Part shown: piece after piece, positions 1-64,000 of the stretch
How the letters are laid out: every line of letters starts with the position of its first letter
Numbering within the stretch: position 1 is the first letter of the stretch
From: Schmidtea polychroa
Lineage: Eukaryota
Length of the DNA stretch: 64,000 nt
NCBI GenBank assembly: GCA_044892525.1
Contig: CM097886.1
Span: 114,576,001 to 114,640,000, forward strand
Direction of reading: 5' to 3'
Position numbers and translations under genes: made by a program
The notes under the pieces: model-generated
What the model saw: only the letters and a program-made list of their open reading frames with translations
What the model was told of the DNA's origin: nothing
Database searches by the model: none

Positions 1-2
1 AA

Positions 3-3000
3 ATGCCATTCGGACTGACCAACGCACCAGCATCGTTTCAAAGGTGTATGAACTTTGTCACTCATGGAATCAAACAATGTATGGTATATATTGATGATTT
101 GTTAATCTATTCAGCGACATTTGAACAACATCTGGAGGATATCCGAAATGTATTTATTCGATTACGACAATGGAAACTCAAGCTCAAACCGTCAAAATGC
201 GACTGGTCAAAGGAAAAGGTCACGTTTTTGGGACACATAGTGTCAGCTAAAGGAAAGGAGCCAGATCCAAGAAACATTGAGAAAATAAAAACATGTCCAG
301 CACCGAAAACTGTCACCCAAGTTCAGGAATTTCTAGGATTATGCGGATACTATCGCAAATTTATCAAAAATTATGCAGGAATTGCAAAACCAATCCAGGA
401 ATTAGTAAAGAAAGACATTTCGTTCATTTGGGGGAAGGAACAACAAGAGGCGTTTGAAACGCTGAGAGACAAACTAATCGAAGCACCTATCCTCGTACAC
501 CCAGATTTCAAGAAACCATTTCTATTAGCAACGGATGCAAGCGGGTACGCGGCAGGCGCGATTCTGGGACAATTAGACGACGAAGGTAAAGAAAGAGTAA
601 TTGGATATTACAGTCGAACATTCAAAAAGCACGAGAAGAACTATTCGGTAACAGAACGAGAAGCATTGGCTATAATACAAGCAATCAAACATTTTCGATA
701 TTTGTTATGGGGACATGAGATATGTATAACCACAGATCATCAACCATTAGTGTGGCTAGGGCAACATAAAGAAGCGTCCAGTAGACTAATGAGATGGGCA
801 ATGCAGCTACAAGAGTATTCACCGTTCATAAAATTCAAAGCGGGAAGAGCGAATGCAAACGCCGACTGTATGTCAAGGTTTATTTTTCCAGATTTGGTAG
901 ATCCAGAAATGCAACGTATATGCCTGATGGTAGCAGAAGACCTAGATTTCTGCCAATTACGAAAAGACCAACAAGAAGACGCAGAACTGAAACAAATTAT
1001 CGATTATGTAAAAACAGGAAAGACGGAGGTATATGCGAAAGACCAAAAATTAAAAGAACATATGGATAAACACCGACACCGATATATCATAGAGAAAGAT
1101 TGGTTGCTGATAATGGATGGGGAAAAACGATTAATGTGTATACCGGAAAACCGACGGAAAGAGTTACTAACGCAATACCACGATGGGAGATTGGGAGGAC
1201 ATATGTCATCAAAAAAGACGTTAGCAAGAATGAAACAAAAATATTTCTGGCCTACCCTAACGGAAGACGTAACCGAATGGGTGAAAAACTGCATAACCTG
1301 TGCAACAAGGAAAAACACTGGATCGAAATGGAAAGCACCTTTGACGCCAATGCCGGTACCAATAGAGCCGATGACAATGATATCAATGGATGTAGTTGGT
1401 CCATTGCCAGAATCGGATAAAGGAAACGTTTATATTTTAGTGATTACAGACTTTCTCACAAAATTTCCAGAAGCATTCGCGATGCCAGACCAAAAAGCTA
1501 AAACAATCGCAAAAATCTTGGTCGAAGAGATATGTTGCCGTTACGGGACACCGAAGCAAATCTTGACTGATCAAGGAACTAATTTTATGAGTGAAATAAT
1601 GAGTGAGGTAACCAATTACTTCAAAATCGCAAAATTGAGAACATCACCGTATCATCCTCAAACCAATGGGATGACGGAAAGATTTAATGGAACACTTATA
1701 CAAATGTTATCAAACTACGTCGACCGTCACCAACGAGATTGGGACGAATATATAAACCTATGTCTTATGGCGTACAGAATGTCGATTCACGCATCAACGA
1801 AAATGAGCCCATTCAAATTAATGTACGGAAGAGAATGTAACATGCCAATGGACCTGGAATACCAACCACCGATATCGCAATACATGGAGATAGATGATTA
1901 TGTTACGAAATTCAAGGAAAGAATGCAGGAGATTTGGGAAACTGCGGGATTAAACATCAAGTTCTACCAGGAAAGTTATAAAGATTTACACGATCGAAAG
2001 AAAAACGTGAAGCAACATACGTTTCAAACAGGCGATTGGGTGATGATCGAGACCCCAGAATTAATTCCCGGAACCACAAGAAAGTTACAACGGAACGGGA
2101 AAGGACCATACGAGATCTTGTTCGTAGGCGAGACCAATGTAAGAGTGAAATTGGTAAATAATCCATTCACCAGGCCAATATACGTAAACGTGGCACGATG
2201 CAAATCAATTCCAAAAACAGCCACCAGTCAACCAGAAGGCCGTACATTAACCACACGTTCGCAAACCTACAGAATGAACATGATGCAACAACTCGCAGAA
2301 CCTATCACTGGACGATTGGGCATACAACCATCGGAAGCTGAAAAAATCGTACGAGAGGTAAAGATAAAATTACCCGGATGGGCAAAAGATCGATTAGATT
2401 TCGAAATATTAGGAGGATTATTGACGATGATCGAAAATTATGCAAACAGAGAGAGAACACATCCGTTATTACGAGTAGTCAAAAGCCAATGGCCAATATT
2501 ATTTACAATAACAGATCATTATGGAGATACACCATTACACAAGCTCATGAAAGTAGGTAACAACGAGCAAATACTAGAAACAATAGAAGCATTTCACGAC
2601 TGCAAGAGATCAACAGAACAAGAAAATAACCAAGGTTACACACCATTAATGATAGCAGCAAACAGAGGCAAAACAAAAGACATAATAACCGCATTACTTA
2701 ATACTGGATCAAAAATAACTACACAAGACCACGATCGGAAAAACGCACTACATCATGCTATCGAAGGGAAAAGTACCGAAGCGTTCACGTCGTTGATGGA
2801 GCTACTATCATATGAGGATAATCGAGAAGTCGGAAACATGTATGATGGATTATTAACAGCGATCAAAGAGAAACTGACAACAATTACCGGAGTATTAATC
2901 ACTTGGAGAAACCCAATTAAAAATAATTATATGATCAACTTAAACGAAGCATTCACGAGAGGAGAGAACACGCTTATGAGAGAAGCTATGAGAGGACATC

Positions 3001-3803
3001 ATTTATTCGAAATCCCGAATCAATTACTAGAACGAGGAATAACCTTCACAAATCATAAGGATGAGCAGTTATTAAAAAAGCGAATTGACACATTCGAAAA
3101 ATCAATATTCCAATTCATTACTCAGGTACGAAATAAATATTGGGGAACGGTAAGTGTGTTATACATGATGGACACGATGAACAACATCCGCGAGAATTAC
3201 CTAGATATTATTCAAATACTTACCGCAGAGGAACGAATCAATAATCCAACCGGAATGAAAATGAGAATAAGGCATGGGAAATCAAGAGAACCAAAGTCGC
3301 AAACGAACCATAAAATCGCAAATAAAGTCATCGAAACAAAATCAATGAGTATAGATCAAGGAGCAATAATATGCAAAGCGAAAGAAGTGTTCTTTGAGGA
3401 AATGCTAGAGCTACCAGATGAAGTAATATTATCAGAAATAATAAAAGCCGTACACACATACGCAAGAGATCAAACCACGGGTTTAGATATCGGGAAAATC
3501 AAAACCTTCTTACCTAGAGCATTTACGATGGTAACAAAGGATTCCAGAACACCTCTACAACAAGCAATACTGGTTGCAAAAGAAAATAGAGCAATAACGA
3601 TCGTGAGAATCCTTAGAGATATGGGCGAGGGAACCAACACGAAAAATGAACAAGGCGAAACGGCCATGATGTATGCAGCTATAACGAAAATACACCCAAA
3701 AACACTCCACATACTACATCAATCAGGATTGAGACTAGACGAAAATCAAACGAAGGGAACTCCACATTGGACTGGGCAACCATACAGCCAAACTTGGAAA
3801 TGA
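3..3803 (+). CDS. pol: Gypsy Pol (RT C-terminal part, RNase H, integrase) fused in frame to ankyrin repeats; 5' incomplete
   Basis: MPFGLTNAPASFQR and YIDD (RT); TDAS...TDHQPL (RNase H); HHCC zinc finger (HDGRLGGH...CITC); D,D35E core (SMDVVGP, TDQG, NGMTERFN); GPY motif. Ankyrin consensus follows: GDTPLH, GYTPLMIAA, KNALHHAI, RTPLQQAI, GETAMMYAA. Confidence 0.95.
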   Translation: MPFGLTNAPASFQRCMNFVTHGIKQCMVYIDDLLIYSATFEQHLEDIRNVFIRLRQWKLKLKPSKCDWSKEKVTFLGHIVSAKGKEPDPRNIEKIKTCPAPKTVTQVQEFLGLCGYYRKFIKNYAGIAKPIQELVKKDISFIWGKEQQEAFETLRDKLIEAPILVHPDFKKPFLLATDASGYAAGAILGQLDDEGKERVIGYYSRTFKKHEKNYSVTEREALAIIQAIKHFRYLLWGHEICITTDHQPLVWLGQHKEASSRLMRWAMQLQEYSPFIKFKAGRANANADCMSRFIFPDLVDPEMQRICLMVAEDLDFCQLRKDQQEDAELKQIIDYVKTGKTEVYAKDQKLKEHMDKHRHRYIIEKDWLLIMDGEKRLMCIPENRRKELLTQYHDGRLGGHMSSKKTLARMKQKYFWPTLTEDVTEWVKNCITCATRKNTGSKWKAPLTPMPVPIEPMTMISMDVVGPLPESDKGNVYILVITDFLTKFPEAFAMPDQKAKTIAKILVEEICCRYGTPKQILTDQGTNFMSEIMSEVTNYFKIAKLRTSPYHPQTNGMTERFNGTLIQMLSNYVDRHQRDWDEYINLCLMAYRMSIHASTKMSPFKLMYGRECNMPMDLEYQPPISQYMEIDDYVTKFKERMQEIWETAGLNIKFYQESYKDLHDRKKNVKQHTFQTGDWVMIETPELIPGTTRKLQRNGKGPYEILFVGETNVRVKLVNNPFTRPIYVNVARCKSIPKTATSQPEGRTLTTRSQTYRMNMMQQLAEPITGRLGIQPSEAEKIVREVKIKLPGWAKDRLDFEILGGLLTMIENYANRERTHPLLRVVKSQWPILFTITDHYGDTPLHKLMKVGNNEQILETIEAFHDCKRSTEQENNQGYTPLMIAANRGKTKDIITALLNTGSKITTQDHDRKNALHHAIEGKSTEAFTSLMELLSYEDNREVGNMYDGLLTAIKEKLTTITGVLITWRNPIKNNYMINLNEAFTRGENTLMREAMRGHHLFEIPNQLLERGITFTNHKDEQLLKKRIDTFEKSIFQFITQVRNKYWGTVSVLYMMDTMNNIRENYLDIIQILTAEERINNPTGMKMRIRHGKSREPKSQTNHKIANKVIETKSMSIDQGAIICKAKEVFFEEMLELPDEVILSEIIKAVHTYARDQTTGLDIGKIKTFLPRAFTMVTKDSRTPLQQAILVAKENRAITIVRILRDMGEGTNTKNEQGETAMMYAAITKIHPKTLHILHQSGLRLDENQTKGTPHWTGQPYSQTWK

Positions 3804-5491
3804 TCAGATTTATTTGCAAAAATGCGACAAAAGAAGAAGTTGAAAATATATGCAAAAACACATCTCAATTTCAATGGAATACGGTACGGAAAAATCTAGA
3901 AGCAATGAAATTGTTATTAACATGGAGAGTACCACAAAATAATAAATATGCGATAAATATAAACGAATTTTACGAAAACGGAGAAAACGCGATGGTAAAG
4001 AATACCCTAACTAAAGGGGGGACACCTAAAATTATCTTAATAGTATTAAATAGAGAAGACCTCAAATTCACGCAAAATCAAAACGAGCAACAACGAATAG
4101 GAAAACATCGTCGTATTCAATTGAGAGAATTAGTCAAGGAATGGAATAGAAAGAGACAAGCTGCAACGGGTAGAAAAGAGTTTGAATTCGAAGCAAAGTT
4201 AGCAAGGAACAGAGTGTTAACAGCATATCGCAGATTATTGAACGATATAAATGTCGAGGACGACATTTTAAACGACAGCGGGGGAGATAAACACGATGAC
4301 AATGACGGAAAAGGCCGAAAGGAGGATAAAGGGAAAAGAGAACCGGAAGAGGATAAACCGGAAAACAAGGATTCGGGTACGAGAAGAGAGGGAAACAGCC
4401 CGGGAACCAAGACCAAAGAGGAGGAAAAACCGAATAATGGAAAACAGAGGGTATGCCTACCGTTCACTAACAAAGAAATAGAAACAAATATGATCTTAAT
4501 GATAATCATGCTAACCATGATAGAGTTAGTAACAGCTCATGGAGGGACGAGAACGATAAAAGAAATCAAAGAAGCGGAGAATCAAGATAGCAAAGAGGAA
4601 GAACTAAAACAAGAAAAGAAAAAGCAAGCACAAGAGCAGCAGTGGGATTTAAAGGAAGAATGGGGCCTAAAGGAAAGGTGCATACTAGGAAGATGTATGT
4701 CTAGAGCGTATCAGAGATTAGTACTGATAAATGAGGACACAGAACCAATAACAGAGGTAAGAATACAAGAAGCATACCGAAATCGAGACGGGAAAAGAAT
4801 AACGAACGTAAAGGGAAAAGAGGTGCACCTAGGAAAAGGAGGTGAAGTAGTAATAACGCAACTCCAACCAAGAAAAGAACACAAAGTCTGTATTTCAAGA
4901 TTAGGACCAGGTGAGAGATGCCATCAATATGTGACGCAGCAGCAGCCCCCAAAGGAATACACGGTTTGTATCTGGAGGAACGAATCAAAAAGGGAATGCC
5001 GACGATACCCGGGGAAAAGAGGGAAGAAAAGAAAAAACAACGACGAAAAGGACGAAGGAGGAAAACACAAGAAAACCGGCGAGGAAGCCCAGGACAACTA
5101 CGTTTCAGAAGAAGAGATGGAAAAAATACAAAAGATGGCAAAGGAGGGTATGAACGAGGAAATAGCAAGAATACGAGAGATGATGAAAGGAAATGGCAAA
5201 AGAGGAAACGAGAAAAGTACAGAAGCGATATCAACATTAACAAACAAGGAAAAACCAGAGAGTATAAGCGTGAAGCAGAAGATGTGGATCAGCGGGATAA
5301 TAATAACAGGGGCATTCCTAATCATAACGGGGGGAACAATAAAAATAATTAAAGATAAACGACATCGCGGAGAACTAGAGATGACCCGAATCAGAAATTT
5401 CCAACATCGAGTGAAACGACCAAGTGATATCAAACAAGAACAGTGGGTGGAGGCCTGGAACGCTCAGCGCCCTCCAAAACCCCGTATATAG
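3746..5491 (+). CDS. Probable frameshifted continuation of Pol-ANK: one more ankyrin repeat, charged linker, internal signal-peptide-like segment, Cys/FN3-like ectodomain, TM helix, short tail
   Basis: The frame begins SNEGNSTLDWATIQPNLEMIRF (ankyrin consensus) where ORF1 loses ankyrin similarity; one extra A at 3742-3745 would join the frames. Hydrophobic MILMIIMLTMIELVTAHG at ~4490-4540; motifs ITQLQPRKEHKVCI and VTQQQPPKEYTVCI; TM MWISGIIITGAFLIITGGTIKII at ~5282-5350. Confidence 0.7.
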   Translation, partial: SNEGNSTLDWATIQPNLEMIRFICKNATKEEVENICKNTSQFQWNTVRKNLEAMKLLLTWRVPQNNKYAININEFYENGENAMVKNTLTKGGTPKIILIVLNREDLKFTQNQNEQQRIGKHRRIQLRELVKEWNRKRQAATGRKEFEFEAKLARNRVLTAYRRLLNDINVEDDILNDSGGDKHDDNDGKGRKEDKGKREPEEDKPENKDSGTRREGNSPGTKTKEEEKPNNGKQRVCLPFTNKEIETNMILMIIMLTMIELVTAHGGTRTIKEIKEAENQDSKEEELKQEKKKQAQEQQWDLKEEWGLKERCILGRCMSRAYQRLVLINEDTEPITEVRIQEAYRNRDGKRITNVKGKEVHLGKGGEVVITQLQPRKEHKVCISRLGPGERCHQYVTQQQPPKEYTVCIWRNESKRECRRYPGKRGKKRKNNDEKDEGGKHKKTGEEAQDNYVSEEEMEKIQKMAKEGMNEEIARIREMMKGNGKRGNEKSTEAISTLTNKEKPESISVKQKMWISGIIITGAFLIITGGTIKIIKDKRHRGELEMTRIRNFQHRVKRPSDIKQEQWVEAWNAQRPPKPRI

Positions 5492-5651
5492 AAAGGGATA
5501 TGACTGTATATAATTGTAAAAAGTAAGTATATCTTATGTATATAACAGTACTATATCTTTATATAAGCGCGGTATCAATATTATAAAATAACGGGGATCA
5601 TAAAATGAAATTAAATTTAGATAAGAGTTGAAAAGTGTATATAAATTAAGA

Positions 5652-5960
5652 ATGGAGCAAGGAAGTAACGAAATGAACCACAACACAGTAACCGAAGAAT
5701 TATGGAAGCAACAATGTGCCGTATTAGCACAATTAGTGTCTAATTTGCAAGAACAAGGATTGACGATGCAAAAGAACCTAATCGAGAGTATGAACAGAGG
5801 ATTTAGTTATTTGAAGATAATTGAAGACCAGAGGTTAAAAATCGAACAAATGCAAAGAGAAATAGAGAGGATAACTCAATATAGCCGAAGACAGGAAATC
5901 GAATTGGACAGAATGATGGAGGAAGCAGAACAGACAGAAATAGAAGACTGGTCAGAATGA
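5652..5960 (+). CDS. Element cargo ORF, short coiled-coil protein of unknown function
   Basis: Open frame with heptad-like E/Q/L pattern, same A-rich codon bias as pol, bounded by AT-rich spacers; ATG preceded by AG. Confidence 0.6.
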   Translation: MEQGSNEMNHNTVTEELWKQQCAVLAQLVSNLQEQGLTMQKNLIESMNRGFSYLKIIEDQRLKIEQMQREIERITQYSRRQEIELDRMMEEAEQTEIEDWSE

Positions 5961-6096
5961 CTAATGAGTAGAGAGGAGGGCGGACACGAAGCCGACTCTT
6001 CCGAACCATAAACCAAACCTAGCTTAAAATGTAAATAATTGTAAATAAAATATCGAACCTGTATCGATAAGAACTATATGTATATATAATTATAGA

Positions 6097-7485
6097 ATGG
6101 ATAAACGACAAAGAGAAGAGTTCAGAGAGATTGTCGAACAAGTCCGAAAATCTACAACGATCAGAATACACAAACATGTTATGTGCGGAATATGTGAAAA
6201 GTTGTTAAAGGAACCTCACCAAACCCAATGTGGATGCAGATTATGTAAGGAATGCATCAGTGAAGCAATAAAGAATAGACCACAGTGGTTCCCGGTGTGT
6301 AAAGAGACACTAATATCGAGTTTAGAAGACACTAACGAGGATAAAGCCGCAGTGAAAGACATGTTAAACACCAATCTGGGATGTAAAAATACCCCATGCG
6401 AATGGAAAGGAGTAATATGGAAAGTAGTGCAACATATGGGAGAATGTATGTACAGAATCGGCCAGTGTGAAAGGTGCCATAAAACCATTCGAGCAAGCGA
6501 AGAAAAAGAGCATCAAAGCCAGTGTGAAGAGAGACTAGAAAGATGTAAACATTGTGGAGAAATAGATACGTGGAAAAATCTCACCAGCAAACATCACAAT
6601 GTCCAAGAGGAAAAGGTATGTGCAGAGTTCAGTGGGGAATGCCCGAACGGATGCGAGGAAGGGAGAATAATAAAAATAGCCCAACACCTAAAGGAATGTG
6701 AAAGGAAAAGAATGACATGTGCACTCGGTAAATGGGGCTGTCAGAAACTACTACACCGAGGAGAGTTACCACATCATTTAGTAGAAAATGCTTCAACCCA
6801 CGCAGAAATGTGGTCGACTGCGTTACAAGAAAGTGAAGAGAAAGTAAAACAAATGGAGATAGAGATAACATCGTTGAAAGCGTTAGTCAAAGAACTACTA
6901 GAAGAAAGAGAAGCGTTCGAAGAAGCCCGAGCTAACATAAAGATGCAAATAAATCGTATAAAAATCAGTAATAATCAGGCCAAGGAGCTACATCGGAAAA
7001 TACAGGAAATAAATCTAAATGAGATAACCCCAACAGCACCTTATATATGGAAGATAACGGGAGTGAAAGAAAGAATACGGAAAGCCAAAACTGGGGAAGA
7101 GACAAGAATAACAAGTCCTGCATTCCATTCTTGGAAAAATGGGTACAAGATGAAAATGAGGATATATACCAACGGAGATGGAGCCGGATTGAATACACAT
7201 TTTTCGATATTTTTTCTATTATGTAAAGGGGAACGTGACGAGGTAATAGAATGGCCATTCCAGGCAAAAATCGATATCACAATGATGAATGACCAAAGCA
7301 TCCACGAACAAAGCTTCAAAACAACGGGAACCCAGCTGTGTTACCGGCGACCTACTGATGAGGAAGGAGCAGCATCAGGAGCACCCACGTTCATCTTACA
7401 GCAGAAGGTGGAAGAGATGACAAAAAACGACACAATATATATAAAAATGACAGTGAGAAGGGAAGGGAAGGGTAGAACGGAGTAA
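6097..7485 (+). CDS. traf: Intronless TRAF-family protein (RING, TRAF zinc fingers, coiled coil, MATH) inside the retrotransposon
   Basis: RING CGIC...CGCRLCKEC...FPVC; several C/H zinc fingers; coiled coil; MATH domain YIWKI...SPAF...GYKMKMRIYTNGDG...THFSIFF...EWPF...GAPTFI. 462 aa, uninterrupted. Confidence 0.95.
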   Translation: MDKRQREEFREIVEQVRKSTTIRIHKHVMCGICEKLLKEPHQTQCGCRLCKECISEAIKNRPQWFPVCKETLISSLEDTNEDKAAVKDMLNTNLGCKNTPCEWKGVIWKVVQHMGECMYRIGQCERCHKTIRASEEKEHQSQCEERLERCKHCGEIDTWKNLTSKHHNVQEEKVCAEFSGECPNGCEEGRIIKIAQHLKECERKRMTCALGKWGCQKLLHRGELPHHLVENASTHAEMWSTALQESEEKVKQMEIEITSLKALVKELLEEREAFEEARANIKMQINRIKISNNQAKELHRKIQEINLNEITPTAPYIWKITGVKERIRKAKTGEETRITSPAFHSWKNGYKMKMRIYTNGDGAGLNTHFSIFFLLCKGERDEVIEWPFQAKIDITMMNDQSIHEQSFKTTGTQLCYRRPTDEEGAASGAPTFILQQKVEEMTKNDTIYIKMTVRREGKGRTE

Positions 7486-7677
7486 CCCATCGAATAATGT
7501 TGTATATAATAACCTGTATATATCGGCGTATATAACCAATAAAATATTATATAATAATAGTATGAAAAACCCTAAATACGAAAACCCAAAAATGATGCGA
7601 AAATTTCCGAAGAACCAGTAACTAATGAATAAAATTTTTCCATAATAAAAAGATTAATCTATATCAATGATTTAGAA

Positions 7678-8733
7678 ATGACACAAGAGAGAATAACCGA
7701 AACTACGATAGCCCCAACCAATACCCACAAGACACAAATTCCCCGAGAATATAACGAAAAATGGAACAAAGTAATGTTCCAACTAACTAACCTCACCCGA
7801 AACTACATCAAAGAAGCTAGAGAAGATGAGAACAGTAAATATCAATGGCTAATCCACAATTTAAGAGAGGAAGCAGAAGCATGTAAAAGAGCATCAAAAT
7901 GGGATTCATTAGAAAATACCCGCCAAGAAGCACACAGCCACTACTTAAAGCAGCTAGTGCAGGAAGCGAGAAAGAGGCTCACTGACGAAAACGCAAAACG
8001 CGAAGCGGAAAAGCAAATAGAAGGAAGGAAAATGATGCATTTATTGGCAGAGGCCAGAAAATGGAAAAGACAAAATAGTGAAATGAAAAAAGAGATGAAA
8101 GAATTGCCCATGAGACTCGGATATGAAAGCGAACAGGGCAAATGGGAGGAAAATTTAATAATAAAGGAAGAACTGAAACGGTTGAGAAAGGTCGCCACCC
8201 GAAGCCAAACATGGCAGATGAAGGCCATGGAGTTCGAGCGACATTTGGCAATGAAATGCGACATAAGAGAGCACGAGAATGCCGCAATGGAGGAGATGAT
8301 AACCCAACAAGCAGGACGGGTTTTGGAATTAGTAAATCAGGTCGTAGAGATGAAACGAGACCTCAATGGATTACAGGGATCACTAGAACAAAGAAACATG
8401 GTCCTAGCTGGAAAAAACAAAAAATTAGAAAACGAGAGGAAAATGTATGCCGAAAATATCAAAAACTTGGAAATAGAAATTGAAAAATGGAAGGGCGACG
8501 AGAAAATCAAGGCCCTAGATAGACAAATAGAGATGAAAGACGAAGAGACAAGGTATCTCACCTACCTGCTCGACGAAGAGCTGAATATCACTCGAGCTCT
8601 AAGAGACGAAGTTAATGAATTGAGAGCTCAAATCCCCCAATATTACCTACCTTATGACCCTATTGCGATACAGTTGCATCCAGCGGTCGATAGTGATGAA
8701 GGTTATGTGGGACAGGAGGAAACCTTCGTATAA
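7678..8733 (+). CDS. Element cargo ORF, long coiled-coil protein
   Basis: 351-aa open frame, E/K/R/L-rich heptads, element-type codon bias, TTTAG just before the ATG. Confidence 0.75.
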   Translation: MTQERITETTIAPTNTHKTQIPREYNEKWNKVMFQLTNLTRNYIKEAREDENSKYQWLIHNLREEAEACKRASKWDSLENTRQEAHSHYLKQLVQEARKRLTDENAKREAEKQIEGRKMMHLLAEARKWKRQNSEMKKEMKELPMRLGYESEQGKWEENLIIKEELKRLRKVATRSQTWQMKAMEFERHLAMKCDIREHENAAMEEMITQQAGRVLELVNQVVEMKRDLNGLQGSLEQRNMVLAGKNKKLENERKMYAENIKNLEIEIEKWKGDEKIKALDRQIEMKDEETRYLTYLLDEELNITRALRDEVNELRAQIPQYYLPYDPIAIQLHPAVDSDEGYVGQEETFV

Positions 8734-8904
8734 AGGTGAATAAAAAGATAAAAACAAAAAAAATCGGGACGTATATCCCAAACAAAAAAAAATTAAAGTA
8801 TTGTAAAAGTATTCAAGGGATTGTAACCCAAACTATTAAATTTTATATAAATGTATAAGTATAAGTCGTACTATAGCGCACCATTAACTGTACATATTAT
8901 AGAT

Positions 8905-9594
8905 ATGAAAATCGAGGAAATGATAGAAATCACGAGTGACGTGGAAGAAGGAGAAATTGTAACAGAAACAACAGAAACACAAACGCTAGAAGCAGAGTTG
9001 CGAGCAGAGAAGTGTGAAAACGAGAGACTGGTAAACAAATACATAGAAGATCGAAAAATAATAAAGATACTAAAGAAAGAATGCAGAGTGCTAGGGGAAG
9101 TAAAAAGAGAAACAGAAGAGGAAAACGAATGGCTGCAAGAACAACGAAAACGAGGGAGAAATTGGGAGAAGATTGCGGAAGAATTATGGCAAGAAAGGGC
9201 CAGTAGAAAGGCAGACGAAGTGATTAGCGATTATTGGAAAACCGAGGCACGGAAACACCAAGAAAGTTTGAAGGAGTTACAACTCCAACTGCACCAAAAA
9301 CAAAAGGAATGCGAGATAATGAAAAGAATGAACAGCAAATACCACGAAATCGACGACGGAGAAGACGAGGAAAGGGGAAATGATTTCTTACAAATACTAA
9401 ACCATAAAAACCTGGAAAGAGCAACGCAGGAAATAAAAGTGTTAAAAGGGAAAATAAAGTTCCTAGAACAACAGATAGACGAAAGAGATAAGCAACTAGA
9501 AGTACTGCCAGAATTGAGAAAACGGGTAATAAAAGCGGAAACGGAAGTGATGAGAGCGTCTCAGAAAGCCCGTAAAAAGAAATCCCGACCATAA
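8905..9594 (+). CDS. Element cargo ORF, coiled-coil protein with basic C-terminus
   Basis: Open frame (track start 8851; ATG 8905 after TATAG preferred), E/K-rich heptads, ends RKKKSRP. Confidence 0.7.
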   Translation: MKIEEMIEITSDVEEGEIVTETTETQTLEAELRAEKCENERLVNKYIEDRKIIKILKKECRVLGEVKRETEEENEWLQEQRKRGRNWEKIAEELWQERASRKADEVISDYWKTEARKHQESLKELQLQLHQKQKECEIMKRMNSKYHEIDDGEDEERGNDFLQILNHKNLERATQEIKVLKGKIKFLEQQIDERDKQLEVLPELRKRVIKAETEVMRASQKARKKKSRP

Positions 9595-9649
9595 ATTAAA
9601 AAGGGATAATTGATGTAAATAAATGTATATAAAATGTTCGCATATTAGT

Positions 9650-10303
9650 ATGTGGCCGGAAGCAACCCTGATGACCCTAATAATGATAACAATAAACGGA
9701 ATGCCCATGCGGCAGTCAGCCCCAAACCCCTGGGAGAACCCCGAGAAACAGCAAAGCCGATTAATCAAACTGAAAAATGAAAGAAAACCCTCCAACAATA
9801 TCCCGAAACAATGCTGGAACAAAGCCGTCTGGCAAAAGACCCAAAGACAACTGAATCTGCAATCTCAAAGAATCGAACAACTTGAAACCCTCCTACATGA
9901 ACAAACCACCCAACAGTCTCTGAAAGAAACCCTCGTAAAGAAAGAAATAAAAGAAAGTCAAGCCCTATTCTATGTTACCATTAGTGAAACCATCCTCATC
10001 TGCGCGCTAATCATCTGGAAGACATATGATATCTATCGAGCATGGAACAGAACCCAACCACTATCCGAGAGACCCAAAAGAAAGAACCTACGATTCCGAA
10101 ACGTACATAAACAAGCAGTACATTGTCAACAACCGGACCCACTCGACCAAATACAACAAAATCTGTCTTCTAATCAAATACCCGTTACAATCCAGCTCTC
10201 CACAGTAACAACTTCAACCAACCCTTCAAGCCAGAATCCCAGAGATCCCCAAAAGGTAGTTAACCGAAACAGTAGTAACATGTCGAACATTGAAATCCCG
10301 TGA
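9650..10303 (+). CDS. Element cargo ORF, predicted type I membrane protein (signal peptide, coiled-coil ectodomain, TM, S/T/P/Q tail)
   Basis: MWPEATLMTLIMITING N-terminus; TM ALFYVTISETILICALIIW; low-complexity tail. Confidence 0.65.
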   Translation: MWPEATLMTLIMITINGMPMRQSAPNPWENPEKQQSRLIKLKNERKPSNNIPKQCWNKAVWQKTQRQLNLQSQRIEQLETLLHEQTTQQSLKETLVKKEIKESQALFYVTISETILICALIIWKTYDIYRAWNRTQPLSERPKRKNLRFRNVHKQAVHCQQPDPLDQIQQNLSSNQIPVTIQLSTVTTSTNPSSQNPRDPQKVVNRNSSNMSNIEIP

Positions 10304-10854
10304 CAGTAATTTGATGTATATAATTCCGGTCACCCTAAGTGGCCACTGCTTGCTTATATTTGTCTTATTATCTGTTTAATTAAAGTATTAGTCAGTTAAT
10401 TTGTTTTTATGTCTGTACGTATTTTGATTGTGGAAGTTTTGTGTTATAACAACAGAGGTATGATTAGAATGTATGTCATTATGCGAATTGCGGGACGCAA
10501 TTTTGATGGGTCCCCGAGTGATTTGTTGGGCTGAATCGAAGGGTAGCTGGGAAATTAGGTCGAATTTAACTAAAGTAAAAATAAGAAATAAAATAAATAG
10601 ATTGACGAATAAAATAGAATAGAACATAAGAAAAACAATAATTAGAAATAAGAATTAAAACAAAAAAAAATATGAAAATAAGAAAAATTAAAATAGGACA
10701 ATAGAATGACAGAAAATAACGCAAAATATAATAAATAATAAGGAAATTAAGGAAAATAAATAAAAACATAATTTTAATAAAGAAAATAAGAAGAAATAAC
10801 TCTAAAACAAGGAAAATAAATTAAATTAATAAAATTAAGCGGTACTCAATTCTG

Positions 10855-10920
10855 ATTGGTCCGCGCAAACAAAAAATTAATATATAAGCAGGCATTAAAA
10901 TCATAATAATTACAGTTAAT
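10855..10920 (+). promoter_or_regulatory. LTR promoter: inverted CCAAT (ATTGG 10855-10859), TATA (TATATAAG 10881-10888), Inr-like CAGTT at ~10913
   Basis: ATTGG and TATATAAG occur in the same order in the LTRs at 24823-24860 (-) and 33575-33600 (-). Confidence 0.75.
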
Positions 10921-10936
10921 CTAACCACCTCAATAG

Positions 10937-10983
10937 GTAAGTAAAGTTTAAAATAATCACAGTTAATCTAACCACCTCAATAG
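10937..10983 (+). other. Predicted 47-nt LTR mini-intron (GTAAGT...CTAAC...ATAG) whose last 25 nt duplicate exon 1
   Basis: Direct repeat ACAGTTAATCTAACCACCTCAATAG at 10912-10936 and 10959-10983; the first copy is followed by GTAAGT. Confidence 0.7.
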
Positions 10984-13215
10984 ATCCATTCTACGACGAA
11001 ACCGCAATTAAACAATCAATCCACAGCAACTCACGAGGACTATTCCGGAATCCAAGAAATTTCAGCTGAATCTAGATAATTTCGAACATTTATTACTTCG
11101 ACACAGTACCCCTTTTCGACTCAGCCTATACCTCTATTAAACACTCGGTAAGGATCTTTTGATTTCATAATTTGAATTTTAAAGTAATAGTTATGCATAT
11201 GATTTAATTATAATTTTAATTTAAAGAACTTGTTTTCTTTTCGTTTGATTTCGAATACTTGGTGTAATTTAACGATTTAGTATTTAACAATAAATGATTT
11301 GCTATGAATGATTGATTTCTAGGAATTATTGACTTTTATGAACTGTTTTAATGAGTTATTATTTAATGCCATTCAAATTTTCGAGAAACGTGGCGTTGAT
11401 ATACTCTAGTGTCATGGTGTGAGGTGCCTTCGGGAGCTCCACCGGTGGGCCTAGGGTATTTCAATCACGCAGCTGATTCGGGCCGTAATGTGGGGGCTTC
11501 CTCACGGGTCCGTCGCTGAAGGTGCGACTAAATCCTATAGGAAAATGTTGCCAGAAAATTGGTAGTCGTATAGCGATGGAAAATAGAGATGTAGGAAGAA
11601 ACGTTCAGAGAGTTTTTATGTATTCGCGCAGTGATTGAGGGTGTCACACTATCGTCTCAAGATATCGTTTCTACTAAGCCCAAATTTCCTCTATCGCTCT
11701 AAAGCTCTATGTAGGTTGCTCATCGAGAGTCGTTCAAATGCTATAGGTGACATATCTTCGATGCTCGTATGTTTCACTCGAAATTTATACCTACTATGTT
11801 TTATGGCCTTCCGTGTTATTATTTTCCTCGTCTACGTGTTCTCTCAAAGATGAAGCTGCAGGGGATTACAGAAAATAAGTAGTCTCGGATGAGCGTTAGA
11901 ATTCCATGAACAAGTTGTCTCGCATAAAATTTTGAATTACGTAAAACGGGTTACTTCAACTATTTTTGAATTGTATAAAATGATTTACTTCAATTGATTT
12001 TAGAATTATATAAAGGGATTAACTTCCACAAATTTTTCTAATTACATAAACCGGTTAGTGCCAAATAATCTCAAGAGTAAAACGAAATCAAATCGAGTCA
12101 AAAAATATATTTTTTTTTACAAACCAATCTAACATGATAATCCTTACCTAGTAAATATAAATTACCCGTGTTTCATGGAGTTGATAATCCAGCGAGGATA
12201 GGTAGGAAATCTCCAAAATATCGGGAACGGATCAATAAACCGCATTTGAGGAGTTGAGAAGTTCCCCCTGGGGGGCAAATTATATCCAACTCTTGCGATA
12301 CCGAGAATCATAATTTTTCCAGCATTTCCGTGAGAATTAGTATGACATCATCATGAGCAAGGAAATGTGAGCATCTGTGCAGTGGGTTGATCGAGATAGT
12401 AGCCAGAGAACATGCCAGCATGTAAACAGTTGAGGGCATCAGTTAGTCATTAGGAGTGGAATTAAGTATGAGAAATAAAAACTTGCATACGTCACCCGTT
12501 TTCAGACACACTACAGTAGCTAATCACGGTGTGTAGATTCACACCGACTTGTACTCATAACAAACCAGACCGGACGTGTCAGCTGGAATTTTTGGGTTAT
12601 CAAATTAAATCACTCGCAGTCATTAGATTCCCACTGGTCGGAACTAATAGCCAACTGTCAGACTGATTTTGTCTACTTAGTAGGATTAATTTAGTTATTA
12701 TCTCATGTTGAATAATTTGTCGCCTATCATAAATAAATAATTAAAAATTTTTTTTTAATGTCTTCCCGTTCATCATAAATGAACTAATTAAGAATAATTT
12801 ATGGATTTCTATTCACCCTAAATAATTAATCTAAAATTAATCGACCTACGTACAGGATACATTCATCGAAACGATTTGTTAGGAAAAGTCGGCAATGTAA
12901 TTCAACTCTCTTCAAACGTTAATTACTAACTTCAAGCGATTTAGATAACCGTAGTTTCCTCGACCTAGAATTCCTCTCACCAGTAGTAATACCTCTCCTT
13001 ACTTGTGCAAAATCGTGCTTGACTGATTTATTTTCTTATAATTAATGACCCAAAGGGAACGAGGACCCATAGCGCAGTTGAATTTCTTTGGCTGATACAC
13101 CCATTCTTGTCTATGAAACCAACTATGATCAGTAAAATATAAATGTGACCAGACGACGACCTTCTAATTGATTTGATTTGTTGTTCATTTCCATCTTTTC
13201 TTGCAGTCACCCAAG

Positions 13216-14064
13216 ATGTTACCCAATTCCAAGACCATTCTCAGACCTTGTTTCTCTTGTTCAGACAAGAATTCAATCATCAAGGATCTGCAGGCCCAAA
13301 TCGGAAAGTACAAGAGAAAAATAGACGAGTTAGAGGGGACATGGTTTAGTCCTACCCAGATGAAAGAGGCTCAGAAGAAGCTGCACCGCAGCGAGCACTG
13401 TCGAGATGCGCTAATTTCCGAAAGTCGGGCGCAGAGAAGCCTAATAAAGGAGCAGTCGGAGGCGCTGCACAAGTTATACGTCCAAGCAGCAACCACTAGG
13501 AGAATCGCGAAGATCCCAATTAATGAAGCCAGTAATCTTTTTCCAGCGCACCACGAGATCTCGGGCGGGCCTTCATCTCCACCTGGGAAGTCCTGCCATG
13601 GGTGCGTGGAGACCGAGCTCTCTCCCAGTGGTCCAGACGTTGTATTCACCGGAACTAATAAAGTGCAGCCAAACACCGCATCGTCCTCAATCGTGCAAAC
13701 CCCAACAGCTTCAAAACCTAAACGTCGGCAACTGTCGCGCGCCGAACGAAAACGAAAGCAACGAGAGCGGGCTTCCATCAAACGGATTCTACCATCAACC
13801 GTCACCCCAGTCGACGGCAACAGCAATCCAATAGTAGTCGATCTAACGACCGGAATCTCAGGGCGAGTCATCTCCGCCGCCGGGGTAACATGGGAAGAAA
13901 ACGCCGCCGAATTCTTTGATTTAAACGAGTTACTCGCCGACTCGGAGTGGGAAAAATGGGAATTGCTCCGTAAACTGGCCTCATCTTCTAGAGAGACCTG
14001 GACATCTTCTGACATCATTGTTTACCCTTGTGTTTTCCCTATTCTTAGGAATTTTGGTATATAA
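13216..14064 (+). CDS. LTR-encoded 282-aa protein (CxxC + coiled coil, Arg/Lys-rich motif, acidic-aromatic C-terminus), predicted spliced
   Basis: Intact ORF. Polypyrimidine-CAG acceptor at 13204-13206, donor GGTAAG at 11147-11152, AATAAA at 14096-14101; all are conserved in the solo LTR. Homologues at 21762-22505 and 30791-31646. Confidence 0.8.
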   Translation: MLPNSKTILRPCFSCSDKNSIIKDLQAQIGKYKRKIDELEGTWFSPTQMKEAQKKLHRSEHCRDALISESRAQRSLIKEQSEALHKLYVQAATTRRIAKIPINEASNLFPAHHEISGGPSSPPGKSCHGCVETELSPSGPDVVFTGTNKVQPNTASSSIVQTPTASKPKRRQLSRAERKRKQRERASIKRILPSTVTPVDGNSNPIVVDLTTGISGRVISAAGVTWEENAAEFFDLNELLADSEWEKWELLRKLASSSRETWTSSDIIVYPCVFPILRNFGI

Positions 14065-14520
14065 GTGTTCAATGTACTTGTATAATAATTCTGACAATAA
14101 ACCATTCTCGTCTATATATGTGTTTTTGTTTATCTTAAAATAGTCGATCTGAAATTGGTGAATAACATTGAGAGTCGTAGAAAATGAGGAGCATTAGTCA
14201 GTTGGCAACCCCAGCTAGGAACCTTGCGATGGGGTGATGGAATGATTAGACGTAAGTCCTTCTATCGGCAGTCAGGGTTGGGAAGTCGAGGCCTCAGTAA
14301 GGAGTAGTCCGAAGGAGCTGGCTCACCTGCTTACTGGCGTCTCGCCGGCATAGCACAGTTCCAACGTGAAGCAATTCACGGGTGCTATGTTGGAATGTAG
14401 GTTATGTGCGGGTCCTGCTTGGCGATGACAAAACGAAGGACGAGCGAAATCGATGTGGGCATTCATCCTCTAGACTGAAAGCTGCACTAAAAGGGGTCAT
14501 CCGAGTAGCTACCCGCAACA

Positions 14521-17500
14521 GTATGGACTCGATAAACATAATTTAATATCAAGTTTCGTTGTGAATTCTCTCATCAATCCTATTTCAAACGCATTTCCAC
14601 AATCAACTCTTACCTCATTTAGGCATCCAAATTTTAAAATCCATTTTTCTAAAATCGTTTTCTTTATTGTTTCTTCATCTTGTCTTGTTATAGCTATCAA
14701 GTATTGATACTTTCTTTACTAGTCTATTATACCCAATATCTACTTCTTACGTCATTTTGTTTTTTGCATTGGTCCACATATATCCACGAATATAATTTCG
14801 AACATTTCGTTTGATTCTAGTTTTTTAGTGGTTCCTTCGTTGTAATTGTTATAGCCTTGGTTTTTTGACAAATCTCACAACTTCGAATAGTTTTCTGAAT
14901 CTGACTTCACAGGACTTTCCCAATATACCTATCATTCGTATAATCAGCTATCTTTTTCGACCCTAGCATGACACAATAGTATTTCCTTTATGATTTCTTG
15001 TATCTCGTTTTCTGGTATCATCGTTTTCTTTCGTGCTTCTTCTTTCAAGTTTCCTGGTTGATTGGTGCTTCTCCCTTCTTCTCTGAATGAGTCTAGTAAT
15101 CTAGTTTTAATCTTTCTTTTCTTAGCTTCTTTGTGGGCCATTTGACATTGAACACACGCTTCACATTTAGGTCTGGACACCATGTCTGCATTTTGGTGAT
15201 TAACACCTTTTCTATATTCAGCGATTATATCCAAACTGCTCAAATAATTGATCCAGGTTTGGAATTGTGAAGTATTTGGCTTCTTGGTTGTCATCATAAA
15301 CGTGATCGCCTTGTGGTCTGTCCTTAGCGTGAATCTTCTTCCGTAGAGATAGTGCTTAAAATGAATACAAAAATAATATACCACCAATTGTTCCTTCATT
15401 GTAATTCAATATCCTTTTTCATGGTTCGTCATCGAGTGTGATCCATACGCAATTACTCTCTCCTTTTCATCTTTATTTATTTGTGAAAGCTCTGCTCCAA
15501 TGTTATCAAAACTGGCATCAGTATCTAAAATGAACTCCTTTCTCAGATCCGAAAAGCATAAGATCGGTGCCGTTGTGAGTGCTAACTTCAATCCCTCGAA
15601 TACGTTATTCGTTCCTTTTGTCCATTCCACTCTTGTGTTACTCGGACCGATACATAATTGTTCTGACATCCTTGCTTTCTTTTCATACTCACTGATGGAT
15701 CTTCTATAATAATTGCAAATGCTTAGAAAACTTCGATGTTTCTTTACGCAACTTGGCTTCCCAAAGTTTTGTATAGCCTGAATCTTAGAAGGATCGGTCT
15801 GTACTCCTTTTTTGCTGATTATGTGTTCTAAGAATCTGATTTCTTTCTGTATTATTTGACACTTTTCTGAATTAATCTTTAGTCCTGCTTCTTCTATGGC
15901 TTATAATACTTTACTGAGTATTGTATAATGTTTTTCTTTATTGCTCGAATAAATCAGAATGTCATCCAAATACACCATTGCTCCATTTATTTTGCCTATT
16001 ACCTTTGTCATCATTTCCTGGAAAGTACCTGGTGCTGCAGCAATTCCGAACTGCATTCTATTGAAACAGTATTGCTCTTTCTTTGTTGAGAATGCTGTTT
16101 TCTCTTGCGATTCTTCGTCTAACTCCACTTGATAATATGCATTACCAAGATCGATTGAGCTAAAATAAACGGACACTCTGAACAAATCTAACATCTCGTC
16201 TATGTTTGGCATTGGGAATGCCTGCCTCTCTGTTACTGCGTTCAGCTGCCCGAAATCCAAGCATAGCCTAATATCTTTTTTATCTTTATTTCACACGCAG
16301 ATTAACAGCGTGTTCTATGGGGAGTTGCATTTCCGTATAATCCGTTTTCGTACAAATTTTGTAATGCTTCTTCAATTTTTGTTTCCAAATTCAATGGTTG
16401 ACTATATGGTTTTATGTTTATTGATTCACCTCTTGTTATTATCTTATGTTTTACTAAATGCGTTCGACCCACATCCCATTTATCAGCCATAAACACGTTT
16501 CCACTGTTCGTTATTATTTCCTTTAATTTACTATCCTCATTAATCTTAAAATGTGCCAACGTTCGCTTCAACCTTTCTCCATCCTTTATTTGTCTGATGA
16601 CTTTTGGTTCAATGTTACAAATATAGTTCTTGTCTTTTTCATTTGATTCGATATCTTTCCTTTTTACAAGCCAATATCCAAATGTTTCTTGTAATCCTAT
16701 TCCTCCAATCATCTCTGGGGTCACTTTCTCCGCCACAATGAATCTAACTTCCCTGGAAATATCTCCGATAGACACTTTAACCTTTGTTATTTCAATAGTC
16801 GCTATCGTACTTTCGTTTGCACATCGTAACTTATTGTCGCTTCTCATCAACTGTTGTCCTCGTAATTTGTTAAAACAGTTCACACTCATTACGTTTATTC
16901 GTGCTCAGGTATCCAATAAACAGTCGAAAATTTCTCCATTCATCATAACTGTTACACAGGGTCTTCCCGTAGCTTGTTTTACACTATTTCTACCTACCCG
17001 TTTCAATTGTTCCAGTTCTTTCCACTTCCTCGTCAAACTTTTCTCTCCTTAGGAACCTGTATACTTTCTCACTTCCCTTTCCTACATTCTCCCACTTTTC
17101 TACCCCTTGAGGATATTCCATCCACTTTTCTGTTAGTATATGGCTCCAACCAACTCCTCTACTGGCGGAGCCCTGTTGTTTTGGTACGTCCTACTAAAAT
17201 TATCTTCATTTGTCTCAACGCACGATTCCATTTCCCCTTCTTCTTCGATTCCTTTAATCCGGCTGTATCTGTTTCCTGTCGGTCTTTGTTTCTCTATCGT
17301 TTTCTTGTAACTCGACTTTGAATAACATTCTTCAGATATATGACCATTTTTGTTGAATCTTTTACACCGTATTTCTTGACATAACCTTCTTATATGACCT
17401 TTGCCACAACCAAAACATTTTGGCACTTTTTTATCTGGACAATTCCTACTTATATGTCCGCTTCTGTGACACGTCCAGCACTCTATCTTATTTCTTACTG

Positions 17501-18175
17501 GACAGTCTATTTTAGTGTGGCCTGTTTTGTGGCATAGCCAGCACTCTGGTTCTTCTCGTCGCCTTCCTTCTTCTCTTTCATCTCTTTGCTTGTACTGTCC
17601 TCTTCTCTGTGGATCCTGATAGACCACTCTTGCATAACTTTTCATAGCGTTTATCTGATCTCTCTGTTTGTCAACTTTATTCATCATAATTAATGTTTCC
17701 TTTATTTCCTCTGTGCTTTTTATTTTTACCAATATTACTTCTTTCTCAACTTCTTTATTCTCAAACAACTTGTTGGCAAGGTCCTCCATTTTTTTAAATA
17801 TGTTTCAATCTCTTCGCCTCTTCTTTTATAATTCAATAAACTTTCCATATCATTTATTACATCTCTTTCTTAATCAAATGCCATTCGTAACTTGACTTGA
17901 AATCCCTCTGCTCTTTTAACTGTCTTAGCATATTTCTCCAATAGATCCTCGTCGATCATGCATGCAGTCAATCTTTTCTGTTCTTTTTTATTGATGCCTT
18001 TAGCATCGAAATAAATCTGGCATCTTCTAATGAATTTTTCTAAACTTTCACCTTGCCAGAACACCTTTGGCAATAATCTTTCAGTAATCACGTCAGTGTT
18101 TACCGCTGCCACCATATTATAATTCTCATCCGTTACAACATTAACATCTGGTTCCAAATCACTAAATAACTCCAT
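14521..18175 (-). mobile_element. Decayed conventional Ty3/gypsy element (gag with CCHC knuckles, protease, RT, RNase H, integrase), interrupted in IN by the giant element
   Basis: CWLCHKTGH and CWTCHRSGH knuckles; LLDT*A protease site; YLDD; DTDASF; fragmented by stops and frameshifts. Confidence 0.9.
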
Positions 18176-18616
18176 AAATTTTATTCAATAAATTTTAGAC
18201 TCAAAAACTTGTCTTTCTTATTTTTGTTATTTAAAGAAATTTCCATTTTCCTTTTTTCAATAAAAATATTTTTTTAAAATTTAACAAACTTTCTAATTAA
18301 ATCTCTAAGAATCTATCAACTTCCTCATAACTTGTTTATAGTAATTGATAAAATTCATTTTTATAATTAAAACAGAAATTTTATAAAATATACATAACTG
18401 ATATCTAAAATAGAGTATAAATTAAAATAATTCGATTTTGTTAATATGTATCAATAATATAAACTATCACATGTGGGATTGTTGCTCATTTTTACTATTA
18501 ATTCTTCAAAAATACTAATTTAATAGGTTAAATTTCATTATTTTAGCATAATAATAATTAATCTAAATTTTTATGCATTTCAGCAGGTTGAAAAAAATTT
18601 CCCAGTCTAAATATCA

Positions 18617-19216
18617 ATGGCATATTCCAGATCTTTTGGAAACGTTTGGACACTTTTAAAAGAAAACGCATTTCAACAAGTCGACATATCTGATGATATT
18701 TTGTGCTTAATTTGTAAGAAAATTATGGTCAATTCACAAAATGGACCATGTGGTTGCAGATACTGTTTGGAATGCATAACAAATCATCTAAATGAAAACA
18801 ATCATCAATGCCCTGGCACTACAGAACTTTGTGAAAATGAACAATTAACTCTTGATAATTTGCAGACTGATAATGCTATTAATGTGAAAATTTCAAGAAC
18901 TGTCGTAAATTGTCCATTTCAAAATTGCCATTATCAAAATGAACTTAAACTTATTGGAGACCACATAATGGCGTGTAATTTCCGTGAAATTAATTGCCCA
19001 CTTACCGAAATCGGATGTAAAAAAATGAATTTGACCAGTGATTATATGCTAAATCATTTTAAATCGGAAATCGTTTCTCATTCAACATTATTTTTGGAAT
19101 GTTTCGATAATATGAAAAATGAAATTGAATCTCAATCAAAAATTCTAAAAGAAATGAAAGAAGAAAACCAATTAATGAATGAGAAAATTTTAGCACTTGA
19201 ACAAGCAAATCAATCG
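18617..19216 (+). CDS. traf: Host TRAF gene, coding exon 1 (RING, zinc finger, start of coiled coil)
   Basis: CLIC...CGCRYCLEC...CPG RING; CPFQNC and CPLTEIGC fingers; phase-0 GTAAAT donor at 19217; upstream TTTCAGCAG acceptor near 18588. Confidence 0.85.
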
Positions 19217-19675
19217 GTAAATTTTAATTAGACACATTTTCATTCGTTAAAATTTTAATAATTTTATTTTGTAAATGCTAACTAATTTTTGAGTGATCTA
19301 TTTAAAGCATGTAAAAATTGGTTTAAACGAGATATTTAAAATTTATATAATTAAATAATTATTCAATAAAAATAATTTTAAATAAAAATTTATAATTTTA
19401 TTTAAACAAACAATTGTTCCATAATATTTGTGTGATATTGGAATTTTTTTGATTTATTTTAAAATTTAAATAAGGGAAAAATGCAATTTTAATCAAATGC
19501 AATATATTACATTTATATTTACTATTTTTTTAAATATTCATATTTAATTATATTTATTTACATTTAATTTGTAAGATTTTTAATTTCCTTATTTTAAATA
19601 TGTAATTATTTGAGTTTCTAGTTTTTAATTGAGAATGTTTTGTGGGCTTCTTCTTACATATAGCTTTTAACTCTG

Positions 19676-19876
19676 NNNNNNNNNNNNNNNNNNNNNNNNN
19701 NNNNNNNNNNNNNNNNNNNNNNNNNNNNNNNNNNNNNNNNNNNNNNNNNNNNNNNNNNNNNNNNNNNNNNNNNNNNNNNNNNNNNNNNNNNNNNNNNNNN
19801 NNNNNNNNNNNNNNNNNNNNNNNNNNNNNNNNNNNNNNNNNNNNNNNNNNNNNNNNNNNNNNNNNNNNNNNNNNNN
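19676..19876. other. Assembly gap (other gaps: 47895-48055, 48721-48965, 62926-63423)
   Basis: Runs of N. Confidence 1.
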
Positions 19877-20547
19877 GGTGCTCACTTGGTCAACGTGAGC
19901 ACCTACAAGTTTTTATGAATTTTTTGAAACGCATCTTTTTCTCTAATTAAATCCTTTGACAAAGTTCGCAACTTTCTTTCCCTTAAATTCAATCTCAGCT
20001 TCCTTTACACCATCATTATATCTTTCTAAAATTCGAAATTTATTAATTCGGAAATTGTTTGTGATTCCTAACTGTGGTTGCGCGAGATTTCGAGTTCTGA
20101 GACTAGATATTACCAGAAATTGAGTTGATAAACATTTGTCGACCTCTGAGGAAGAGCAGTTGATTGATTTGAAAGAAGATTTGCTGCGATAAACAACTTT
20201 TGGACAAGTTGAGATTTCAGAATTTTCGATCAGCCTTCGCAGTCTGTATCCAGAATTGTGCTTGAAAGCCCTGAAAATTTTGCTGTCGTCAACTTCCTAT
20301 TTGTGTGAGCTAGGATTTTCAGCACTGACTGAAATCATGTCCAAGAAGCGAGAAAGACTGCTGATGGTTGACCAAGAAATGAGAGTCTGTTTGTCAACGA
20401 TTGAACCTAGAATTGAAAAAATTTGCTGGGAAAGCCAATTTAATGTCGCTCATTAAAACTACTAAAACAAAATTATATTTTAAATTCTAATTTTTGACCT
20501 TTTTAACTGTCGGGGTTCTTCCGAAAAAACAAGTTTGGGAATCACTG
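19877..20547 (+). mobile_element. hAT (Buster/Charlie-type) transposon 3' remnant
   Basis: C-terminal dimerisation motif LKILL..STSYLCELGFSAL..KKRERL...MRVCLSTIEPRI..AH; end sequence TTTGGGAATCACTG. Confidence 0.8.
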
Positions 20548-21198
20548 GGTCTTTTAATTTTATCGATTTTATTATTTTTATTCTTTTTTTATCAGTCATT
20601 TATTTTCTAATTTAATAAATATTTCATTTTATTGCTTTTTTTTGATAATTCATTTTTCAATTGTCTAAATAATTATATTTCTGCAAATAATTCCTTAATT
20701 TGTTTTAATTTTACTTTTAAATTGTTTCTTTAATCTACGTTCTTCTGTTTTCTCCTCATCTTATTTTCTTGAATTTTTCGTTTAATTCGATCATATTTTA
20801 TTTTTTCCTGTTTTCTTTTTTCTCATTTTTGTGTTATTTTATTTCAATTTCAACTTTTCGATTCTTATTTTTTTCTGATTCTTGCTCAGCACATTGGAAA
20901 TTAGAGTAATTATCTTATAGTTTATCCTCTGGCGGTCAAATATCCGTTATTGCACCAGGGTAATGTATTATTCTGTGTGTCGTAGACTTTGGACTCCTGT
21001 AATTCGTGCAATTCATCCGACTTTAGCTGTCTATTTCACTAAATCGTACAAGATTGGATAGATCTACTTCTTTACCTGTAGATTCGTTTGTACCTGTAGT
21101 AAATGCATCTGAATTCATTTGGTGACTAAGTGGATCGTGAAAACTCGCTTGTATGTGTCAGCTCATTACACAAAAAATTTTTGAGATACGCTTCCTAT

Positions 21199-24100
21199 TG
21201 TTGGCGGGTAGCTACTCGGATGACCTTCTTTAGTACCGCTTTTAGTCTAGAGGATGAATGCCCCCATCAATTACACTTGTCTTTATCCCGGTCATCGCTG
21301 AGCAGGGCCCGTACATAACCTATACTCCAACATAGCACCCGTGAATCGCTTCACGTTGGAACTGTGCTATGTCGGCGAGACGCCAGTAAGCAGGTGAGCC
21401 ATCTCCTTCGGACTACTCCTTACTGAGGCCTCGACTTCCTAACCCTGACTGCCGATAGAAGGACTTACGTCTTTTATCCCGTCACCTATCGCCATGTTTC
21501 TAACTGGGATTGCCAATTGACTAATGCTCCTATTTTTTGCGACTCTCAATGCTATTTACCAATTTCGAATCAACTGTCTTAAAATAAACACAAAAAAAAA
21601 ACGTATGCAGACAAAAATGGTTTATTGTGAGAATTTTTATACACATATATTACAAACTTATACCACCCAATTTACAAGAACAAGGAAACACAAAGATAGA
21701 AAATGTTATCAGTAGATGTTCAAGTCCCTCTAGAGGATGAAGCCATTTTACGGGGAAGTTCTCATTTTTCCCACTCCGAGTCGGCGAGTAACTCGTTTAA
21801 ATCGAAGAATTCGGCGGCATTTTCTTCCCATGACACCCCGGTAGCGGAGATGACTCGCCCTGCGATTCCGGTTGTTAGATCGACGACTGCTGAATTACTG
21901 CTGCCCTCGACTGGGGTGGCGATTGATGGTAAAATCTGTTTGACGGAAGCCCGCTCGCGTTGCTTTCGTTTTCGTTCGGCGCGTGACAATTGCCGACGTT
22001 TAGGTTTTGAAGCGGTCGGTATTTGCACTCTTGAGGAAGATGCGGTGCTTGACGGTACCTTACTAGTTCCGGTGAATACGACGTCTTGACTTCTGGGAGA
22101 GAGCTCGGTCTCCACGCACCCATGGCAGGACTTTCCGACTGGAGATGAAGACCCGCCAGAGATATCATGATGTGCTGGGAAAAGATTACTGGCTTCATTA
22201 ATTGGGATCTTCGCGATCTTCCTTGTAGTTGCTGCCTGGACGTATGATTTGTGTAGCGCCTCCGACTGCTCTTTTATTAGGCTCCTCTGCGCCCGACTCT
22301 CCGAAATTAACGCGTCTCGACAGTGCTCGCTTCGGTGCAGCTTCTTCTGAGCCTCTTTCATCTGGGTGGGACTAAACCGTGTCCCCTCTAACTCATCTAT
22401 TTTTCTTTTATACTTCCCGATTTGGGCCTGGAGATCTTTGATGATCGAATTCTTGTCGGAGCAAGAAAAACAAGGTCTGAGAATGGTTGTGGAATTGGGC
22501 AACATTTTGAGTGACTGTGAAGAAAAATGAAAAATGAAGATAGATTAAATCAACGAGAGTGTCGCCATCTGATCACACTCATACTCTACTGATCATAGAC
22601 AAAATTATGGGTTTACCGGTCAACAAGATTCTACTGCACGATGGATCCTCATACCTTTTGGGTCTTTAATTATAAGAAGATAAATCGATCAAGCCAGATT
22701 TCGCACAAGGAAAGGGAGACATTACCACTAGTGAGAGAAATTCTCGGTCGATGAAAATTATTATTTATTTAATCCGCTTGAAGTCACTAATTCACGTTTG
22801 CAGAGAATCGGGTGAAATTGTTGATTTTTCCCCCCAAATGAGTGATTTCGATGCGTGTATCATGTACCGGGGTCGATTAAGTACTTACGGTTAAGGGGGG
22901 GTCCATAATTTCCTTTAAATAGTTCGTTTATGATGAACGGAAAGTTATTTAATTTTTCGATTATTTATTTGTGATAACGGAAAATTGTATCGATGTGAGA
23001 AAGTAGCAGAGCAAATCCTACTAAGTAGATAAGCAAAATATCAGCCTGATGGTTGACTATCCATCCCGAGCGATGAAATCTAATGCCGGTCAGTGGTTTA
23101 ATTAGATAACGGAAAACTCCATCTGACACGTTCGGCCTGATTTTCTATGGGTAAAGGTTAGTGTAACTTTACACACTGCGATTGGCTGCTATAGTGTGTT
23201 TGAACATGTGTGACGCATGCGAGTTGCGATTTCACACACTTATCTCTACTCGTAACTACTAATGGAGGTTCTTCAATGTTTGCATGCTGGCATATTCTCT
23301 GGTTACTATCTACTGCATAATTGCTCACAATTCCCCTGCACATGCTGATGGCCTAATAATTCTCACGGAAACATTGGAAGAAATTACGATTCTCTATGTC
23401 GTAAATGTTGGATATAATTTGCTCCAAGGGTGGATTTCTTTTTAACCTCTCAAATGCGATTTATCGATCTGTTCCTGAAATTCTGGAGATTTTCTACCTA
23501 TCCCCGCTGGATTTCCAACTTCATGAAATACGGGAATTTTACATTTAAGTAACAAGACTCATCAGGCTAACTTAAAAAAAAATATATTTTTCTTGGCTCG
23601 ACTTAGTTGCATTTTTCATTTCAAATTATTTGATGCCAATCATTTATGTAATTACGAAAATTAGTTGAAGTAAATATTTTTATATAATTCTAAAAAATTA
23701 ATTGAAGTAAATTATTTTATGTAATTCAAAATTTTATTTGGAACAAACTCGTTTTATGAAATTCTAATAATTATCTGAAATAAATCATTTTACGTGGTTC
23801 TACAATCCATTCGTAAACAGTCATTTTGAATAATCCTAATAATTATCTGAAGCAATCTACTTTGAGCTTCCTTGCAACTATGTCTTTAAGAGAACTTTTA
23901 GATGAAAGAAATAACAGTTCAAAAGGTCATAGGCCGAAAATTTGTAGGAGTAGGTTCCGAGCGCAAAGCATGAACATCGAAGATATATCACATATAGCCC
24001 CACTAATGTCTGAACGATTGTTTGACACACAACTTACATCGATGATAGAGAAAATTTGGCTTAGTAGAAACGATATCTGGAGACGATGGTGTGACGCCCT

Positions 24101-25184
24101 CAATCACTGCGCGAATACCTAAGAATCCTCCGATTCATTTATTACATATCTTTGTTTTCAATCACTATATGACTATCAATTTTCTGCCACAATTTGCCTA
24201 TAGATTTTGGTCGCACCTTCAGCGATTGGACCCGTGAAGAAGCCCTCACATTTCGGCCCAATCTAGCTGCGTGATTGAAATACCCTATGTCCACCGGTGG
24301 AGCTCCCGAAGGCACCTCACACCATGACATAGAGTATCTCAACGCCACGTTCCTCAAAAATTTAATTAACATAATAATAACTCATAAAGATAATTCATCA
24401 AAGAAAAATCAATAATTCCTAGAAAGTAAATCATTTATTATTAAATAACCAGATCATTAAATTAAATAACATGCTTGAAATCAAACGAAAAGAAAAGGTA
24501 AGATCTTTAAATTTAAATTATAATTAGATTATACCATTACTTATAAATTCAAAATAAGAAATCCAAAAATCCTTACCGAGTGTTTCAAATAGGCTGAGTC
24601 GAAAAGTATTAAGTAGAATTAATTAATACTAGAATCGAATATAGATTTAGATGAAGTTTCTTGAGTCTTGGAATAGTCCTTGTGATGATCCTGTAAGTCA
24701 GTGTCTGTTGCTGTGAATCGCTAGTTCTATAGTAGTTGTTGGATTAACGGTCACGGTAATTAAAATACACTTACCTATAGTAGTTGTTGGATTAACGGTA
24801 ATTATAATGATTTTAATGTCTGCTTATATATTAGTTTTCTATTTACGCGGACCAATCAGCATTGAATACCGCCTTATTTTATTAATTTAATTTATTTTCC
24901 TTGTTTTTGGGTTATTTCTTCCTATTTTCTTTATTAAAATTATGTTTTTATTTATTTTCCTTAATTTCCTTATTATCTAATATATTTTACGTTATTTTTC
25001 GTCATTCTATTGTCCTATTTTAATTTTTCTTATTTTTATATTTTTTGTTTTAATTCCTATTTTCTAATTATTGTTTTTCTTATGTTCTATTCTATTTTGT
25101 TCGTAAATTTGTTTATTTTATTTCTTTATTTTACTTTAGTACATTTGACCTAATCTCCCAGCTACCCTTCGGTTCAGCCCAACA
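21199..25184 (-). repeat. Solo LTR of the giant gypsy family, 4-bp TSD CTAT
   Basis: TGTTG/CAACA ends; CTAT at 21195-21198 and 25185-25188; collinear with 10524-14520. Confidence 0.95.
21762..22505 (-). pseudogene. Copy of the LTR-encoded ORF, truncated near its C-terminus by TGG>TGA stops
   Basis: Near-identical protein to 13216-14064 up to EWEK; similarity continues past the stop. Confidence 0.85.
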
Positions 25185-25360
25185 CTATAATATAAGAAAA
25201 AATCAATAATCTTATACACCAAAGGGCAATTGAAGATGGCTAAATGGACATTAATTTAAAGATTAATAATATAAATAAAACCTACTTATAATAAATGTGT
25301 GTGTGTGTCATAACCAAGTGATATATATTTTAATTCATGATATTAAATAATGGTTTACAC

Positions 25361-25991
25361 CAGAGGTATGCAGCCAAAAGTGGTCCGAGGGCCACTTTTA
25401 GGAAAATTATTTTTATAGGGCCAGAAAAAATTTTTAAAAAAAACCCCCGCTCAAATAAAAAAACCCAATTTCTTTTCAGCGGAATTTTTCTTAGGGTTTA
25501 CCTTTTAATCTAAAAAAACAGGACACTATACGGTTAATTACTGCAGCTAGTTAGCATAGGTACAATAATATCCGCTTTAAACTATTTAAAAATATGAACA
25601 GATTAATTATTTTATTCTTTCTGTGACTTTGAACTCTCCACAAGAGAATTAATGTCCGGTGAAATCCCGGATATTGCTAATCGCAAGGAACTTTCAAGAT
25701 GATGATCAGTTATCCTGGATCTCTGAACTGATTTAACGAATTTCATTCTGGAGAAATTAAATAAATCTACACAAAACTAAATAAATTTAAACAAAATTAA
25801 GCAAATGCAATATAAATCATACACAAAATTAAGTAAACTTACACAAAAATTACTAATAATTTTTTAAAAGGAATTTTTTTAATCGCGGAGCCTTTTAGCT
25901 ATCAAAGTATAAAACTCAATTTATTCGTATGTTTTTTGATTTCCACGGGCCAGAAAAATTCGCCTCACGGGCCACCATTTGCACGCCCCTG
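25361..25991. mobile_element. Non-autonomous hAT element (MITE-like)
   Basis: Imperfect TIRs CAGAGGTATGCA / TGCACGCCCCTG; 8-bp flanks GTTTACAC / GTTTACAT. Confidence 0.75.
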
Positions 25992-26803
25992 GTTTACATT
26001 ATTGATGGATAGAAAAATTCGCTGTTTGAAGAAAAATAAATACCTGCACACAAGCACGGCTCACAAATGGACATTTAATAAACTCTAAATTTTTAATTTT
26101 AAAATGAATAAATATGAATATATTTAAGGATATCTCTGATGCTAACCCATTTTGAAACTCCACCTAGATTGTCTTCAGTAAAATTAAAAAAAAGAAAGGA
26201 TTAACGTTTTCTTAGCTAATGAATTTAGCAGAATGAGTTTCAATAATATATTTCCTGCAATACTCCAAGCAGGTAATGTAGAACTTCAAAAACCAGATTA
26301 CAGTAATTTGAGAAATTACTATCATCACATTAAAAGTTTCTATCCTAAATTTATGATAAAACAAGGCATTTTAGGATTAATGTTAAGTTTTTGTCCATGT
26401 TAAAATAAATATATAAATGTCTTACCTCCTTTATCATAAAATCTAAAATATAGTTATATTAAATAAAAAAGAAAATAAATCATTTAATTACATAGAATTT
26501 AATATTAAAATTACCGTTAATATTAAAATTAACTCAAAGCGCAATTGACTGGATTTTATTTAATGTACAATAAGCCATTATTAATTGCGCTTTGGTGTAT
26601 TATACAAATTCTCATTGATAGTGCAATAAGATACGCTTTACAATATAGAAATCGAAAACGTGGTAGAAAAATTAAATACTGCACACAGCACATACTAAAA
26701 ATACATGCAAACTTTCGATATATAGAATCGCGTCGCTAAGACACGTTCTATAACTTTTTGCAACATTTTAAATTTGGGATTGTTTTCTTGTTTTATTTTA
26801 TTT

Positions 26804-27600
26804 TAGGGCATAACCGACTTTTGATCCGGAAATCGGGTTCTGTCGGATTTTGACCAAACCGATTAATCGGTATCGGCACCAACGCGAAACCGATCCAAAT
26901 AATAAAAAGAACGCGTTTTTAACAATTAAAATGAAACATAAAAATATATGTTGTTAATACAGAATAAAAATCAGCAGGCATAAACATAAACAATTAATAA
27001 CATAAATAATAGCATAAACATCTACAATTAATATTAAAATACAAATTTATGTAACTATGTTTAACTATATCTGTCCGGAACTATCCGGATCGTATCCGGA
27101 ATCCGGAATCGGCGGGAAAATGACAATCGGCTATGCCATATTTTATTTCATTTATTTTAAGTTTAACCAATATAAGACAATATAAGAAAGAGTTTATTAC
27201 AGGAGTGAATAGTAGTCTATATTACATTATATGTAATAAAAACGTCGATTGCTGCCGTAAATCAACCGTTGACAAACATAGGGATAGTCAAGAGCACAAT
27301 GAAGCTGTTCTGTCGAATAAAAAAGACAACAATCTAAATCAGTCATATTGAAATGACACAATGAAAAGTTTACAGAGAAAGTTGTCGATGCATTCTGATA
27401 TTCCTTTGTACAAATTGATGAATTCTAAATTGAAAGTATTATTGGTGGAAAATAACAATCAAACTATTTCAGAATCGCAAGCAAGAAGATATGTAGAAAA
27501 AATCTTTAATGAACAAAGCTTTGAAATGATAATTTATAAAAAGAAAAACCTAAAAAAATAAGGAGTTTCATGATTATATGATTGAGTAATTTGTGCTCTA
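26804..27600 (+). mobile_element. Possible hAT 5' end with CCGG/ACCG subterminal repeats and decayed coding sequence
   Basis: TAGGG start, clustered CCGGA repeats, broken ORFs after 27133; no second TIR found. Confidence 0.4.
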
Positions 27601-30499
27601 AATGTAGATTAAATCAAAATTAGTCATAAACTATTATACTTGCAACTTTTGCAACTTTTAATCAAAAATGTTGGCAACTTTGGGGTTAGTAGTATAGAAA
27701 GATCTTCCCTTAGTGGACCATGACTAGGAGGGGTAAAGAGTTATAAAAAAGAGTTTTTTCAAGCAAGCCACCTTGGACAGATATCTACAAAATTTCAAAC
27801 CTAATTAGTTTATCTAACCAGTTAGTTTTTCAAATTTGAAACTCCAACAGGTAGACTTAGAAATTGATCAAACTTTGAACCATATAGTTTGCTAGCATGG
27901 CAAGCTTGAATAAATACTTTGTAACAAAGTTACGAAGTTTGGTAACAAAATGAGTACTGGCGGAAGAACTGCTCTGGAAAATTCTCCGGAAAATAATTCT
28001 CGGAAAAAAGTTTATGATTTTTAATATTTCTAGGATTATGAAAATAAAAAAAAATTTTATTACGATTGTGAAAATAAAATTCACTGGAAATATTATCAGG
28101 AAAAATTATTCTCGGGGAAATAATTTTTCAGAAAATTCTCGGACTTGTAATAATTCCGAAAAAAAATAATTGATATAAAAAATGATATTAATAAAAGTTA
28201 ATTCTAGTATTATATATAAATTAGTCAAATTAGTTCCATATTTTTTATAAATTTCATATAAATTTTCCATAATTCTTAAAAGATGATGACCATATGGAAG
28301 TGTTGTTTTTAAATCTGATTAAATCCATCTTCTGTCATCATAATTATCGATGGGATTTTTTAATAATATTATGTTTTAGAGATTTTATATTGTGAATTAT
28401 GGCACACTTTTTTCTGAATTTTTTTTAAAGCCATCTTGAAAATCTTTGTATTTAATTTTTTTACTAACATTTTTCTTCATTCCTTTATTTTTATTTTCTT
28501 CGCCGTTTATTAATTCCATAGCATATTGTTTTGATCTAATAGAAACAAGATTTACTATAGGACTATTCGGTTTCTCGTCTTTCTAAGTAAATAATTCTCC
28601 GGGGCTGTTTATTAAATTATTTAAAATCTGTTTTTTCAAGCTCTTCAAAAGTATTGTGGGACTAAAACTAAATTTAGACCCAAACTTTAGGAACGGTGAC
28701 GTAGTTTGTCAGTACACAACACACATTCAGCATCATGTAGAGCAAAAGTAAAACATAATAAACACCAAATAAACAAATATAATAAAAAAGCACAATACAC
28801 AAATGTAAAATATTCAAATTTAAAAAAAATTGAAACACGATCAAGTACTTCACCAATCTTACTCAAACGCAACATGAAGACATAACATCGATAAACGAAT
28901 TCTAATTATGGAGGTAAAGTAGAAATACGAAAGGAAACAAAAAGATTTCCATAAAATCACGACGAAAAATAATTTAAAGACCAAATTATGCAAAAAATTG
29001 AACCAAAAATCCAGAACATCCATCATGGTCGCCGAACTTGCACACCAAAAATAGGATATATAAACTAACACATTTCGTCACTTTTCAATTCTTACTCTTA
29101 TGCCAAAATTTTGATTTTCTAAGATTGGAAGTAAGGACGATTTTGTTGTGAATTATAAATTAATAGTATTTAAACCTCGTTTTCATTTTTTCATTTAGCT
29201 ACAAAGATGTAGGTTTGAGTGAGATCGTCGGTTATCATTGTTTTTTTGAAGCGAGATCCCAGCCAACCCTACACCTATGCACCTTTTCGTTATTGGGTCC
29301 ACAACTCAACAACGGCTAGCAAACACAAGCCAGTAAAATTATTTTTCTTTTTGTATCACCAGAGGTCCTACTTACTTCGTGGTTTTGGTGTCTGGCATAG
29401 CCATACGGCTATGTGCGCTAAAATCAAATTAATTAATTTCAGAAGTGACCCTTCCAAGAATAAAATGCATAAAATCGATAAAGAAATTTAGAGACGTGGT
29501 GAGTTTCTCACTAAGATCACTACGAGTACAACGATGAAGTTTAGTATGGGCATGATTATTCTCTAAGATTAGAATACACTTCATTTATCATTCTCAATTG
29601 ACGTTTCAAAAGATAGGCGTATATTTTAATATTTATATGTTTAAAAAAATCTAAATTTTTTTAAATCTATATAAAATAATATCGATTGTTTCCGTCAAAT
29701 GAAATGACGGATATTTAATATAGTAACGAAATGAAATATAACCTGTAATATATTTAAAGCGATATTTACATAATCATCAATTAAATTATAACTAAACTGT
29801 CTTTAGGGAATCTGTATATTGATATTTGAAAAGTTAAATTATTTATCTATTATTTATACCAAGGGTGGCAAAGGTGTCGCCCGCCTATCTAATATCTACA
29901 TATCTCTGTCATTCCGGGAATCGGCTGCTAAGTGCATGTGCGACAGAGACGACGTGCTACAAAGCCGAAGCTAGCCGATAATCGATGACAGTATCTTTCT
30001 AAAAGCCGACACGCATACTTATCGTCGGGTATAACCATTCCTTGGGCAGCAGTGTAACAAGAGTTGACTTTTAGGTTATAAGAGCTCGCGGGCGACTTTT
30101 ACAAGTGACACTCCGATATAATTCGCTACATTTGGTTCTGCATGCAGTGTAAAAAAAACAAATTTTATTTTATGATATCAAACTGGCTTCATGCCGAAGA
30201 GGAGATAAATTCTCACCCTTATGTAATCTGCAGCTTTTATGTGTGATATCTTCGGATGCTAGAGTTAAAACTCCCGCATCAAACGTGTTTTCTCCCGAAC
30301 ACTTCAGTCGGGTAAGGTATATGATAATTATGGCAAGCCATATCCTTCATGAAGCTCCGGGCATTGGCTCATTCATAATTTAGTTGGCAGGATCTTCATC
30401 CGGAATTAATCTAAAAGTTAATTATTTGGAGTAGGAAGACTCCATTTGTGATTTTGTAGCGTTTTATAGTGTTATACTTTTATTATATTTAGGTTAGAA

Positions 30500-33400
30500 A
30501 GGATAATGTAGAGGTAGTAATATATATTAATAATACGAACAACGAAAAAGATATTATCAGTTAGACTGAGGCCCTACAAGGACTCCTACAACTACCCACT
30601 AATAATATGTATAAACATTTAATTACGTTTTCTTTTCTTCTTTTTATTATTATTAGATTTTTTGGTAGTTTTTTTATGGTCATTTGATATTATAATATTT
30701 TTAGCAGTTACTTTTAAATCGGGTATTTGTTCAAGTTTTTTAACTTTACGGGACTTCTATTAGTCAAATCAGGTCTCAACTTTTTTACGTTTATAAGGGT
30801 ATTAAAAACATACTGCCTGGTTCGATCAGATAGATATATATATTGTAACTTAGTTCAGATACATTCTCTGTACAGAGAATATCGTAGAACATATTCATCA
30901 TTTTTTTCTCTTCAAAAAATTCATCATCATCACGGTTAGTTACTGTTGGCCTTTCGTTGAAGGGTTTTTCTATTTTTGGCATTTGTTCAAGTTTTTTAAT
31001 ATTTTTTAGTCCGTTAATCAAGGCCAATCTAACGTCTCTTTCGTCTGATAGTCGATTATAGTAGTACATCTGTTCACCCGTCATACATGTCGCATACGGT
31101 GGGTTTTCTTTGTTTTTTATAAATACAGTTTGGAAAAAAAGATTATGAAATTCATTACGATCTTCATTGATATAGTTAGGGTTATTATCATCGGAATTGG
31201 AGTCTATATTTAAGTCGTCTTCATCATCAATATCATTTTCGGGTTCAATTAAGCTATCGTCTATGCAACTGGAAACTGGAAATGTTGTTATTTCGTCCAC
31301 CCGATGATAAACCGGGAATACGTTACATTTGTCCAACACTGGGTACTCCCTAATTCGTTGTCTTAATTCAGCTTCCGAATACACTTTATAGAGAGCCTCG
31401 GATTGGGTTTTTAATGGTGAGCCTCTGACATCTGCTCTCTTCCCGACTATCCCTGCAATGCTCTAATCGTAGAATTTTTTGATTACGTTCTTTCATCTGT
31501 GACGAGGAGAACCACGTGGACTCGAGCGTGTCTATACGCTTTTTTATTGCCCCTATGCATTCCTGCAGTTTTTTCATACTCACATTCTTATCGGCACACG
31601 AGATGCAAGGTCTCGGACCGCGAGGTGGCAGATTCGATTCAGACATACTAGAAGAATCACATTTTAATAAATTATTTAACATAAGATCATCACGCTCTAC
31701 TCTTTTGGCTCATCTTTCACAAGTCATTTATATTGCACTATTTAGAATTTACCCCTCAGCATAAAACAATTTAATCATGGGATTTTATTAATAACATTCG
31801 CAAGCTTTGAAGAAATTTAACGAAAATGTTTCGCATCAAAAATGATAAGTAGGGGATCTGATTTTTACTATTAATAAATTAATTTTATTAAAACCATTTA
31901 TTAATTGATAGTTGAATTATTTCAATTAAATCGTACTAGTTCTCTGTTGTAATTTGTTAATTGCATCGACCCGATTTCTTTATGTTTGGGATCCGATTGT
32001 TTATGATGATTGTTTATGAAATGGAAATGGTTGACAGGGCTATCGGAAAAATTCAAGCTGACAAAATCGGTGAATCTGTTTATTTTTATTAATTTTCGAG
32101 ATTTGGAATCTATTTATCATTATCATCATGATGCATCCTCGATTGGTAGTAATCTAGTCCGAGTGGAAATATACGAAATCGTCATCCTGCAGAGGATGTT
32201 TATTCTACCCCAAGTGGAATACATTTACGTAAAAGGTAAACATTGTGATGCTGTCATTGTCATCGCCGTGGTCGGATGATCAACTATCGAATAAACGTGA
32301 GAAACTTTCGCTTGTGCTCGACGAAATTATATATCTAACTTTATGGTGTTGGTATTTGGAAGTAATGAACATGGCTGTTTCATCCAAATGTAATGTAATC
32401 ACTCTCTAGTCGAGTATAGTAGTCAACATCGGATTTTCCACCTATGGGCGATCTGGATCAAATTTAAAGAGTTCGAACAACAAAAAAAATCAGAAGTAGC
32501 ATCTCATGAAAATTTCGCATCATCTCGTTGAGAGTAACAATAATCAGGTTACGAACGGGAATCTATTCTGTTTTACAATTCATTGCCGAAGAGTACATCT
32601 TTGCCGGAAAACAGGAATTTCTCGTCATATATGATACTTTCACTACAATCTACTGCAAAAGTCGTTGCCCGAGTATCGCCATCCATGTGGACAGCTGGGA
32701 ACCACTGACACGAGTGTCAACTATCCCCAACCGACTCCCACGAATAGGTCAAGTATATCTATATTTTATGACAAATAATAATAATTCAAAATTCTCATAT
32801 TCAACCATACTATTCTTATTTATAAATGTCAATTCTATGCTAACTTCCAATACATAAAAATTGTCCAATCCTTGATGACATTCAACGATCACATTCTCTC
32901 CAGACAAAACCATACTCGGATACCATTCATCTCCTACTATTATTTCTCATCTCAAGCATTTCCACATGGCTTTTACAACTGCTGGCATTTCTACTTTCCA
33001 AAATGACCATATCGGCGTTCATAACTCTTCAATTTTCATATTCACTTCCTCAATCACCAGTAGAAGATCTACCATTAAATTTTCTGTGGTCTTCGGCATC
33101 CAAATTCCTTTGTAATTCGATCGGCATGTAAATTCTCACTTTCGTCATGATTCTAATTCATACTCTCCATTCTTTGAATGGTCTACGCATAACTTCCCTG
33201 GCCTAAGGATGTCTCGTGGTTAATTGTCGCTTCTGAGAGAAGGTCATCGCTGAAGCATTTCATATAAACAATGAAAACATTTTTATCTGTTTGCGCGAAG
33301 AGAAAACTCATTCAGTTGATTTCTAACCAATTTATTTAAGCTCATATTTTAGTTACATAATGATATTCTAATAAATAGTAAAATAAAATTAAAAAATATT

Positions 33401-33720
33401 TACATTTTCTCCTTTCTTTGTTCGCTGTGATGCTAAAATTTGAAGGATGATTGTTGAACTGGTTCCACAATTGGATCTGTGTAAGAGTTTGGTAGATTAA
33501 TTAAATTGAAATTTACAATAAGATTTTACCCGTGTAAGAGTTTGGTAGATTAAGGGAATTGATCAAGTGATTTTCTTATATAGTAATTTTTGTCCAATCA
33601 GGACTTAGCTCGTGTGTAATATGGTGTTTTTCTCTTATTTTGTGCCTTTTTAATTGTTTTTCTGAGTTAATTATCTATTTCTTTTGGTTAATTTATTAAA
33701 TAGTTTAATCTTTATTTTTC
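30500..33720 (-). repeat. LTR of a third, more distant giant-gypsy family (5' end deleted, 3' end not resolved)
   Basis: Same order as the 10524 LTR: A-rich U3, CTGATTGG, TATATAAG, duplicated exon/mini-intron followed by ATCC, then TTCTAG-T-ATG of a homologous ORF. Confidence 0.7.
30791..31646 (-). pseudogene. Diverged homologue of the LTR-encoded ORF with one 1-nt frameshift near 31410
   Basis: RPCISCADKN...KKRIDTLESTWFSSSQMKE...EHCRD matches RPCFSCSDKN...KRKIDELEGTWFSPTQMKE...EHCRD. Removing one C gives TIKNQSEALYKVY, matching LIKEQSEALHKLY. The C-terminal half is different and acidic. Confidence 0.8.
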
Positions 33721-33724
33721 CTCC

Positions 33725-35059
33725 CTATATTTTCGAACAATTAAATATATTTGGGTAAAATCCCAATGGGTTCATTATTCTCGTGACTGGTTGGACGAAT
33801 TTATTTCTTCCTTTATAACTAATTTGTAATTCATTTGAACACTTTCTTGGTGGTACTGTTGCTTTTTCTGGCATTTTTGCAAATGTATTTTTGCATGCGT
33901 ATGTGTATAATACTTCTCCAACCATTCTACCGAAATGTCCCTCTGGCAACGGAAGTATTTGCATTGCATTATCGGGATGAGTTATCGCGATAGCTAGTTT
34001 TGTTTTTAATATTTCTTTGTTTAACGAACAATAATTTTGCACCAAATCATAATATATTTTCTGCAATGTGGTTTGTCCTTGATGGAATAGGAAATCCATC
34101 TTGTTGTTTGCGTATAGGTACATTTTTATGTCTTTTGTGGCTACTTTTCCAACGGCTTTGTCTATAGTTTGTTTTGACATAAAAATTCCCGCATAGTTCG
34201 TTTGGTATACTATACTATCGCATTTGGTGACCGGTTTTCCTTTGATGAATCTCATACCAATGTCTCGGTCGTCGGTGATTAGTGCTGTTGGTGTTTTTTG
34301 TGTTTGCAGTTTTTTTATTTCAAATATTGCTTGTGGTGGTCTCCCATTTTTTACTTTTCTTCCACCCCTGTCTTCCGGATCGTTTTCATATATTTCTCCC
34401 TCTACTTCATTTAACACTGCACTTTTTAATAGTTGTAGTCGATATTTTTGCGTATTAGCTTCATAGATGATGGTGGATTGTCCTGTTCTACACACGTTCT
34501 CGGTGGCTCTGCATGATGGATTCGTTTTCATGTGATAGGTGTTTGCATCGAATTGGACTTCGTATTCTTTTATTTCCACTGTATAATACTCGATCACTAC
34601 TATTCCTGTTACTACGTCTCCTTGGAGAGTATATGATCCCCCATTGCATGATCCGTCTCCTGCTACGTAGATACTTTCGATTTTAATCATTCCGCTTTGT
34701 CCGTGTATTGTCACACCATCTCTAATTCGCATTGATCCTGATTTAAAAAGTTCTTTACAATCTTCTCCTTTGGCGTAGACTTTTTCTCTTTTCAACCTTG
34801 GTAGTATAATTGTTGAATACGAGTGTTGTCCGCAATAGTATGCTAGTACTCGTTTTGTTACCAGGCATTCTCTTGCTGGTGTCCTAATAAAGTCGGGTTC
34901 TTGGTATACATGATACGTGACTTTACTTTTCACTTTTTCAAGTTTATTTGGCGATGCCTGTTTACATTCTTCGATGTCTCTTAGAGAATATTTATCTCCA
35001 ATAATTGAGTTGTCACAATCGTAAATCATAAATTCCGTTGCACCGCTTGTACATAACAT
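33725..35059 (-). CDS. env: Envelope-like glycoprotein of the chuvirus G / gB-like class III family; C-terminus and TM lost by deletion
   Basis: Cys/motif pattern YDC...C.V..R.LAYYCGQHS...C...GSCNGGSY...C.....C...VYQTNY...KMDFL...YC.L...KLAIA..HP...G..G.MVGEVLY.YAC...C.NEL.ISY.G..KFVQP.TRI. Confidence 0.75.
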   Translation of the reverse strand: MLCTSGATEFMIYDCDNSIIGDKYSLRDIEECKQASPNKLEKVKSKVTYHVYQEPDFIRTPARECLVTKRVLAYYCGQHSYSTIILPRLKREKVYAKGEDCKELFKSGSMRIRDGVTIHGQSGMIKIESIYVAGDGSCNGGSYTLQGDVVTGIVVIEYYTVEIKEYEVQFDANTYHMKTNPSCRATENVCRTGQSTIIYEANTQKYRLQLLKSAVLNEVEGEIYENDPEDRGGRKVKNGRPPQAIFEIKKLQTQKTPTALITDDRDIGMRFIKGKPVTKCDSIVYQTNYAGIFMSKQTIDKAVGKVATKDIKMYLYANNKMDFLFHQGQTTLQKIYYDLVQNYCSLNKEILKTKLAIAITHPDNAMQILPLPEGHFGRMVGEVLYTYACKNTFAKMPEKATVPPRKCSNELQISYKGRNKFVQPVTRIMNPLGFYPNIFNCSKI

Positions 35060-36960
35060 CTATATCATCATTGTCATCATTAACTAGTTAATTGATGCTT
35101 TTCTGCTGGCTGGGTCTTTCATCGGTAGTTCCCATTCTAATTTGTTTAACAACTTCTTTAGTCTAATTTGCATTGACCTTTCTTGTTCAGTTTTTCGTGG
35201 CGCTTGTATGAGTCTTTTCCAACCTCCAGTGTGGATAATATGTGGGGTTCTATGGTATTTTCAATAATTGTGACTGTTATTTCTACATGATTTATAACTT
35301 GTTTATTCGGCAATTTCCGTGCTGCTAAACCCATCAGATTATACATCAAGTTTGTTATTACCACTAGATGGTGTTCGTCGTCATTTGCATTCATCGTGAT
35401 TTGTTCTACTATTCTTCTTGTTTCTTCCCAATCTGTGGTTTTTGTCTTTTCTTTTATCAGTTTTGGGATTCTTCCTGATATGACGTTCCATAATTGTCTC
35501 GCTTCCATGCTTGCCATTTTTCGTTGCCATAATCTCCTTAATTGCGGGTTGGTTATTATTAACATATCTTTTATCAATTCACGTATCCATTTTTCTCTTC
35601 GTTCGATAGTCGGTTGTGCTTCTTTTAGCTCATATACTATTTTGTCTAATTTTTTTATTCTTATGGCTCCTTGTTCTTGTTTCATCTGTTCTTTGGTTTT
35701 AAATTCTGGTTTTTCTCCTTGTTTCTTGGGTCTTCCTTTGGCTCGTTTTTCCATCGTTGTTCCCATTTCTCTAGTGGTTTCGTAACTTCGGCTTTTCTCG
35801 TTATCTGTTCTCGGTAATGAACTGTCATTGTTTCTCAATCATTCAGTTCATTCATCTATTATTTTATCGTTTTGGCTTTCAGGCGGTATTTTTTTTTGGT
35901 TCTCTTTGCCTCGTTATTGGTTGTTCGTCTGTCTCTGTTTCCGTTGTGTTATCCATTATTTCCTTTATGCTCAATTTATCTGGTTCGTGGTAACTTGTTG
36001 AGGATTGATTCGTTATCCAGATTTCCTCTCCTGTCGGCCACCTTACTAATAATGGTGATCTTTCTCCTACTTCTTCACTATCATCTAGTATGATTTCCTC
36101 GATTTCGTCGGTCTCATTTGATTTGCTCGGTTCTTTGTCTGGGCTTGGTGTACTCAAACTTCCTTTCGTTGGTTTGCTGCTTTTATTTTTCCTTTTTATC
36201 GGTTTTCCCAATGTTTCTGCCATGGTCAGTTCATTAACTTTCTCCAAACTCATGACTGTTGTCCAATGATTGTCCTTCTAATTGTAAGTGAAACGGAGTC
36301 TCATGTGCTAATTTTTGTTTTAATTCTCTAATTTTTGTCGTTGGGTGCACTTCTACTTCCTCATATGTTTTGTCTGGATATTTGATTCGAATTTTGTATC
36401 TTTCTTGAGTGTCTTGCGCCCATTCCTGATTTCTCCATTTTCTAATAACTTGGTCAAGTTGTTCGGATACCATTCGTTGTATAGTCGATATGCTTCTCTC
36501 TCTTTTACTATTCCTCTCAGATTTTGAATATTCTCTGCTGCTTTTAATATAAAGTTGGCCAAGGCTATCACTTATCGTTTCTGATTTTTTGTCCCTGCAG
36601 ATAAGATATCGCTTAGTTGTTTACATCTTTCTTTTTCTGCCCTTTATCTTGCTACTTTTGCTTCCTCGCTTTCTATGTCGGCCTATTCGCTTTCCTTTTT
36701 CCTCATCGCGTGTATGTGTCTCGTTTCGGTATTGCTTTCCGACGTGACGTCCGTCTCACTCTTCTCCTCGGATGATTGTTCTGTCTCTGCTTCTTCGTAT
36801 TCCGGTGGTTCGTCTTCTTCCTCTGCTTGGCCGATTTTTGTCTCTTCGATTTTCGTTTCTGTGATAATTCCTTTTTTGATTTCCCACTCTTTTCTTTCTA
36901 CATTCCAGACTCTTTCCCATGGCGTCCATCTACACTGACTGGTGTCATCATTAATATTTG
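35060..36960 (-). pseudogene. Decayed internal ORFs of the third element, including a ubiquitin-like segment (36234-36473) and a probable polyprotein leading into the env signal peptide
   Basis: Same A-rich coding bias as the giant element. KIRIKYPDKTYEEVEVHPTTKIRELKQKL...LQLEGQSLDN is Ubl-like. In-frame TAGs at 35060-35062 and 35084-35086 interrupt a hydrophobic stretch. Confidence 0.55.
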
Positions 36961-37049
36961 ATTTATTTAATATAGAATAAAATTTACATATTATGGGAAT
37001 TGTTTTTTTTTATATCTTTTAAAAGAATCTATATAATCATATGGGTAGA

Positions 37050-40000
37050 TTTCTTTTTGTAAACAGATTTTGTATTTTTCCAGGGAATATAATATTTTTC
37101 CAAAACATTTTATTGTTCATTCGAATTCTTCCAACTTAAAATTTTTTGATATGCCATTAAACTCATGGATATAAAATTCATTGAGTCAATAAATTTGAAA
37201 CATTTGTATTTTTCTTTCGTTTTTCCTATGACATTAAAAGAATTTTTAGGACGAATTACTTATTCTTTTATAAATGGATGAATATCATAACCAAATAAAT
37301 TGTGAAATATTATTGGAATTAATAAAGGTTTTTTACAATTTACATTAAAATATACATGTGCAGCACCTCTATATTCACCAGTAAAATGATCATCGTCTCT
37401 AATTTTTATATCTTGACCTATAATGCTTTCATTACACATCCAACAATGTGTTGTTTTTTATATTCTTCTTCATGTTCTTTTGTAATGGTTAATTCATAAT
37501 CAGTTTCAAGCAAGAAACGTAATTTATTTTACAAGGAATTACTCACAAATCTTTTCAATAAGTTTTGCCTCTATAAAAGAATTCCTTTTATTCAATCAAT
37601 TCTGAGTAATTACTTTTTAAATATAAACAATAAGCAGATGGGATTTGTTGAGCAATTAGAACTGCTAGAGATCTTTTAATAGCATATAAAAAGTTTTTAA
37701 TTTTTACATTTTCTCGTTCCTGATTATTATAAACAAGTATATTCCTTATAAAAATCCATTAAATTATGTTTCAGCAAAATTTTATTATGTTTATCATTCA
37801 AATCTTGTTTATAAATTATAGACTCAAAATCAGCATAAAATTTTGCAAGAGGTTTTAAAAGATTTAAATAATTTTTAAAATACATTTTTGCCTTCTTATT
37901 TTCAGGCATTACAGTTAATGCTGGTTTATTCAAAGAACATAATCTTTCGTGTTTTATTTTCATATTATCTGTTGAGTAATATAAACATCTTCTAAACTCG
38001 CAACCATGTACAGCTTTATTATCTTTAATCCAAGGTCTCAGAAAATGTTGAAAGTTTTTTATCCTTACATAATGAAGCTTGTTTTTATCATCATCATCCT
38101 CTTTTATTAATATACTGATTAACCACCTTTCTGGACTGGGTTCTACACATTCTTCAGGGTCAGACTCTGTCCATTCTTCAGAAATATGGATTGATATTAT
38201 TTTATCTTCCCCAATCAATTGATAAATAACAATCGCTAAATTATTTAATTTTTCAAATTTATGAACGTCCTTAATTTTTATTGGATGTTCAAATTGATTT
38301 TTTTTCTTTTTTCAAATTTTATTCCACTATAAGCCTTAGTCCACATGGATTTTATTTTTTTTATAGTGTAAGAGTCTTTAATCTAATTTTTTTCTCTATT
38401 AGAAATTCATTTTTTCTATTCGGAGAATCTTTATTGTTTTAAAAGTTAACATCTTGAAAGCTTTTGTCTTGAAGCTCCTCTGTTAATGATGGGTACAATT
38501 CTTTTCTTACATAACATGGAAAAATTTCTCTTAATAGACTTCAGGACAATCCATTTTTATAGGTATTAAACAAGTCTTGTATATTTAGAAATTCTTTAAA
38601 TTTGAGACTAGGAGACCCTTTTAAACCATTGAAATACTTGATGCCACGTATTTTCATCATTTTATATGCAAAATCTGCTTTTGATAGATCCTCCATTGGA
38701 TAAACAATTGGATAAATAACCCCATCTCCAATAAGTTCAAATTTTTAATTTCCATTGTCTGAATAATAATTAATTACAAACATGAGATTTTTATTTAATG
38801 ATATGAACCCCATAATTACTTTTTCTTTTTCTTTTGATTTTATTATTGTTCCCAAGAAATTAAAGGTCACATGAAAACAACAATAATAAAAATCTTTTTT
38901 GGTAAATTGATTTCAAACACTCCTGATTCATTAGTAATTACTAAATAATTATATTTATTTATAAAATAATAATTTGAACTTAAAGTGATTTCTATTTCAT
39001 AATAATTAAAAAAATTATTAATTCTACCTAGATTTTTTTTCTTTTATTCTCTAAATCTTTCTGGATTTTTATTACTTGCTCGTTGAAATTAGTGATTCTA
39101 TCATTAACATACCTTTAAAATTTTTTTTAGATAATCTCGTAGATCATCAACCCCCTTTCCTGTAATTCCATTTAAATTCCCAATTTTTAAAATTTTATTT
39201 CCTTTCATGTCTAAATCACCTCTCATACCATCACCCGATTCATTAACAAATAAAAATATGCTTTTTTTCAAACTACTTGTTAATTTAATAAAATTATACC
39301 TCCACTAAAATGTGTTAGAATCATCATTCTAAAAGAGATAAAATTATACATTCAAAAGATTTTCCATCAACAAGTTCTTTAAAAACCCAACAACATAATT
39401 GTCCACAAATCCTAGTTCCTTCTTTTTGAACTTGTATAGTATTATATATTAAATTTTCATTATTAAGAATTTCTTTGATGAGAATAATTCCATATGAATT
39501 CAAATAGATTTTAGATATAGGAGAATACATTACCCAATCTGATCCTTTCTCCAATGTTGTTTGTAAATTAATTATTAAATTTTTATTTTTGTATATTAAA
39601 ACATTATTATCCTCATCTCTCATTATTATCCTACATTCTAAATTTAAATCTCGAATAATATCTCTCAAATCGAAATTTATTGTTGTATCATTTCCATAAC
39701 TTTTTATAAAGTCATTTCATGTACTAAATGAAATTGTTTCTCCATTGAAACCCAACAAATTATTATTTTGATCAACTATTCTGAAAGATATGGAATCAAT
39801 AGTTTTTATGATTGCTGTGAATAAGTATGATAGTTTATTATTTGACAGATTCTATATCCTTGAGACAGTTTAATATGGAAAATTATACAGTTTTCCATCT
39901 TTATATGCTCCTTGTATTAAATTACAAGGTAGATTAATAGATGTTATATTACTTATAATAATATATGATAATGAAACACTGCTTCTTGAATAACATGTTT

Positions 40001-41900
40001 CTCCAAATCCTAATAAATTATTTATTCTTTTAAAAAAAATACAAAAACCTATTGCTATAAAAAGATTTATTCTAGCAGAATAGAATATGAAATTTATTTT
40101 TTCATTTAGAATTCCAACATTTTTACACCACGATTTATATTGTTCTAATTGATCTGGAAACTTACTTTATTAGCTGTGAAAACATCTTGTACTAGGGTTT
40201 TAATTGTTTAAAATAAAGCATTTAATTCATATGCCTCAAGAGGTATAATTATATCAGAAGAATCCATGTTTCAATGTATTTTAATTTTATTATTTTTGTT
40301 GTAACGTGTATATTATTATAAACTATAAACCAATGCAATCCAATTTCATAATTAAATTCTTTATTCGAGTTTCAAGGTATTGGAAATTTTGTTGTAAATT
40401 CTGAAGATTTACTATTAAAAGATAGTTGGTGAATTTTTTGTTGATAAAATATTAACTATTTTTTCAAATTTTTCATCCATTTATTCTATTGTAAGAAAAC
40501 CCCAATTAAACATTCTTTTCACGATATATTATGATTTTTGAAAAATGAAATGTTTTTATTAAATAATAAATTTTTTTATATAATTAATAAAATTAATAAA
40601 TTTGTTTAAAATTCTTAATTTATATAGTTATTACATTCCACCTGATGATGATAGGAAACTGTCGAAATATATCGTGAAAAGAATGTTTGATTGACGTTTC
40701 ATAATTAAATCATTGCCATCTATGTTCAACTATTCATTTATTCTATGTTATATTAATCATTTGACCATTTTTCAATTGAATATCCACTTCTTTTTCAACT
40801 AGTAATACACAAAAACATTTTACCTTAAACTCGTTATTCTTTTTAATATTAATCGTAACATTTACCCCATTCTTGATCTGAAACATCAAAACAAAATATA
40901 GAATACGAAATTTTAAAATCAGTTATGTTTAATGTGGATCTACTTTAAAAGCATTACATGCATTAAGATATAATGAATATGGTTTTGCTTGATAATTATC
41001 TTTTAAACTAAATGTCATTGGATATGGAGGATAATAATTTGTATTTAATTGAACACGTAAAGATTTTATTTCTTTTTCTCATCCAAGTGATTGTATAAAT
41101 TTTGAATTATTTTTTGTAAATTCAATAGATTCATCTTTAAATCATATAAAAATATATCGAGGTCTTGAATTTAAAATTGTGGGTTTGCAACTGAATATTT
41201 TTTCTTGTTGGTATATCAATATTAGTTGTTATTCTTTGAAGATATCTTACAATGATTGGTTTATCCGTTCATTCTATCCATTAAAATAGATTCTAATTTT
41301 GGATTAAATGTTATTGAAGGAACCAAAAGAGCAAGAGACTCTAAATTTATTTTAACTGCATCATTTACAACTGTTCCAAACAATTTTTAATATCATTATT
41401 TTTTGTAAAAAAAAAGAGTAAATTAATCTACTATAATTTTGGAAAAATTCAAATTATATAAACTATCTCGTTCTTTATAACCTTCATTTGTTGCTGTTCC
41501 ATCACCGAGATCTGGAATCCAACAACTTAATTCTCCATGTTGATTTTTAAAATCCGAGCCTGTCATGATAAAATTTAAAATAGAAGAAGTAGGACCAGGA
41601 CGTTCTATTCTTTCCAATTTTGAAGGACCTTATTTTATAGCCATATCAGTAATTAAATTTAATAACCAGTTATGTTCAAATGTAAATTCATCAACTGCAG
41701 CTGGGGTTTCTGAAAATTCGAATTTTTTGAGATTCATCGAATCCGAATAACATTATTAAACTATTCGACGTATCCGAATTGAATCCTAATATTAAAAAAA
41801 CTCTTGAGTATAATGTTAACCAATACCTTTAAATGCAAAATCATCATCACATTTTATGATATTTAATAAAAATTATCTTAATTATCTTAATTATCTTAAG
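37050..41900 (-). mobile_element. Decayed Polinton/Maverick: major capsid (~40750-41900), minor capsid (~39700-40330), adenain-type protease (39324-39700), protein-primed PolB (~37050-38760)
   Basis: PolB: HYVRIKN, FYADFES, RDDDHFTGEYRGAAH, IPIIFHNLFGYD. Protease: NL...GSDWV...YLNSYG...Q.....CGQLC. Minor capsid: IDSISFRIVDQNNNLLGFNGE. Major capsid: ERPGPTSSI, WIPD..N.GY..R, RPRYI. Confidence 0.85.
40639..40676 (+). ncRNA. Minimal hammerhead ribozyme in a Penelope terminal-repeat fragment (~40560-40700)
   Basis: CAC-CUGAUGA-U-GAUAG(GAAA)CUGUC-GAA-AUAUAU-C-GUG: conserved core, stem II, palindromic stem/loop III, stem I CAC/GUG. Confidence 0.8.
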
Positions 41901-42239
41901 CTTTTATCTATTACCTCAAATATTATCATTTTGAAATTTCTTTCTTCGCCTTTAAAAATATATTTTCAACTTTAATGACGTAATTTTAGAAGATTTGATA
42001 ATTGAGCTCTCTTGGGTCTATTAAATAAGCTCAATTAAAATTATGTTATAATTTTATTTGTTTAAATTTAATTCATAACTTAATACAGGTTGAAATTATA
42101 TGTAGTTTAATAAAAAATATTTAACACTCTAATGCCCAATTTTTTTATCTTCGCGCAAAAACTCTCCTTACGTAAATTAATGCCGCTGAAAATAAATCTG
42201 TATTCAATTTTTTGTTATCGGTATATTGTCACTTGGTAT

Positions 42240-42756
42240 ACCTGCTAAAGGTATGCCCGACTTGAGGCGGGTCTGGGCAGTTTTGGCAAGAAGTAAATGT
42301 AAGCAATAAAGGAAAAAAAGTTTTATTTAATTGTTTATTTAATAATTATAAACAAATATACCTAATCTTTATTATAAATATTATGAAACTCAGCGAAGCA
42401 ATTTTTTGCCGCTGTACAACAAATATTTATTTTACATTTAGAACATATACATTGGGTTTCGGATTTGCATCCAGATAATTTACATTACATTCATTTGGGA
42501 TAATGATAGAAACCGTCAAAATGGGTATCGGCGATAGGTAAATATGTTTTCGCACTGCTTTTTGACAGGTGGTGTTGAGCCTCTGGGACATCCAATTCTT
42601 TTCTGGTCTCAGCAATGTTTTCAGGTTTGCGTAATATAGCAGTAACTTGTCTTCTAAACATTGGTAGTTGTATGTTGGACTGTCTTCGATTTATTCGTTT
42701 ACGTAACAAATAAGCATTTACCATTGCCATGTATATTATGTATATTATATTACAAT
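42240..42756 (-). mobile_element. piggyBac transposase 3' remnant, interrupted by a solo LTR
   Basis: MAMVNAYLL...FRRQV...FDG..HYP followed by a C-terminal Cys-rich domain (C...TQCICSKCKINICC...NCFAEFH). Confidence 0.75.
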
Positions 42757-43763
42757 TGTTGAGGATACCTAAATAATAATTTATAAAGAAATAAATAAAA
42801 TTACCTGGGGGAAGATCGCCATGACAAACGGGACGGTCTGTAGAGACTCGGAGAGGGAGGCGGAAATGAAGAGAAGTTCAAAATGAGAGGGATAAAGGAA
42901 ATAAAAGGAATCAAACAGGAAGAGGAGAGCCAGGGTCAGTACTAGTTGATTAGTACAAGAGGGAAAAGGAATTTTGAGGTCAGGGAGGAGGGAAAACAGC
43001 AATATCCTTATCTCGACAGCTTGCCGGTGATAATAGAATTGATGGGGGAAGGCGGTCAAACGAAAAAGGGAAAAGGGGAAAACAACTTGACAGCTTTCAG
43101 AGATAAAAATGGGACAGTCGGGGAAAGCAGGAGAAGGAAAGTGGAAAAACAATTGATTATCTGGAGTGCTACAAGAGAAGCGAACTATATAAAGGAAAAC
43201 TGGTGAACATGAAAGGAGAACAAAAAGGAGAACAAAAAGAGACGACAAATTTAGAAGGAAAATTAGAGATTATTTGAGAGACGATTTGAGAGACGATTTG
43301 AGAAATAGAATTATTGGAGAAAATTAGACGTTGGACGAAACGTTGTTGGAGAAATGATTGTGTAAAAGAATTGTAAAGAAAATAATTGTGAAGGATAATT
43401 GTTGGAGAAGATTTGAATAAAAGAATTAGTTGAAAAATTAAACGAAAAGAAGTTACTTGAGTATTTGAATAAATTTGTGAAGAAGGTCAAAGAAAACAAC
43501 CAGCTCAAAATCCCAGTTTAGAAACCAATCAGTAATTTGTGATCTTTTAATCCGGTGTTATACACAAGTGCTATTCCTCACCGAGTGTTGTAATAAGCAT
43601 TGTATAGTCACCAAGTAGATTGTTGAATTTATTGTCAGTGTCAAGTGAAAGTTTATTTGTGATTATCAATAAAGATTTCTGTTGTCAAGTGTTATTTGTG
43701 AATTATATAAAGACACGCTTGGAGTCAGAGTAACATTAAATTTTATCACTCAATAACCCAACA
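42757..43763 (+). repeat. Solo LTR (1007 bp) with 4-bp TSD CAAT
   Basis: TGTTG...CCCAACA; CAAT at 42753-42756 and 43764-43767; second copy at 49496-50518. Confidence 0.92.
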
Positions 43764-44799
43764 CAATCAAGTTCTTTTTATTTTTATTTAAATTCTCACA
43801 GGGTGTTATATCTGAAAATGTATTGCTCGTGGTAATATTTATTTTTGATTTATCATCTGATCTCATACTTTCACTCAAATCTGAAATCTTTATATCTTTA
43901 GGGATTTCATCTTGATTTTTAAATATATTTAAGTCAATAAAAATAATACAGTATCCAAATAAAATTTAAGTATCCTCAATAAAATTTATTTTTCCCAATA
44001 TGTGTTTTGTTTTGCATAATCAAAATTTCTTTTAAAATAATAAAATATGTACATAGGAATAATAATAATAGTGATGAGTGGATCCAAATAAATGATTGAT
44101 AATTGAGGCCAAAAATAATAATAATATCCAAATGGAATGTCCGATAATAAAGTAAATTTAAATAAAATATATATTATCTAAATAATAAAGTGAAATATAA
44201 TCATAATTTCAATACGTATAAGCTGTACTACAAATCCATTCGGAAGTGACTCAGAATATATATGTATATGTATAAATAAAATATATGTACAATATGTGAA
44301 ACCAAATAATAAAATAATGAAATTTAAATTATTAAACATCATGAAAATCCCAAGAATCGAACTTCGATGCTTGAGGCTCCCATGATAAATTATCATACCC
44401 GCCTGCAGTGGTCGCGTAACCAGCGGATATGATAAATTTGGGTATGTTAAATGCCTAGGGTTAGTGGTGAATCAAATTTGTTGAATCAAATATATGGGGA
44501 AATAATAATAGAATGAAATACAAAATTAAAAATATATTCATTAAAACAGAGTAGGCTAAATCAAAGTAGCATCAAAACTAATATAGCAGAATAGGATTAT
44601 TATTATATTGCTATTATTTTGGCATTTCATGAAGTAACATTATTATAATTATATCATAGTAATAAATTAGTATTGGTGGTATCATAATTGTATAATTGTT
44701 ATGATTATTATAGAAAAATAAAATAAAAATATTATCACATTAAGAATCATTATTGTTATCATTGAATATTATTATAAATAGTTAAACATGCATGGCAAT

Positions 44800-46150
44800 G
44801 ATTTAATTATAAGCTAACGCCAATCAAACATTCTTTTCACGATTAATTTCGACAGTTTTCCTGTCATCATCAGGTGGGATATAATAACTCATTAAATTAA
44901 GGATTTTAAACAAATTTATTAATTATATATAAAACATTTTTTTATTTTATAAAAAAAATATTATTTTTTTTTAAATTTTAACATTTAAAATTTAATTTAA
45001 TAATTTAAAAATTTTTTATTAATTATTTAATTTAATACAACAATCAATACATACAAAATAAAAAACCTATTAAAAAACTTATTTAAAAACACTCAAAACA
45101 CAAGTATTTACTGCATTCTGCACATTAATTTTTGGATTCAATGATTTTATCAACAACGCCTCACAAATCACACGTTCCCAATAATTATCGAAATTTTTTA
45201 ATAAAATTTTAAAATCAGACATACCTATTTTAATCTTACAGCCCTTATTGTGCTCACCAATATGAGTTAAAGTCTTCGGTCTATAATATTCTCGAGCTCG
45301 AATACAGAGATGTCTGGAAGTCTTTCCAATGTATGTGGCATTACACCCATTACATGTAAACTGATAAACGAGATCGGAACACAATTCGACCGGAGTTTTT
45401 GACTTATTAATAAACATATTGCGTACTTTCCATGAAGTTGACACTATCCTATAGTTTAAATTCCCTAACAGCTTTCTTATCTTCACTTTATAATCCTTAA
45501 AACCTTCTGAGTACAGTAATACTAACATAAATTTAGGCTCATCATCATTGCTCACACTATTTAATTTATTTAACTCATCAGACTCACACATCTCAACAAG
45601 ATCACACCCAGATTTTCTCAAACATGGATCCTTAGGATTTTTAATAAATTTGTCAACAGTCTCTTTCACCATAATTACTAAAAAGGATTTTGAATAACCG
45701 TTCTTCATTAACAATTCAACCAATATGTCAACACTTTTTACTGAATTTTTAAAAGTAGAAGACAAAGACCATGCACGATAAATCAACCCCTTCACCATAT
45801 TTCTTTTATACTTGAATTCACAAAAACTTTCGGAAGAAGTATAGAGACCAGTATCAGTTGGTTTTCTATAAATCTCTGTCTCATAGTGTTTCTCTTTGCG
45901 TTGTATTAACAGATCCAAGAAAGCAAGCGATGATTTTTTCTCCGATTTACATGTGAATACAATGTTTTTATGTAGACTATTCATATAATGCAAAAACGGG
46001 TCAACATGCCTCTGATTTTCAAATATAAGAAAAATATCATCCACATACCGTTTATAAACAGTGGGTTTTATACCTTGGAAAGATGCAATTTTCTTTTCTA
46101 AGCTTGTTAAAAAATTGAAGCCATCGTTGGTGCTAAAGGAGAATATTATT
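44800..46150 (-). mobile_element. Penelope-like element 3' part (RT C-terminus, GIY-YIG endonuclease, terminal repeat); truncated by pogo insertion
   Basis: SPLAPTMA...RYVDDIF...FLDL...YRKPTDTG (PLE RT); VYQFTCNGCNATYIGKTSR..HIGEH (GIY-YIG). ORF 45079-46044. Confidence 0.92.
44838..44876 (-). ncRNA. Minimal hammerhead ribozyme in the Penelope 3' repeat
   Basis: CAC-CUGAUGA-U-GACAG(GAAAA)CUGUC-GAA-AUUAAU-C-GUG. Confidence 0.85.
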
Positions 46151-46157
46151 ATAATTA

Positions 46158-47843
46158 ACGGATATCACCGAATAGTATCAGTGATACTATAAAAATAATA
46201 TCATCAAAAAAAAATATATTAGATATTAGAGTTAGTATAGTGATATTATTCAGTGCTTTGGTCATTTTAATAAAAAATAAGTTTAGATAATTATCAAAAA
46301 TTTATTCATCATCATCATCCAAATACTCAACGTCCTCATAATAATCATTTTCATCAAGTATAGACTCGTTATTTAATCGGGATTCGGTGTTTGAAGAAAT
46401 CCACGCCTTACAGAACTCCACTCCATATACATCGTGTTTGGCAATATGCCAATCCTCATAATTTTCGCTAAAACCTGCTGCTATTATTGAATTTTTAAGA
46501 GTTTCGATTTTCATATCATCCCAAGATTCCCTAACCCACGAATTGACCAATGAAAATGTTGGTGGTTTTGGATTCCCATTTCTTGTATACTCAACAGACT
46601 CTGAATTCTTCCATTCATTTATACGTCTGAATATTATGTCTTTTAATGATCGAAAAATGCCTATATCTCCTGCTTGAAGATACGGTGTAGAACCCCCAGG
46701 AATTACGATCATTTCAATTTTTCGTCTAAAACAATGTTCTTTAACTTTTTTACCTATATGCACAGGACAAGAATCCCAAACAATACACTTACCTTCACTA
46801 TAATCAATCAAAGGGAACAGGCGATCAATAAACTTAATAATCAATTCTTGATTGACCCACGATTTAGATTGTGTAGTGAATAACACTCTGTCTTGTTCGT
46901 TAACAGAACCACCATCCTTACCTTTGTGGATTACCAATGGCATCGCCTTTTTCCCATTCGCCCAAACTGATATGATTGCTGTTACACGCATTGATGCAAA
47001 TCCAGTGGACTTCATAACCACGTGTTTTGCACCTGATAAATCGACTGTTTCTGTCCTTAAATCTTCAAAATAAACGGCTGTTTCATCCACCAATAAAGTC
47101 TTTTGCATATTAATATGAATCATACGGGATTTTAAATACTTCATATAGCTCACAGATCGTGTAATTAATTCCTCGTCAGACAATGTTGTCATGTTTGTTC
47201 CACGCCGAAGAGAAAATCCGTTCCTTTTCATGAACCCTGAAACCCAATTCCCGGTGCCCTTGAAATCGATCTGAAGCTCATTTGCCATAGATACGGCTCT
47301 ATCGCAAATAAATCTTCTGAATTTTCTGAATTCTGAGATCAATAATCTCATCAGCTAATATCTGCTCGATGTTGCCCAAACTTGTTTTCTTACCACCCCC
47401 AAATATACGTTTCATGCATGAAGATCTTTGATTTATCTTATCTCGCTGTCTATACCATTGCTGAAACATAGATTGGTCGTAAAATTCCCCATTCATCTTC
47501 TCAAAATACTGTTTTGCCGCATAACATGTTTTTCCTTTTGACATATTGAATGACTTCTTTTTTGAAAGCAATAGTAAAAGTTCGTTTGCCCATTTTTTGT
47601 ACGGAATGTTTTTTATATATCTCCAGTATTATATTGATTGGAATATAATCTTAATTTAATGACTGTTTACAACAAAAGAAAATACGTTTAGATATTAATA
47701 AAACAATTTGATGTTGACAGATTATTTCAATGTTTTAATATGGTGATATTATTTAAATAGTATCACTAAATATAAATGAATTTAGTTATGGTGTAGTATT
47801 AATGATACTATTAGGTGTAGTGATACTATTTGGTAATATACGT
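46158..47843 (-). mobile_element. pogo/Tigger-type DNA transposon; transposase in two overlapping frames (47299-47571, 46302-47351)
   Basis: CENP-B-like HTH, VDET...WDSC...YLQAGDIG DDE_1 core; imperfect TIRs ACGGATATCACCGAATAGTATCA / TGATACTATTTGGTAATATACGT flanked by TA. Confidence 0.88.
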
Positions 47844-47844
47844 T

Positions 47845-49209
47845 ATCATTATTATTGTTGTCATTATTATTATATGTATTAATATTATTATTATNNNNNN
47901 NNNNNNNNNNNNNNNNNNNNNNNNNNNNNNNNNNNNNNNNNNNNNNNNNNNNNNNNNNNNNNNNNNNNNNNNNNNNNNNNNNNNNNNNNNNNNNNNNNNN
48001 NNNNNNNNNNNNNNNNNNNNNNNNNNNNNNNNNNNNNNNNNNNNNNNNNNNNNNNTGTGGTTGTTAATAATTGTTATTATTATTGTTATTGGTATTAGTG
48101 TTATTATTGTTATTATTACTATTATAAAATAAAACAAATATAGCAAAAATAAAGAAATAAAATAACTTACCTATTCGGGGCATTTTTCGGGTTGTGGCAT
48201 TTGGAGGCATCAAAAAAGATACAAATTAATTTATGATAGGTTATTTTGCAGAAGGAAGTTAATTGAGATAAATTTTACATCGATTGGAGAATGCGTAGAT
48301 TGAAATAAATTTTGAGAAAAATCTACCAATTTAAGAAATACCTCGGAATATCAATAGGCATTCTGGGGATCAATCAAATCTGTATATTTCTGACGGCACA
48401 AGATGTTGTCAAATACATCTAGGTGAGGCACAAAAAAATACGGTACCAACATAAATTAAAAAATATATAAATAAAATTTTAGACTGGCACCAGGTGCCAA
48501 TCCACTAAATTTTGTTATCTGGACATATGTCCAGATAACAGCGGAAAATTAGAGGCGCAATGTGCCGAATAAAATTTATCATCAAAAGCACATGAGTGCT
48601 ATTTAAAAAGATAACAAAATTTTACCTCTAGAAGGAATTTGCTGATTAAAAAAAAGCACATAAGTGCTATGGAAAAAATAATAAAATTTTTCTTCTAAGA
48701 AGAATTTGCCAATTAAGATANNNNNNNNNNNNNNNNNNNNNNNNNNNNNNNNNNNNNNNNNNNNNNNNNNNNNNNNNNNNNNNNNNNNNNNNNNNNNNNN
48801 NNNNNNNNNNNNNNNNNNNNNNNNNNNNNNNNNNNNNNNNNNNNNNNNNNNNNNNNNNNNNNNNNNNNNNNNNNNNNNNNNNNNNNNNNNNNNNNNNNNN
48901 NNNNNNNNNNNNNNNNNNNNNNNNNNNNNNNNNNNNNNNNNNNNNNNNNNNNNNNNNNNNNNNNNATCGATATTATTGTCATTATAATTATTAGTATTAG
49001 TAGTATTGTTATTATTATCGTAATTGTTATTATTGTATTATTATTGTTATTATTAGTATTATTGTTACTGTTGTTATTATTATAATATAATTATTGTTAT
49101 TGGTGTTATTATGATTATTACTACTATTGTCATTATTCGTATTATTAGTCAAATTATTATTCTTATTATTATTATTGATATCAGTATGGTTATTGTTATG
49201 GTTATAATA

Positions 49210-49269
<60 letters not shown>

Positions 49270-49290
49270 CTATTATACTATTATTTATTC
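47845..49290. repeat. Degenerate (ATT)n microsatellite tracts around two gaps, with unique sequence between ~48130 and 48720
   Basis: ATT/GTT triplet runs, perfect at ~49205-49265. Confidence 0.9.
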
Positions 49291-49495
49291 ATTGCGCTCA
49301 CAACATACATAGGCTAGGTAGCTGTAGGTACGATATCGAGATAACTATACATCTGCGTAGCGAGAGACTCCAATAATTATAAAAAGGGTTATGGTCAGGC
49401 TATATTACGTTAGAGTAATAAAAGTAATGATCAAAATAACTAAATTTCAAAATATTAATTTATTTCTACGACGAAATTTTTTAAAGGGGGAGACA

Positions 49496-50518
49496 TTTTG
49501 AGGATACCTAAATAACATTTTATAAATAAATAAATAAAATTACCTTGAGGAAGATCGTCATGACAAACAGGACGAAATATGGGAATTCAGAAAAGAAAAC
49601 GGAAGAAAAAAGAAATGAGAAAGAGGAACTAAACAAAAGAAATTAAACAAAATTAAAATCAAGGTCAGAACTAATTAATTAGTACAAAAAGGAAAAGGAA
49701 TTTCGAAATCGGGAAAAAATGAAAACAACAATATTCTTATCTCGACAGCTTGCCTGTGATAATGTAATTGCCGGGAGAAGACGGTTGAACAAAAAAGGAA
49801 AAGGGAAACTATCTTGACAGTCGTCAGAGATATGATGGGAACAGTCGGGGAAAGGCGGAGAAAGAAAAGTGGAAAACATTTGATTATCTCGAGTGCCACA
49901 AATAAAACAAGCTTTATAAAGAGAAACCGTTGACCAAGAAGGGGACATAACATTCAGACAAAAAGAAAGAGACTGAATTAGATAAAAGCCAGACAAAAAT
50001 TGACGCGAAATTCAGACAATTTGAGAGACAAGTATAGAGACAAATTTGGGAGATAAAATTATTGGAGAAAAATTAGACAACGTCGGACGAAACGTTGTTG
50101 GAGAAATGATTGTGTAAAAGAATTGTAAAGAAAATAATTGTGAAGGATAATTGTTGGAGAAGATTTGAATAAAAGAATTAGTTGAAAATTTAAACGAAAA
50201 GAAGTTACTTGAGTATTTTAATAAATTTGTGAAGAAGGTCAAAGAAAACAACCAGCTCAAAGTCCCAGTTGATAAACCAATCAGTAATTTGTGATCTTTT
50301 AATCCGGTGTTATACCCAAGTGCTATTCCTCACCGAGTGTTGTAATAAGCATTGTATAGTCACCAAGCAGAGTGTTGAATTGACTTTCAGTGTAGAGTGA
50401 AAATTATTTGTGATTATCAATAAAGATTTCTCTTGTCAAGTGTTATTTTGGGATCAGTCAAAGACACGCTTGGAGTCAGAGTAACATTTAAATTTATCAC
50501 TAACCCAATAACCCAACA
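49496..50518 (+). repeat. 3' LTR of the 1-kb LTR family, with polypurine tract
   Basis: Collinear with 42757-43763; AAAGGGGGAGA just upstream (49483-49493); ends CCCAACA. Confidence 0.88.
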
Positions 50519-50810
50519 TTTTTCTGGATAAATCTTTAGTCCTGCTTCCTCGTCTGCTTTTAATACTTCACTGAGTATTGTATAATATTTTTCTTTACTG
50601 GTCGAATAAATAAGAATGTCATCCAAATACATCATTGTCCCATTTATTTTGTCTATTAACTTTGTAATCATTTCCTGGAACGTACCTGGTGCTGCGGCAA
50701 TTCCGAATGGCATTCTATTGAAATAGTATTGCCTTTCTTTGTTGAGAAGGCTGTTTTCCCTTGCGCTTCTTTGTCTAACTCCACTTGGTAATATGCATTA
50801 CCAAGGTCGG
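50519..50810 (-). pseudogene. Gypsy RT fragment closely related to ~15870-16160
   Basis: DLGNAYYQVELD...MPFGIAAAPGTFQ...YLDD. Confidence 0.85.
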
Positions 50811-51005
50811 TTGGTAAATTACTAAATAACTTTATAAATTTTATTTAATCAAATTTCAATCTTCCTTTTAAAATATTTTTGATAAAATTATTTTTAAAAT
50901 TTCTAATTAAAATTTTTAGAATCTTTCATCCTCCCCCTACGGATAATTATTAATGGGATCTGATTGAATGAATATTGGAGTATTATTGTCTAAAAGTTCG
51001 TTTGG

Positions 51006-51347
51006 TTAATTTTTATTATAAGCCAAATCGATTGAACTTTTACGGATATATTCTAATAATTTAACGTTTTCGTGCGCTTCTTTATTTACATCGCAATCTT
51101 TCTTGCCTGGAGAAGTTTCTTTAATAATGAAGCAAACGCACAATGAGGCCAATAATATGATAATAACAAATGTCATTAAGTTTATACCAATAATTAAATG
51201 ATTTATATTATCATTTGTAAATGTTGCATCGTCGCACAATTGCAGAATCCAACAATTCCTTATAGAATTTGATAAAATTCCTGGTAGATCATTGTAACAG
51301 TTAATACAGTTGTTAATAAAATGTAACAATCTTAAAAAATTTAGCAT
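51006..51347 (-). CDS. Possible small membrane protein (hydrophobic N-terminus, Cys-containing ectodomain, TM, short tail)
   Basis: 113-aa ORF with plausible topology; no recognised family; may be chance in AT-rich DNA. Confidence 0.3.
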   Translation of the reverse strand: MLNFLRLLHFINNCINCYNDLPGILSNSIRNCWILQLCDDATFTNDNINHLIIGINLMTFVIIILLASLCVCFIIKETSPGKKDCDVNKEAHENVKLLEYIRKSSIDLAYNKN

Positions 51348-52953
51348 TAAGTTATATTTAAAAAATAATACAAGCTATAACTATATATTAAAACAAACTT
51401 TTTAATATAATTTTAATTATTTCTTAAAAATAAAAGAACAACACCTGGAAAATTACTACACTAACTGGGTTTGAAGTTTTTTAGATTGCTTTCCAAGGTA
51501 GCTTTTTTGAAAACGACTTTTTTATAAATCTTAACACCTCCTGGTCATGCATGCACTGGGGGAAGAATAGGTCTTTCTACACTACTGGGGTTGCCTTAAT
51601 AATATATTTATTTAAGACAACCTTGCGCTAAAAAAATAGCTGAAAATTTTTAAAAGCTATTTATGAAGAAATTACGTTAAGTTGACGAAATGAAGAAATT
51701 TCACCGTAAGATTTATTTTTAAGTTAAAATTAAGATAATTATTCCTTAGAATTTCAGATATTTCTATCAAAACGTTCTTTAATTAATTTTATTAAAAATT
51801 TATCTAATTAAATTGAAATAATCTCAAAATAAATTTCAAGCATAAAATCCTTTAAAAAGCTGAAAAGGGTAATTAAAAAATAAATTACAATACAAATGTT
51901 GACTAAAAGTAATATTTAAGAACTTGAGTAATGATCTCATAATTATATAAAATCAAAATTCAAGCCTTAAAATTTACTTAAAATTAAAAATCTTACTTAA
52001 GAGCCATTTCTAAAATGGTTAAAATAAATTACATAAAATAAAATTCATTTTCGTATAAATGGTGAGTCACCTATAATTGGTGTACACACCAACAACAATT
52101 ATAGAAAACACATCTCAGTGGTTTCTGGTGTAGTACTAGAGAATGCTTGAAAACCCATTGCTCGTTTAATTCATAACTTAATGAACCAATTTATACTTTA
52201 CTCCGGTAAATCAGAGGAATAATTTGGCAGATTACCATACAACAAAATTTTTCTTATTCTAATGAAGAGTCCGCATTCTAGATCTGAATATAAGGTCTTA
52301 ATATACTAATCTCAATGCGTTGGTGTATATTTGATGCTGTTGAGTATAACTTAAACGGGAATTCCAAGACATTTGGAAGATATTTTAGGATATTTTATGA
52401 AATGTATATCTTTATAAGTTCTGTTGAAATTCATTATTCATCTTTCTTGATTTCCAAAATCATTTAAAAATTTCAAATCACAAAATTACTTTTCAATAAA
52501 GTTGCAAAATTTGAATTAAATCCCGAATGGAAGTCATGAATCAATTAATCACACAATGACAAGGTTAATTCCAGAAATTCGATAACATTCAATTGATTCA
52601 AAATAATAATTCAAACACTAGATGAACAAATGATATTTACACACTACAGACACAGACCGGTGCTCCAATCAACAACATGCGAGAACAAATACTCGATAAA
52701 TTTAGCCTACATACACAAACACAAAAAACTATCATAACAATTACTGGTTAATCGATCGAAACAATATATGTCAACCAATTATAGCGGATTCTCTCCCGCA
52801 CTTCGGTGTTCTTATTAGCCAATCGCATCCTTATTATTTTTAGTTCTTTATTTTGTTAATCCCAATATAATTAAAATGTTTTATTTATTATCAACGGAAT
52901 AACATTTACGCATTAATAATATCTTATCTGGATGGCTTCAATTTTTATTCCAG

Positions 52954-53052
52954 CTACAACTATCCAATTTCGAATTCCAGGAGAAATCAGATCGATTGGC
53001 AAGAGATTTAATTGAAATGAAAAATAATTTCAAATCAGTTGAAAATGAAAAC
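52954..53052 (+). CDS. traf: Host TRAF gene, predicted coding exon 2 (coiled coil)
   Basis: TTTTATTCCAG acceptor; 33 open codons LQLSNFEFQEKSDRLARDLIEMKNNFKSVENEN; phase-0 GT at 53053. Confidence 0.6.
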
Positions 53053-53101
53053 GTAAAATTGATAATTTATCACAATTCTCTGGTCTGATATCAATGTTCA
53101 G

Positions 53102-53656
53102 GTCGAGAAAATGCGCGTTAATAATGAGAATTTCACGTGTGAGATCAACAATCATGGTGAAATGATAAAGGATATAGTTGATGTGAAACTGCCGGGATTG
53201 ACTGCAAAAATGATGGAAATTGAAACGATGCTGGGTGAAAAAGAAATATACGGTCGATTGGAATGGATTTTGGAAAACTTTTCTCAATTTAAGAAAAACA
53301 CTTCGATTTTTAGCAGGCCATTCTATTCTCATAAACGAGGTTACAAAATGTGCATAAGTGTTGAAATTGGGGATTATCTCTATATGGTTGGGTTGTGCAT
53401 TGTGCCTGGAAATTATGATGATGAATTACCGTGGCCGTTTAAGCACAGCTTCATTGTTTATTTGGTTAATCAATATGATGGCATCATTCAGGATACTGTG
53501 GCAGTTAAATATGACGATTTCCCTAATCATAAAGGATGGGATAGGCCGGAATTGGATACTAATTATCCAATATACGGTAAATGGACAATGATATCACCAA
53601 AAATCGTTAAAAACGATCGATTGATGTTTAAATGCCAAATAAATTTAAATAAATAA
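53102..53656 (+). CDS. traf: Host TRAF gene, terminal exon (MATH domain)
   Basis: EWILENF...SRPFYSHKRGYKMC...GNYDDELPWPF...WDRP...LMFKCQI; phase-0 CAG acceptor at 53099-53101. Confidence 0.85.
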   Translation, partial: VEKMRVNNENFTCEINNHGEMIKDIVDVKLPGLTAKMMEIETMLGEKEIYGRLEWILENFSQFKKNTSIFSRPFYSHKRGYKMCISVEIGDYLYMVGLCIVPGNYDDELPWPFKHSFIVYLVNQYDGIIQDTVAVKYDDFPNHKGWDRPELDTNYPIYGKWTMISPKIVKNDRLMFKCQINLNK

Positions 53657-53757
53657 TGATTGGTGTAATTTTTTTTAATGGTAATTAATTTTGTTTAAAT
53701 TGTTAAACAATTAATAACGTGAAATCATTTAATTATACAAATTTCATTATTCTTTAA

Positions 53758-54732
53758 CCTTCGAGTACCGATACCTCGAGAATAGGATCGAGTGACGGTA
53801 CGGGGACAAAATTACTCCAGATTAAAACTGAGTAATAATGAACTATAAATCAATATAAAAGTGCGAACTTAACGTCACGTGCTCGACTCCAAGCGCGTAA
53901 ATAGCAACAAGGTCAGTCAGCGAACGTTCGATAAGTTACTACGCAAAATAATATTTTTTTTTGTAAGGCTACAAATTAAAATTATTTATTGAGTAAAAAT
54001 ATATATAAAACACATAATATAAAAACACAAGATAAAAATTACAAAATACTATAAACAATTAATGGCATTAAAATATGAATTATTCCGCTACAGTTCTATG
54101 ACAATCCTCACAAGATGACTGCTTTACGCTATGAACATTGCAAATGGCTTTTTTGCATTTATAGTAAAATATACGAGTTTTCCTATCACGAGTTCTTGGA
54201 CAAAAAGCACATCTAGATGATTTTGCATTACCAGTGCTGGATGATGTTGCAATACCAGTGCTCGTACTTTCTAAAACATTTACGGGAGCTGAATCGATAT
54301 CAGTAACAGCCAAAAATGTATCTATTACATATTCTTCGTCGCTTTCTTCATCATCATAATCTTTGTCAATTTCCACGTTGTATTCAATTTCCGAAATATT
54401 GTCGAAGTTCATGTTGTCAAAGTCTAATTCGTAATCTTCATCACTATCAATCTCTTCTTCCGATGATTTGAGAAAATTTTCATATTCATCCATAATAAAA
54501 AGGTCTAAAATGTAAAATTGATTAGTAAAATTATAGAGAATAATTGATAAAATTTTATTAAACTAAGATATTATTTTTATCTTTTAATATATTTATATTT
54601 TTTTTGCATTCCATTCATTGGGGTATCTTTGTATATTACAAAAAATATCAGATAAATATCATTATTATATTACAAATGGTTTAACAAATAAAAAATTTGG
54701 GGTACAAATGCACCCGCTTAGGTGCGTGAAGG
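53758..54732 (-). mobile_element. Internally deleted piggyBac element with a 137-aa in-frame N-terminus/Cys-rich domain fusion ORF (54080-54493)
   Basis: TTAA|CCTTCG...GAAGG|TTGA ends; acidic N-terminus joined to CAFCPR..DRKT...KCKKAICNVH.....CEDC; no DDD core. Confidence 0.8.
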
Positions 54733-57105
54733 TTGATCTATTAATTTCCGAATCAATGACAATTTATTAATAATTATTAAATCGATTATAGATAAATTAT
54801 TACTAATATTATTAATATTAGTAATAGAAGTAGATAAATATGAGCTTTCTAAATCGAGTGAGTTCATGAGTTCCTCACACTAATGAAACTCATAAGGTAA
54901 CTGTTGTGAAAATGAATTTCAAAACATGAACATTGTATTTTGTAGTGTTTTCATTCGAAGAAAAATAATTAGATATTTTCATTGAAAAACTTTAGGATTT
55001 TTTGAGTGAGAATATATTTTTAGACTTTTTAACGAGAAAGATTCTAATGATTTTTCGAAACTAAAAAACACCCTCTGAATTTAGTGTGAGTTTCAGATTG
55101 ACATTCAACCATATATTCCTTAGCATAATAAAAAAGCTTGGCAAAAAGTAAATATTAATTTAAAAAATATTAATTTCAATTAATTTAAATAAAAAATTGA
55201 TTCACTTCATTTAAACAAAAATTTTAAAAAATATTGTAGGTTTTTAAATTTTCAAGACAAATATCCTACGGGGCATATTACCACAAATTCTATAGTTGTC
55301 TAGTACTGGAGGAACATCACAGAATTGTCTATTCTTATTCTGTTCGAACTCAATTATCTTCTCTGTTTTTCGAAAAAGTGAGCCAGGAGGCTCAAATGAT
55401 TTTTTGAGGTTTAGAAGGACCATTTTATAAAGATTTCTCAGTTTGTTTAAAGAAAATAATTTTGAAAAATATTGTGTAACACACTAAAAGTTTGAGTAAA
55501 TTGATTTTAGATCTTTTGAAGGTCTTATTTAAGTAAAAAAAAACATTTTCATTGGTTAAAACAAAAAAAATAGAAAAATATTGAAAACCCCGAATTTATG
55601 ATTATAAAAAAGTCCTTCAACAGACTAACATGGTTTGTTGAGATTTTGAAGGTGCCATAATGTAATAAAAGGTAGTTCAGTTGGTTTAAAGAAGAATATT
55701 TAGAAACATTAAATAAACCGCAAAATATTCAAATTTCCAAAAAAATTATCAAATGGTTTTTATAGAAAAATAGAATTATAGAAAAGTGTGTCATCGGGCT
55801 CACCAGGTTTTTGGAGTACTTAATAAGATTATTGAACTTCGGAAAAAGGTTTCCTTCGACTGTTCCTTATCAACATTTTGTCTTTGACTATAGTGCCGGG
55901 TTGCTGCGATAGGCCCACTTATACATATTATTATACAATTATTACATAATATTCATTTATTAATTTCCCAATATTCTATATCCGAGGTTCCTAAACGGTG
56001 CTTTTCGAGAATGCCACAAACATGAAATTAAATTTTTGTATAATTTTGATGTTCCGAAAATCTTTCTTATAATCAATATTGCTCTGTAACTTCTAAACAG
56101 TTGTTGGCAGCAAATATTAAAAATTAAAATTTATATTTTGTCTTTTTACTCATCATATGGGTAGCTCAAATGAGCCAGAATATTTCTACATTCAATTGTC
56201 AGTTCGACACAACGCAAACGGATTGAATCATACGATGCGTTTCCAATTAAGGGATTTATATACTTTTTATAAAGCAAACAAAAATATTTGGATATAATAT
56301 TGTGCTTTGAGTAAATTATATTATGAAAAAATATTAAAATTCAAACAAAAATAAAAATATTTTTCAAAAGTCGTCAAAATTCCCAAAAATGTCACCAAAT
56401 TGAGTCATCAGAAGGATGAAAGAAATATTTTAGATTAGTAGCTTTCAATTCCTTCACTGCTTTTTCGATCGGTTTGTAGAGCTGAATTCAATTATTAGTT
56501 TTATTAATGAAATTAAATCTAATTATAAAATGGTTTTGTTTTACTGATGGATTCCTATGCTGTTTCATGTTCAGCGGAAACTGCTCCAGCAGTCGGATAA
56601 ACCAATAGGAGAAATTATATTGATTGAAATGCAGCATAAGCTTTGATATGAGTCTTCCAGTTCTTTCAATCAAGGCTGACTTAATTTGAAACTGAGGCCT
56701 TTTACAAAATAATAATGATAATATTAATAAATTTCTTCCTTTACATATAATTTGCATCCAAAGCTTCAACCCCCGAAAAAATATTTTCATAGAAATTGAA
56801 AATTTTGCTGTATCATTTTCAATTATTCATTTTCTTTGCTAGGCCGTAACAATTTTTTCCAACTGACAATTTTCTCATTGCCCTAATGAAATGAAACAAA
56901 ATATTCATTGCATTCACATTATTAAATAATTGCCCATCAAATGGTGGATAATTCAAATATTTGACAAATTCTCCTCATCTGGCACAATTTTCACTGCTTT
57001 CAAATTTATCCTCAATTTTCACATTAAATATTAAAATTTTTGTAAATGAAATAAATGAAAATTATCAAATAAATAAATCAATTTATTAATAAAAATATTA
57101 TTCAA

Positions 57106-57480
57106 TCACGAGTCAAGGTCAACGGAGCATTTGATAAATATTTTATTGTTACGCATCAGATCTGGATTATTTGATAGATCCGTGTGGCTTAAAAATTGCG
57201 GAGATCTCATTCCAATATTGATATCTGTTGGTTGCAATAATGTTTTACTATTTGAATTATCTGCATATTTCTTAGTCTTAATGACTTGAGCCACTGGGGT
57301 GCGCTGATTGATCAGTTGAATGGTCATTCCAAAATACTGTCTAATTCGCTCTTCATCAATCAAAAGAACATAGATAAATGAGTGCACTCGCCATCACCAT
57401 GTATATCAGAATACACACAAACACATTTTATAATCATTTTTTGCATTTAACTAAATTGATCCATAATTGCCAATATATAT
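57106..57480 (-). pseudogene. TRAF MATH-domain pseudogene fragment
   Basis: YKMCLCVY..HGDGECTHLSMFF*LMKSELDSILE*PF...GMRSPQFLSH..L...NNKIFIKCSVD, with stops and frameshifts. Confidence 0.75.
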
Positions 57481-57599
57481 CTCTTTCCGTGAATTGTTGT
57501 CTTTAAAGGTCCACAAAAATCAATAAAAATCGTCTCAAATAAATGAGAATTATTATGTTTTAAACTAGTTTCTTTCGTTCGTATTGTCAATGTTTTTCA

Positions 57600-64000: not shown

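Follow-up and report, generated by a model that had tools for sequence, protein, structure and literature searches.

Identity and layout of the element

In the locus studied here, a 64,000-nt window of the Schmidtea polychroa genome (contig CM097886.1), a long cassette of genes lies behind the integrase of a retrotransposon. The window contains the 3' half of a giant Ty3/gypsy element of the Burro-like kind, in a copy that inserted recently and is defective; all features given below lie on the plus strand. The element measures 28.6 kb, consisting of a 20.6-kb internal region and two 4.0-kb LTRs that are 99.7% identical (12 substitutions). The 3' LTR (10524..14520, 3,997 bp) has TG...CA ends and is followed by a 4-bp target-site duplication (14521..14524); the same four bases precede the 5' LTR, which lies beyond the window, 20.6 kb upstream (G000:C2:114561970-114565967). 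Coding sequence 3' of the integrase amounts to about 8.3 kb of nearly back-to-back ORFs, in agreement with the roughly 8 kb of extra coding sequence and 4-kb LTR described in a first-pass annotation. The gene order is RING ORF, gag, ubiquitin-like part, env, protease, RT, RNase H, integrase, ankyrin repeats, membrane-anchored C-terminus, ORF3, TRAF, ORF5, ORF6, and ORF7.

The part upstream of the window encodes gag, the ubiquitin-like part, a fusion-glycoprotein env, and the protease. Gag was recognized by Pfam as zf-CCHC (E 4e-10) and Retrotrans_gag (E 0.023), and has three CCHC knuckles. The env matches PF24664 in three consecutive pieces (E 2e-26, 1e-9, and 3e-19), with an RVP protease following it; by this profile match it belongs with a chuvirus-type fusion family (Monjiviricetes fusion type). 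The ubiquitin-like part scores below the cut-off for Pfam ubiquitin (E 0.0026) and is 46% identical to that of a second family in the same genome, discussed below. For a BCL2-like part before the env, Pfam and phmmer gave zero matches, and a three-sequence profile led to one solved structure, a BCL-2, at a weak E of 1.8 over a 24-residue stretch. No Pfam match to a dUTPase-like part was found between protease and RT in either family (the published call used HHpred). The upstream accessory ORF encodes an IAP-type RING protein without a BIR and has a dN/dS of 0.12.

The polyprotein and its C-terminus

The window opens within the pol part of the giant polyprotein (1..2240, 3' end approximate), where Pfam identified the end of the RT, the RNase H, and the integrase (RVT_1, RT_RNaseH, Integrase_H2C2, and rve); the integrase has a dN/dS of 0.02 across 36 copies. 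The frame at 3-3803 begins with these domains and continues behind the integrase into an ankyrin-repeat region (2502..3752; Ank_2 in three stretches, E 3e-16; dN/dS 0.15). The region that follows (3650..5491, dN/dS 0.11-0.20) had been annotated as a first, separate membrane-protein gene, but it turned out to be the C-terminus of the polyprotein, as 44 of the 55 copies that hold both parts read through into it from the ankyrin region in a single open frame. In the window copy it is out of frame with pol, with the break near 3700-3800. From gag start to polyprotein stop, the median length by coordinates only is 4,618 codons (10/10 copies).

Frame continuity, hydropathy, and a structural model together describe this C-terminus as a linker, an internal signal-like segment (~4490-4546), a beta-sandwich ectodomain, a TM helix (~5294-5350), and a short tail. 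The ectodomain model is all beta (pLDDT 62). ESM Atlas gave no usable match for it, and a PDB sequence search gave none. A by-eye guess of an FN3 fold was rejected, as Foldseek returned no match at E 0.001 or better and the best hits (Z 7.3) were unrelated beta-sandwiches. Cleavage by the element's protease and by signal peptidase would probably release from the polyprotein its ankyrin part as well as two membrane proteins.

The accessory genes

The cassette begins with ORF3 (5652..5960), a small coiled-coil-like protein without an assigned family that is 119 aa long in most copies, has a dN/dS of 0.14, and has a homologue in the second family. It is followed by an intronless, full-length TRAF of 462 aa (6097..7485) with a RING, zinc fingers, a coiled coil, and a MATH domain (Pfam E 4e-25; dN/dS 0.13-0.20). 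Its closest solved relatives are TRAF2/3 and its best named relatives are planarian host TRAFs, while the protein collections contained no close relative (best 34-40%). Among genome matches at 88% identity or more, 92 were scored, of which 84 are free of stops, and they lie on four large contigs. In a tree of MATH domains (115/121, quick method), the element sequences fell on one side of a branch with a support of 78; this tree is weak, and we did not take it as evidence for a single capture or a donor.

The next two genes, ORF5 (7678..8733, 351 aa, dN/dS 0.09) and ORF6 (8851..9594, likely start 8905; dN/dS of the N-half 0.14), are coiled-coil-like and homologous to ORFs of the second family. 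ORF5 had no Pfam family above the cut-off, and no Pfam SMC match was found that would indicate SMC-type cargo. The C-half of ORF6 travels together with the type of ORF7 (9623..10303, likely start 9650), a predicted type I membrane protein with one TM segment and the fastest-changing gene of the element. The window copy carries the 'alpha' type of this highly variable gene, which is only 19-23% identical to ORF7 of most otherwise near-identical copies. Alpha and beta types share a mean identity of 18% (dN/dS 0.39 and 0.45), both deeply split types occur in both subfamilies, and the ORF6C-ORF7 block has been exchanged between them. We found no positive selection on ORF7, as dN/dS was below 1 in every part. 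Its model (pLDDT 45) was too poor for a fold search; ESM Atlas gave weak leads only, below 0.9, and a PDB sequence search none. One type of the ORF7 module carries a PP1-docking-like motif. On inspection by eye, no canonical TRAF-binding motif was seen in the tails of the element's own membrane proteins.

The LTR itself contains a further ORF of 282 aa (13216..14064), before which lie a pyrimidine tract and CAG. Comparison with a solo LTR gave a dN/dS of 0.19, with differences by codon position of 20/22/60, and a homologue is present in the LTR of the second family.

Copies and selection

The accessory genes are a family-wide feature under purifying selection. Cargo is present in 13 of 14 copies that were picked via another gene and have the family integrase in range, and gene order is unchanged as far as ORF6 in 38 of 39 copies. 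All ten cargo segments have a dN/dS of 0.09-0.20, and the last gene about 0.4, for copies that were the best-scoring matches, a choice that favours intact ones. Neither absence of the cargo from other copies nor neutral decay (dN/dS near 1), the two outcomes against which the first-pass annotation had set its idea of a virus-like retroelement with accessory genes, was found, and the env upstream fits that idea as well. Variants shared between copies have a dN/dS of 0.07-0.25, compared to 0.29-0.58 for singletons, a pattern expected when selection operates during replication and copies decay once inserted.

The description of the sequence as 'mostly intact' holds for the cassette but not for the window copy. 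About 1.3 kb is missing at its gag start, a sequence present in 12/12 other copies, and the polyprotein is broken by stops and frame breaks upstream. The RING of its TRAF also lacks one zinc ligand that is kept in all 51 other motif-matched copies.

Relationship to Burro elements

Giant gypsy elements whose cargo relates to apoptosis and ubiquitin have already been published, and the suggestion that the design is undescribed was not supported. Section 7 of PMC6431247 lists for Burro elements MATH/TRAF, BIR, ankyrin, SMC-like, and BCL2-like parts with an in-frame env, and proposes that they meddle with apoptosis and ubiquitination; ankyrin, TRAF/MATH, and coiled-coil cargo was reported for planarian Burro/GYPSM1 between 2007 and 2019. 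The description of the group gives an internal region of at most 25 kb, or about 30 kb once the LTRs are included, and a polyprotein of ~4,900-5,100 aa running from Gag through integrase. As described in these sources, Burro1/GYPSM1 resembles the window element in its size of about 30 kb, giant polyprotein, Gag with CCHC knuckles, putative ubiquitin-like part, env between gag and protease, RT-RNase H-integrase, ankyrin repeats, and MATH/TRAF and coiled-coil cargo. The window family differs in the length of its polyprotein (~4,620 codons, compared to 4,873 in Burro1) and in having its TRAF as a separate full-length 3' gene only.

Pfam found no MATH inside ORF1 of the window element, between Gag and the ubiquitin-like part, and no BIR in the scanned ORFs; a BIR motif was absent from the window element and from 12 other 5' halves, and ORF5 lies directly 3' of the TRAF with no BIR gene between. 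Because it has neither a BIR nor a MATH inside the polyprotein, the window family, judged from its sequence, is not Burro1. At least 150 BIR matches exist elsewhere in the genome, and all three that were sampled belong to the second family, which has both an in-polyprotein MATH (E 1e-28) and a 392-aa BIR-RING gene and fits the Burro1 description better than the window family does. The described elements thus largely match ours in kind, while the family differs from Burro1.

The window family may instead be the counterpart of the named Burro2, 3, or 4, whose cargo Grohme et al. 2018 or Lee et al. 2026 would already have depicted, and we give this somewhat less than an even chance. The window family is close to the Burro1-like second family (identity of 88% in RT-RNase H and of 82% in the integrase, with a primer-binding site in common), and the same motifs were noted in Burro2-4 (PMC6431247). 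However, BIR is among those motifs and is absent from the window family, as compared by description, and the lack of a close TRAF relative in the protein collections also speaks against it.

Expression of the accessory genes

How a retrotransposon might express so many genes is suggested by its LTR, which contains a predicted promoter and leader (10855..10942) with a reverse CCAAT (10855), a TATA (10881), and a splice-donor consensus (10935-10942). TATA and donor occur at a fixed spacing in 36 of 41 LTRs, in 15 of 17 LTRs of subfamily B, and nowhere in 76 kb of flank; the donor is kept 54-57 nt past the TATA, and the bases between them vary. In addition, YAG lies within 6 nt before 15 of the 17 accessory starts and AAG before the remaining two (3.1 expected; controls 16/102 and 87/683), counts in which the starts are not independent, as they come from seven homologous genes, and for which the 6-nt cut-off, like several of the start codons, was set post hoc. 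A single LTR transcript would feed accessory expression, and it is rather likely that cis-splicing joins a leader of about 25 nt to one or another acceptor, while the spacers provide poly(A) signals. A join of 6050 to 9637 in one of four contig sets, of unrecorded kind, was rejected as splice evidence, because similarity between spacers in subfamily B accounts for it; this comparison spanned window positions 1-10500, of which that set covered 30/30 bins, with the LTR outside.

Alternatively, host SL trans-splicing, which exists in planarians (PMC10899757), and 3'-end formation could free the accessory genes from a polycistronic RNA in an operon-like manner, an option we regard as unlikely. AATAAA or ATTAAA is found within 110 nt 5' of the start in 16 of 17 spacers and a TGTA element in 9 of 17, but such hexamers are common in AT-rich DNA and the count has no control. 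The TATA-donor unit was also not found in any of four LTRs of the second family, though its genes have acceptors. It is the conservation of the donor among varying bases in the window family that favours cis-splicing of the LTR leader. For Burro elements, our literature search found no description of splicing signals, of dN/dS values, or of a last gene that can be exchanged, and the primary Burro papers and supplements may contain them; the TATA-leader-donor unit, the acceptors before 15/17 starts, and the exchangeable ORF7 types are apparently new details.

Proposed function

As the TRAF has its best named relatives among the host TRAFs of planarians and the BIR-RING gene of Burro1 is reported to protect stem cells from apoptosis (Lee et al. 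2026, as cited in PMC13465017), a host-manipulating function of the cargo can be proposed by analogy; the anti-apoptotic gene that the first-pass annotation mentioned for one such element is right for Burro1. Within a cell in which the element is replicating, the accessory proteins would dampen signalling for cell death and innate immunity, and we slightly favour the idea that its TRAF and IAP-type RING intervene in pathways of the TNFR/TLR type, either as adaptors for ubiquitin ligases or as decoys. Counting against this, BIR, the sole cargo domain with a reported function, is absent from the window family. Overall, we have reasonable confidence in the combined picture of a Burro-like copy with selected accessory genes, whose expression probably relies on LTR-leader splicing and whose products probably dampen the host's signalling for cell death and innate immunity.

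The cassette could also serve chiefly virion assembly and cell-to-cell spread, with host signalling secondary, the second surface protein acting in attachment and ORF7 either varying at the surface or excluding superinfection. The Monjiviricetes-type env, the second membrane protein conserved in both families as the polyprotein C-terminus, and the rapid change and deep split of ORF7 in both subfamilies would be consistent with this. It appears improbable to us, as it leaves the TRAF, RING, and ankyrin parts unaccounted for, dN/dS of ORF7 is below 1 throughout, the models have no informative fold, and template switching alone predicts the linkage of ORF7 to the 3' end. Locus-specific capture, misassembly, or neutral passenger DNA is refuted, even though host TRAF-like genes flank the insertion on both sides and 6 of 20 loci selected through the 5' RING lacked family sequence at the expected distance, as these host genes are only 23-28% identical to the element TRAF, which is present in at least 92 copies on four contigs, and as copy number, conserved order, cargo in 13/14 copies, and low dN/dS all contradict it.

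Beyond host dampening, it is tempting, if doubtful, to view Burro-like elements as endogenous complex viruses, in which one LTR promoter and a 25-nt leader serve six or more accessory genes, including a selected full-length TRAF, next to a second surface protein and an ORF6C-ORF7 module of ancient types (~18% identical) that would define interference or host-interaction groups, with BIR dropped in the window family. If true, the BIR-less window family and a Burro1 made useful to its host by its anti-apoptotic BIR gene would offer a natural comparison of parasite and mutualist. In any case, a BIR-less sister of Burro1 beside a BIR-carrying family in one genome bears on the generality of the reported host benefit. 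Our contribution is quantitative evidence of purifying selection on every cargo gene and a concrete model for the expression of multiple accessory genes by a retrotransposon. The intronless TRAFs in at least 92 element copies could also inflate counts of the planarian TRAF expansion that PMC6109357 reports.

Comparison with known systems

If the splicing model holds, the window element works like the complex retroviruses. In foamy viruses and lentiviruses, accessory genes sit close to the 3' LTR, the leader holds a major donor, and there are several acceptors. The element differs from them in its Ty3/gypsy-type pol, its env inside the polyprotein, and its host-derived TRAF and RING, and does not belong to Retroviridae. 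A second likeness is to the GAG-ENV-POL errantiviruses of Platyhelminthes, Nematoda, and Bryozoa (PMC13524379), which are Ty3/gypsy elements with an env between gag and pol. The env of that group is of the HSV/gB type (class III), and the survey left out LTR spacings above 14 kb; its main text has no mention of Burro, ankyrin, or TRAF. Another likeness is found in a Burro-like element of Dugesia tigrina, in which, according to section 7 of PMC6431247, ORF1 is without MATH and a MATH is located on a separate accessory ORF. There, however, the MATH ORF lies upstream, whereas in the window family the TRAF gene comes 3' of pol and the ORF found upstream encodes an IAP-type RING that has no BIR.

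Organization of the element and its surroundings

ORF and domain scans of the window confirmed the ORF and domain positions claimed in the first-pass annotation, and there are no N bases across the part of the window occupied by the element. The frame at 3-3803 encodes the end of the reverse transcriptase (RT), RNase H, integrase, and in-frame ankyrin repeats, and is followed by a membrane-anchored polyprotein C-terminus (3650-5491), ORF3 (5652-5960), a TRAF of 462 aa (6097-7485), ORF5 (7678-8733), ORF6 (8851-9594), ORF7 (9623-10303), and the 3' LTR (10524-14520). We added to the analysis the 30 kb upstream of the window start (G000:C2:114576001, on a contig of the same genome), where the 5' LTR lies at L002:5970-9967. 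The two LTRs are 99.7% identical; across 3,997 bases they differ by 7 transitions and 5 transversions. They have TG...CA ends and a 4-bp target duplication, and just inside is a primer-binding site that we take to resemble tRNA-Pro. In total the element spans 28.6 kb. In the 5' half, an ORF of 161 aa containing an IAP-type RING is followed by Gag, which has CCHC knuckles, and then by a ubiquitin-like stretch (a weak match), a stretch that may be BCL2-like, a fusion glycoprotein (a match to PF24664), and a protease. A median of 4,618 codons separates the gag start from the stop of the polyprotein (n=10 copies). Between the 5' RING ORF and gag there is a tandem repeat of ~74 bp (L001:1340-1650), the copy number of which differs among elements.

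The window copy itself is defective. It is missing ~1.3 kb at the start of gag that is present in 12 of 12 other copies, and its polyprotein contains stops and frame breaks. One break near 3700-3800 splits the membrane-anchored C-terminus from pol, while these are in one open frame in 44 of the 55 copies that have both parts (60 examined). The TRAF RING also lacks one zinc ligand that is kept in the other 51 copies matched.

Host-type TRAF pieces, consisting of RING-zinc finger and MATH exons detected by domain scans, flank the element on both sides (18611-19231 and 53222-53644, both forward; L002:3546-4961, reverse), indicating an insertion among host TRAF-like genes; they are 23-28% identical to the element TRAF, whose closest named relatives are the TRAFs of Dendrocoelum and Dugesia, pointing to a planarian host. 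Just past the 3' LTR is a decayed ordinary gypsy-like element (14944-18184, reverse) with gag knuckles and protease-, RT-, and RNase H-like pieces, and similar pieces occur near 50516-50813 and 58017-58949. A solo LTR of the window family (21196-25184, reverse) is ~78% identical to that of the element and has its own 4-bp target duplication; it also contains an open LTR ORF and, at the equivalent offset, the donor motif. Another diverged LTR-like copy of the window family lies upstream of the element (L003:2659-6519, reverse). A direct repeat of ~1 kb (42759-43750 and 49498-50501), its two units separated by 6.7 kb and showing 70-97% identity depending on the piece compared, may represent the LTRs of another element.

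Cargo conservation and selection

Of 2,168 candidate genome matches to the element TRAF, 92 were scored at ≥88% identity, and 84 of these had no stop; because only the best candidates were scored, the count is a minimum that favors intact copies. Gene order was colinear with the window up to ORF6 in 38 of 39 fetched copies. As a harder test, we used the 5' RING gene to choose 20 loci, none previously seen in the TRAF list. Six had no family sequence at that place; family integrase was in range at the other 14, and 13 of these had the TRAF. The cargo is family-wide.

Integrase had a pooled pairwise dN/dS of 0.02 across 36-40 copies, a descriptive measure because copy pairs are non-independent. 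The corresponding values for the cargo were as follows: ankyrin, 0.15; polyprotein C-terminus, 0.11-0.20; ORF3, 0.14; TRAF, 0.13-0.20; ORF5, 0.09; and N-half of ORF6, 0.14. Variants common to at least two copies gave 0.07-0.25, compared with 0.29-0.58 for singletons. Separate estimates gave 0.12 for the 5' RING and 0.19 for the ORF inside the LTR. Even taken as descriptive, these values exclude neutral decay; the cargo segments (0.09-0.20) are under selection.

An exchangeable 3' module

Among 39 near-identical copies, just 3 have positions 9350-10460 in common with the window. In most of the rest, ORF7 follows the same plan, with a signal-like start, an ectodomain, a transmembrane segment, and a tail, and is 19-23% identical to that of the window. 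The 53 ORF7 sequences comprise 17 of the window's type (alpha) and 36 of more diverse types (beta), with 18% identity between groups and dN/dS of 0.39 and 0.45. Both types occur with the bodies of both subfamilies, which are themselves ~70% identical in TRAF and 97-99% in integrase, and the C-half of ORF6 moves together with ORF7, which makes the window copy a recombinant. By these sequence comparisons, the last module of the element is exchangeable. RVxF is a docking motif for PP1, and an RVxF-like motif is found in 13 of the 17 alpha tails and in none of the 36 beta tails; the window copy has lost it, and we regard a putative PP1 docking site as a lead only. Elsewhere, ORF7-type matches are arranged head to tail and repeat every ~1.5 kb (G000:C1:186484400-186499964; 11 copies among those listed).

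Predicted expression signals

Among 17 accessory starts taken from the two subfamilies and from the second, BIR-carrying family, 15 have a YAG no more than 6 nt ahead of the ATG (expected from shuffles, 3.1; control sites, 16/102 and 87/683), although the starts are homologous to one another and some were chosen after looking; the remaining two have AAG. The LTR contains a promoter-like unit in which a reverse CCAAT is followed after 26 nt by a TATA box and after another 54-57 nt by a splice-donor consensus. Of 41 LTRs, 36 keep this unit, with varying bases in between, and it is found in 15 of 17 LTRs of subfamily B (two at a doubtful place). The TATA-donor pattern had no occurrences in 76 kb of flank and was not found in four second-family LTRs. 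Host spliced-leader trans-splicing, which according to PMC10899757 also exists in planarians, could supply a leader instead, but we consider this unlikely. The simplest reading of the predicted signals is that an LTR-derived leader of ~25 nt would probably be cis-spliced onto each accessory gene. At ~10910-10985, and likewise in several other LTRs, the predicted leader exon sequence recurs a few dozen bases past the donor.

Comparison with Burro elements

Burro/GYPSM1 is ~30 kb long with an ORF1 of 4,873 aa, encoding Gag, MATH, ubiquitin-like, BCL2-like, in-frame env, protease, RT, RNase H, and integrase parts as well as BIR, ankyrin, and SMC motifs, and its cargo was proposed to interfere with apoptosis and ubiquitination (PMC6431247). 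A passage of PMC13465017 cites Lee et al. 2026 for protection of stem cells by the Burro1 BIR-RING gene, and one in PMC8532177 describes control of Burro1 transcription by PIWI. The second family has at least 150 BIR matches in the same genome. In the three copies sampled, a full TRAF stands as a separate gene beside a BIR-RING gene of 392 aa, neighbors that may be reminiscent of the TRAF2-cIAP pair, and MATH is inside the polyprotein (two of the three cover that part). Because of these three features, the second family (L075-L088, e.g., G000:C1:201095187-201125186) fits the Burro1 description. Its polyprotein has a different, cysteine-rich and membrane-anchored end.

The two families have a common layout and primer-binding site and are 88% identical in RT-RNase H and 82% in integrase, but their ankyrin, TRAF, and other accessory genes are only ~30% identical, and the window family, unlike the second, has neither BIR nor in-polyprotein MATH. 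By sequence, the window family works like a Burro and belongs to the Burro-like group; compared with the published description of Burro1, it is not Burro1. The earlier proposal of a virus-like element with accessory genes stands, and these genes are real and under selection, whereas the suggestion of a possibly undescribed family is not supported as to kind: this is a variant of the kind described in PMC6431247. Its weight lies in a testable expression model, an exchangeable surface module, and a BIR-less contrast to Burro1.

Follow-up and report, generated by a model that had tools for sequence, protein, structure and literature searches.

The locus raises the question of where a retrotransposon pol gene ends. 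At one edge of the window (the whole stretch of 64,000 nt of Schmidtea polychroa DNA analysed here) a Ty3/gypsy integrase is followed by ankyrin repeats and then by a membrane module, and a sequence-only reading had taken all of this for one polyprotein, split by a single frame change, that yields an integrase-ankyrin fusion as well as a surface protein in the env position. Our best explanation, which we consider fairly probable as a whole, is a Burro-like element with a polyprotein made of pol, ankyrins, signal segment, ectodomain and transmembrane (TM) anchor that suffered one accidental break. The features of this element all lie on the + strand.

Pol frame, ankyrin units and the frame break

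ORF1 (3..3803) codes for 1266 aa, is open at its 5' end and carries reverse transcriptase (RT), RNase H, an H2C2 zinc finger, the rve core and ankyrin repeats without a stop. The window starts inside the RT with the frame open at the edge; gag and protease lie outside it. The end of the RT and the RNase H of a Ty3/gypsy pol occupy 3..818 (Pfam RVT_1 E 4e-18, RT_RNaseH E 3e-39), and the integrase with zinc finger, rve core and C-terminal domain occupies 1140..2237 (Integrase_H2C2 E 3e-21, rve E 5e-13), i.e. the domain order RT-RNase H-integrase of Metaviridae (Ty3/gypsy) pol. Each of the 120 listed integrase relatives contains rve and H2C2 domains; those that bear a name are pol proteins of the gypsy type. 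3' of the integrase follows a stop-free, in-frame linker (2238..2405) with a putative protease site; an open frame across 2201-2520 occurred in 0.075% of base shuffles.

Behind this linker Pfam finds Ank_2 in three stretches of ORF1 (E 3e-16), and a repeat profile recognises five ankyrin repeats at aa 837, 874, 908, 1177 and 1214 (scores 8-34, with a null maximum of -6.1) as well as one degenerate repeat at aa 983 (score 4.9). The integrase thus runs stop-free into at least five ankyrin repeats within ORF1 3-3803, as the sequence-only reading had stated by eye, and its second observation, that the next repeat lies in another frame, holds as well: this repeat begins at nt 3743 and scores 6.1 in the ORF2 frame vs -12.7 in the ORF1 frame. 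Rather than a single run, the ankyrins form two tandem duplicated units of about 220 aa. Unit A (2406..3068, ORF1 aa 802-1022) contains three clear repeats plus degenerate ones, and its tandem duplicate, unit B (3426..4090), is read in the ORF1 frame to about 3741 and in the ORF2 frame from about 3743. The two units align colinearly across the break with a score of 158 (shuffle mean 36, maximum 68), and the halves on either side of it reach 89 and 95 when scored alone. Because they align straight across a single frame change, we conclude that 3-5491 descends from one gene. This alignment, together with sister pols that continue in frame, lends good support to the proposal of a single polyprotein broken once.

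A break scan and the frame-wise ankyrin profile place the frameshift in the interval 3728..3749, upstream of the ORF1-frame stop codon at 3801-3803. The scan peaks at 166 for 3737-3740 (131-158 elsewhere), a shallow peak, and the profile prefers the ORF1 frame until about 3743 (-3.1 vs -15.5, with a null 99th percentile of -5.0) and then the ORF2 frame. The A run at 3742-3745 that had been named as the break site lies inside this interval, but the data define the interval and not the exact base. A programmed ribosomal frameshift, by which the amount of Pol-ankyrin would be set relative to the full product that includes the membrane protein, strikes us as very improbable. Such a shift could use a canonical heptamer at 3695, which is in the correct frame, is one of only 2 in ORF1 and lies only about 10 points below the break-scan peak, and a fairly stable RNA fold starts at 3752 (-12.9; background minimum -14.6). 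However, shifting at 3695 would replace the ankyrin helix encoded there in the ORF1 frame (-3.1 vs -15.5, as above), this heptamer has no stable downstream fold (-4.8 vs background -6.0 +/- 3.0), and 3728-3749 contains no canonical slippery heptamer (XXXYYYZ); moreover, the unshifted product would terminate within an ankyrin unit, and the sister elements have no frame change in the corresponding region. At the break we found no heptamer combined with a downstream stimulator (folds modelled without pseudoknots), which speaks against the programmed slippage that the earlier reading had considered. Since no frameshift signal fits the break, one accidental frameshift in this copy, by mutation or assembly error, is the likelier explanation. 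All remaining frames over about 9.5 kb are open and span 159 A runs of 4-6 nt, so a homopolymer-prone assembly is not indicated; a single assembly error at the break is possible.

By analogy, the likeliest partners of the ankyrins are host signalling proteins, which they would bind alongside the neighbouring TRAF protein, and immune or cell-death responses may thereby be dampened. As for the IkB-like decoy that the sequence-only reading had suggested as one possible role, the top 60 of 292 PDB hits to the ankyrins are generic ankyrins, with no IkB/NF-kB entry among them. We regard it as improbable that the ankyrins stay on the mature integrase and steer integration like the chromodomains of other gypsy integrases. 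They are indeed fused in frame directly behind the integrase C-terminal domain, and some listed relatives carry PF00385 (which we take to be the chromo domain) or other C-terminal modules. But a low-complexity linker lies between integrase and ankyrins, a membrane anchor follows at this position in relatives, so that a cut after the integrase would be needed anyway, and the cargo context (TRAF here; BIR/BCL2 in Burro) indicates signalling.

The membrane module

Downstream of unit B the frame continues through a basic segment and a charged low-complexity linker (4091..4489; open-frame probability 0.0002, and 0.022 for 4262-4489 taken separately) into a signal-peptide-like segment that starts with Met (4490..4537). 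Two hydrophobic segments stand out, at 4490-4546 (KD hydropathy 1.79) and at 5270-5350 (1.94), with none above 1.3 in ORF1; the internal signal-peptide-like segment and the TM helix that had been suspected in the distal frame are therefore both present by hydropathy. Judged by eye, small residues at -3/-1 provide a plausible cleavage site. A beta-rich ectodomain segment with 6 Cys follows (4670..5008), predicted as all-beta by a low-confidence model and FN3-like by motif and position only, then a stalk recognised by its charged sequence (5012..5284) and finally the TM helix (about 5285-5350) with a basic cytoplasmic tail and the stop (5285..5491).

The sequence-only reading had likened two T.LQP..E.KVCI-type motifs to the E-F strand signature of FN3. 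The motifs themselves are real: they occur as T.Q.QP.KE..VCI at nt 4856 and 4934 and coincide with a tandem 26-aa duplication (4853-4930 and 4931-5008) whose score of 60 was reached in 0 of 5000 shuffles. The FN3 fold, in contrast, was not confirmed for the window, as Pfam, PDB phmmer (3 queries), Atlas and our own HMM gave no FN3 match to its ectodomain. Comparison of the ectodomain with A2 by hhalign yielded a probability of 0.1, and 73 of 420 shuffles scored equally well against the FN3 profile of the relatives. FN3 is also absent from two fold-search lists obtained with an AlphaFold model from the single sequence, which at a pLDDT of 36 is too poor to count. The FN3 signature usually includes a Trp and a first Tyr, and the ectodomain has neither; it contains only 1 sequon in 249 aa, and the second motif would form an orphan hairpin. 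A serious contender, if still somewhat short of an even chance, is a swapped-in module that is unrelated to FN3 and consists of beta-hairpin repeats linked by disulfides; it would fit in with everything else in our best explanation. Besides the shuffle-level similarity to the relatives' FN3 profile, it fits the fact that the duplicated 26-aa units are tandem Cys-x9/10-Cys units and that one relative (P0168, see below) has a different, Cys-rich ectodomain; on the other hand, the all-beta prediction with a B-C-C'-E-F-G spacing that looks plausible by eye, an E-F motif that we take to resemble that of FN3, and the FN3 of the sister clade at the same position argue for FN3.

As to the surface protein in the env position, its architecture is well supported (signal segment, ectodomain and TM helix behind the integrase, with the tail kept in sister elements, in two of three including the TM helix), but not a fusogen assignment: neither ORF2 nor 4490-5488 has Pfam homology to a viral fusion glycoprotein family (errantivirus-type F or gB), or any Pfam match at all. 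For lack of such a family match, 'env position' does not mean 'Env'. We find it hardly credible that the protein is the fusogenic Env of the element, even though Metaviridae env genes lie behind the integrase (PMC7879559) and the module has the signal segment, ectodomain and TM helix of such a protein. The same search readily detects a fusion glycoprotein ORF elsewhere in the window (35059-33728; PF24664, E 1e-37), the folded part here comprises only about 110 aa, and the Burro fusogen, as far as the available text of PMC6431247 goes, is located between gag and pol, a region outside the window.

Sister elements, downstream genes and the expression of the membrane protein

The window integrase is 48-59% identical to those of P0166-P0169, and in a tree of 46 rows these four and the window form one clade with a support of 100/100. 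Of the integrases whose C-terminus can be read, P0166, P0167 and P0168 come closest to the window (48-55% identity). In all three, pol runs in frame into a signal-peptide-like segment, similar to that of the window and within about 25-100 residues of the integrase end, and into an ectodomain; P0167 and P0168 end with a TM helix and a basic tail, P0166 without a TM helix, and the P0167 signal segment is below the hydropathy threshold. Among the 120 listed integrase relatives only these three have a 13-residue hydrophobic tail peak above 2.0, and only P0167 and P0168 have strong TM helices. At the level of sequence, then, the tail of Pol, signal peptide, ectodomain and TM helix is conserved in the clade. 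A model of the P0167 tail matches the FN3 domain of CD148 (Z 9.6, rmsd 2.3, 81 aligned; nearly all 50 rows are FN3-type; Foldseek E 4e-5) at a mean pLDDT of 35 (40-52 in the matching repeat), with a Pfam fn3 E of 0.21, and a P0166/P0167 profile hits five PDB sequences, all of them FN3 proteins at E about 1 each. These results support a tandem FN3 tail for P0167 and, by homology, for P0166. The Cys-rich ectodomain of P0168 cannot be aligned to that of the window, and no sequence link was detected between the window ectodomain and the relatives' FN3.

Ankyrin Pfam domains occur in none of the 120 relatives, so the chain of integrase, ankyrins, signal segment and TM helix rests on one broken copy. 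When further copies were sought, tblastn within the window detected nothing beyond the internal duplication and unrelated pieces of gypsy pol, and none of 6227 candidates of 314-1001 aa was a relative of ORF2. The ankyrin region has 16 matches among proteins of 2217-5000 aa, all generic ankyrin proteins; among 50% clusters, the best 150 of 13,160 matches are generic multi-ankyrin proteins and none has a pol match, though weaker true relatives may rank below these. Scanning of genome contigs revealed 79 loci, none of which matches the ankyrins, ORF2 or TRAF, with an integrase identity of at most 37% among the long matches listed.

Downstream of the membrane module, 5492..10540 contains five separate ORFs with AT-rich spacers (5652-5960, 6097-7485, 7678-8733, 8905-9594 and 9650-10303). 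The second encodes a RING...MATH/TRAF protein (Pfam MATH E 4e-25) and the last has a TM helix at 9962-10018. All 12 TGTA[ACT]ATA motifs sit in the spacers of these ORFs (shuffle mean 0.52, maximum 4 in 2000 shuffles), and an AG lies 1-2 nt upstream of each ATG. A 4.0-kb LTR-like repeat (TGTTG...CAACA; 10524..14520), the probable 3' LTR, follows. Its inverted copy at 21196-25184, which is 78% identical, forms a solo LTR flanked by a 4-bp target-site duplication, while the repeat itself lacks such a duplication and is not preceded by a clear polypurine tract (the 5' end of the element is outside the window). The internal region downstream of mid-RT amounts to at least 10.5 kb, and as part of our best explanation the locus probably represents the 3' half of a Ty3/gypsy element (Metaviridae-type) that is large, multi-gene and Burro-like. 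Within 1-26000 a single Rfam match to structured RNA was found, at chance level.

How would the membrane protein be made? Gypsy elements commonly express env from spliced mRNAs, and the signal segment of the window has its own Met and, 8 nt before it, an AG (4480-4481), which would allow a spliced start. A spliced subgenomic mRNA with the start Met at 4490, of the kind that probably serves the five downstream genes, with the pol link being an evolutionary leftover or a minor route, seems rather unlikely to us, although a CTAAC-like word precedes the AG and P0166 also has a Met at distance 2 from its signal segment. TGTA is absent from 3803-4490, so that the membrane module, including the basic segment and linker in front of it, lacks the spacer signature of the five downstream genes (TRAF included), which favours its release from the polyprotein. 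In addition, the 30 nt before this AG contain 7 T and 18 A+T, as compared to 9-12 T and 20-26 A+T in front of the five downstream ORFs, and the frame is open from integrase to signal segment in 4/4 informative clade members (in the window apart from its one break), two of which have no nearby Met: none within 129 residues upstream in P0167 and 68 residues in P0168. For the favoured route from the polyprotein, we infer that synthesis would take place in the cytosol until the internal signal pulls the ribosome to the ER, where signal peptidase would liberate some 320 aa as a type I membrane protein; Pol-ankyrin would remain on the cytosolic side and would probably be cleaved further by the protease of the element. 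On the surface the membrane protein would have an accessory, receptor-like role, in attachment or as a decoy, and would not be the fusogen. The plan of the clade would be integrase, in-frame internal signal peptide, exchangeable ectodomain and TM anchor, and the ankyrin cassette may have been inserted between integrase and signal peptide in the window lineage and then duplicated.

Comparison with known systems

LTR retrotransposon surface proteins are usually viewed as captured viral fusogens. A clade in which pol ends in a receptor-like type I membrane protein that is no fusogen and has swappable ectodomains points to a further route to cell-to-cell spread or host manipulation, and the membrane tail offers a concrete reason for an ER-tethered Pol. 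We tentatively propose an undescribed Ty3/gypsy clade in which a captured receptor-like ectodomain that can be exchanged (FN3 or another) is displayed on the surface of cells or particles by means of signal peptide, ectodomain and TM helix at the end of an ER-tethered Pol. Its giant member in the window might carry a kit for signalling that combines a mimic of a surface receptor with a doubled ankyrin adaptor and a TRAF ligase, each downstream gene being prepared for expression by a splice-acceptor-like AG and a spacer rich in Pumilio-type motifs. If true, a retrotransposon would carry the parts of a whole receptor-TRAF-IkB-like pathway. The spacer signature is a clear marker for mapping subgenomic mRNAs. 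Ankyrins in a polyprotein are already known, and the present copy is broken. We found no description of such a tail (FN3-TM on gypsy pol) in the running text of the literature covered; the Burro C-terminus may already be annotated in figures, supplements or the primary Burro papers.

P0166-P0168 share with the window the integrase clade and the in-frame signal-peptide-like segment and ectodomain (P0167 and P0168 also TM helix and basic tail), but have no ankyrins, a short linker, and an ectodomain that is tandem FN3 (P0166/P0167) or Cys-rich (P0168). Belpaoviridae, e.g. Atlas virus, encode single Gag-Pol-Env polyproteins (PMC9094657) and likewise place a surface glycoprotein that ends in a TM helix in the same frame as pol; they are another family with a true class II fusogen, and the available part of that source describes no ankyrin cassette. 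Errantiviruses and rotifer LTR elements with an ORF3 likewise have membrane or accessory ORFs downstream of the integrase, but these are separate and, in the sections available, encode F-type or gB-type fusogens or small TM proteins (PMC13524379, PMC5408684); 'ankyrin' and 'fibronectin' have 0 occurrences in both texts. The planarian nidovirus PSCNV captured an ankyrin module into its polyprotein as a proposed modulator of host interaction (PMC6211748, available passages); it is an unrelated virus, similar to the window by description only. The vankyrins of polydnaviruses are a further example of viral ankyrin proteins.

The closest parallel is provided by Burro/GYPSM1, giant planarian gypsy elements for which ankyrin and TRAF cargo has been described; the available text of PMC6431247 is also the only literature link that we found for ankyrins in a gypsy polyprotein. 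None of the protein matches obtained here bears the name Burro. According to this text, their ORF1 of about 5,000 aa contains gag, BIR/BCL2 and, located between gag and pol, a fusogen-type env, in a total of more than 30 kb. They share with the window a gypsy pol that is part of a very long polyprotein containing ankyrin repeats, MATH/TRAF cargo (which in one species has an accessory ORF to itself), a number of accessory ORFs and multi-kb LTRs, and decayed, frameshifted copies are reported from one species, as the copy in the window is also broken (PMC6431247). Compared by text only, the same portion of the description includes no tail of signal peptide, FN3 and TM helix after the integrase, and TRAF lies downstream in the window but upstream in the Dugesia Burro element (PMC6431247). 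One giant Burro-like element is reported to aid stem-cell survival through a captured IAP (work cited in PMC13465017). With the membrane protein, the ankyrin pair and TRAF, giant Burro-like elements gain testable cargo.

Two ankyrin units across one frame change

Open reading frames and Pfam domains place the 5' edge of the window inside a Ty3/gypsy pol. On the plus strand, ORF1 (3..3803) encodes reverse transcriptase, RNase H, the integrase zinc finger and core, and then ankyrin repeats, while ORF2 (3650..5491) is a stop-to-stop frame of 613 aa for which a Pfam search returned no match. The sequence-only reading had pol running into at least five ankyrin repeats and a sixth in the next frame. 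Both parts hold: a repeat profile recognises five repeats in ORF1, and the sixth begins at nt 3743 in the ORF2 frame with a score of 6.1 (null maximum -6.1), compared with -12.7 for the ORF1 frame at this position. The ankyrins are arranged as two tandem units, ORF1 aa 802-1022 being colinear with ORF1 aa 1142-1247 plus ORF2 aa 32-147. With an X at the break, the unit alignment scores 158 (500 shuffles: mean 36, maximum 68), and its halves alone reach 89 and 95. Since the units align colinearly across the break, both frames descend from one ancestral gene.

Of the earlier proposal that one polyprotein is split here, possibly by programmed frameshifting, the single split stands, as the units align across 3728-3749, where a scan of break positions gives a shallow peak; a programmed shift at a slippery heptamer, however, is disfavoured. 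The ORF1 frame holds only two canonical heptamers (3479 and 3695) and none at the break, a shift at 3695 would swap out an ankyrin-fitting helix (ORF1 frame -3.1 versus -15.5), and the RNA downstream of 3695, folded without pseudoknots, is no more stable than background. Runs of four to six A occur 159 times in open frames, so nothing sets the one at the break apart. Judging from one copy, the most likely cause is either accidental damage to the gene or one error in the assembly; no further copy was found in the protein and contig collections searched or elsewhere in the window. The element feature itself is genuine, interrupted once in this copy. Runs of at least seven A are absent from the ~9.5 kb of A-rich coding sequence (3-10300; codon-shuffle mean 11, minimum 4, n=300), which suggests that the element's coding stretches avoid long A runs.

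A membrane module shared with the closest integrase relatives

The distal signal-peptide-like segment and TM helix noted earlier were located on the plus strand from 4490 and at about 5285-5350, respectively. The two motifs between them (4856 and 4934), which we take to resemble the FN3 E-F signature, are also real and form a 26-aa tandem duplication (0/5000 shuffles as good), but an FN3 fold in the window is not established: FN3 profile searches with the ectodomain gave no match. Its model is all-beta and of a quality too poor for a fold search, and no sequence link to the relatives' FN3 repeats was found. Motif, strand pattern and position together tilt an otherwise even judgement slightly towards FN3. 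Fusogen families gave no match for this membrane protein, in contrast to an ORF at 35059-33728 (minus strand), which matches PF24664 (E 1e-37). The latter is a Monjiviricetes-type fusion glycoprotein within another A-rich element fragment, with AG directly before its ATG.

Using the integrase and first ankyrins as query against 8000 scored candidates (586-1868 aa), we obtained 198 matches; none of the best 120, which were listed, carries an ankyrin Pfam domain. The four best, the gypsy pol proteins P0166-P0169, are set apart by identity (48-61% to the window). A tree built from the window's integrase and the 45 top-scoring relatives, which leaves out 75 of the 120 listed, joins these four and the window in one clade (support 100/100). 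A scan of genome contigs (loci L001-L022) also returned several bacterial MAG contigs carrying eukaryotic gypsy pol, probably contamination.

P0169 ends within the integrase, with no tail to read. In the other three (3/3) the frame stays open past the integrase into a signal-peptide-like segment, called by eye in P0167 with a hydropathy under the threshold used, and an ectodomain. P0167 and P0168 terminate in a strong TM helix and a basic tail, the end of the P0167 cytoplasmic tail matching the pattern of a class I PDZ-binding motif; P0166 stops within its second ectodomain repeat. The remaining 116 listed relatives show one marginal hydrophobic stretch (P0240). Alignment shows the tails of P0166 and P0167 to be homologous (127 versus a shuffle maximum of 89), and all five PDB matches of their profile are FN3 proteins (each E about 1). 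A model of the P0167 tail is of low confidence (pLDDT 35), yet its structural matches are FN3 domains throughout (Z 9.6, rmsd 2.3, 81 residues aligned; Foldseek E 4e-5). The P0168 ectodomain is Cys-rich and does not align to that of P0167. So, as read from these tails, members of the clade share a Pol-signal-ectodomain-TM layout in which the ectodomain is exchangeable; the ankyrin cassette is an apparent addition, seen only in the window's member.

To the observed gene anatomy, duplication across the break and clade conservation we would add the following course. The internal signal would target the chain to the ER, a ~320-aa type I membrane protein would be set free, and Pol-ankyrin would be left in the cytosol and probably be cut further by the element's protease; ankyrin and TRAF may act in host signalling. 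PDB relatives of the ankyrins are generic only (best 60 of 292), so an IkB-like or integration-targeting role would be hypothetical.

Downstream genes and probable release of the membrane protein from the polyprotein

Downstream of ORF2, five more plus-strand ORFs precede a 4.0-kb repeat, and the coding strand is strongly A-rich across the whole 1-10,000 region. A separate ORF (6097-7485) encodes RING, a Cys/His-rich middle and MATH/TRAF (E 4e-25), a small ORF (9650-10303; no Pfam match) encodes a second membrane protein, hydrophobic at its N-terminus and with a TM helix at 9962-10018, and three charged, probably coiled-coil ORFs (5652-5960, 7678-8733, 8905-9594) match no family. The LTR-like repeat (10524-14520, TGTTG...CAACA) shows no target duplication, as expected of a 3' LTR, and no clear polypurine tract was found before it. 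An inverted copy, 78% identical, lies at 21196-25184 as a solo LTR between 4-bp target duplications (ATAG); LTRs of this family carry an ORF (13177-14064) that looks intact in the two copies. Around the element the DNA is AT-rich, is interrupted by N gaps and contains further transposon-like ORFs as well as TRAF fragments. TRAF/MATH fragments beyond the element lie at 18611-19231, 53066-53656 and 57306-57416, the first only 23% similar to the gene at 6097-7485. By eye, we take ORFs 37727-38311, 45079-46164, 46302-47354 and 54080-54562 to resemble Maverick polB, Penelope RT/GIY-YIG, pogo and piggyBac remnants.

All 12 TGTA[ACT]ATA sites in 1-10540, presumably Pumilio elements, fall within six spacers behind stop codons (952 bp), where 2000 dinucleotide shuffles yield a mean of 0.52 and a maximum of 4; the opposite strand of these spacers has none. 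A T-rich AG stands 1-2 nt before the ATG at 5/5 downstream ORFs, a pattern defined from those five sites and matched once more, at 10464. We infer that the AG sites are splice or trans-splice acceptors, and the spacers possibly represent an operon-like or subgenomic-mRNA grammar under Pumilio regulation. Upstream of Met 4490 there is no TGTA motif and the linker is purine-rich and open, and P0167 and P0168 have no Met close to the signal segment; these features favour release of the membrane protein from the polyprotein, rather than translation from its own mRNA. The main rival, a spliced start near Met 4490, can draw on an AG 8 nt away, weaker than those at the downstream ORFs.

Relation to known elements

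The defining features of Metaviridae are described in PMC7879559. Excerpts of PMC9094657 report single Gag-Pol-Env polyproteins in Belpaoviridae, and those of PMC13524379 and PMC5408684 mention neither ankyrin nor fibronectin. For the giant planarian gypsy elements Burro/GYPSM1, excerpts of PMC6431247 describe ankyrin, MATH/TRAF, BIR and BCL2 in a ~5,000-aa polyprotein and a fusogen placed between gag and pol. The searched literature, available partly as excerpts, yielded no account of a gypsy pol that carries an FN3-TM tail. The window's element looks Burro-like, and ankyrin cargo in a gypsy polyprotein is already known; what appears to be new, within those same excerpts, is the receptor-like membrane protein that the clade conserves as a fusion to Pol.

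Follow-up and report, generated by a model that had tools for sequence, protein, structure and literature searches.

Where a giant LTR element carries many accessory genes, their expression is a puzzle: how can ORFs lying 20 kb from the sole promoter be translated? We addressed this question at a locus of Schmidtea polychroa, analysing one stretch of DNA (the window: 64,000 nt, GCA_044892525.1, CM097886.1 114,576,001-114,640,000, forward strand; all positions are relative to it). It carries part of a 28.5-kb Burro-type Gypsy LTR element with two LTRs of 4.0 kb each, 99.7% identical. Five cargo ORFs lie on the same strand, with spacers of 55-192 nt and so never more than 300 nt apart, among the following features:

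3..3803, + strand: part of the polyprotein with RT, RNase H, integrase and ankyrin (Pfam)
3800..5491, + strand: C-terminal part of the polyprotein, off-frame in the window copy and in-frame in another
5492..5651, + strand: spacer 1, with four TGTA, ATTAAA at 5610, donor-like GTAAGT at 5523-5528 and acceptor AAG at 5648-5650
5652..5960, + strand: cargo ORF 1, 102 aa (119 aa in four other copies), no Pfam match
5961..6096, + strand: spacer 2, with TGTAAATAATTGTAAATAAA at 6030-6049 and acceptor TAG at 6093-6095
6097..7485, + strand: cargo ORF 2, TRAF-like (RING, MATH; Pfam MATH E=3e-25), 462 aa, in at least 92 copies
7486..7677, + strand: spacer 3, with two TGTA, AATAAA at 7538, 7628 and 7644 and acceptor TAG at 7673-7675
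7678..8733, + strand: cargo ORF 3, 351 aa, no Pfam match
8734..8904, + strand: spacer 4, with four TGTA, AATAAA at 8739, an in-frame upstream ATG at 8851 and acceptor TAG at 8900-8902
8905..9594, + strand: cargo ORF 4, 229 aa counted from the AG-proximal ATG, no Pfam match
9595..9649, + strand: spacer 5, with TGTAAATAAA at 9614-9623 and acceptor TAG at 9646-9648, 29 nt past AATAAA
9650..10303, + strand: cargo ORF 5, 217 aa, predicted to lie in a membrane (hydropathy peaks at residue 109), no Pfam match
10524..14520, + strand: 3' LTR, whose 5' partner sits 10-14 kb upstream of the window
10881..11153, + strand: predicted LTR promoter and leader (TATA 10881, donor 1 10937, intron 1 10937-10983, exon 2 10984-11147, donor 2 11148)
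13204..14064, + strand: LTR ORF, 282 aa, ATG at 13216, with a T-rich acceptor CAG at 13204-13206
14096..14101, + strand: predicted main LTR poly(A) signal, with TGTA upstream and a T-rich element downstream

Pfam places gag, an env-like fusion domain, PR, RT, RH and IN in this order within one polyprotein region, of which the gag zinc knuckles, the fusion glycoprotein and the protease lie upstream of the window. The region forms long single frames in other copies and is fragmented in the window copy; positions 3800-5491 were rejected as a cargo ORF of their own because the 3104-aa frame of copy L008 shares their stop. The extra ankyrin, MATH/TRAF and RING domains are all present in the element, and Pfam finds no BIR-RING (B-IAP) ORF among its five cargo ORFs. 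BIR is cargo of a sister family (family B), whose pol is 81% identical to that of the window family (family A).

Set against published descriptions of Burro, this sequence identifies a Burro-type giant Gypsy LTR element. Burro and GYPSM1 are giant gypsy-like LTR elements of planarians exceeding 30 kb, and as characterised in the accessible part of PMC6431247 they share with our element the giant size, the long LTRs, an env between gag and protease in one polyprotein, ankyrin repeats, TRAF/RING cargo and accessory ORFs, with BIR cargo found here in the sister family. The window family differs from that description in having no BIR ORF and, at 28.5 kb, in being slightly below the >30 kb described. 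That part of the source makes no mention of expression, splicing or poly(A) of the accessory ORFs, and a literature search found no paper on Burro splicing, the main Burro papers (Grohme 2018, Lee 2026), which may already describe Burro transcripts, being beyond its reach.

The initial annotation had drawn attention to an AG one or two nucleotides before the ATG of each cargo ORF, and all five sites are present as described (AAG-A-ATG 5652, TAG-A-ATG 6097, TAG-AA-ATG 7678, TAG-AT-ATG 8905 and TAG-T-ATG 9650), as is the CTAG-T-ATG that opens the ORF of a diverged third LTR (31651-31644, minus strand). Compared with shuffled spacers, the window has an AG 0-4 nt before the ATG at 5/5 starts (P=0.003) and a YAG at 4/5 (P=0.0015); among polyprotein-internal ATGs, the background is 32-33% with an AG at this distance. 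The starts of ORFs 4 and 5 (8905 and 9650) are not the first in-frame ATGs, those upstream at 8851 and 9623 having no AG and that of ORF 4 being found in 66/68 copies. Under a first-ATG-only rule the window alone retains an AG at 3/5 starts (P=0.18), so that it takes family B and the conservation to reach significance. When both families are pooled, an AG precedes 11/11 cargo starts (P=7e-6; YAG P=6e-7), sites that are not fully independent since 4/5 family-A cargo ORFs have family-B homologues, and the strict first-in-frame-ATG rule gives 9/11 (P=0.002; YAG P=0.0002). The pyrimidine tracts of these acceptors are weak (37-58% Y).

Across 70 copies the AG is kept at sites 1-5 in 70/70, 70/70, 69/69, 68/68 and 66/66 copies read (sites 3, 4 and 5 gave no usable match in 1, 2 and 4 copies), counts which do not represent independent events, as the copies share ancestry. 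The base at the AG's -3 shows only T/C swaps at sites 2-5 (TAG/CAG), with CAG in 12/68 copies at site 4, and the spacing from AG to ATG varies among copies (1, 2 or 4 nt). At site 1, 23/70 copies read TAG-GA-ATG, the change that destroys the AAG making a TAG one base upstream. Genome-wide, the acceptor of the TRAF ORF (site 2) has the A of the AG form in 147 copies and another base in 0. Family B has an AG at 6/6 cargo starts, all of them first in-frame ATGs (P=0.0025). Its cargo proteins are 24-32% identical to those of the window family (cargo 1 against ORF 1, 32%; cargo 4 against ORF 3, 32%; cargo 5 against ORF 4, 24%), and the spacers of the two families cannot be aligned, save for a 27-nt match at the TGTAAATAA motif. 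Spacer 5 itself occurs across copies in several dissimilar types, all with TGTAAAT and YAG. These comparisons give good support to the reading of the AGs before the cargo ORFs as 3' splice sites.

In the LTR, two donors are conserved and the leader mostly lacks ATGs. Donor 2 is present in 19/20 family-A LTRs of several types (six LTRs compared pairwise are 68-79% identical or unalignable), and the leader has no exonic ATG in 15/19 donor-2 LTRs, the remaining 4/19 having an ATG at the presumed start site. For the window leader alone the absence of ATG is not significant (P=0.11), and in family B the leader exon contains an ATG, in weak context, in 8/10 LTRs. Acceptors are also found before other ORFs: a YAG 5-10 nt before the ATG in 17/17 LTR ORFs found among 20 LTRs (3/20 had no usable match), an acceptor before the pre-gag RING ORF, and a T-rich acceptor before gag in 16/16 (family A) and 6/6 (family B) copies found, 4/20 and 4/10 gag stretches having no usable match. 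The gag acceptor is followed by 659 (A) and 498 (B) ATG-free nt, where 8.6 and 7.9 ATGs are expected (P=0.0002 each), and this stretch is variable in length across copies, as a scanned 5' UTR would be. We rejected the possibility that the gag acceptor opens an in-phase ORF, since this has 27-106 codons across copies. What the sequence itself establishes is that the AGs exist and are conserved, that the LTR has donors, and that no ATG occurs between the gag acceptor and the first gag ATG.

On balance, cis-splicing of the LTR leader to one ORF or another, combined with internal poly(A) sites that are leaky, is in our view the probable mechanism. A single LTR promoter would drive transcription, and leader exon 2 would be spliced from donor 2 to cargo acceptors 1-5, 19-23 kb away, and to the nearer acceptors of gag, the pre-gag RING ORF and the LTR ORF. 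The RNA would be cleaved at leaky TGTA/AATAAA sites behind each ORF, giving one ORF per mRNA molecule, and a minority RNA, unspliced and uncleaved, would be the genome. Splicing would also remove the out-of-frame ATGs that precede starts 1, 2, 3 and 5 by 11-47 nt.

The separate poly(A) sites had originally been proposed from AATAAA in the spacers. This hexamer is present at 6044, 7538, 7628, 7644, 8739 and 9618, but not above chance: the 6 observed compare with 3.9 expected from mononucleotide shuffles (P=0.18) and 5.9 from dinucleotide shuffles (P=0.55), and enrichment is not significant in family A or family B. In spacer 1, the window copy has only ATTAAA and 65/70 copies have AATAAA. What speaks for separate sites is the enrichment in the spacers of TGTA (16 vs 5.7 expected; 0/1000 dinucleotide shuffles reach it) and of GTAAATAA (3 vs 0.4 expected, P=0.009). 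The internal AATAAA sites have no T-rich downstream element of the kind seen at the LTR site, their downstream elements being weak. Neither TGTA nor GTAAATAA had been named in the initial annotation.

The same acceptors could serve an operon, in which poly(A) sites within a read-through RNA would direct its cutting and each AG would receive the host spliced leader (SL) by trans-splicing, an arrangement that we regard as unlikely. Known planarian SLs end in AUG, yet the AG-to-ATG spacing is out of frame at 5/5 window sites and shifts between copies, and an AUG-ending SL would put an upstream ORF of 27-106 codons before gag, in a stretch that is ATG-free and length-variable. Parasitic-flatworm SLs are likewise reported to end in AUG (PMC12582326, accessible part). 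In spacer 5 the AATAAA is about 25-30 nt before the AG, which leaves no room for SL2-type resolution, and the conserved LTR donors would be unexplained, though the LTR ORF alone could account for them. On the other side, SL trans-splicing and operons are known in flatworms, including Schmidtea (PMC12582326, PMC10899757, PMC8629364), and our spacers match the flatworm operon spacing of about 100 bp (PMC8629364). Flatworm SL operons resemble the array in that ORFs on one strand follow each other at <300 nt, each preceded by an acceptor; they consist of host genes, whereas this array belongs to an LTR element that brings leader donors of its own (PMC12582326, PMC8629364). Cis- and trans-splicing use the same acceptor signal, often at shared sites, so the two models can coexist; were trans-splicing the true one, a retroelement would be exploiting host operon machinery. 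Of the two mechanisms offered by the initial annotation, LTR-leader cis-splicing is favoured over SL trans-splicing, if only indirectly.

Foamy viruses express accessory genes from an internal promoter with a spliced leader. A similar promoter close to where the polyprotein ORF ends, with a local leader spliced from donor 5523 to the cargo acceptors, is improbable here. This consensus donor (AAA/GTAAGT) is conserved in 69/70 copies, lies 31 nt past the stop of the polyprotein, with all five acceptors downstream of it, and its introns would be short; but the nearest TATA-like words are 16-37 nt before it, leaving almost no exon, in family B the single copy inspected has no GTRAG donor in its first spacer, and gag and the upstream ORFs require the LTR leader anyway. 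Donor 5523 is itself unexplained by the LTR-leader model.

Equally doubtful is expression of each cargo ORF from its own promoter, or by reinitiation on unspliced RNA, with the AG as a translation-context motif. TATA-like words are abundant in the spacers and a -3 purine is found at all window starts, and accessory ORFs of MDG1-group elements are expressed with splicing not seen in the accessible part of the source (bioRxiv 2025.03.14.642691). However, the sole TATA-consensus words before ORFs 2 and 5 stand 14-24 nt upstream of the ATG, nearer than a promoter would allow; YAG enrichment in the pooled families persists when conditioned on the Kozak purine at -3 (P=1e-6); the AG slides over 0-4 nt with T/C swaps at its -3; and an unrelated neighbouring cassette has an AG at 0/4 ORF starts. 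Five stretches next to LTRs related to the third one contained no cargo cassette. Chance in AT-rich spacers combined with a post-hoc choice of ATG, for which the strict-rule result in the window alone and the background frequency would speak, is very improbable in view of family B, where no ATG was chosen, and of the conservation pattern across copies.

Contigs of runs X1, X6, X7 and X8 (kind of run uncertain, X1 guessed to be RNA) were compared with positions 1-10520. Among the 17 of 173 loose ends and 21 of 715 pieces listed, no joint and no loose end falls on an acceptor, and those 17 loose ends carry no SL sequence either, the contigs being short; the stretch compared does not include the LTR, so leader joints could not appear there and the result is evidence neither way. 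An X1 contig starting at 7675, the G of acceptor 3, was discarded as a splice junction, since copies commonly differ at 7705 (A/G, 27/42), which explains a contig break there, and an X1 joint 6050-9637 was discarded because it has no GT-AG ends and fits a motif common to spacers 2 and 5. Processed (spliced) DNA copies number 0 at the TRAF acceptor against 147 unspliced matches, and 0 at donor 2 of the window LTR type against 47.

In the adenovirus major late unit and in parvovirus B19, one promoter and a common non-coding leader serve many alternative acceptors and several poly(A) sites. Our element, judged from sequence alone, resembles them in this leader-plus-many-acceptors layout, with a promoter-proximal leader bearing conserved donors and an acceptor before each ORF; these DNA viruses need no full-length RNA genome, whereas Burro genomic RNA would have to pass every internal site. 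It is a fair possibility that Burro has an adenovirus-like late unit in full, with one LTR leader, at least 8 acceptors including that of gag, regulated poly(A) at each ORF, all proteins made from spliced monocistronic mRNAs and a genomic RNA specially protected from splicing and cleavage.

HIV, foamy viruses, fish epsilonretroviruses and, for env, gypsy errantiviruses likewise have an LTR leader spliced to accessory ORFs at acceptors close to the start codon. Their mRNAs share the poly(A) site of the 3' LTR, whereas each ORF here apparently has its own 3'-end motif, and in the window element gag also has an acceptor. Drosophila MDG1-group elements have an accessory ORF upstream of gag and, by long reads, an internal alternative poly(A) site; they differ in that splicing is not seen in the accessible part of that study and in having two small ORFs against seven or more here (bioRxiv 2025.03.14.642691).

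If LTR-leader cis-splicing is true, cargo genes would be expressible apart from the full-length genomic RNA, and the model predicts exact junctions. Elements of this sort rise in planarians when piwi is knocked down (PMC8532177). Burro1 reportedly provides its host with a useful anti-apoptotic protein (PMC13465017, accessible part), and the ORF of this protein has the same acceptor.

The initial annotation proposed that an AG stands 1-2 nt before the ATG of each of the five cargo ORFs (sites 1-5; ATGs at 5652, 6097, 7678, 8905 and 9650), and all five contexts are indeed present in the window, as is the CTAG-T-ATG of the third, diverged LTR on the minus strand. Compared with shuffled spacers, an AG at 5/5 sites corresponds to P = 0.003; at two of the five sites another in-frame ATG comes earlier, and under a strict rule counting first in-frame ATGs alone the window by itself gives 3/5 (P = 0.18). 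The AATAAA signals reported behind the cargo ORFs are also there, but do not exceed chance (6 against 3.9-5.9 expected). The motifs in excess in the window spacers are TGTA (16 against 5.7 expected) and GTAAATAA (3 against 0.4). A TGTA that precedes AATAAA corresponds to the CFIm element.

The cargo ORFs belong to a Burro-type Gypsy element of 28.5 kb in total, whose 3' LTR (10524-14520) is matched by a 99.7% identical copy lying 10-14 kb before the start of the window. Upstream of the window, Pfam shows a RING ORF ahead of gag and then zinc knuckles, a viral fusion glycoprotein and the protease; RT, RNase H, integrase and the ankyrin repeats follow inside the window. In another copy, the polyprotein frame runs on through the ORF at 3800-5491 to its end. 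The five cargo ORFs, the second of them TRAF-like, come next. This element type is already known, planarian Burro/GYPSM1 elements with a matching layout being described in the available part of PMC6431247; the match points to a planarian host. In the stretch some 8-9 kb before the window (L031), this copy of the element apparently lacks the gag acceptor and gag start, and its polyprotein is in several pieces.

The genome contains at least 92 copies of this family (family A), and we compared 70 copies, 30 from one search and 40, mostly more diverged, picked from the 92. An AG was found 0-4 nt before the ATG at sites 1-5 in 70/70, 70/70, 69/69, 68/68 and 66/66 copies (0, 0, 1, 2 and 4 lacking a usable match), counts that are not independent events because the copies share descent. 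The changes seen among copies resemble those of a splice site and not of a start context, because TAG and CAG are exchanged at site 2 (3 copies), site 4 (12 copies) and site 5 (7 copies), the AG-to-ATG spacing is 1, 2 or 4, and the AAG of site 1 is lost in 23 copies, offset by a TAG gained one base upstream. Spacer 5 exists in several dissimilar types sharing only TGTAAAT(AAA) and a YAG, and genome-wide the TRAF site has 147 matches with A and none with a different base. Judged by their sequence, the putative acceptor AGs before the ORFs are a real, conserved feature. The LTRs and the last cargo ORF, in turn, fall into several very diverged types around an internal cassette more than 90% identical (window 10524-14520; L156-L175), which suggests LTR swapping by recombination.

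A sister family with BIR-RING cargo (family B; 150 matches scored, five copies read) has six cargo ORFs. Four cargo proteins are homologous between the families (24-32%), and at the nucleotide level the cassettes match only in a 58-nt coding stretch and 27 nt at the TGTAAATAA motif. In one family B copy, E3, an AG lies 0-3 nt upstream of all six first ATGs (P = 0.0025), with YAG at five of these (P = 0.0003), and TGTA (23 against 10.6) and TGTAAAT (7 against 0.7) are in excess. Jointly, both families give AG at 11/11 starts (P = 7e-6) and YAG at 9/11 (P = 6e-7; P = 1e-6 given a purine at -3), or 9/11 (P = 0.002) and 7/11 (P = 0.0002) under the strict rule, while an unrelated neighbouring cassette has the acceptor at 0/4 ORFs.

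T-rich YAG acceptors also precede the LTR ORF (5-10 nt before the ATG in the 17/17 found among 20) and, in both families, the pre-gag RING ORF; gag has a T-rich acceptor in 16/16 family A and 6/6 family B copies found. Thus every examined ORF of the element has an acceptor. No ATG occurs for 659 and 498 bases past the gag acceptor in the two copies put to this test (P = 0.0002 for each); 15/16 (A) and 5/6 (B) copies are ATG-free there, over a variable length. In both families the gag frame stays open for 103-115 codons ahead of the first ATG, and synonymous changes there are numerous (L008, L003, L002; L136-L154, L176-L185), suggesting a non-AUG gag start; two diverged copies have an early stop inside this stretch.

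The LTR provides the following candidate leader signals:
10881, TATA box
10937, donor 1, followed by a 47-nt intron
11148, donor 2

Donor 2 is present in 19/20 family A LTRs, the remaining one carrying an insertion; 15 of these 19 have no exonic ATG, and in the other four it falls at the presumed start site. In 8/10 family B LTRs a GTRAG donor follows the TATA word by 77-90 nt, and a weak-context ATG in the leader exon, also in 8/10, counts against a clean leader. The tail of intron 1 duplicates exon 1 (window 10910-10983), and intron 1 is missing in 4/20 LTRs (L161, L164, L168, L171), three of these losses being exact when a close relative is compared; the outcome would be the same from splicing as from recombination between the repeats. 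Just upstream of donor 2 (window 11128-11137 region), GACTCAGCC, possibly an AP-1-like site or a splicing enhancer, is retained across otherwise diverged LTR types.

The simplest account would be that one LTR promoter drives transcription of the element, that a short LTR leader is joined to alternative acceptors at distances of up to 23 kb, and that part of the RNA reads through the internal poly(A) sites because they are less strong than that of the LTR. Downstream of the poly(A) sites, T content is 10-35% at internal sites against 50% at the LTR. Two apparent RNA hints in assembled contigs over the cassette were both explained away, and the mechanism is inferred. Spliced leader (SL) trans-splicing onto the cargo acceptors would use identical sites and can share them with leader splicing; according to the parts of the sources available, it occurs in Schmidtea (PMC10899757, PMC12582326) and the spacer lengths are operon-like (PMC8629364). 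The points against it are indirect: SLs as reported end in AUG, a start that would not be in frame at any of the five window sites and that, ahead of gag, would begin a variable upstream ORF; and in spacer 5 AATAAA and the AG are only about 29 nt apart. An internal leader spliced from a donor at 5523 is a further, less likely candidate, with a consensus AAA|GTAAGT (5523-5528) just past the polyprotein stop in 69/70 copies; spacers 2-4 contain no consensus donor of this type.

Splicing from the LTR leader would make the expression strategy one of a known kind, comparable to those of adenovirus, B19 and retroviruses, and its form in this element new. MDG1 elements, as far as the accessible text of bioRxiv 2025.03.14.642691 goes, are a precedent for internal poly(A), but without splicing. 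The literature searched, of which only parts were available and whose scope ends short of Grohme 2018 and Lee 2026 (the latter through its summary in PMC13465017), gives no account of Burro transcript processing; the consulted portion of the review PMC6431247 has no passage on it, and that of PMC8532177 does not mention splicing.

The neighbouring features of the window are:
14500-18200 and 57800-59950, minus strand, decayed ordinary Gypsy elements (RT, RNase H, zinc knuckle)
18617-19231, TRAF-type RING ORF of host-like character, located close to the element in AT-rich DNA, with a T-rich acceptor ahead
21204-25184, minus strand, solo LTR of family A, 78% identical to the element's LTR
30500-36950, minus strand, truncated and diverged Burro-like fragment in which some of the env region is joined to an LTR that has an LTR ORF itself

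The stretch L080 (2856-6556) has four ORFs lying close together on one strand, with neither acceptors nor a confident Pfam family, and is possibly a DNA-virus-like element.

Follow-up and report, generated by a model that had tools for sequence, protein, structure and literature searches.

The 462-codon open reading frame at positions 6097–7485 (+ strand) of the analyzed stretch of Schmidtea polychroa DNA (64,000 nucleotides, called the window below) encodes a complete TRAF protein, and at this one locus it is probably a genuine, assimilated accessory gene of a Burro-like giant Ty3/gypsy LTR retroelement (endogenous retrovirus-like). TRAF modules in giant planarian elements have already been published; what sets this case apart is a stand-alone TRAF ORF that lies 3′ of pol amid orphan ORFs. 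The features of this ORF, its domains, its codon usage and its RING ligands are far beyond chance expectation.

Domain architecture and fold of the TRAF protein

The ORF and the domains of its product are as follows, with the evidence for each in brackets.

6097–7485 (+): TRAF ORF, ATG start, 462 codons, uninterrupted (ORF listing and translation)
6181–6300 (+): RING finger, residues 29–68 (alignment of TRAFs, PDB matches)
6373–6786 (+): five TRAF-type zinc-finger units, residues 93–230 (PDB, conserved columns, model)
6790–7014 (+): coiled-coil (TRAF-N) helix, residues 232–306, 75 residues (AlphaFold2 model, TRAF3 structures)
7042–7461 (+): MATH/TRAF-C domain, residues 316–455 (Pfam, PDB, Foldseek)

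The full order of RING, zinc fingers, coiled coil and MATH domain, which a first-pass annotation had read from the nucleotide sequence, is borne out by Pfam, PDB, AlphaFold2 and Foldseek comparisons. The MATH domain scores 89.2 bits against Pfam TRAF-mep_MATH (cut-off 27.4) and 85.6 bits against MATH_2, and the TRAF domains of TRAF2 and TRAF3 in the PDB match the protein at E ~3e-27. Its RING and zinc fingers match the N-terminal structures of TRAF6, TRAF5 and TRAF2 (E 4e-13 to 5e-8), with the RING–zinc finger chains of TRAF6 and TRAF5 aligning to residues 22–155 (E 4e-13 to 1e-12), and TRAF3 coiled-coil-plus-MATH structures in the PDB align from residue 247. Pfam zf-TRAF gives no match at E ≤ 0.01, and all Pfam RING models fall under their cut-offs, as they also do with related planarian TRAFs; the zinc-finger Cys/His columns are ≥90% conserved in an alignment of 63 TRAFs.

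The AlphaFold2 model (mean pLDDT 92.4) has a RING at about residues 29–68, five beta-beta-alpha zinc-finger units, a single helix at residues 232–306 and a MATH sandwich at residues 316–455, and Foldseek pairs it with TRAF3, TRAF2 and TRAF1 at probability 1.0 and per-target TM-scores of 0.72–0.84. Domain order and fold are thus those of cellular TRAF2 and TRAF3 (PDB 1ca9, 1f3v, 8t5p, 8zuk) and of the TRAF6 RING–zinc finger region (5vo0, 3hcs), and the MATH motifs R-I-Y, N-G-D-G and A-S-G-x-P are common to both in the PDB alignment. The element protein differs from cellular TRAFs in its low identity to them (~30%), in having Cys as fourth and Phe as seventh RING ligand and in residing on a mobile element. 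Human TRAF2 has a Ser-Ser-Ser stretch, which we take to be a contact to receptor peptides, that is not conserved in the PDB alignment; the binding partners of the element TRAF are not predictable.

The protein aligns end to end with planarian TRAFs of 448–511 aa (for example, residues 23–455 with residues 31–464 of relative P0003). The ORF is, as had been claimed, free of introns. A sense-strand gene carried through an RNA genome is expected to lack introns in any case, so their absence is by itself no proof of capture from an mRNA.

The surrounding element and the likely origin of its TRAF gene

The TRAF ORF lies in a one-strand array of six ORFs whose 3′ end is at a 4 kb LTR. The parts of the element, together with the related LTR and the host TRAF pieces found in the window, are these.

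3–3803 (+): pol ORF, 5′ end truncated where the window begins; RT tail, RNase H, integrase (H2C2 and rve) and C-terminal ankyrin extension
2562–2801 (+): ankyrin-repeat stretch in the pol C-terminal extension, residues 854–933 (Pfam Ank_2; PDB to E 6e-15)
3767–5491 (+): ORF2, 574 aa, orphan, two hydrophobic segments
5505–10322 (+): TGTANATA / TGTATATAA motif array in the spacers that separate the accessory ORFs, before as well as after the TRAF ORF
5628–5960 (+): small ORF, 110 aa, orphan
7678–8733 (+): accessory ORF, 351 aa, orphan, coiled coil suggested by amino acid composition
8851–9594 (+): accessory ORF, 247 aa, orphan, coiled coil suggested by amino acid composition
9623–10303 (+): accessory ORF, 226 aa, orphan, one hydrophobic segment
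10524–14520 (+): 3′ LTR, 3997 bp, ends TGTTGG...CAACA; its limits coincide exactly with those of the homology to the second LTR copy
13201–14064 (+): conserved protein-coding ORF inside the 3′ LTR (comparison with the solo LTR copy)
18617–19216 (+): candidate host TRAF exon with RING, zinc fingers and coiled-coil start; GT donor, phase 0
21199–25184 (−): solo LTR of the same family, ATAG on both sides, in a putative host TRAF intron
53102–53656 (+): candidate host TRAF MATH exon, AG acceptor before it, phase 0
57115–57578 (−): host TRAF piece

The Pfam matches of the pol ORF are RT_RNaseH (3e-39), Integrase_H2C2 (3e-21), rve (5e-13) and Ank_2 (3e-16); its RVT_1 match begins only at profile position 119, the window starting inside RT. 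The start of ORF2 and the end of pol share 37 nt, read in different frames, and the N-terminus of ORF2 is a paralog of part of the pol tail (35% over 60 aa, against pol residues 964–1022); ORF2 has no Pfam or PDB match, and the 351-aa ORF likewise has no PDB or Pfam relative. The 4-bp duplication (ATAG) that flanks the solo LTR, the TG...CA ends of the multi-kb LTRs and the RT–RNase H–integrase order are Burro-like traits; the 5′ LTR of the element copy falls beyond the window. TRAF and ankyrin modules are both present, whereas the portion of the element covered by the window showed no BIR or Bcl-2 module.

We also note that the LTR of the element contains a constrained gene: the products of the ORF at 13201–14064 and its counterpart in the solo LTR are 89% identical, with dN/dS of 0.14 and 14, 15 and 52 differences between the two LTR copies at first, second and third codon positions, respectively.

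The first-pass annotation placed the TRAF gene within a retrotransposon, and at this locus the assignment holds, with the pol ORF and its ankyrin tail on the 5′ side, the LTR on the 3′ side, and the same strand and composition throughout. An A-rich strand skew runs unbroken across positions 1–10,300 and ends at the LTR. At third codon positions the TRAF ORF has A at 0.45 and T at 0.17, and the other element ORFs have 0.39–0.51 and 0.10–0.17, whereas T3 in the host TRAF exons is 0.37–0.40. Relative synonymous codon usage (RSCU) of the TRAF ORF correlates at 0.82 with that of the other element ORFs and at 0.30 with that of the host exons, in agreement with the earlier statement that its codons match the element rather than the host TRAF. 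Such wholly element-like composition points to long residence of the TRAF gene in the element lineage.

Spacers between the accessory ORFs carry a common motif from directly after ORF2 to directly before the LTR. The window has six exact TGTATATAA matches, against 1.7 expected, and every one of them falls within 5505–10322 on the + strand; the same holds for 12 of the window's 27 TGTANATA matches. Related loci show no enrichment of the motif. This clustering of the UGUANAUA motif in the spacers is a side finding, and the motif resembles a Pumilio-type RNA site. AG-ATG contexts precede three of the accessory ORFs. A scan for bacterial-type promoters and terminators, a model ill-suited to a eukaryote, gave counts at the level of shuffled sequence.

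Host TRAF pieces at three places in the window, and the many nested transposon fragments elsewhere in it, might suggest that a host TRAF gene merely sits between unrelated transposon fragments in a TRAF-rich region. We find this hardly conceivable and reject it, because the composition of the strand stays the same from pol through the final ORF and differs from that of host exons, the same-strand ORFs are packed only 30–600 nt apart with LTR homology starting only at 10524, and the spacer motif is common to the whole array.

It is extremely unlikely that the ORF is a processed copy of some host TRAF mRNA that landed by chance in one copy of the element. The TRAF ORF is intronless while the neighboring host TRAF, with its host-type codon usage, appears to be split into at least two exons, and an AATAAA lies ~55 nt past the TRAF stop codon, both of which such a retrocopy could account for. 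The first-pass annotation had named a poly(A) or target-site duplication of the ORF's own as the mark of a processed pseudogene; neither was found in the TRAF flanks, nor is there an A-tract or a nested repeat around the ORF, and no repeat of ≥24 nt occurs anywhere in 3500–10600. Element-type codon usage, spacer motifs on both sides of the TRAF ORF that are those of the neighboring ORF spacers, 23% identity to the host TRAF and ≤41% identity to any known TRAF likewise argue against it, and we regard it as largely refuted.

The nearest relatives of the element TRAF are triclad planarian TRAFs. An exhaustive search of 1.84 billion protein cluster representatives returned no relative above ~41% identity, a word-indexed protein search found one relative (36%), and an exact-sequence look-up gave no match; scans of JGI metagenome contigs and IMG/VR were likewise negative, and no second copy of the family's internal region turned up. 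Within the 64,000-nt window, tblastn with the element TRAF found the host exon only, at 23% identity. The named members of the surrounding group, which are the closest named proteins, are all triclad: Dendrocoelum lacteum TRAF-2, -4 and -5 (T1DF65, T1DBK6, T1D122) and Dugesia japonica TRAF-2-like A (D5JG59). These are 448–511 aa long and have Cys at the fourth RING ligand, like the element TRAF, but are only 24–34% identical to it.

A neighbor-joining tree places the element TRAF among triclad TRAFs, in a clade with P0001, P0016 and P0017 (83% bootstrap) and, with P0003 added, at 100%. Three of these four (P0003, P0016 and P0017) are UniParc-only entries, and P0001, P0016, P0017 and a further relative, P0126, are truncated. 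This grouping with flatworm TRAFs makes an origin in the host lineage likely. The idea of a retro-captured host paralog therefore stands as far as its flatworm ancestry is concerned, but not as a recent copy of the adjacent host TRAF: capture from that gene in recent times is rejected, as the exon at 18617 is 23% identical and no protein exceeds ~41%.

We suggest that an ancestor of the element family acquired a TRAF gene long ago from the flatworm TRAF repertoire, and that passage through an RNA genome would have kept it intron-free. The TRAF may be expressed from a subgenomic or processed transcript, at which the spacer motifs and AG-ATG contexts hint.

RING ligands and likely activity

Seven of the eight RING metal ligands are present in the element TRAF, and the seventh position is Phe. 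The first-pass annotation had drawn attention to CGC in place of the usual CGH, also in the host TRAF exon, and this is correct in that the fourth ligand is Cys both in the element TRAF and in the ORF at 18617. Among 125 aligned TRAFs the fourth-ligand column holds His in 72 and Cys in 26, the Cys set being the planarian-type group, so that this substitution is shared with the triclad relatives. The other change that had been pointed out, Phe for the penultimate RING Cys, is equally real and is unique in the same alignment: of the 117 sequences with a residue in this column, 115 have Cys, one has Leu, and only the element TRAF has Phe. Because Cys is retained there by the four closest relatives whose sequences reach the RING end, Phe may be confined to this element copy or to a subfamily of recent origin.

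RING domains that lose one ligand of their second zinc site are usually inactive. With one such ligand missing, the E3 function of the element TRAF is probably weakened, as judged from its residues. A fully active E3 ligase, in which the unusual RING folds and recruits an E2 so that the element ubiquitinates host targets and no decoy is involved, is very unlikely. In its favor, planarian-group TRAFs normally have Cys as the fourth ligand, and AlphaFold2 still models the RING region at pLDDT 77–95. The near-invariance of Cys at the seventh ligand and the lack of any other Cys or His nearby in the sequence around the Phe argue the other way. Confidence drops to 77 at residues 61–70, and since AlphaFold2 models no metals, the RING pLDDT is no proof of zinc binding.

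Phe could instead be the private mutation of a dead insertion, the TRAF belonging to the family but being inert in this copy, a passenger in decay and no decoy. The single occurrence of Phe in 117 sequences, with Cys kept in the nearest relatives, would fit such decay, as would the inactivity of most insertions of such families. The six ORFs (3126 codons), however, are open despite 561 site-equivalents at which new stop codons could arise, from which it follows that the copy has changed little since insertion. Neutral divergence since insertion is thereby bounded at about 0.5% or less, and given that bound the chance of a private change at any RING ligand codon is about 10% or less, which is small but not negligible. 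Apart from the Phe, every zinc-ligand column is preserved, as are the coiled coil and the MATH core, all modeled at high confidence, and we consider decay of the TRAF gene unlikely.

If the TRAF is an assimilated accessory gene, as we favor, its product would trimerize through the coiled coil and dock through the MATH domain onto host receptors or adaptors, where it could bend TRAF-dependent immune, stress or cell-death signaling in the cells that express the element. With its E3 function probably weakened, it might serve chiefly as an adaptor or decoy. The dominant-negative forms RING-less TRAF1 and RING-deleted TRAF2 keep the coiled coil and MATH domain and have no ligase function; the element TRAF differs from them in having a RING, one ligand short. 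By this analogy, a decoy or dominant-negative role is plausible. A decoy or rewiring mechanism taken by itself, as suggested by domain content, is a tentative proposal that we hold to be possible but rather less than probable.

Comparison with known systems and implications

Burro and GYPSM1 are giant gypsy-like LTR retrotransposons of Schmidtea mediterranea, reportedly described by Jurka in 2007 and by Grohme et al. in 2018. To our knowledge, retroelements that keep host-derived signaling genes are rare outside the vertebrate retroviruses, the chief example among invertebrates being the Burro-like elements of planarians. A total length above 30 kb, with gag and an in-frame env upstream of pol, is among the traits by which such elements are recognized. 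The element described here resembles Burro/GYPSM1 in its Ty3/gypsy pol, multi-kb LTRs, A-rich coding strand and host signaling or cell-death modules. The accessory modules of Burro-like elements comprise RING, coiled coil/Smc, MATH_TRAF_C, ankyrin, BIR and Bcl-2-like domains, and a signaling role for the TRAF would be in keeping with the ankyrin module of this element and with the Bcl-2-like and BIR modules of its relatives.

RING-Smc-MATH_TRAF_C modules are known in Burro/GYPSM1 elements, including Burro ORF1 (Arkhipova & Yushenova 2019, PMC6431247), and Burro-like elements with TRAF, ankyrin and cell-death-control modules have been reported (PMC6431247). A Burro-like element of Girardia (Dugesia) tigrina has TRAF as a separate accessory ORF (PMC6431247). 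The position of the module distinguishes these elements. In Burro1 it is fused into ORF1, between gag and the SUMO-like/Bcl-2 region and upstream of pol, and the separate TRAF ORF of the Girardia element lies upstream of ORF1, whereas the TRAF of the window element stands alone on the 3′ side of pol, in the company of five orphan ORFs, and the ankyrin repeats of this element are at the pol C-terminus rather than before the protease. The window element may be the same as Burro-2, -3 or -4.

The pol in the window is 48–50% identical to Pol of three Burro-like loci (L001, L002 and L005). The order in the related loci is gag, Bcl-2-like, mononegavirus-type env, protease, ankyrin, RT, RH and IN, and gag, Bcl-2, env, PR, RT, RH, IN is the Burro layout in print (PMC6431247). 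Ahead of its pol, L001 has a gag-CCHC domain, a weak Bcl-2 match, a Monjiviricetes-type env, a protease and ankyrin repeats. Neither TRAF nor any of the other 3′ ORFs was found in L001–L005 by tblastn and profile comparison, and so TRAF is no requirement across the lineage.

TRAF folds are also encoded in viral genomes. Homologs from megalocytiviruses/iridoviruses and klosneuvirus-type giant viruses are found by Foldseek at E 2e-21 to 9e-15, but these are DNA viruses of fish or protists, their TRAFs are 14–24% identical to the element TRAF, and several are without parts of the architecture. The viral TRAFs are clearly acquisitions independent of that of the element; presumably they serve to interfere with host signaling.

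The TRAF/MATH family of Schmidtea is expanded (PMC6109357). A bolder proposal is that the disabled RING is a trait of the whole element family, making its TRAF a trimeric decoy against the expanded host TRAF network, and that element-borne TRAFs, which would include the one described here and the truncated P0001, P0016, P0017 and P0126, make up or seeded part of the planarian expansion. We consider this decidedly unlikely; if true, it would mean gene flow in both directions between a retroelement and the host immune repertoire.

What this locus offers is a complete TRAF as a separate, assimilated gene in a new position, beside an LTR-borne gene and a spacer motif. Should the pattern hold across copies, it would add one family, and no new category, to the catalog of giant retroelements, and genes borne by elements may have been included when the planarian TRAF/MATH expansion was counted. 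It would then also give a sequence-level handle on how such elements meet the innate-immune and cell-death pathways of their hosts.

The TRAF gene and the retroelement around it

The TRAF ORF belongs to a + strand series: pol, ORF2, a small ORF, TRAF and then three further orphan ORFs.

Features of the TRAF-bearing element
3–3803, + strand: pol ORF, cut inside RT by the window edge; RNase H, integrase H2C2, rve, and ankyrin repeats in a C-terminal extension
3767–5491, + strand: ORF2 (the ORF after pol), which has a segment paralogous to pol
5628–5960, + strand: small ORF between ORF2 and TRAF
6097–7485, + strand: TRAF ORF, 462 codons, ATG start, uninterrupted
7678–8733, + strand: orphan ORF 3′ of TRAF
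8851–9594, + strand: orphan ORF 3′ of TRAF
9623–10303, + strand: orphan ORF 3′ of TRAF
10524–14520, + strand: 3′ LTR, 3997 bp, TGTTGG...CAACA ends
21199–25184, − strand: inverted second LTR copy, 86–90% identical, ATAG on either side

The domain order given in the first-pass annotation (RING, zinc fingers, coiled coil, MATH) is real. Pfam finds MATH/TRAF-C at residues 316–453 (89 and 86 bits, cut-offs 27 and 32) and RING matches at residues 29–68 below threshold only. Among solved structures, the C-terminal half resembles the TRAF domains of TRAF2, TRAF3, TRAF1 and TRAF5 (E about 3e-27), and the N-terminal part the RING-zinc-finger structures of TRAF6, TRAF5 and TRAF2 (E 4e-13 to 5e-8). An AlphaFold2 model made with 63 homologues (mean pLDDT 92.4) has a RING, five beta-beta-alpha zinc-finger units (93–230), a 75-residue helix (232–306) and a MATH sandwich (316–455), and its top Foldseek matches are TRAF3, TRAF2 and TRAF1. 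The zinc fingers, coiled coil and MATH core are intact. Planarian TRAFs of 448–511 aa align over the full length of the protein, so the gene is indeed intronless, as had been proposed.

Since the LTR runs from 10524 to 14520 and pol lies upstream, TRAF sits in the internal region of the element, between pol and the 3′ LTR. An A-rich strand skew is continuous from position 1 to about 10,300, and none of the listed ORFs is broken by a stop, a frameshift, an insertion or a deletion. The overlap of pol and ORF2 in different frames is, in this one copy, compatible both with a native arrangement and with a single frameshift. The repeat at 21199–25184, flanked by a 4-bp target duplication, is a solo LTR.

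A processed pseudogene inserted into one copy of the element would carry its own target-site duplication or poly(A). We found no A-tract 3′ of the TRAF stop codon, no direct repeat bracketing the ORF, and no direct or inverted repeat of at least 24 nt in 3500–10600. Moreover, the spacers that flank TRAF share a short motif with those of the neighbouring ORFs: all six exact matches to TGTATATAA in the 64 kb window lie on the + strand at 5505–10323 (1.7 expected window-wide), and 12 of the window's 27 matches to TGTANATA fall on that strand in the same interval. The processed-pseudogene reading is therefore rejected, and TRAF is an integrated gene of the element. Neither the window nor the sequence collections searched hold a second copy of the internal region. 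Several of the motifs lie 12–16 nt past a stop codon (ORF2, TRAF and the last ORF) and three within 70 nt upstream of the TRAF ATG; their core fits the Pumilio/PUF recognition consensus, UGUANAUA. No enrichment of the motif was seen in loci related to the element.

Codon usage had been described as matching the element and not the host, and this stands. Third positions of the TRAF ORF are 0.45 A and 0.17 T, within the range of the other element ORFs (A 0.39–0.51, T 0.10–0.17), and third-position T is 0.40 in host TRAF exon 18617 and 0.37 in host MATH exon 53111. In RSCU, TRAF correlates at 0.82 with the pooled codon counts of the other element ORFs and at 0.30 with the host exons. Thus, the gene is assimilated to the composition of the element, which points to long residence there and not to a fresh capture.

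The 3′ LTR stops exactly at the end of an older, unrelated gypsy-type element (14521–17789, − strand; gag with a CCHC knuckle at 17133–17789, pol pieces at 14521–16556 that are 27–38% identical to Burro-like Pol), and this boundary indicates a nested insertion. The LTR itself contains an ORF on the sense strand (13201–14064, +; about 247 aa) with a counterpart in the solo LTR (21762–22505, −). The two are 89% identical in amino acids, their 81 nt differences fall 14/15/52 by codon position, and with a dN/dS of 0.14 the ORF is under purifying selection between the copies; a Pfam search with it gave no match. The LTR of MMTV likewise carries a protein-coding gene, sag.

RING ligands and the origin of the Phe

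Two features of the RING noted from the sequence alone, "CGC" and a Phe in place of a Cys, were placed in an alignment of 125 TRAFs (123 homologues from an exhaustive protein search over 1.84 billion cluster representatives, and two window sequences). Both are present. At the fourth metal ligand 72 sequences have His and 26 have Cys, and the Cys set includes the element TRAF, host exon 18617 and the planarian-type group; thus "CGC" marks the flatworm TRAF lineage and is not special to this gene. At the seventh ligand 115 sequences have Cys and one has Leu; the element TRAF alone has Phe, and all four nearest relatives that cover the stretch keep the Cys. Seven of the eight ligands are in place.

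The Phe could be private to this copy or inherited from its source. The element's six ORFs (3126 codons) are all open despite 561 site-equivalents at which a substitution gives a stop, so neutral divergence since insertion is about 0.5% or less (95% level). With so little divergence, the probability that any of the eight ligand codons took a private non-synonymous hit is at most about 10%, which favours, without proving, inheritance from the source copy.

Relatives of the TRAF and of the element

The exhaustive search returned 5485 relatives of the TRAF, with a maximum identity of about 41%. The best named matches are from triclads (Dendrocoelum lacteum TRAF-2, -4 and -5; Dugesia japonica TRAF-2-like A), and further out the named sequences are from cnidarians, one sponge and one echinoderm. 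A neighbour-joining tree of 63 sequences groups the TRAF with the related proteins P0001, P0016 and P0017 (83% bootstrap), rising to 100% once P0003, a complete TRAF of 469 aa, joins; deeper nodes are weak, and these four are UniParc-only entries without genomic context. P0001 shares an unusual C-terminal tail with the element TRAF. The closest relatives, P0001, P0016, P0017 and P0126 (265–392 aa; P0126 is UniParc-only as well), have its N-terminal leader and lack most of the MATH domain, where P0017 has extra coiled-coil sequence instead; such entries may reflect gene prediction across TRAF modules that belong to elements.

Host TRAF pieces also lie nearby, so the element landed in or beside a host TRAF cluster.

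Host TRAF pieces in the window
18617–19216, + strand: candidate RING/zinc-finger exon, phase-0 GT donor at 19217
53102–53656, + strand: candidate MATH exon, preceded by a phase-0 AG acceptor at 53102
57115–57578, − strand: further MATH fragment, the third host TRAF piece

Planarian TRAFs cover residues 1–286 on the first piece and 257–447 on the second, so placed that one host gene appears to be split into two exons 33.9 kb apart. Between these exons lie the solo LTR, fragments of other transposons and assembly gaps. This neighbouring TRAF is only 23% identical to the element TRAF and is ruled out as its donor. The proposed capture of a host TRAF is partly supported: the flatworm affinity and the residence in a retroelement with element codon usage hold, and a fresh capture from the neighbouring gene is rejected. 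The window also contains a DDE_1 (Tigger-type) transposase ORF and more gypsy RT fragments (46302–47351, 58732–59535 and 50447–50829, all −), and segmental repeats at 42759–43750 and 49498–50501 (70–97% identical).

The closest Pol proteins (48–50% identity) come from ENA assemblies. In L001, one of five related Burro-like loci (L001–L005), a 2713-aa ORF comprises gag (Ty3 capsid, CCHC), a weak Bcl-2-like match, a Monjiviricetes-type fusion glycoprotein, protease and ankyrin repeats, and is followed by PR-RT-RH-IN. This is the published layout of the Schmidtea mediterranea Burro/GYPSM1 giant gypsy-like elements, whose ORF1 carries a RING (AIR1), an Smc-like region and MATH_TRAF_C, as well as BIR, ankyrin and Bcl-2-like motifs (PMC6431247). 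Expansion of TRAF/MATH genes in planarians is also documented (PMC6109357). Thus, the core of the finding is known biology, and the locus belongs among the giant Burro-like retroelements with TRAF modules.

What differs is position. By published description MATH_TRAF_C lies inside ORF1 of Burro/GYPSM1, and the Girardia (Dugesia) tigrina element has it in a separate upstream ORF (PMC6431247), whereas here TRAF forms an ORF of its own 3′ of pol, with a row of orphan ORFs around it; the ankyrin repeats are at the pol C-terminus, and not ahead of PR-RT-RH-IN as in L001. TRAF and the other 3′ ORFs are absent from L001–L005, so accessory content differs between families. A fragment of another Burro-like element lies at 33725–36253 (−). 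Its ORF encodes a domain of the Monjiviricetes-type fusion glycoprotein (E 1e-37), shares 32% identity with the env portion of L001 ORF1 and follows the element in its codon usage.

Possible action of an element-borne TRAF

The MATH domain, aligned to solved structures, keeps R-I-Y, N-G-D-G and A-S-G-x-P and lacks the TRAF2 Ser-Ser-Ser stretch, residues that presumably bear on partner docking. The element TRAF would be expected to trimerise and dock onto host TRAF partners. Because one ligand of the second zinc site is missing, its ligase activity is probably weak, and its role would then be that of an adaptor or decoy. In three accessory ORFs, TRAF included, an AG precedes the ATG by one or two bases, only a hint of putative splice acceptors.

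Iridoviruses and giant viruses encode TRAF homologues, a functional precedent for an element-borne TRAF. A separate ENA metagenome scaffold (L006; 12,458 nt, densely coded) has an intronless TRAF (P0036, 2195–3586) that belongs to the planarian-type group, a BIR-plus-RING IAP-like gene (6821–8053), a dynamin-like GTPase and numerous orphan ORFs, and resembles part of a large DNA virus or other mobile element with host-derived cell-death genes. For Burro, the modules have been suggested to interfere with host apoptosis and ubiquitination (PMC6431247). The present finding would be of more interest if the disabled RING is a conserved trait of the family, or if element-borne TRAFs feed the host TRAF expansion.

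Follow-up and report, generated by a model that had tools for sequence, protein, structure and literature searches.

Near the promoter of giant planarian LTR retrotransposons lies a predicted mini-intron whose 3' end is an exact copy of the preceding exon, and the two copies change together across 38 families of the genome. It is likely, judged from the DNA, that cDNA made from a spliced 5' end lands on the intron tail in the unspliced 3' R and thereby rewrites branch point and acceptor. We also consider it likely that the intron outlasts retrotransposition because first-strand transfer uses its tail as the acceptor, a single 25-nt sequence being start site, exon, branch point, acceptor and R repeat at once, and that the junction archives cap sites and alternative splicing. 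The feature is widespread in a known class of elements, and its upkeep, for which we found no described mechanism, appears strongly supported at the DNA level. The analysis started from a window of 64,000 nucleotides of Schmidtea polychroa DNA (GCA_044892525.1, contig CM097886.1, positions 114,576,001 to 114,640,000), to which all coordinates refer. The terms intron, exon 1 and TSS are labels read from sequence, not from RNA.

Three such repeat pairs are found in the window. At site 1 (+ strand), unit 1 (10912–10936), the predicted exon 1, extends from the predicted start A to the AG preceding the donor. Unit 2 (10959–10983) is its exact 25-nt duplicate and forms the tail of a GT-AG mini-intron of 47 nt (10937–10983) predicted from sequence signals; it bears the predicted branch point and acceptor and is the predicted landing site of the strong-stop cDNA. 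Site 2 (24727–24799, − strand) contains an exact 25-nt repeat at an interval of 48 nt (unit 1, 24799–24775; intron, 24774–24727; unit 2, 24751–24727). A G at 24752 immediately precedes unit 2, where the promoter copy has a T. Site 3 (33477–33553, − strand) is composed of unit 1 (33553–33530), an intron (33529–33477) and unit 2 (33500–33477), with a 22-nt exact repeat whose copies start at 33553 and 33500, an interval of 53 nt. The unit is in truth 24 nt long; the exact match covers only 22 nt because copy 1 ends in a private GG instead of the AG present in its relatives L065, L068 and L071. The original prediction had reported units of 22–25 nt in three LTRs. Its coordinates were reproduced as exact repeats with GT...AG intervals of 47, 48 and 53 nt; the unit length holds for sites 1 and 2 and needs correction from 22 to 24 nt at site 3, and the LTR assignment holds for site 1 (a 3' LTR) and site 2 (a solo LTR), whereas site 3 lies in a decayed LTR-like copy whose ends can no longer be recognised. 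Within positions 1–40000, three exact repeats of at least 22 nt within 150 nt were observed, against none in five locally shuffled copies, and the three unit pairs account for three of the six non-simple exact repeats of at least 15 nt within 150 nt in the whole window.

The 3' LTR that carries site 1 (10524–14520, + strand; 3997 bp, TG...CA) is 99.7% identical to its upstream partner, and site 1 lies 388 nt inside it. The complete element measures 28.5 kb, its 5' LTR lying upstream of the window, 24.6 kb from the 3' LTR. It is flanked by a 4-bp target duplication and has a PBS-like site just past the 5' LTR, which we take to be of the tRNA-Pro type. Pfam matches occur in the order gag zinc knuckle, Monjiviricetes fusion protein, protease, reverse transcriptase (RT), RNase H, integrase, ankyrin and RING/MATH ORF. 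This is a Ty3/Gypsy LTR retrotransposon, and it is Burro-like, being matched by description rather than by sequence to Burro/GYPSM1, the giant gypsy-like LTR elements of planarians (PMC6431247). Both have a size of about 30 kb, 4-kb LTRs, gag zinc knuckles, ankyrin repeats, a MATH/TRAF ORF and a fusion-glycoprotein homology between gag and protease, whereas the portion of the Burro description on which we draw contains no LTR intron (PMC6431247), in contrast to the intron predicted here. The gag-pol region of the site-1 copy is broken across several ORFs, and at least five accessory ORFs lie between pol and the 3' LTR (3650–10303, + strand), one of them RING/MATH (TRAF-like) and the others without a Pfam match. 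Two further TRAF-like ORFs are located outside this element (18611–19231 and 53066–53656, both + strand).

The solo LTR with site 2 (21199–25184, − strand) is 78% identical to the site-1 LTR and has a 4-bp target duplication. Site 3 comes after an env-like ORF related to the site-1 element and before a homologue of the ORF found inside the LTR, and because of these neighbours we regard it as LTR-like but decayed; its family is more distant. The intra-LTR ORF is kept in all three families (13216–14064, + strand; 22544–21762, − strand; about 31709–31298, − strand) and its product is basic, with an N-terminal CxxC and a coiled coil; a search with it gave no scored relative. A search of other species with two element-specific ORFs returned no scored relative, and all counts given here refer to one genome.

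At site 1 a CCAAT-like box in reverse orientation and a TATA box occupy 10853–10888 (+ strand), preceded by a very A-rich U3 in which AATAAA recurs many times before the TATA box is reached (10570–10840). The CCAAT-TATA pattern had 889 matches in the genome and none in the control; with a donor 40–62 nt further on, there were 584 genomic matches versus eight in the control. Of the first 100 of the 889 promoter sites, 73 had two units (one of them three), 23 had a single unit, among them L169, reassigned by hand, and four were disrupted (L098, L117, L123, L160). The number of unit mismatches in 20 nt was bimodal among the 178 loci scored, 22 loci without the motif being left out: 0–2 mismatches in 137 loci, 7–11 in 39 and values between in only two. 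The conserved internal end that precedes 3' LTRs at the position of the polypurine tract (10505–10523, + strand) identified 213 genomic junctions, with no match in the control. The first 50 of these showed two units in 46 cases and one unit in three, one being unscorable. Taken together with eight known pairs, they comprised 41 elements with two units in both LTRs, two with one unit in both and two with a single-unit 5' LTR and an intact 3' LTR, while for 13 of the 58 the partner was not found or a score was lacking. LTR ends joined to a PBS-like site number 638 genome-wide, as compared with the 213 3' junctions of the type used here; the surplus points to further families with another internal end and the same primer site. 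Two LTRs, L182 and L072, possess three units and two introns, which need either an unspliced 5' end or DNA slippage.

Covariation of the units was analysed with 136 two-unit loci, which reduced to 94 distinct cores in 38 families; the site-3 family and L180 were excluded. Unit identity was 0.99 within an LTR and 0.73 between the 38 families. On the 59 ungapped edges of a spanning tree (93 edges, the 34 gapped ones being dropped), 105 substitutions were common to both units, while five and six, respectively, affected one unit only. The young element L356/L357 illustrates this, a private G>A being present in both units of both LTRs. The original prediction held that the copies match within each LTR and differ between LTRs, and had proposed covariation as a check; both are borne out across the 38 families. 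The arrangement is that of a tandem duplication, with the donor in copy 1 and the acceptor in copy 2, but the later divergence that would follow a one-time duplication is not seen.

The 3' edge of the identity coincides with predicted splice signals. Throughout positions −22 to −1 the units agree in 91–94 of the 94 cores, as against 5/94 at +5, and shared changes extend to −3 without fall-off. The predicted introns are 44–54 nt long, with a GTAAG donor in 83/94 cores and a YTNAY motif with its A at −17/−18 in 67/94. As our boundary caller rewarded AG and GT, the counts of these two dinucleotides are partly built in, while GTAAG, the branch motif and the length range are independent of it. The sequence features of a U2-type intron are thus present (GT donor with GTRAG, branch motif and AG acceptor) and conserved while the remainder diverges. 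Since identity ends at the AG of a GT-AG intron, the 3' edge has every appearance of a splice junction. Exon 2 begins with GTA in 21/94 cores, often where the intron lacks a donor 4 nt on, and this is only partly explained. A 4-nt shift of the donor would account for the GTAA that opens exon 2 when GT or GC follows in the intron; this reading was rejected because it fails for L168 and the families with GTA-pyrimidine. Sequencing read runs X1 and X3 covered promoter and introns of 10845–11700 alike, as DNA would; runs X5 and X6, which we guess to be RNA, had no coverage over unit 2. No splice joint was recorded, and the runs are uninformative on splicing either way. Short reads are ambiguous here, since an RNA that begins at unit 2 has the same sequence as a spliced 5' end, and RT may slip between the repeats in libraries.

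The 5' edge has a different character. The original prediction had placed the start of the unit about 30 nt past the TATA box, and the edge indeed falls on a conserved A at TATA spacing, 31 nt from the first T of the box in 70/90 cores, which we read as the predicted start site. The base preceding it is a pyrimidine in all 90 promoter copies and a G in 18/90 intron copies; weighted by family, a G stands there in the intron copies of 11.5 out of 37 families, against a background of 1.8. Within 36 near-identical pairs, positions −1 to −4 showed 37 differences on the intron side versus two on the promoter side. The first intron-side mismatch was a G in 33/94 cores (16/45 in a partly overlapping set), and in the youngest family the junction varied mainly in the length of a T-run. 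Both the minority share of G at the edge and this T-run variation count against the model. In HIV-1, a G directly upstream of the start site arises from cap copying at minus-strand transfer at approximately 5% per cycle, according to the portion of the report consulted (PMC12172438). The marks of such a transfer, namely a G excess and errors upstream of the copied 5' end that are the same in both LTRs, are found at unit 2 and not at unit 1, and the 5' edge of unit 2 looks like a first-strand-transfer junction. In some copies the promoter-side sequence continues further into the intron copy, one such base being a derived allele (L053 as compared with L048/L051), which indicates that copying proceeds from unit 1 to unit 2. 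Introns of the L034, L044, L199 and L204 type contain, in mid-intron, shifted relics of earlier unit-2 starts, a layered out-of-register overwriting.

When these changes arise can be read from complete elements. In the youngest family the junction state was common to both LTRs in 28/28 pairs, with five other differences in all. Sibling insertions, in contrast, differed at the junction in 66/78 and 92/105 comparisons at approximately 1% and 3% divergence elsewhere. Junctions concordant within elements and different between siblings imply that the variants were made during retrotransposition and not by later genomic conversion.

Intronless LTRs, for which the original prediction had proposed a search, do occur and include insertions with both LTRs intronless: among young insertions, 4/17 in one sub-lineage and 0/15 in the other. 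No spreading intronless lineage was seen, 18 of 23 single-unit LTRs being no further from a two-unit LTR than from another single-unit one, and the four young intronless insertions are not mutual nearest neighbours, with one tie. Loss in 4/32 young insertions, set against persistence in 38 families, suggests selection for the intron or for its regain. In L043/L035 and L152/L153, the latter otherwise differing at 3/1495 positions, the 5' LTR is intronless and the 3' LTR intact, from which it follows that the intron can also be lost by another route, either plus-strand slippage or later deletion. With only two discordant cases among 45 complete pairs, the numbers are too few for a 5' bias of loss.

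Further traces resemble the products of splicing. Between relatives, stretches of 10, 15, 15, 31 and 52 nt that run from the junction to an AG further on have been lost, and there are also AG/AGAG steps; duplications in L195 and L130 begin just past an AG within the unit, and the presence of GTAA differs in four pairs. Such AG-bounded and GTAA indels are the traces that would be expected from alternative acceptors and donors copied into unit 2. These cases were chosen by eye without a null, and the deletions ending in AG also have 2–3 nt of microhomology; L159/L132 does not fit, and L194, L158, L198 and L174/L179 are ambiguous. In mosaic LTRs the switch lies at the acceptor AG (L204 compared with L220). 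In the two young sub-lineages, U3, exon 1, intron and unit 2 are 98–100% alike, and similarity drops to about 50–75% right past the acceptor AG, with the exception of one conserved block. The switch is as expected for transfer between different RNAs followed by rewriting up to the junction.

The mechanism that we propose runs as follows. Transcription would start at unit 1, and the mini-intron would be spliced out of the 5' end of the genomic RNA and mostly be kept in the 3' copy of R. Strong-stop cDNA would then end in exon 1, sometimes with a copied cap in addition, pair with unit 2 and be extended through the remaining intron, unit 1 and U3. Each new insertion would receive the intron intact, with branch point and acceptor newly copied from exon 1. 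Rewriting of this kind would keep the pair identical, concentrate changes at the 5' edge of unit 2 and fix alternative splice events in DNA. If the 3' copy were also spliced, or if the cDNA paired with unit 1, both LTRs would become intronless. The donor half of the intron would be inherited from the RNA 3' end, like U3, and a fully intronless element could not rebuild its intron by itself. The original prediction had the intron rebuilt in each cycle: at the DNA level, a pair kept identical and a junction rewritten at insertion agree with this, while the rewriting concerns only the last ~25 nt and not the whole intron. The weakest step is the escape of the 3' copy from splicing of a ~50-nt intron, for which cap-dependent splicing or early 3'-end cleavage are our guesses.

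A second conserved donor-like site is present at 11148–11153 (+ strand), GTAAG being found 120–199 nt into exon 2 in 117/168 LTRs. No precise GT-AG deletion from this donor was detected on 133 tree edges, where most long gaps were misaligned parts of diverged LTRs. As it is never precisely lost, packaged RNA must presumably keep that segment, being spliced at one site and not at the next, a demand that weighs against the model. A weak candidate poly(A) signal (11289–11294, + strand) is an AATAAA located 90–190 nt past donor 2 in 19/24 families, as compared with 11/24 for the opposite-strand word. About 450–550 nt into exon 2 there is a GC-rich block (11405–11535, + strand; approximately 24325–24200, − strand) whose conservation across families is far above its surroundings. 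It has no Rfam match, and an Rfam search of 10400–14700 gave a single match at chance level.

Could the pairs be maintained without splicing? Direct-repeat deletion by RT is established, and RT engaged in strong-stop synthesis might slip off unit 2 onto unit 1, or a cDNA might land out of register and the resulting triple contract; the short cDNA would then land on unit 2. Such slippage predicts a cap-G edge and a timing no different from those of splicing, and the three-unit LTRs L182 and L072 exist. A random switch point should, however, convert the 3' part of the unit less, whereas identity and shared changes stay level as far as −3, and slippage gives no reason for GTAAG in 83/94 cores, the branch motif in 67/94, the 44–54-nt range or indels that start or end at AG. 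We therefore hold it unlikely. A source of short cDNA could also be intronless siblings, which in mixed particles would donate strong-stop cDNA to unit 2 of an intron-bearing RNA. Full-length intronless insertions do exist (the 4/17 of one sub-lineage) and mosaic LTRs indicate transfer between different RNAs, but junctions are equally variable in the sub-lineage with 0/15 intronless insertions, and the private change in both units of L356/L357 would need an intronless twin of the same lineage. This makes it a very improbable account of upkeep, although it may be a way in which a lost intron is regained.

The layout is also that of intron gain by tandem duplication as described, in the part consulted, in PMC3443670. 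An old duplication of an AG-GT segment could have made the intron, genomic gene conversion or unequal exchange keeping the copies alike. The GTA at the start of exon 2 (21/94 cores) may be a relic of it, and discordant pairs and triples demonstrate that DNA-level events take place. Conversion in the genome is hard to reconcile with junction variants that are the same in both LTRs of 28/28 elements and different between insertions, and with a hotspot and G excess confined to one side; as an explanation of the whole pattern it is very improbable, and tandem duplication may account for the origin but not for the upkeep of the intron. Least probable of all, by a small margin, is that transcription also initiates at unit 2 and leaves the cap mark there without splicing. 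Unit 2 does have the same start motif as unit 1, and the G excess would be accounted for, but unit 1 would then belong to U3 and should drift, as opposed to the 105 shared and 11 single changes observed, and the spacing of the TATA box suits unit 1. Renewal of the intron tail by a spliced strong-stop cDNA is the reading that we prefer.

Introns are expected to be stripped by passage through RNA. No natural LTR intron with an exon copy was found in the literature searched, which lay mostly outside subscription journals and excluded supplements; within that range, the statement of the original prediction that it knew no described precedent stands. The following comparisons draw on portions of the cited sources. 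With HIV-1 strand transfer (PMC12172438) these LTRs share the G directly upstream of the start site and misalignments at the junction, and in fission-yeast retrotransposons breakpoints lie near U3-R (10.1101/2022.12.06.519325). Mosaic LTRs are among the features common to those two systems and the LTRs studied here. In both systems the mark is at the true U3-R border, whereas here it lies 44–54 nt downstream, on the second copy, and the promoter-side copy is clean. Introns gained when a genomic AGGT segment is duplicated in tandem (PMC3443670) likewise have the donor in copy 1 and the acceptor in copy 2, and splicing restores one copy; that gain is a one-time event after which the copies drift, while here they have stayed identical in 38 families, with an edge made anew at insertion.

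Penelope-like elements (PMC8557442) also keep a spliceosomal intron by the start site. Theirs is located in the 5'-UTR, in a pseudo-LTR, and belongs to another element class: the site-1 element has integrase, RNase H and true LTRs instead of a PLE-type RT and a pseudo-LTR. In the part of that report on which we draw, intron retention is described without a mechanism and without an exon copy at the intron end (PMC8557442), and the LTR case would offer a concrete route made from ordinary parts. Engineered split-intron retroviral vectors (PMC3182074) similarly move a splice signal through the LTR by reverse transcription and have an intron after the cycle, but they are synthetic and one-way, built to stop repackaging, whereas the process proposed here would be natural and cyclic, with the acceptor side being copied. 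The Ty1 lariat model (reviewed in PMC5399748) also ties splicing chemistry to the first strand transfer, but it concerns a disputed 5'-to-3' branch of the whole RNA, without intron or internal repeat. Our model is testable: it predicts, to the base, where the cap lies, whether each RNA end is spliced and where the cDNA ends. If it is correct, LTR junctions would preserve in DNA which start sites were used, along with cap copying and alternative splicing.

Other repeats and mobile elements are present in the window. Decayed gypsy-type elements that encode RT and RNase H occur at two more places, 14947–18184 and 57851–61065 (both − strand). An ORF at 45079–46164 (− strand) has a YVDD and a C-terminal YIG motif and no Pfam match; it is presumably Penelope-like, and a DDE transposase ORF (46302–47354) adjoins it. 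An inverted pair of about 200 nt with 83% identity is formed by 40541–40737 and 44774–44968, and a direct pair of about 1 kb with 82% identity by 42759–43763 and 49498–50518.

Follow-up and report, generated by a model that had tools for sequence, protein, structure and literature searches.

The long terminal repeats (LTRs) of a 28.6-kb Burro-like gypsy element of Schmidtea polychroa contain a real protein-coding gene of 247 codons, which is situated behind the promoter predicted in the same LTR and, judged from genomic sequence, is likely made from spliced RNA begun at that promoter. LTRs usually count as control regions without coding content, apart from known exceptions that lie in U3. In the window, by which we mean the whole stretch of 64,000 nucleotides analysed here, the gene and its family stop position occupy 13216-13959 (+), within the 3' LTR of the element (10524-14520, +; 3,997 nt).

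The first 14.5 kb of the window is the 3' half of this element. Its 5' LTR is found at C2:114,561,970, 24.6 kb upstream of the 3' LTR, and the pair is 99.675% identical over 3,999 nt; the element is flanked by a 4-bp target duplication, and behind the 5' LTR follows a primer-binding site (PBS) that we take to resemble tRNA-Pro. Paired TG..CA LTRs, target duplication, PBS and the order protease-RT-RNase H-integrase place it among Ty3/gypsy elements, and its size of about 30 kb, the order gag-fusion glycoprotein-protease, and the ankyrin and MATH/TRAF domains (PF24664, PF12796, PF21355) are Burro-like. An RT-RNase H-integrase-ankyrin ORF, a TRAF ORF and four more accessory ORFs lie at 3-10303 (+), while the gag CCHC knuckles, a mononegavirus-type fusion glycoprotein and the protease are located upstream of the window in the same element. 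BIR and BCL2-like domains gave no match in the scanned ORFs of this copy, the reading frames of which are fragmented. In place of a purine tract, a conserved motif of the CCCC(G)GAGTGATT type stands before the 3' LTR (10512-10523 in the window; also L123, L126 and L138), and this motif was found in both of the LTR lineages described below. Between the 5' LTR and gag we further noted a small RING-finger ORF (L032:268-783) and an 81-nt tandem repeat (L032, ~1340-1650). TRAF-like RING/zinc-finger and MATH fragments occur outside the TRAF-carrying element on both flanks (18617-19231, 53111-53656, and L031 at window positions of ~-15644 and ~-16451), and we regard them as host TRAF genes or their remnants. 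Elsewhere in the window, 14944-17789 and 57848-59535 (-) are presumably fragments of smaller gypsy elements; they are joined by an ORF at 45079-45984, probably the terminal part of an RT of the Penelope type with GIY-YIG, and by a presumed pogo-like DDE transposase at 46302-47351.

A search of the 781-Mb genome returned at least 138 matches to the window ORF. The initial annotation had described a 282-aa ORF at 13216-14064; the coordinates are correct, but the length is not that of the family, whose proteins measure 247-249 aa. Among the 30 best of the at least 138 genome copies, 29 stop at codon 248, the element's own 5' LTR included, and read-through to 282 aa occurs in the window copy only; the longer form was therefore rejected as the family protein, and 13960-14064 (+) is a read-through tail private to the window copy and 3' UTR in the others. 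We fetched 40 LTR copies, picked across the identity range of the matches. The frame is intact in 38 of them (one has an early stop, one a frameshift), and 37 of these 38 end at codon 248, the last one three codons sooner. The upstream part is homologous in 36 of the 40, the other four carrying unrelated upstream DNA.

Two further copies lie in the window. A solo LTR at 21199-25184 (-), with a 4-bp target duplication and all signals, holds an intact 247-aa ORF (21762-22505). It had been called near-identical; intact it is, but identity amounts to 90% over 247 aa against sister copies and 87% over 273 aa, with a dN of 0.054 and a dS of 0.375. The proposal that every solo LTR is a self-contained gene holds insofar as this one contains every part of the unit; its expression is a prediction. 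The third copy, placed at 30791-31646 by the initial annotation, is homologous over the N-terminal part (aa 10-115), but the homology ends at ~31298 after a frameshift at ~31420. It belongs to a damaged LTR of a divergent lineage (31298-33600, -) that retains the promoter, a 53-nt mini-intron with its repeat, and the N-terminal half of the gene. The segment 30791-31297 was rejected as part of the gene because it matches an unrelated repeat ORF; this repeat, with open frames of up to ~840 aa (L034-L056, e.g. L040:70-2145), stands where the third copy's 3' half would be. Next to the damaged LTR lies a fragment of a second Burro-like element (33725-36253, -), whose fusion-glycoprotein ORF abuts the LTR, a junction that suggests a large internal deletion.

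Intact members of the third copy's lineage are present elsewhere in the genome and share 34-38% protein identity with the window's lineage. The N-terminus of the third copy, used as query, gave at least 150 matches, of which 20 were fetched for long open frames and 19 were used. In two young pairs, L123/L124 and L125/L126, the ORF is found in both LTRs, which are 4.2-4.3 kb long and agree at 99.5-99.8%, and the ends and PBS are the same. Another two pairs proved to be uninformative tandem duplications, and 4 of 20 further divergent-lineage loci have no recognisable start motif. The coding regions of L088 and L089 look chimeric, with an N-terminal half like that of L077 and a C-terminal half like that of L090, which implies that recombination occurs inside the gene.

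Purifying selection, for which the initial annotation had proposed a dN/dS check, acts on this frame in both lineages. We obtained a dN/dS of 0.24 (2dlnL 448 against neutrality) for the 38 intact copies and of 0.13 (2dlnL 1,321) for the 19 divergent ones, values that are approximate, since selecting for open frames favours intact copies and since the copies share ancestry, with recombination among some of them. By segment, the window's lineage shows 0.11 in the N-terminal domain, 0.10 in the basic helix, the most constrained part of the gene, 0.23 in the tail (aa 216-247) and 0.38-0.48 in the linkers. Four other frames give 1.8-3.4 across both lineages (1.8-2.3 in the window's). For the antisense frame with common third positions the value is 0.27-0.32 (0.32 in the window's lineage), but only 1 of 38 and 0 of 19 copies keep it open; a 215-aa antisense ORF was rejected on the former count. 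Relative to the window LTR, coding-region indels in the 40 copies number six in frame and one frameshifting, versus 279 and 1,496 in the intron, the intron counts being inflated by the four copies with unrelated upstream DNA. That the ORF goes untranslated and owes its presence to recent amplification or to conserved cis elements would accord with the lack of any homologue in our searches and of an observed RNA junction, yet frame-specific dN/dS values of 0.10-0.24, indels that are almost exclusively in frame, and a frame kept across 35% identity largely refute this explanation, which we consider very improbable.

The position of the gene downstream of an LTR promoter was borne out, as the ORF lies 2.3 kb behind the sole conserved CCAAT/TATA arrangement, from which the start site is predicted. 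This promoter consists of a reverse CCAAT box and a TATA box (10855-10888, +), kept in 36 of the 40 copies and present in the divergent lineage as well. Predicted exon 1 (10912-10936, +) would begin ~25 nt behind the TATA box and ends in AG/GTAAGT; it is followed by a 47-nt GT..AG mini-intron (10937-10983, +), a predicted non-coding exon 2 (10984-11147, +) and a large intron of 2,059 nt with conserved ends (11148-13206, +). The donor G/GT at 11148, the acceptor AG at 13205-6 and the AATAAA at 14096 named by the initial annotation are all present in the window. Among the 36 copies with a homologous upstream part, 35 have the donor G/GTAA, and a YAG acceptor within 10 nt of the ATG is found in 40 of 40 fetched copies. 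The leader is nearly cleared of ATG, with 6 in 8,200 nt versus 264 in intron starts of equal length (35 related copies). AATAAA follows the stop in 37 of the 40 copies (14096-14101, +, in the window) and in none of seven young divergent-lineage copies, where variants stand instead.

The strongest evidence for splicing is genomic and comes from a single divergent-lineage element at C1:144.997-145.026 Mb (2 of 40 scored matches), which lacks the 2.15-kb intron at the predicted sites in both LTRs. Its exon 2 equals the 127 nt of its sisters, one letter off at the junction, with the ATG directly after; both LTRs carry one and the same junction, of exactly the spliced length, and the element retains the target duplication, PBS and mini-intron. 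The simplest cause would be reverse transcription of an RNA that had been spliced at the predicted sites and ran past the PBS. It should be noted that the junction is one letter off and represents a single event in a lineage other than the window's, in which no intron-less copy matched the pattern, and that a deletion with each end within 2 nt of a splice site would be a formal, though less simple, alternative to splicing. The 3' LTR of this element has since received a 1-kb insertion in its U3-side part (L138:3010-4010, oriented). Together with their conservation, the intron-less element supports the donor/acceptor pair as probable splice sites. In public sequencing runs, contigs of run X6, presumed to be RNA, span the coding region of sister copy L095 end to end and also cover the stem-loop and promoter bin; the L095 intron (2102-3725) has no X6 contigs, whereas the DNA run X1 covers all 30 bins and runs X5 and X7 have four and zero contigs, respectively. 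No RNA junction at the predicted GT..AG sites occurs in the public run contigs on L095, which counts neither for nor against splicing.

The same element bears on whether the frame might instead be an exon or encode a structural protein, either spliced or read through into gag or contributing a component of the particle. If spliced RNA can continue past the PBS, as the loss of the intron indicates, such continuation is conceivable, and a conserved donor-like GT at 14252, behind the ORF, as well as the young divergent-lineage copies without a canonical AATAAA after the stop, would suit it. Against it stand the nearly invariant stop at codon 248 (37 of 38 intact copies), the ATG directly behind the acceptor and the leader cleared of ATG, and we hold this reading to be improbable.

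The last 25 nt of the mini-intron repeat exon 1. Across copies the mini-intron measures 45-53 nt, follows a first exon of ~25 nt and has a 3' end that is a copy of that exon; the two are 99.6% identical within an LTR, as against 69.4% between 14 exon-1 types. A strict promoter pattern matched 37 of 79 stretches, 36 of which have the repeat, its second copy ending in AG in all 36. A looser pattern found the mini-intron repeat in 13 more divergent-lineage LTRs, among them the third window copy, and two copies have a single repeat unit. We propose that strong-stop DNA from a spliced 5' end would anneal to an unspliced 3' R and, by overwriting the end of the intron, restore the mini-intron. Overwriting by strand transfer would fix the start site and put the mini-intron in R, and it predicts what the intron-less element displays, namely retention of the mini-intron. 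Slippage or conversion is the alternative origin of the homogenised repeat.

A candidate for the end of R is a second AATAAA (11289-11294, +), 141 nt behind the large donor. Of 27 diverged copies, 24 retain such a signal 132-160 nt behind this donor, and it is also present behind the donor in 8 of 8 young divergent-lineage LTRs that have promoter and intron; the other intronic AATAAA are kept in 0, 0 and 19 of the 27, and the last of these, at 12732, weakens the argument. If R ends at the AATAAA behind the donor, the gene lies in U5; otherwise R would measure 3.2 kb. We rejected an alternative layout in which a promoter at 14057 is followed by a short R immediately ahead of 14096, because the TATA-like word there is not conserved. 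Behind the AATAAA of the gene follows the most conserved block of the LTR (14224-14374, 88-95%), in which the donor-like GT at 14252 matches at seven of nine positions; this block may serve splicing to internal genes or suppression of the upstream poly(A) site.

Within the large intron, conservation peaks at a twin stem-loop at 11389-11518 (+), a candidate response or packaging element, which is 89-94% conserved in an intron of 60-70%. Its folding z is -3.2 and 8 of 50 pairs show compensatory change (18 related copies); Rfam has no family for it and returned one chance snoRNA match. In the divergent lineage a different long stem occupies the same place, with z of -3.4 to -7.1 in eight LTRs (one further motif match has +1.3) and compensatory change in 10 of 33 pairs (five sequences). 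The stem-loops of the two lineages are unrelated in sequence. The initial annotation had overlooked this structure, along with the mini-intron (10937-10983) and the AATAAA at 11289.

The protein comprises an N-terminal domain (aa 12-113; 13249-13554, +) with a CxxC, two long helices, EHCRD and FPxHH, an Arg/Lys-rich helix (aa 167-187; 13714-13776, +; predicted helix 175-191) and an acidic-hydrophobic C-terminal tail (aa 225-247; 13888-13956, +), the last 20 aa having a net charge of -4 to -7 in 20 of 25 proteins. The Arg/Lys-rich motif pointed out by the initial annotation is thus present, constrained (dN/dS 0.10) and predicted to be helical, and the divergent lineage has an equivalent. The invariant residues include C12, C15, W43, C62, R63 and H113, and metal binding by the invariant Cys and His is possible. 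AlphaFold2 on 25 sequences gave a mean pLDDT of 61, rising to 82-95 over aa 21-90, and modelled a confident helical hairpin (13-41, 46-99), the basic helix at 175-191 and, weakly, a helix at the C-terminus, the linkers being disordered. The structural check suggested earlier, by AlphaFold and Foldseek, thus yielded a confident hairpin but no specific fold match: Foldseek against viral and PDB structures gave nothing at E<=0.001, and a wide VIA search had a best Z of 8.9, generic for helical hairpins, and barely covered aa 105-247. By sequence, searches for homologues with the single protein and with the alignment, at lengths of 130-494 aa, found no match; 1.84 billion representatives contained no homologue at E<=0.001 and metagenome contigs none, Pfam returned only a sub-threshold coiled-coil Rootletin, the best E among PDB sequences was 0.12, and the ESM Atlas reached 0.83 at best, with recognition below a useful level. 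None of the family, sequence and fold searches related the protein to Rev, Rex or CERV, and Foldseek and VIA recognised no DNA-binding fold. A scan with eight consensus classes of leucine-rich CRM1 export signal placed the best pattern in 11 of 25 proteins, inside the coiled coil, and none is conserved.

Genomic RNA, which would begin at the same promoter, must keep a 2-kb intron with good splice sites, one that can be removed by splicing, as the intron-less element indicates. As the parts fit the logic of a protein made from spliced RNA that acts on a structure in unspliced RNA, we put first, tentatively and at somewhat less than an even chance, the reading that the selected 247-aa gene in both LTRs encodes a Rev/CERV-like regulator of unspliced RNA. 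Transcription would start ~25 nt behind the TATA box, and default splicing would produce a small mRNA for the 247-aa protein, which would then bind the stem-loop in the retained intron and allow unspliced genomic RNA to escape splicing and be exported. The basic helix would provide RNA binding and nuclear import, the N-terminal helical hairpin oligomerisation, and the acidic tail recruitment of a host factor. The AATAAA behind the donor would mark the end of R, under U1 control of the foamy type, and the gene would fall in U5. Against this reading count the lack of a conserved export signal and of any match to Rev, Rex or CERV in our searches, the unrelated sequences of the two lineages' stem-loops and the acidic-hydrophobic tail, which resembles an activation domain more; retroviral packaging or dimer signals, moreover, also lie just behind the donor, as the stem-loop does.

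The missing export signal and the acidic tail are the reasons for which we retain, as a less probable but still serious possibility, a trans-activator of the Tas/Tat/Tax type. Here the N-terminus would dimerise, the basic helix would take the protein into the nucleus and bind nucleic acid, and coactivators would be drawn to the LTR promoter by the acidic tail, with the stem-loop acting as a packaging or dimer signal or as a TAR-like tether. The tail is kept across lineages of 34-38% identity and a helix is predicted at the C-terminus; the U3-side block of the LTR, conserved at 80-92%, offers possible binding sites, the export signal is not conserved, and foamy virus Tas, made from an early transcript, activates its LTR, according to the available part of a review (PMC12789967). 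Trans-activation, however, leaves unexplained how a leader with a 2-kb spliceable intron stays unspliced, and no DNA-binding fold was recognised. Less likely again is a role of the protein against host silencing (PIWI/piRNA, heterochromatin) or in some other manipulation of the host, with solo LTRs supplying it in trans. Small basic proteins are typical silencing suppressors and the element carries host-pathway cargo (TRAF, ankyrin), and planarian Burro RNA rises on smedwi-2 RNAi, as an accessible section of PMC8532177 reports; nevertheless, dN/dS below 0.5 in every segment bears no arms-race signature, and positive evidence is lacking.

As to novelty, the element type, spliced regulators and U3-encoded genes are known already; what is new is the position of the gene behind a promoter within the LTR. 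The literature covered here, partly in extract and with the original Burro paper and its supplement outside its scope (these may describe LTR transcripts), contains no gene in Burro LTRs, no spliced gene behind a gypsy-LTR promoter and no exon-1 repeat in an LTR intron, and the available portions of PMC11410931, PMC8532177 and PMC13524379 have nothing on LTR genes. A spliced gene behind a promoter of the same LTR outlasts solo-LTR formation, and hence the commonest decay product of the element could go on supplying a trans-acting regulator. In a bolder and rather doubtful reading, an endogenous virus of the gypsy type would have transferred an entire Rev/RRE-like switch to the R/U5 part of its LTR, namely the promoter, both introns, a response element, the gene for an orphan regulator and a poly(A) site, so that each of hundreds of solo LTRs would be a stand-alone regulator gene and the mini-intron would be kept by exon-1 overwriting at every strand transfer. 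The spliced LTR gene would in any case offer an orphan example, open to experiment, of a gypsy element regulated in the manner of complex retroviruses, and RNAi is routine in the animals concerned; the mini-intron repeat and the intron-less element may show how introns in terminal repeats persist or vanish during reverse transcription.

Among known systems, the element itself is most like Burro/GYPSM1, which, in the part of a review available to us (PMC6431247), shares the size of ~30 kb, multi-kb LTRs, CCHC gag, a mononegavirus-type fusion protein located between gag and protease, ankyrin and MATH/TRAF. BIR and BCL2-like domains in one giant polyprotein are a Burro feature there; here, by contrast, TRAF is a separate ORF behind pol, and BIR and BCL2 are unmatched in the scanned ORFs. 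The same portion of that review describes no LTR gene, intron or stem-loop. The initial annotation had compared the gene to MMTV sag and HIV nef; the comparison holds for coding inside an LTR but is loose, since sag and nef, as described in the sections at hand of PMC12789967, are U3 genes whose expression starts at promoters farther upstream and crosses the 3' LTR, whereas the present gene lies in R or U5, behind the predicted promoter of its own LTR and thus not upstream of the start. Like foamy viruses, the element has a major donor upstream of the LTR poly(A) signal and, presumptively, an early regulatory protein (PMC3694450, PMC12789967; both in part); U1 binding at the donor suppresses cleavage in those viruses (PMC3694450, in part), but Tas is encoded outside the LTR, with an internal promoter, and U1 control of polyadenylation is demonstrated there and inferred here. 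Conserved extra ORFs without homologues, present in most copies of a family, are likewise known from plant gypsy elements (PMC7264820, in excerpt). Rev, Rex and Rem are made from spliced RNA and act on structure in unspliced RNA (PMC12789967, same sections), and Rev/RRE, Rex and Rem/RmRE would resemble the present system in the small gene, here probably spliced, the Arg-rich helix, here a putative RNA-binding one, and the structured RNA, here a candidate response element, on the unspliced transcript; they differ in that no leucine-rich export signal is conserved here and that gene and candidate element sit together in each LTR, and the searches found no homology. Finally, CERV of Cer1, a gypsy element of C. 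elegans, is made from a spliced mRNA, has a zipper, a KRKK and a Cys-rich part, and is needed for export of genomic RNA, so that both cases would present a novel accessory protein of a gypsy element, made from spliced mRNA (probably so here), with a zipper, a putative basic import signal and a Cys-rich part, and a genomic RNA that retains usable splice sites (PMC10309623, as far as the excerpt extends).

Follow-up and report, generated by a model that had tools for sequence, protein, structure and literature searches.

Probable relic of a giant Burro-like Ty3/gypsy element encoding a predicted class III fusion glycoprotein in the planarian Schmidtea polychroa

The window analysed here is a stretch of 64,000 nucleotides from Schmidtea polychroa (assembly GCA_044892525.1, contig CM097886.1, positions 114,576,001 to 114,640,000 of the forward strand). 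Its central feature is an open reading frame (ORF) of 444 codons on the reverse strand, which forms part of a longer polyprotein gene remnant and abuts the remnant of a long terminal repeat (LTR); the left part of the window is occupied by a second and younger copy from this element group on the forward strand. In window coordinates, the features are:

1..14520, forward strand: 3′ part of the younger copy (the TRAF element), with reverse transcriptase (RT), RNase H, integrase, ankyrins, TRAF ORF, and 3′ LTR
6049..7485, forward strand: TRAF-like accessory ORF with RING and MATH regions (Pfam TRAF-mep_MATH, E 3.5e-25)
31265..33735, reverse strand: LTR remnant, 72-93% identical to sibling LTRs and ending at about 31265
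31271..31613, reverse strand: frameshifted remnant of an LTR-internal ORF, matching window positions 13177-14064
33732..33735, reverse strand: env/U3 deletion joint, where 3-4 bases fit both sides and about 13 kb have been lost
33725..35059, reverse strand: 444-aa env ORF, the N-terminal 70% of a predicted class III (gB/chuvirus-G type) env segment
33732..36943, reverse strand: polyprotein gene remnant (ubiquitin-like, Bcl-2-like, signal-like, env), truncated at both ends
35060..35110, reverse strand: signal-like hydrophobic segment ahead of env, broken by in-frame stops
35158..35838, reverse strand: Bcl-2-like region, its frame disrupted at the end of the region, 84-89% identical in amino acids to the region ahead of env at locus L014
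36234..36620, reverse strand: ubiquitin-like remnant (Pfam ubiquitin, E 0.0065, below cut-off)

The env ORF matches the Pfam family PF24664 (Monjiviricetes_fusion) with an E value of 1e-37 and 129.9 bits (cut-off 27), and is 77% identical in amino acids to the 632-aa env segment of a young family in the same genome. It lacks the C-terminal ectodomain and the transmembrane anchor, its first codon is an internal Met, and its stop codon is supplied by LTR sequence. For structural comparison we used the ectodomain of a relative, modelled on an 18-row alignment of natural sequences (mean pLDDT 60; residues 30-300 mostly good, the C-terminal third past residue 420 poor); a single-sequence env model reached a pLDDT of 35 and was kept out of the structure searches. 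With the relative's model, Foldseek placed herpesvirus gB at the top of the PDB matches (E 1e-10) and chu-, qin-, and xinmo-like glycoproteins at the top of the viral models (E 5e-28 to about 1e-27, 15-21% identity), while VIA-align gave its best Z score, 8.3, to HSV-1 gB (rmsd 4.8 over 223 residues) and filled its top 12 rows without exception with class III fusogens or parts thereof. Global TM-scores are low (0.2-0.4) because of the poorly modelled part of the ectodomain, so that the predicted structure supports class III membership but not the packing of the domains. Judged by its sequence, the window ORF is a genuine class III fusogen segment, closest to the G glycoproteins of chu-like viruses, in agreement with the earlier note, which had called it a chuvirus-like class III fusion glycoprotein. 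Sequence searches of solved structures were uninformative for both env and the Bcl-2-like region; a protein-database search at E 0.001 (exact-word seeds, limited length) returned no relative, which has no bearing on rarity; and none of 89 candidate stretches in a viral-contig search was confirmed.

Relatives abound in the genome itself. An env protein search of the 781-Mb assembly, in which 95 of 2,539 candidates were scored, found at least 94 other matches at 75-77% identity; 40 of the 94 other matches listed lie in open frames of at least 4,700 aa, and in one of these frames the matching stretch contains a flagged stop. One natural relative, read by us as six individual tiles, measures 30.6 kb between its outer LTR ends, carries 4.2-kb LTRs that are 99.9% alike, and contains a 4,811-aa frame whose gag has CCHC knuckles and whose env matches Pfam at E 4e-72. 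Related copies share this plan, a single frame of about 4,800 codons with LTRs of about 4 kb, in which Gag, ubiquitin-like, and Bcl-2-like regions, a hydrophobic segment, the predicted class III glycoprotein, and a transmembrane helix (clear in the relatives, hydropathy 2.53) are followed by protease, RT, RNase H, integrase, and ankyrins (Ank_2 E 4e-18 in a relative's polyprotein), and then by a separate TRAF ORF (E 8e-25); BIR and dUTPase gave no Pfam match in the element scans. Env lies between gag and pol in loci L013-L015, and protease or RT lies 3′ of env in all five close relatives whose flanks were retrieved (L014, L017, L034, L039, and L068). The five env families have an (A/I)YDC start in common. 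Both relatives that have both ends show highly similar LTR pairs (99.9% and 99.7%), 4-bp duplications, and a common primer-site motif.

Because window positions 33732-36943 match the long frame of the 30.6-kb copy, the 444-aa ORF is best described as a slice of a polyprotein gene. Against locus L014 the same interval is 75% identical in nucleotides over 3,264 columns, and its 5′ edge lies at 36943. The accessory regions are faint: at the expected place ahead of env, Pfam ubiquitin matches have E values of 0.0065 and 0.15, both below cut-off, and Pfam Bcl-2 matches in the relatives, at E 0.035 for the L014 region ahead of env and 0.0031 for a second family, are likewise below cut-off.

The adjacency of env and LTR in the window copy was produced by deletion, the normal site of env being between gag and protease. 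Specifically, i) env homology stops at 33732 in all three relatives aligned over the joint, and homology to the LTR sets in at 33735-33734; the two overlap by 3-4 bases, which probably served as the microhomology for the deletion; ii) the loss of about 13 kb is reckoned as the 12,755 bp between equivalent points in L014-L015 plus the missing piece of U3, a size borrowed from another subfamily; iii) about 360-375 bp of U3 are gone from the LTR remnant, as six of seven siblings keep the LTR start and the seventh is truncated there, and the element's 3′ internal sequence was found at none of the seven within the 450 bases examined; and iv) among genomic DNA matches (44 listed; 40 of 849 candidates scored), both sides of the joint are found in the window alone. 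The LTR-internal ORF of the remnant matches the LTR ORF of the TRAF element (tblastx E 1e-26, 59% amino acid identity; tblastn E 1e-23), and sibling LTRs share the terminal motif of that element's LTR; the DNA match of the remnant to the TRAF element's LTR (10524-14520) is weak and AT-rich (58-65%). The A content of the sense strand is 41.7% both in the window env and in the internal region of the TRAF element. The earlier note had held that env was joined by deletion, in the same orientation and with the same base bias, to the U3 of an LTR related to the TRAF-carrying family, and on these points our analysis bears it out.

Could the joint instead bring together an env piece and an LTR from two insertions, or be an assembly error? 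The region is rich in nested elements and the remnant is truncated at its two outer ends, as two insertions joined later might leave it, but env and LTR have the same orientation, and L038-L039, a close env relative of the window copy (82% nucleotide identity), joins an env and an LTR of these very subtypes. Contigs cross the joint in three of four runs (X1, X5, and X6; two studies, one possibly the assembly's source), and these spanning contigs from two studies rule out an assembly error. We consider this pair of explanations quite unlikely, and infer that a single original copy gave rise to both env and LTR. At L038-L039, whose LTR is of the same subtype as that of the window copy, env is linked to protease, RT, RNase H, and a partial integrase; the linkage of such an env with gypsy pol and this LTR subtype, which the earlier note proposed to test in intact copies, is seen there. 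Among the matches listed, none was a complete element of the subfamily to which the window copy belongs.

The younger element at 1-14520 bears on what sort of lineage the window copy belongs to. Window positions 1-10535 match the 30.6-kb reference copy from RT onward; the 5′ LTR lies left of the window, the LTR pair is 99.7% identical, and a 4-bp target duplication is present. Its own env, frameshifted and 84-93% identical in amino acids to that of L014, is found 1.7-3.5 kb beyond the left end of the window (locus L017), and the TRAF-carrying and env-carrying families are therefore one and the same. This removes the proposal that an env-bearing sister lineage accompanied an env-less TRAF family. 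A separate enveloped lineage with env at its 3′ end beside the LTR might still draw on the membership of the window copy in a distinct older subfamily, 75% identical in nucleotides to the young family and with a diverged LTR, but in its closest relatives env is followed by an anchor, protease, and RT rather than by an LTR; with env also present in the TRAF element of this very window, we regard such a lineage as very unlikely.

The polyprotein remnant is heavily decayed. Its homology is spread over three frames, and tblastn aligns it as three pieces that hold 2, 3, and 7 stops, 12 altogether; in-frame stops stand 1 and 9 codons ahead of the env ORF Met, within a hydrophobic segment that is open in four env families (this signal-like segment falls below the hydropathy cut-off of 1.6 over 19 residues, and the env anchor alone lies above it); and in env itself one conserved cysteine is substituted, a five-codon gap is present, and the final 30% with the anchor is lost. 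In runs X5 and X6, from the other study, an allele with a +1 frameshift at codon 236 is present at full contig depth, and run X1 contains an additional deletion form. No 5′ LTR is left upstream, and the missing 5′ part turned up neither in the rest of the window nor in the adjoining 19 kb on the right. The window copy is a dead element, given its stops and frameshifts, the lost cysteine, the lost anchor, and the codon-236 allele. The sole counterpoint is that the assembly shows no stop within its 444 codons. In run X7, which is RNA by guess only, two short pieces are covered, with no bearing on expression.

That open frame, set against the many stops in the 1.9 kb upstream of it, raises the question of whether the host has retained a truncated, anchor-less env to serve in soluble form as a decoy or restriction factor against the element's own family, and solo chuvirus-like glycoproteins have been proposed to be domesticated in mosquitoes (PMC7642597). 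The features just described argue the other way: the stop ahead of the Met disrupts the signal-like segment, a conserved cysteine is lost, the frameshift allele and the extra deletion form occur in the runs named, and there is no 5′ LTR upstream. We think retention by the host highly improbable.

By its Pfam families, the gag-pol linked to env in the relatives is of the Ty3/gypsy kind, with matches to Retrotrans_gag, RVP, RVT_1, RT_RNaseH, Integrase_H2C2, and rve (Ty3_capsid, at E 6e-5, is below cut-off). A Pfam scan of the linked gag-pol for Peptidase_A17, DUF1759, and DUF5641, which we take to be marker families of BEL/Pao elements, gave no match. The association with gypsy pol suggested by the earlier note is therefore upheld, and the possibility it raised against itself, that other env copies might belong to BEL/Pao pol or to free viral insertions, was looked for and not encountered. 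Although the best structural matches are glycoproteins of chu-like viruses (E about 1e-27, 18-21% identity), a free endogenous chuvirus element is contradicted by the continuity of env with 1.9 kb of polyprotein homology, and an Anakin-like BEL/Pao env by the Ty3/gypsy families of the linked gag and pol and the lack of a match to the BEL/Pao markers, so that we give this explanation next to no chance.

We conclude that the window ORF is very probably the truncated env of a dead, giant, Burro-like Ty3/gypsy copy that lost about 13 kb, so that env now abuts the LTR. By sequence divergence the copy represents an older, distinct subfamily of an already published element group. The locus itself is of little weight, being the decayed and partly deleted remnant of a type of element already in the literature. 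More weight attaches to the family, whose env protein stays nearly constant while its young copies diverge at silent positions.

In six of seven pairings env dN/dS lies between 0.036 and 0.115, and the seventh is saturated; these values are rough, dS being high and near saturation between subfamilies. Among eight young copies, 91 variable env codons are silent and 5 are replacing, in a set picked by protein score, a choice that favors few amino acid changes, and from which L003 and L030 (frame breaks or partial cover) were excluded. These codon comparisons indicate strong purifying selection on env. An open env frame could be explained by the pol that lies downstream of it, but the conservation of env residues points to a working env, and the env of the family is probably still functional.

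How might such an env work from inside a polyprotein? In working copies, the hydrophobic segment that follows the Bcl-2-like domain probably acts as an internal signal directing env into the ER lumen, and the helix after env would return the chain to the cytosol, leaving Gag and Pol inside and env facing outward. Signal peptidase and the element's own protease would then separate the parts of the polyprotein, giving equimolar Gag, env, and Pol, and trimeric env would mediate the fusion of a budded particle to a further cell. This scheme follows the general behavior of membrane polyproteins; and because Bcl-2 proteins carry a C-terminal tail anchor at just this place, the hydrophobic segment may double as anchor and signal. 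A search of the literature for a shared anchor and signal, or for particles of planarian elements, found none; most subscription journals and bioRxiv supplements lay outside that search. We offer only tentatively, as an idea we believe more apt to be wrong than right, and for which the purifying selection on env speaks only indirectly, that the young relatives are a still-infectious enveloped planarian virus whose polyprotein threads through the ER, and in which a shared Bcl-2 anchor and env signal couples spread to the blocking of cell death. Spread from cell to cell would give the element a route between adult stem cells and to the germ line.

We wish to stress that the question of entry concerns the element family and not the window relic, which is incapable of any of these steps.

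Placement of env between gag and pol has already been published for planarian Burro elements (PMC6431247 and PMC13524379). The former describes the planarian Burro/GYPSM1 elements as gypsy-like LTR retrotransposons of more than 30 kb with a single ORF near 4,800-5,100 aa, in which env lies in frame between BCL2 and protease and matches mononegavirus fusion glycoproteins. The elements described here resemble them in size (30.6 kb and 4,811 aa), in the CCHC knuckles of Gag, and in the ankyrins and MATH/TRAF, and the candidate ubiquitin-like and BCL2-like regions, though below the Pfam cut-offs, stand at the corresponding places. They differ in that i) the TRAF ORF stands on its own after the polyprotein stop, whereas by the same account it is inside ORF1 in Burro1 and upstream in a Dugesia tigrina element; ii) the BIR and dUTPase-like motifs reported for Burro by other, partly more sensitive methods, have no Pfam match here; iii) Burro env was also likened there to gypsy Env, whereas a class III fold is predicted here; and iv) the window copy is a deleted relic. 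We therefore rejected Burro1 (GYPSM1) in the narrow sense, the TRAF ORF being separate from the polyprotein.

Outside planarians the nearest parallel is Anakin, mosquito BEL/Pao elements with a chuvirus glycoprotein (PMC7642597); these too are retroelements with a chuvirus-like class III glycoprotein, but their backbone is an insect BEL/Pao one, whereas the elements here are built on Ty3/gypsy and place env within the polyprotein. The ectodomain fold predicted for the env described here is shared with class III fusogens, among them the G proteins of chu-, qin-, and xinmo-like viruses, herpesvirus gB, rhabdovirus G, and GP64, at only 8-21% identity, and a recent chuvirus capture is not implied.

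The closest comparison is with the errantiviruses of the HSV/gB type that PMC13524379 describes from Platyhelminthes, with the order GAG-ENV-POL and with Smed_errantivirus_1 to 6 in Schmidtea; that text argues for an ancient association of the gB-type env and states that the entry mechanism is unknown. Shared features are the Ty3/gypsy pol, a gB-type env between gag and pol, and many near-identical copies. Compared by eye with these six, the window env is collinear with, and nearest to, Smed_errantivirus_5, while a second family in our genome (L056) is almost letter-for-letter Smed_errantivirus_2. One intact copy is listed there for Smed_errantivirus_5, as against dozens of long open frames for its relative here, and the window subfamily itself is, again by eye, identical to none of the six.

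At least five env-bearing families (L014, L053, L078, L099, and L108) coexist in this genome, with env segments 35-83% alike; in all four families for which the upstream frame was read, a hydrophobic segment lies upstream of env, and the motif ahead of env in the same four is presumably Bcl-2 BH2-like. Among eight young copies of the giant element (L002 and L004-L010), chosen by protein score, env differs at up to 56 of 1,896 bases while the protein is nearly identical, the variable codons comprising 91 silent as against 5 replacing.

Related frames occur in two metagenome contigs. In one (L073:440-8521), a single gag-env-pol frame of 2,693 aa terminates in signal-like and membrane-like segments, and matches to the Bcl-2-like cargo are absent from this frame; in the other, a single in-frame stop (L072:3058-3060) lies between the Gag/ubiquitin-like frame and the signal-like segment ahead of env, and could be either a mutation or a read-through site. 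In the giant element itself, the end of the polyprotein, past the ankyrins (window 3650-5491 (+); L015:2-3415 in the reference copy), consists of a signal-like segment (hydropathy 1.66) and a transmembrane-like helix (1.74), each the second of its kind in the chain; it might constitute a second surface protein.

Inside the LTRs sits an ORF, about 250-295 aa long, whose protein is kept across LTR subtypes despite DNA that is barely alignable; a Pfam search with this ORF gave no convincing match. It lies at three places in the window:

13177-14064, plus strand: LTR-embedded ORF
21687-22544, minus strand: LTR-embedded ORF
31271-31613, minus strand: LTR-embedded ORF, a frameshifted remnant

The full-length LTR at 21196-25184 (-) is 78% alike to the LTR at 10524-14520 and, since no internal sequence adjoins it, is likely a solo LTR. 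The window also holds:

18611-19231 and 53066-53656, plus strand: further pieces related to TRAF (RING plus TRAF zinc finger; MATH) that lie apart from the giant elements
14944-17804, 45079-47354, and 57962-59568, minus strand: decayed pieces of ordinary gypsy pol; an ORF with a weak GIY-YIG match; a DDE_1 transposase ORF

As for the element ends, the reference copy (L013) encodes a RING ORF of 165 aa between the 5′ LTR and gag (L013:4721-5218; zf-C3HC4_3 match, E 3e-8); in this copy and at locus L018, target duplications measure 4 bp, and about 7-8 bases 3′ of the 5′ LTR (near position 4266 in L013) is a primer-binding site that probably resembles the one for tRNA-Pro.
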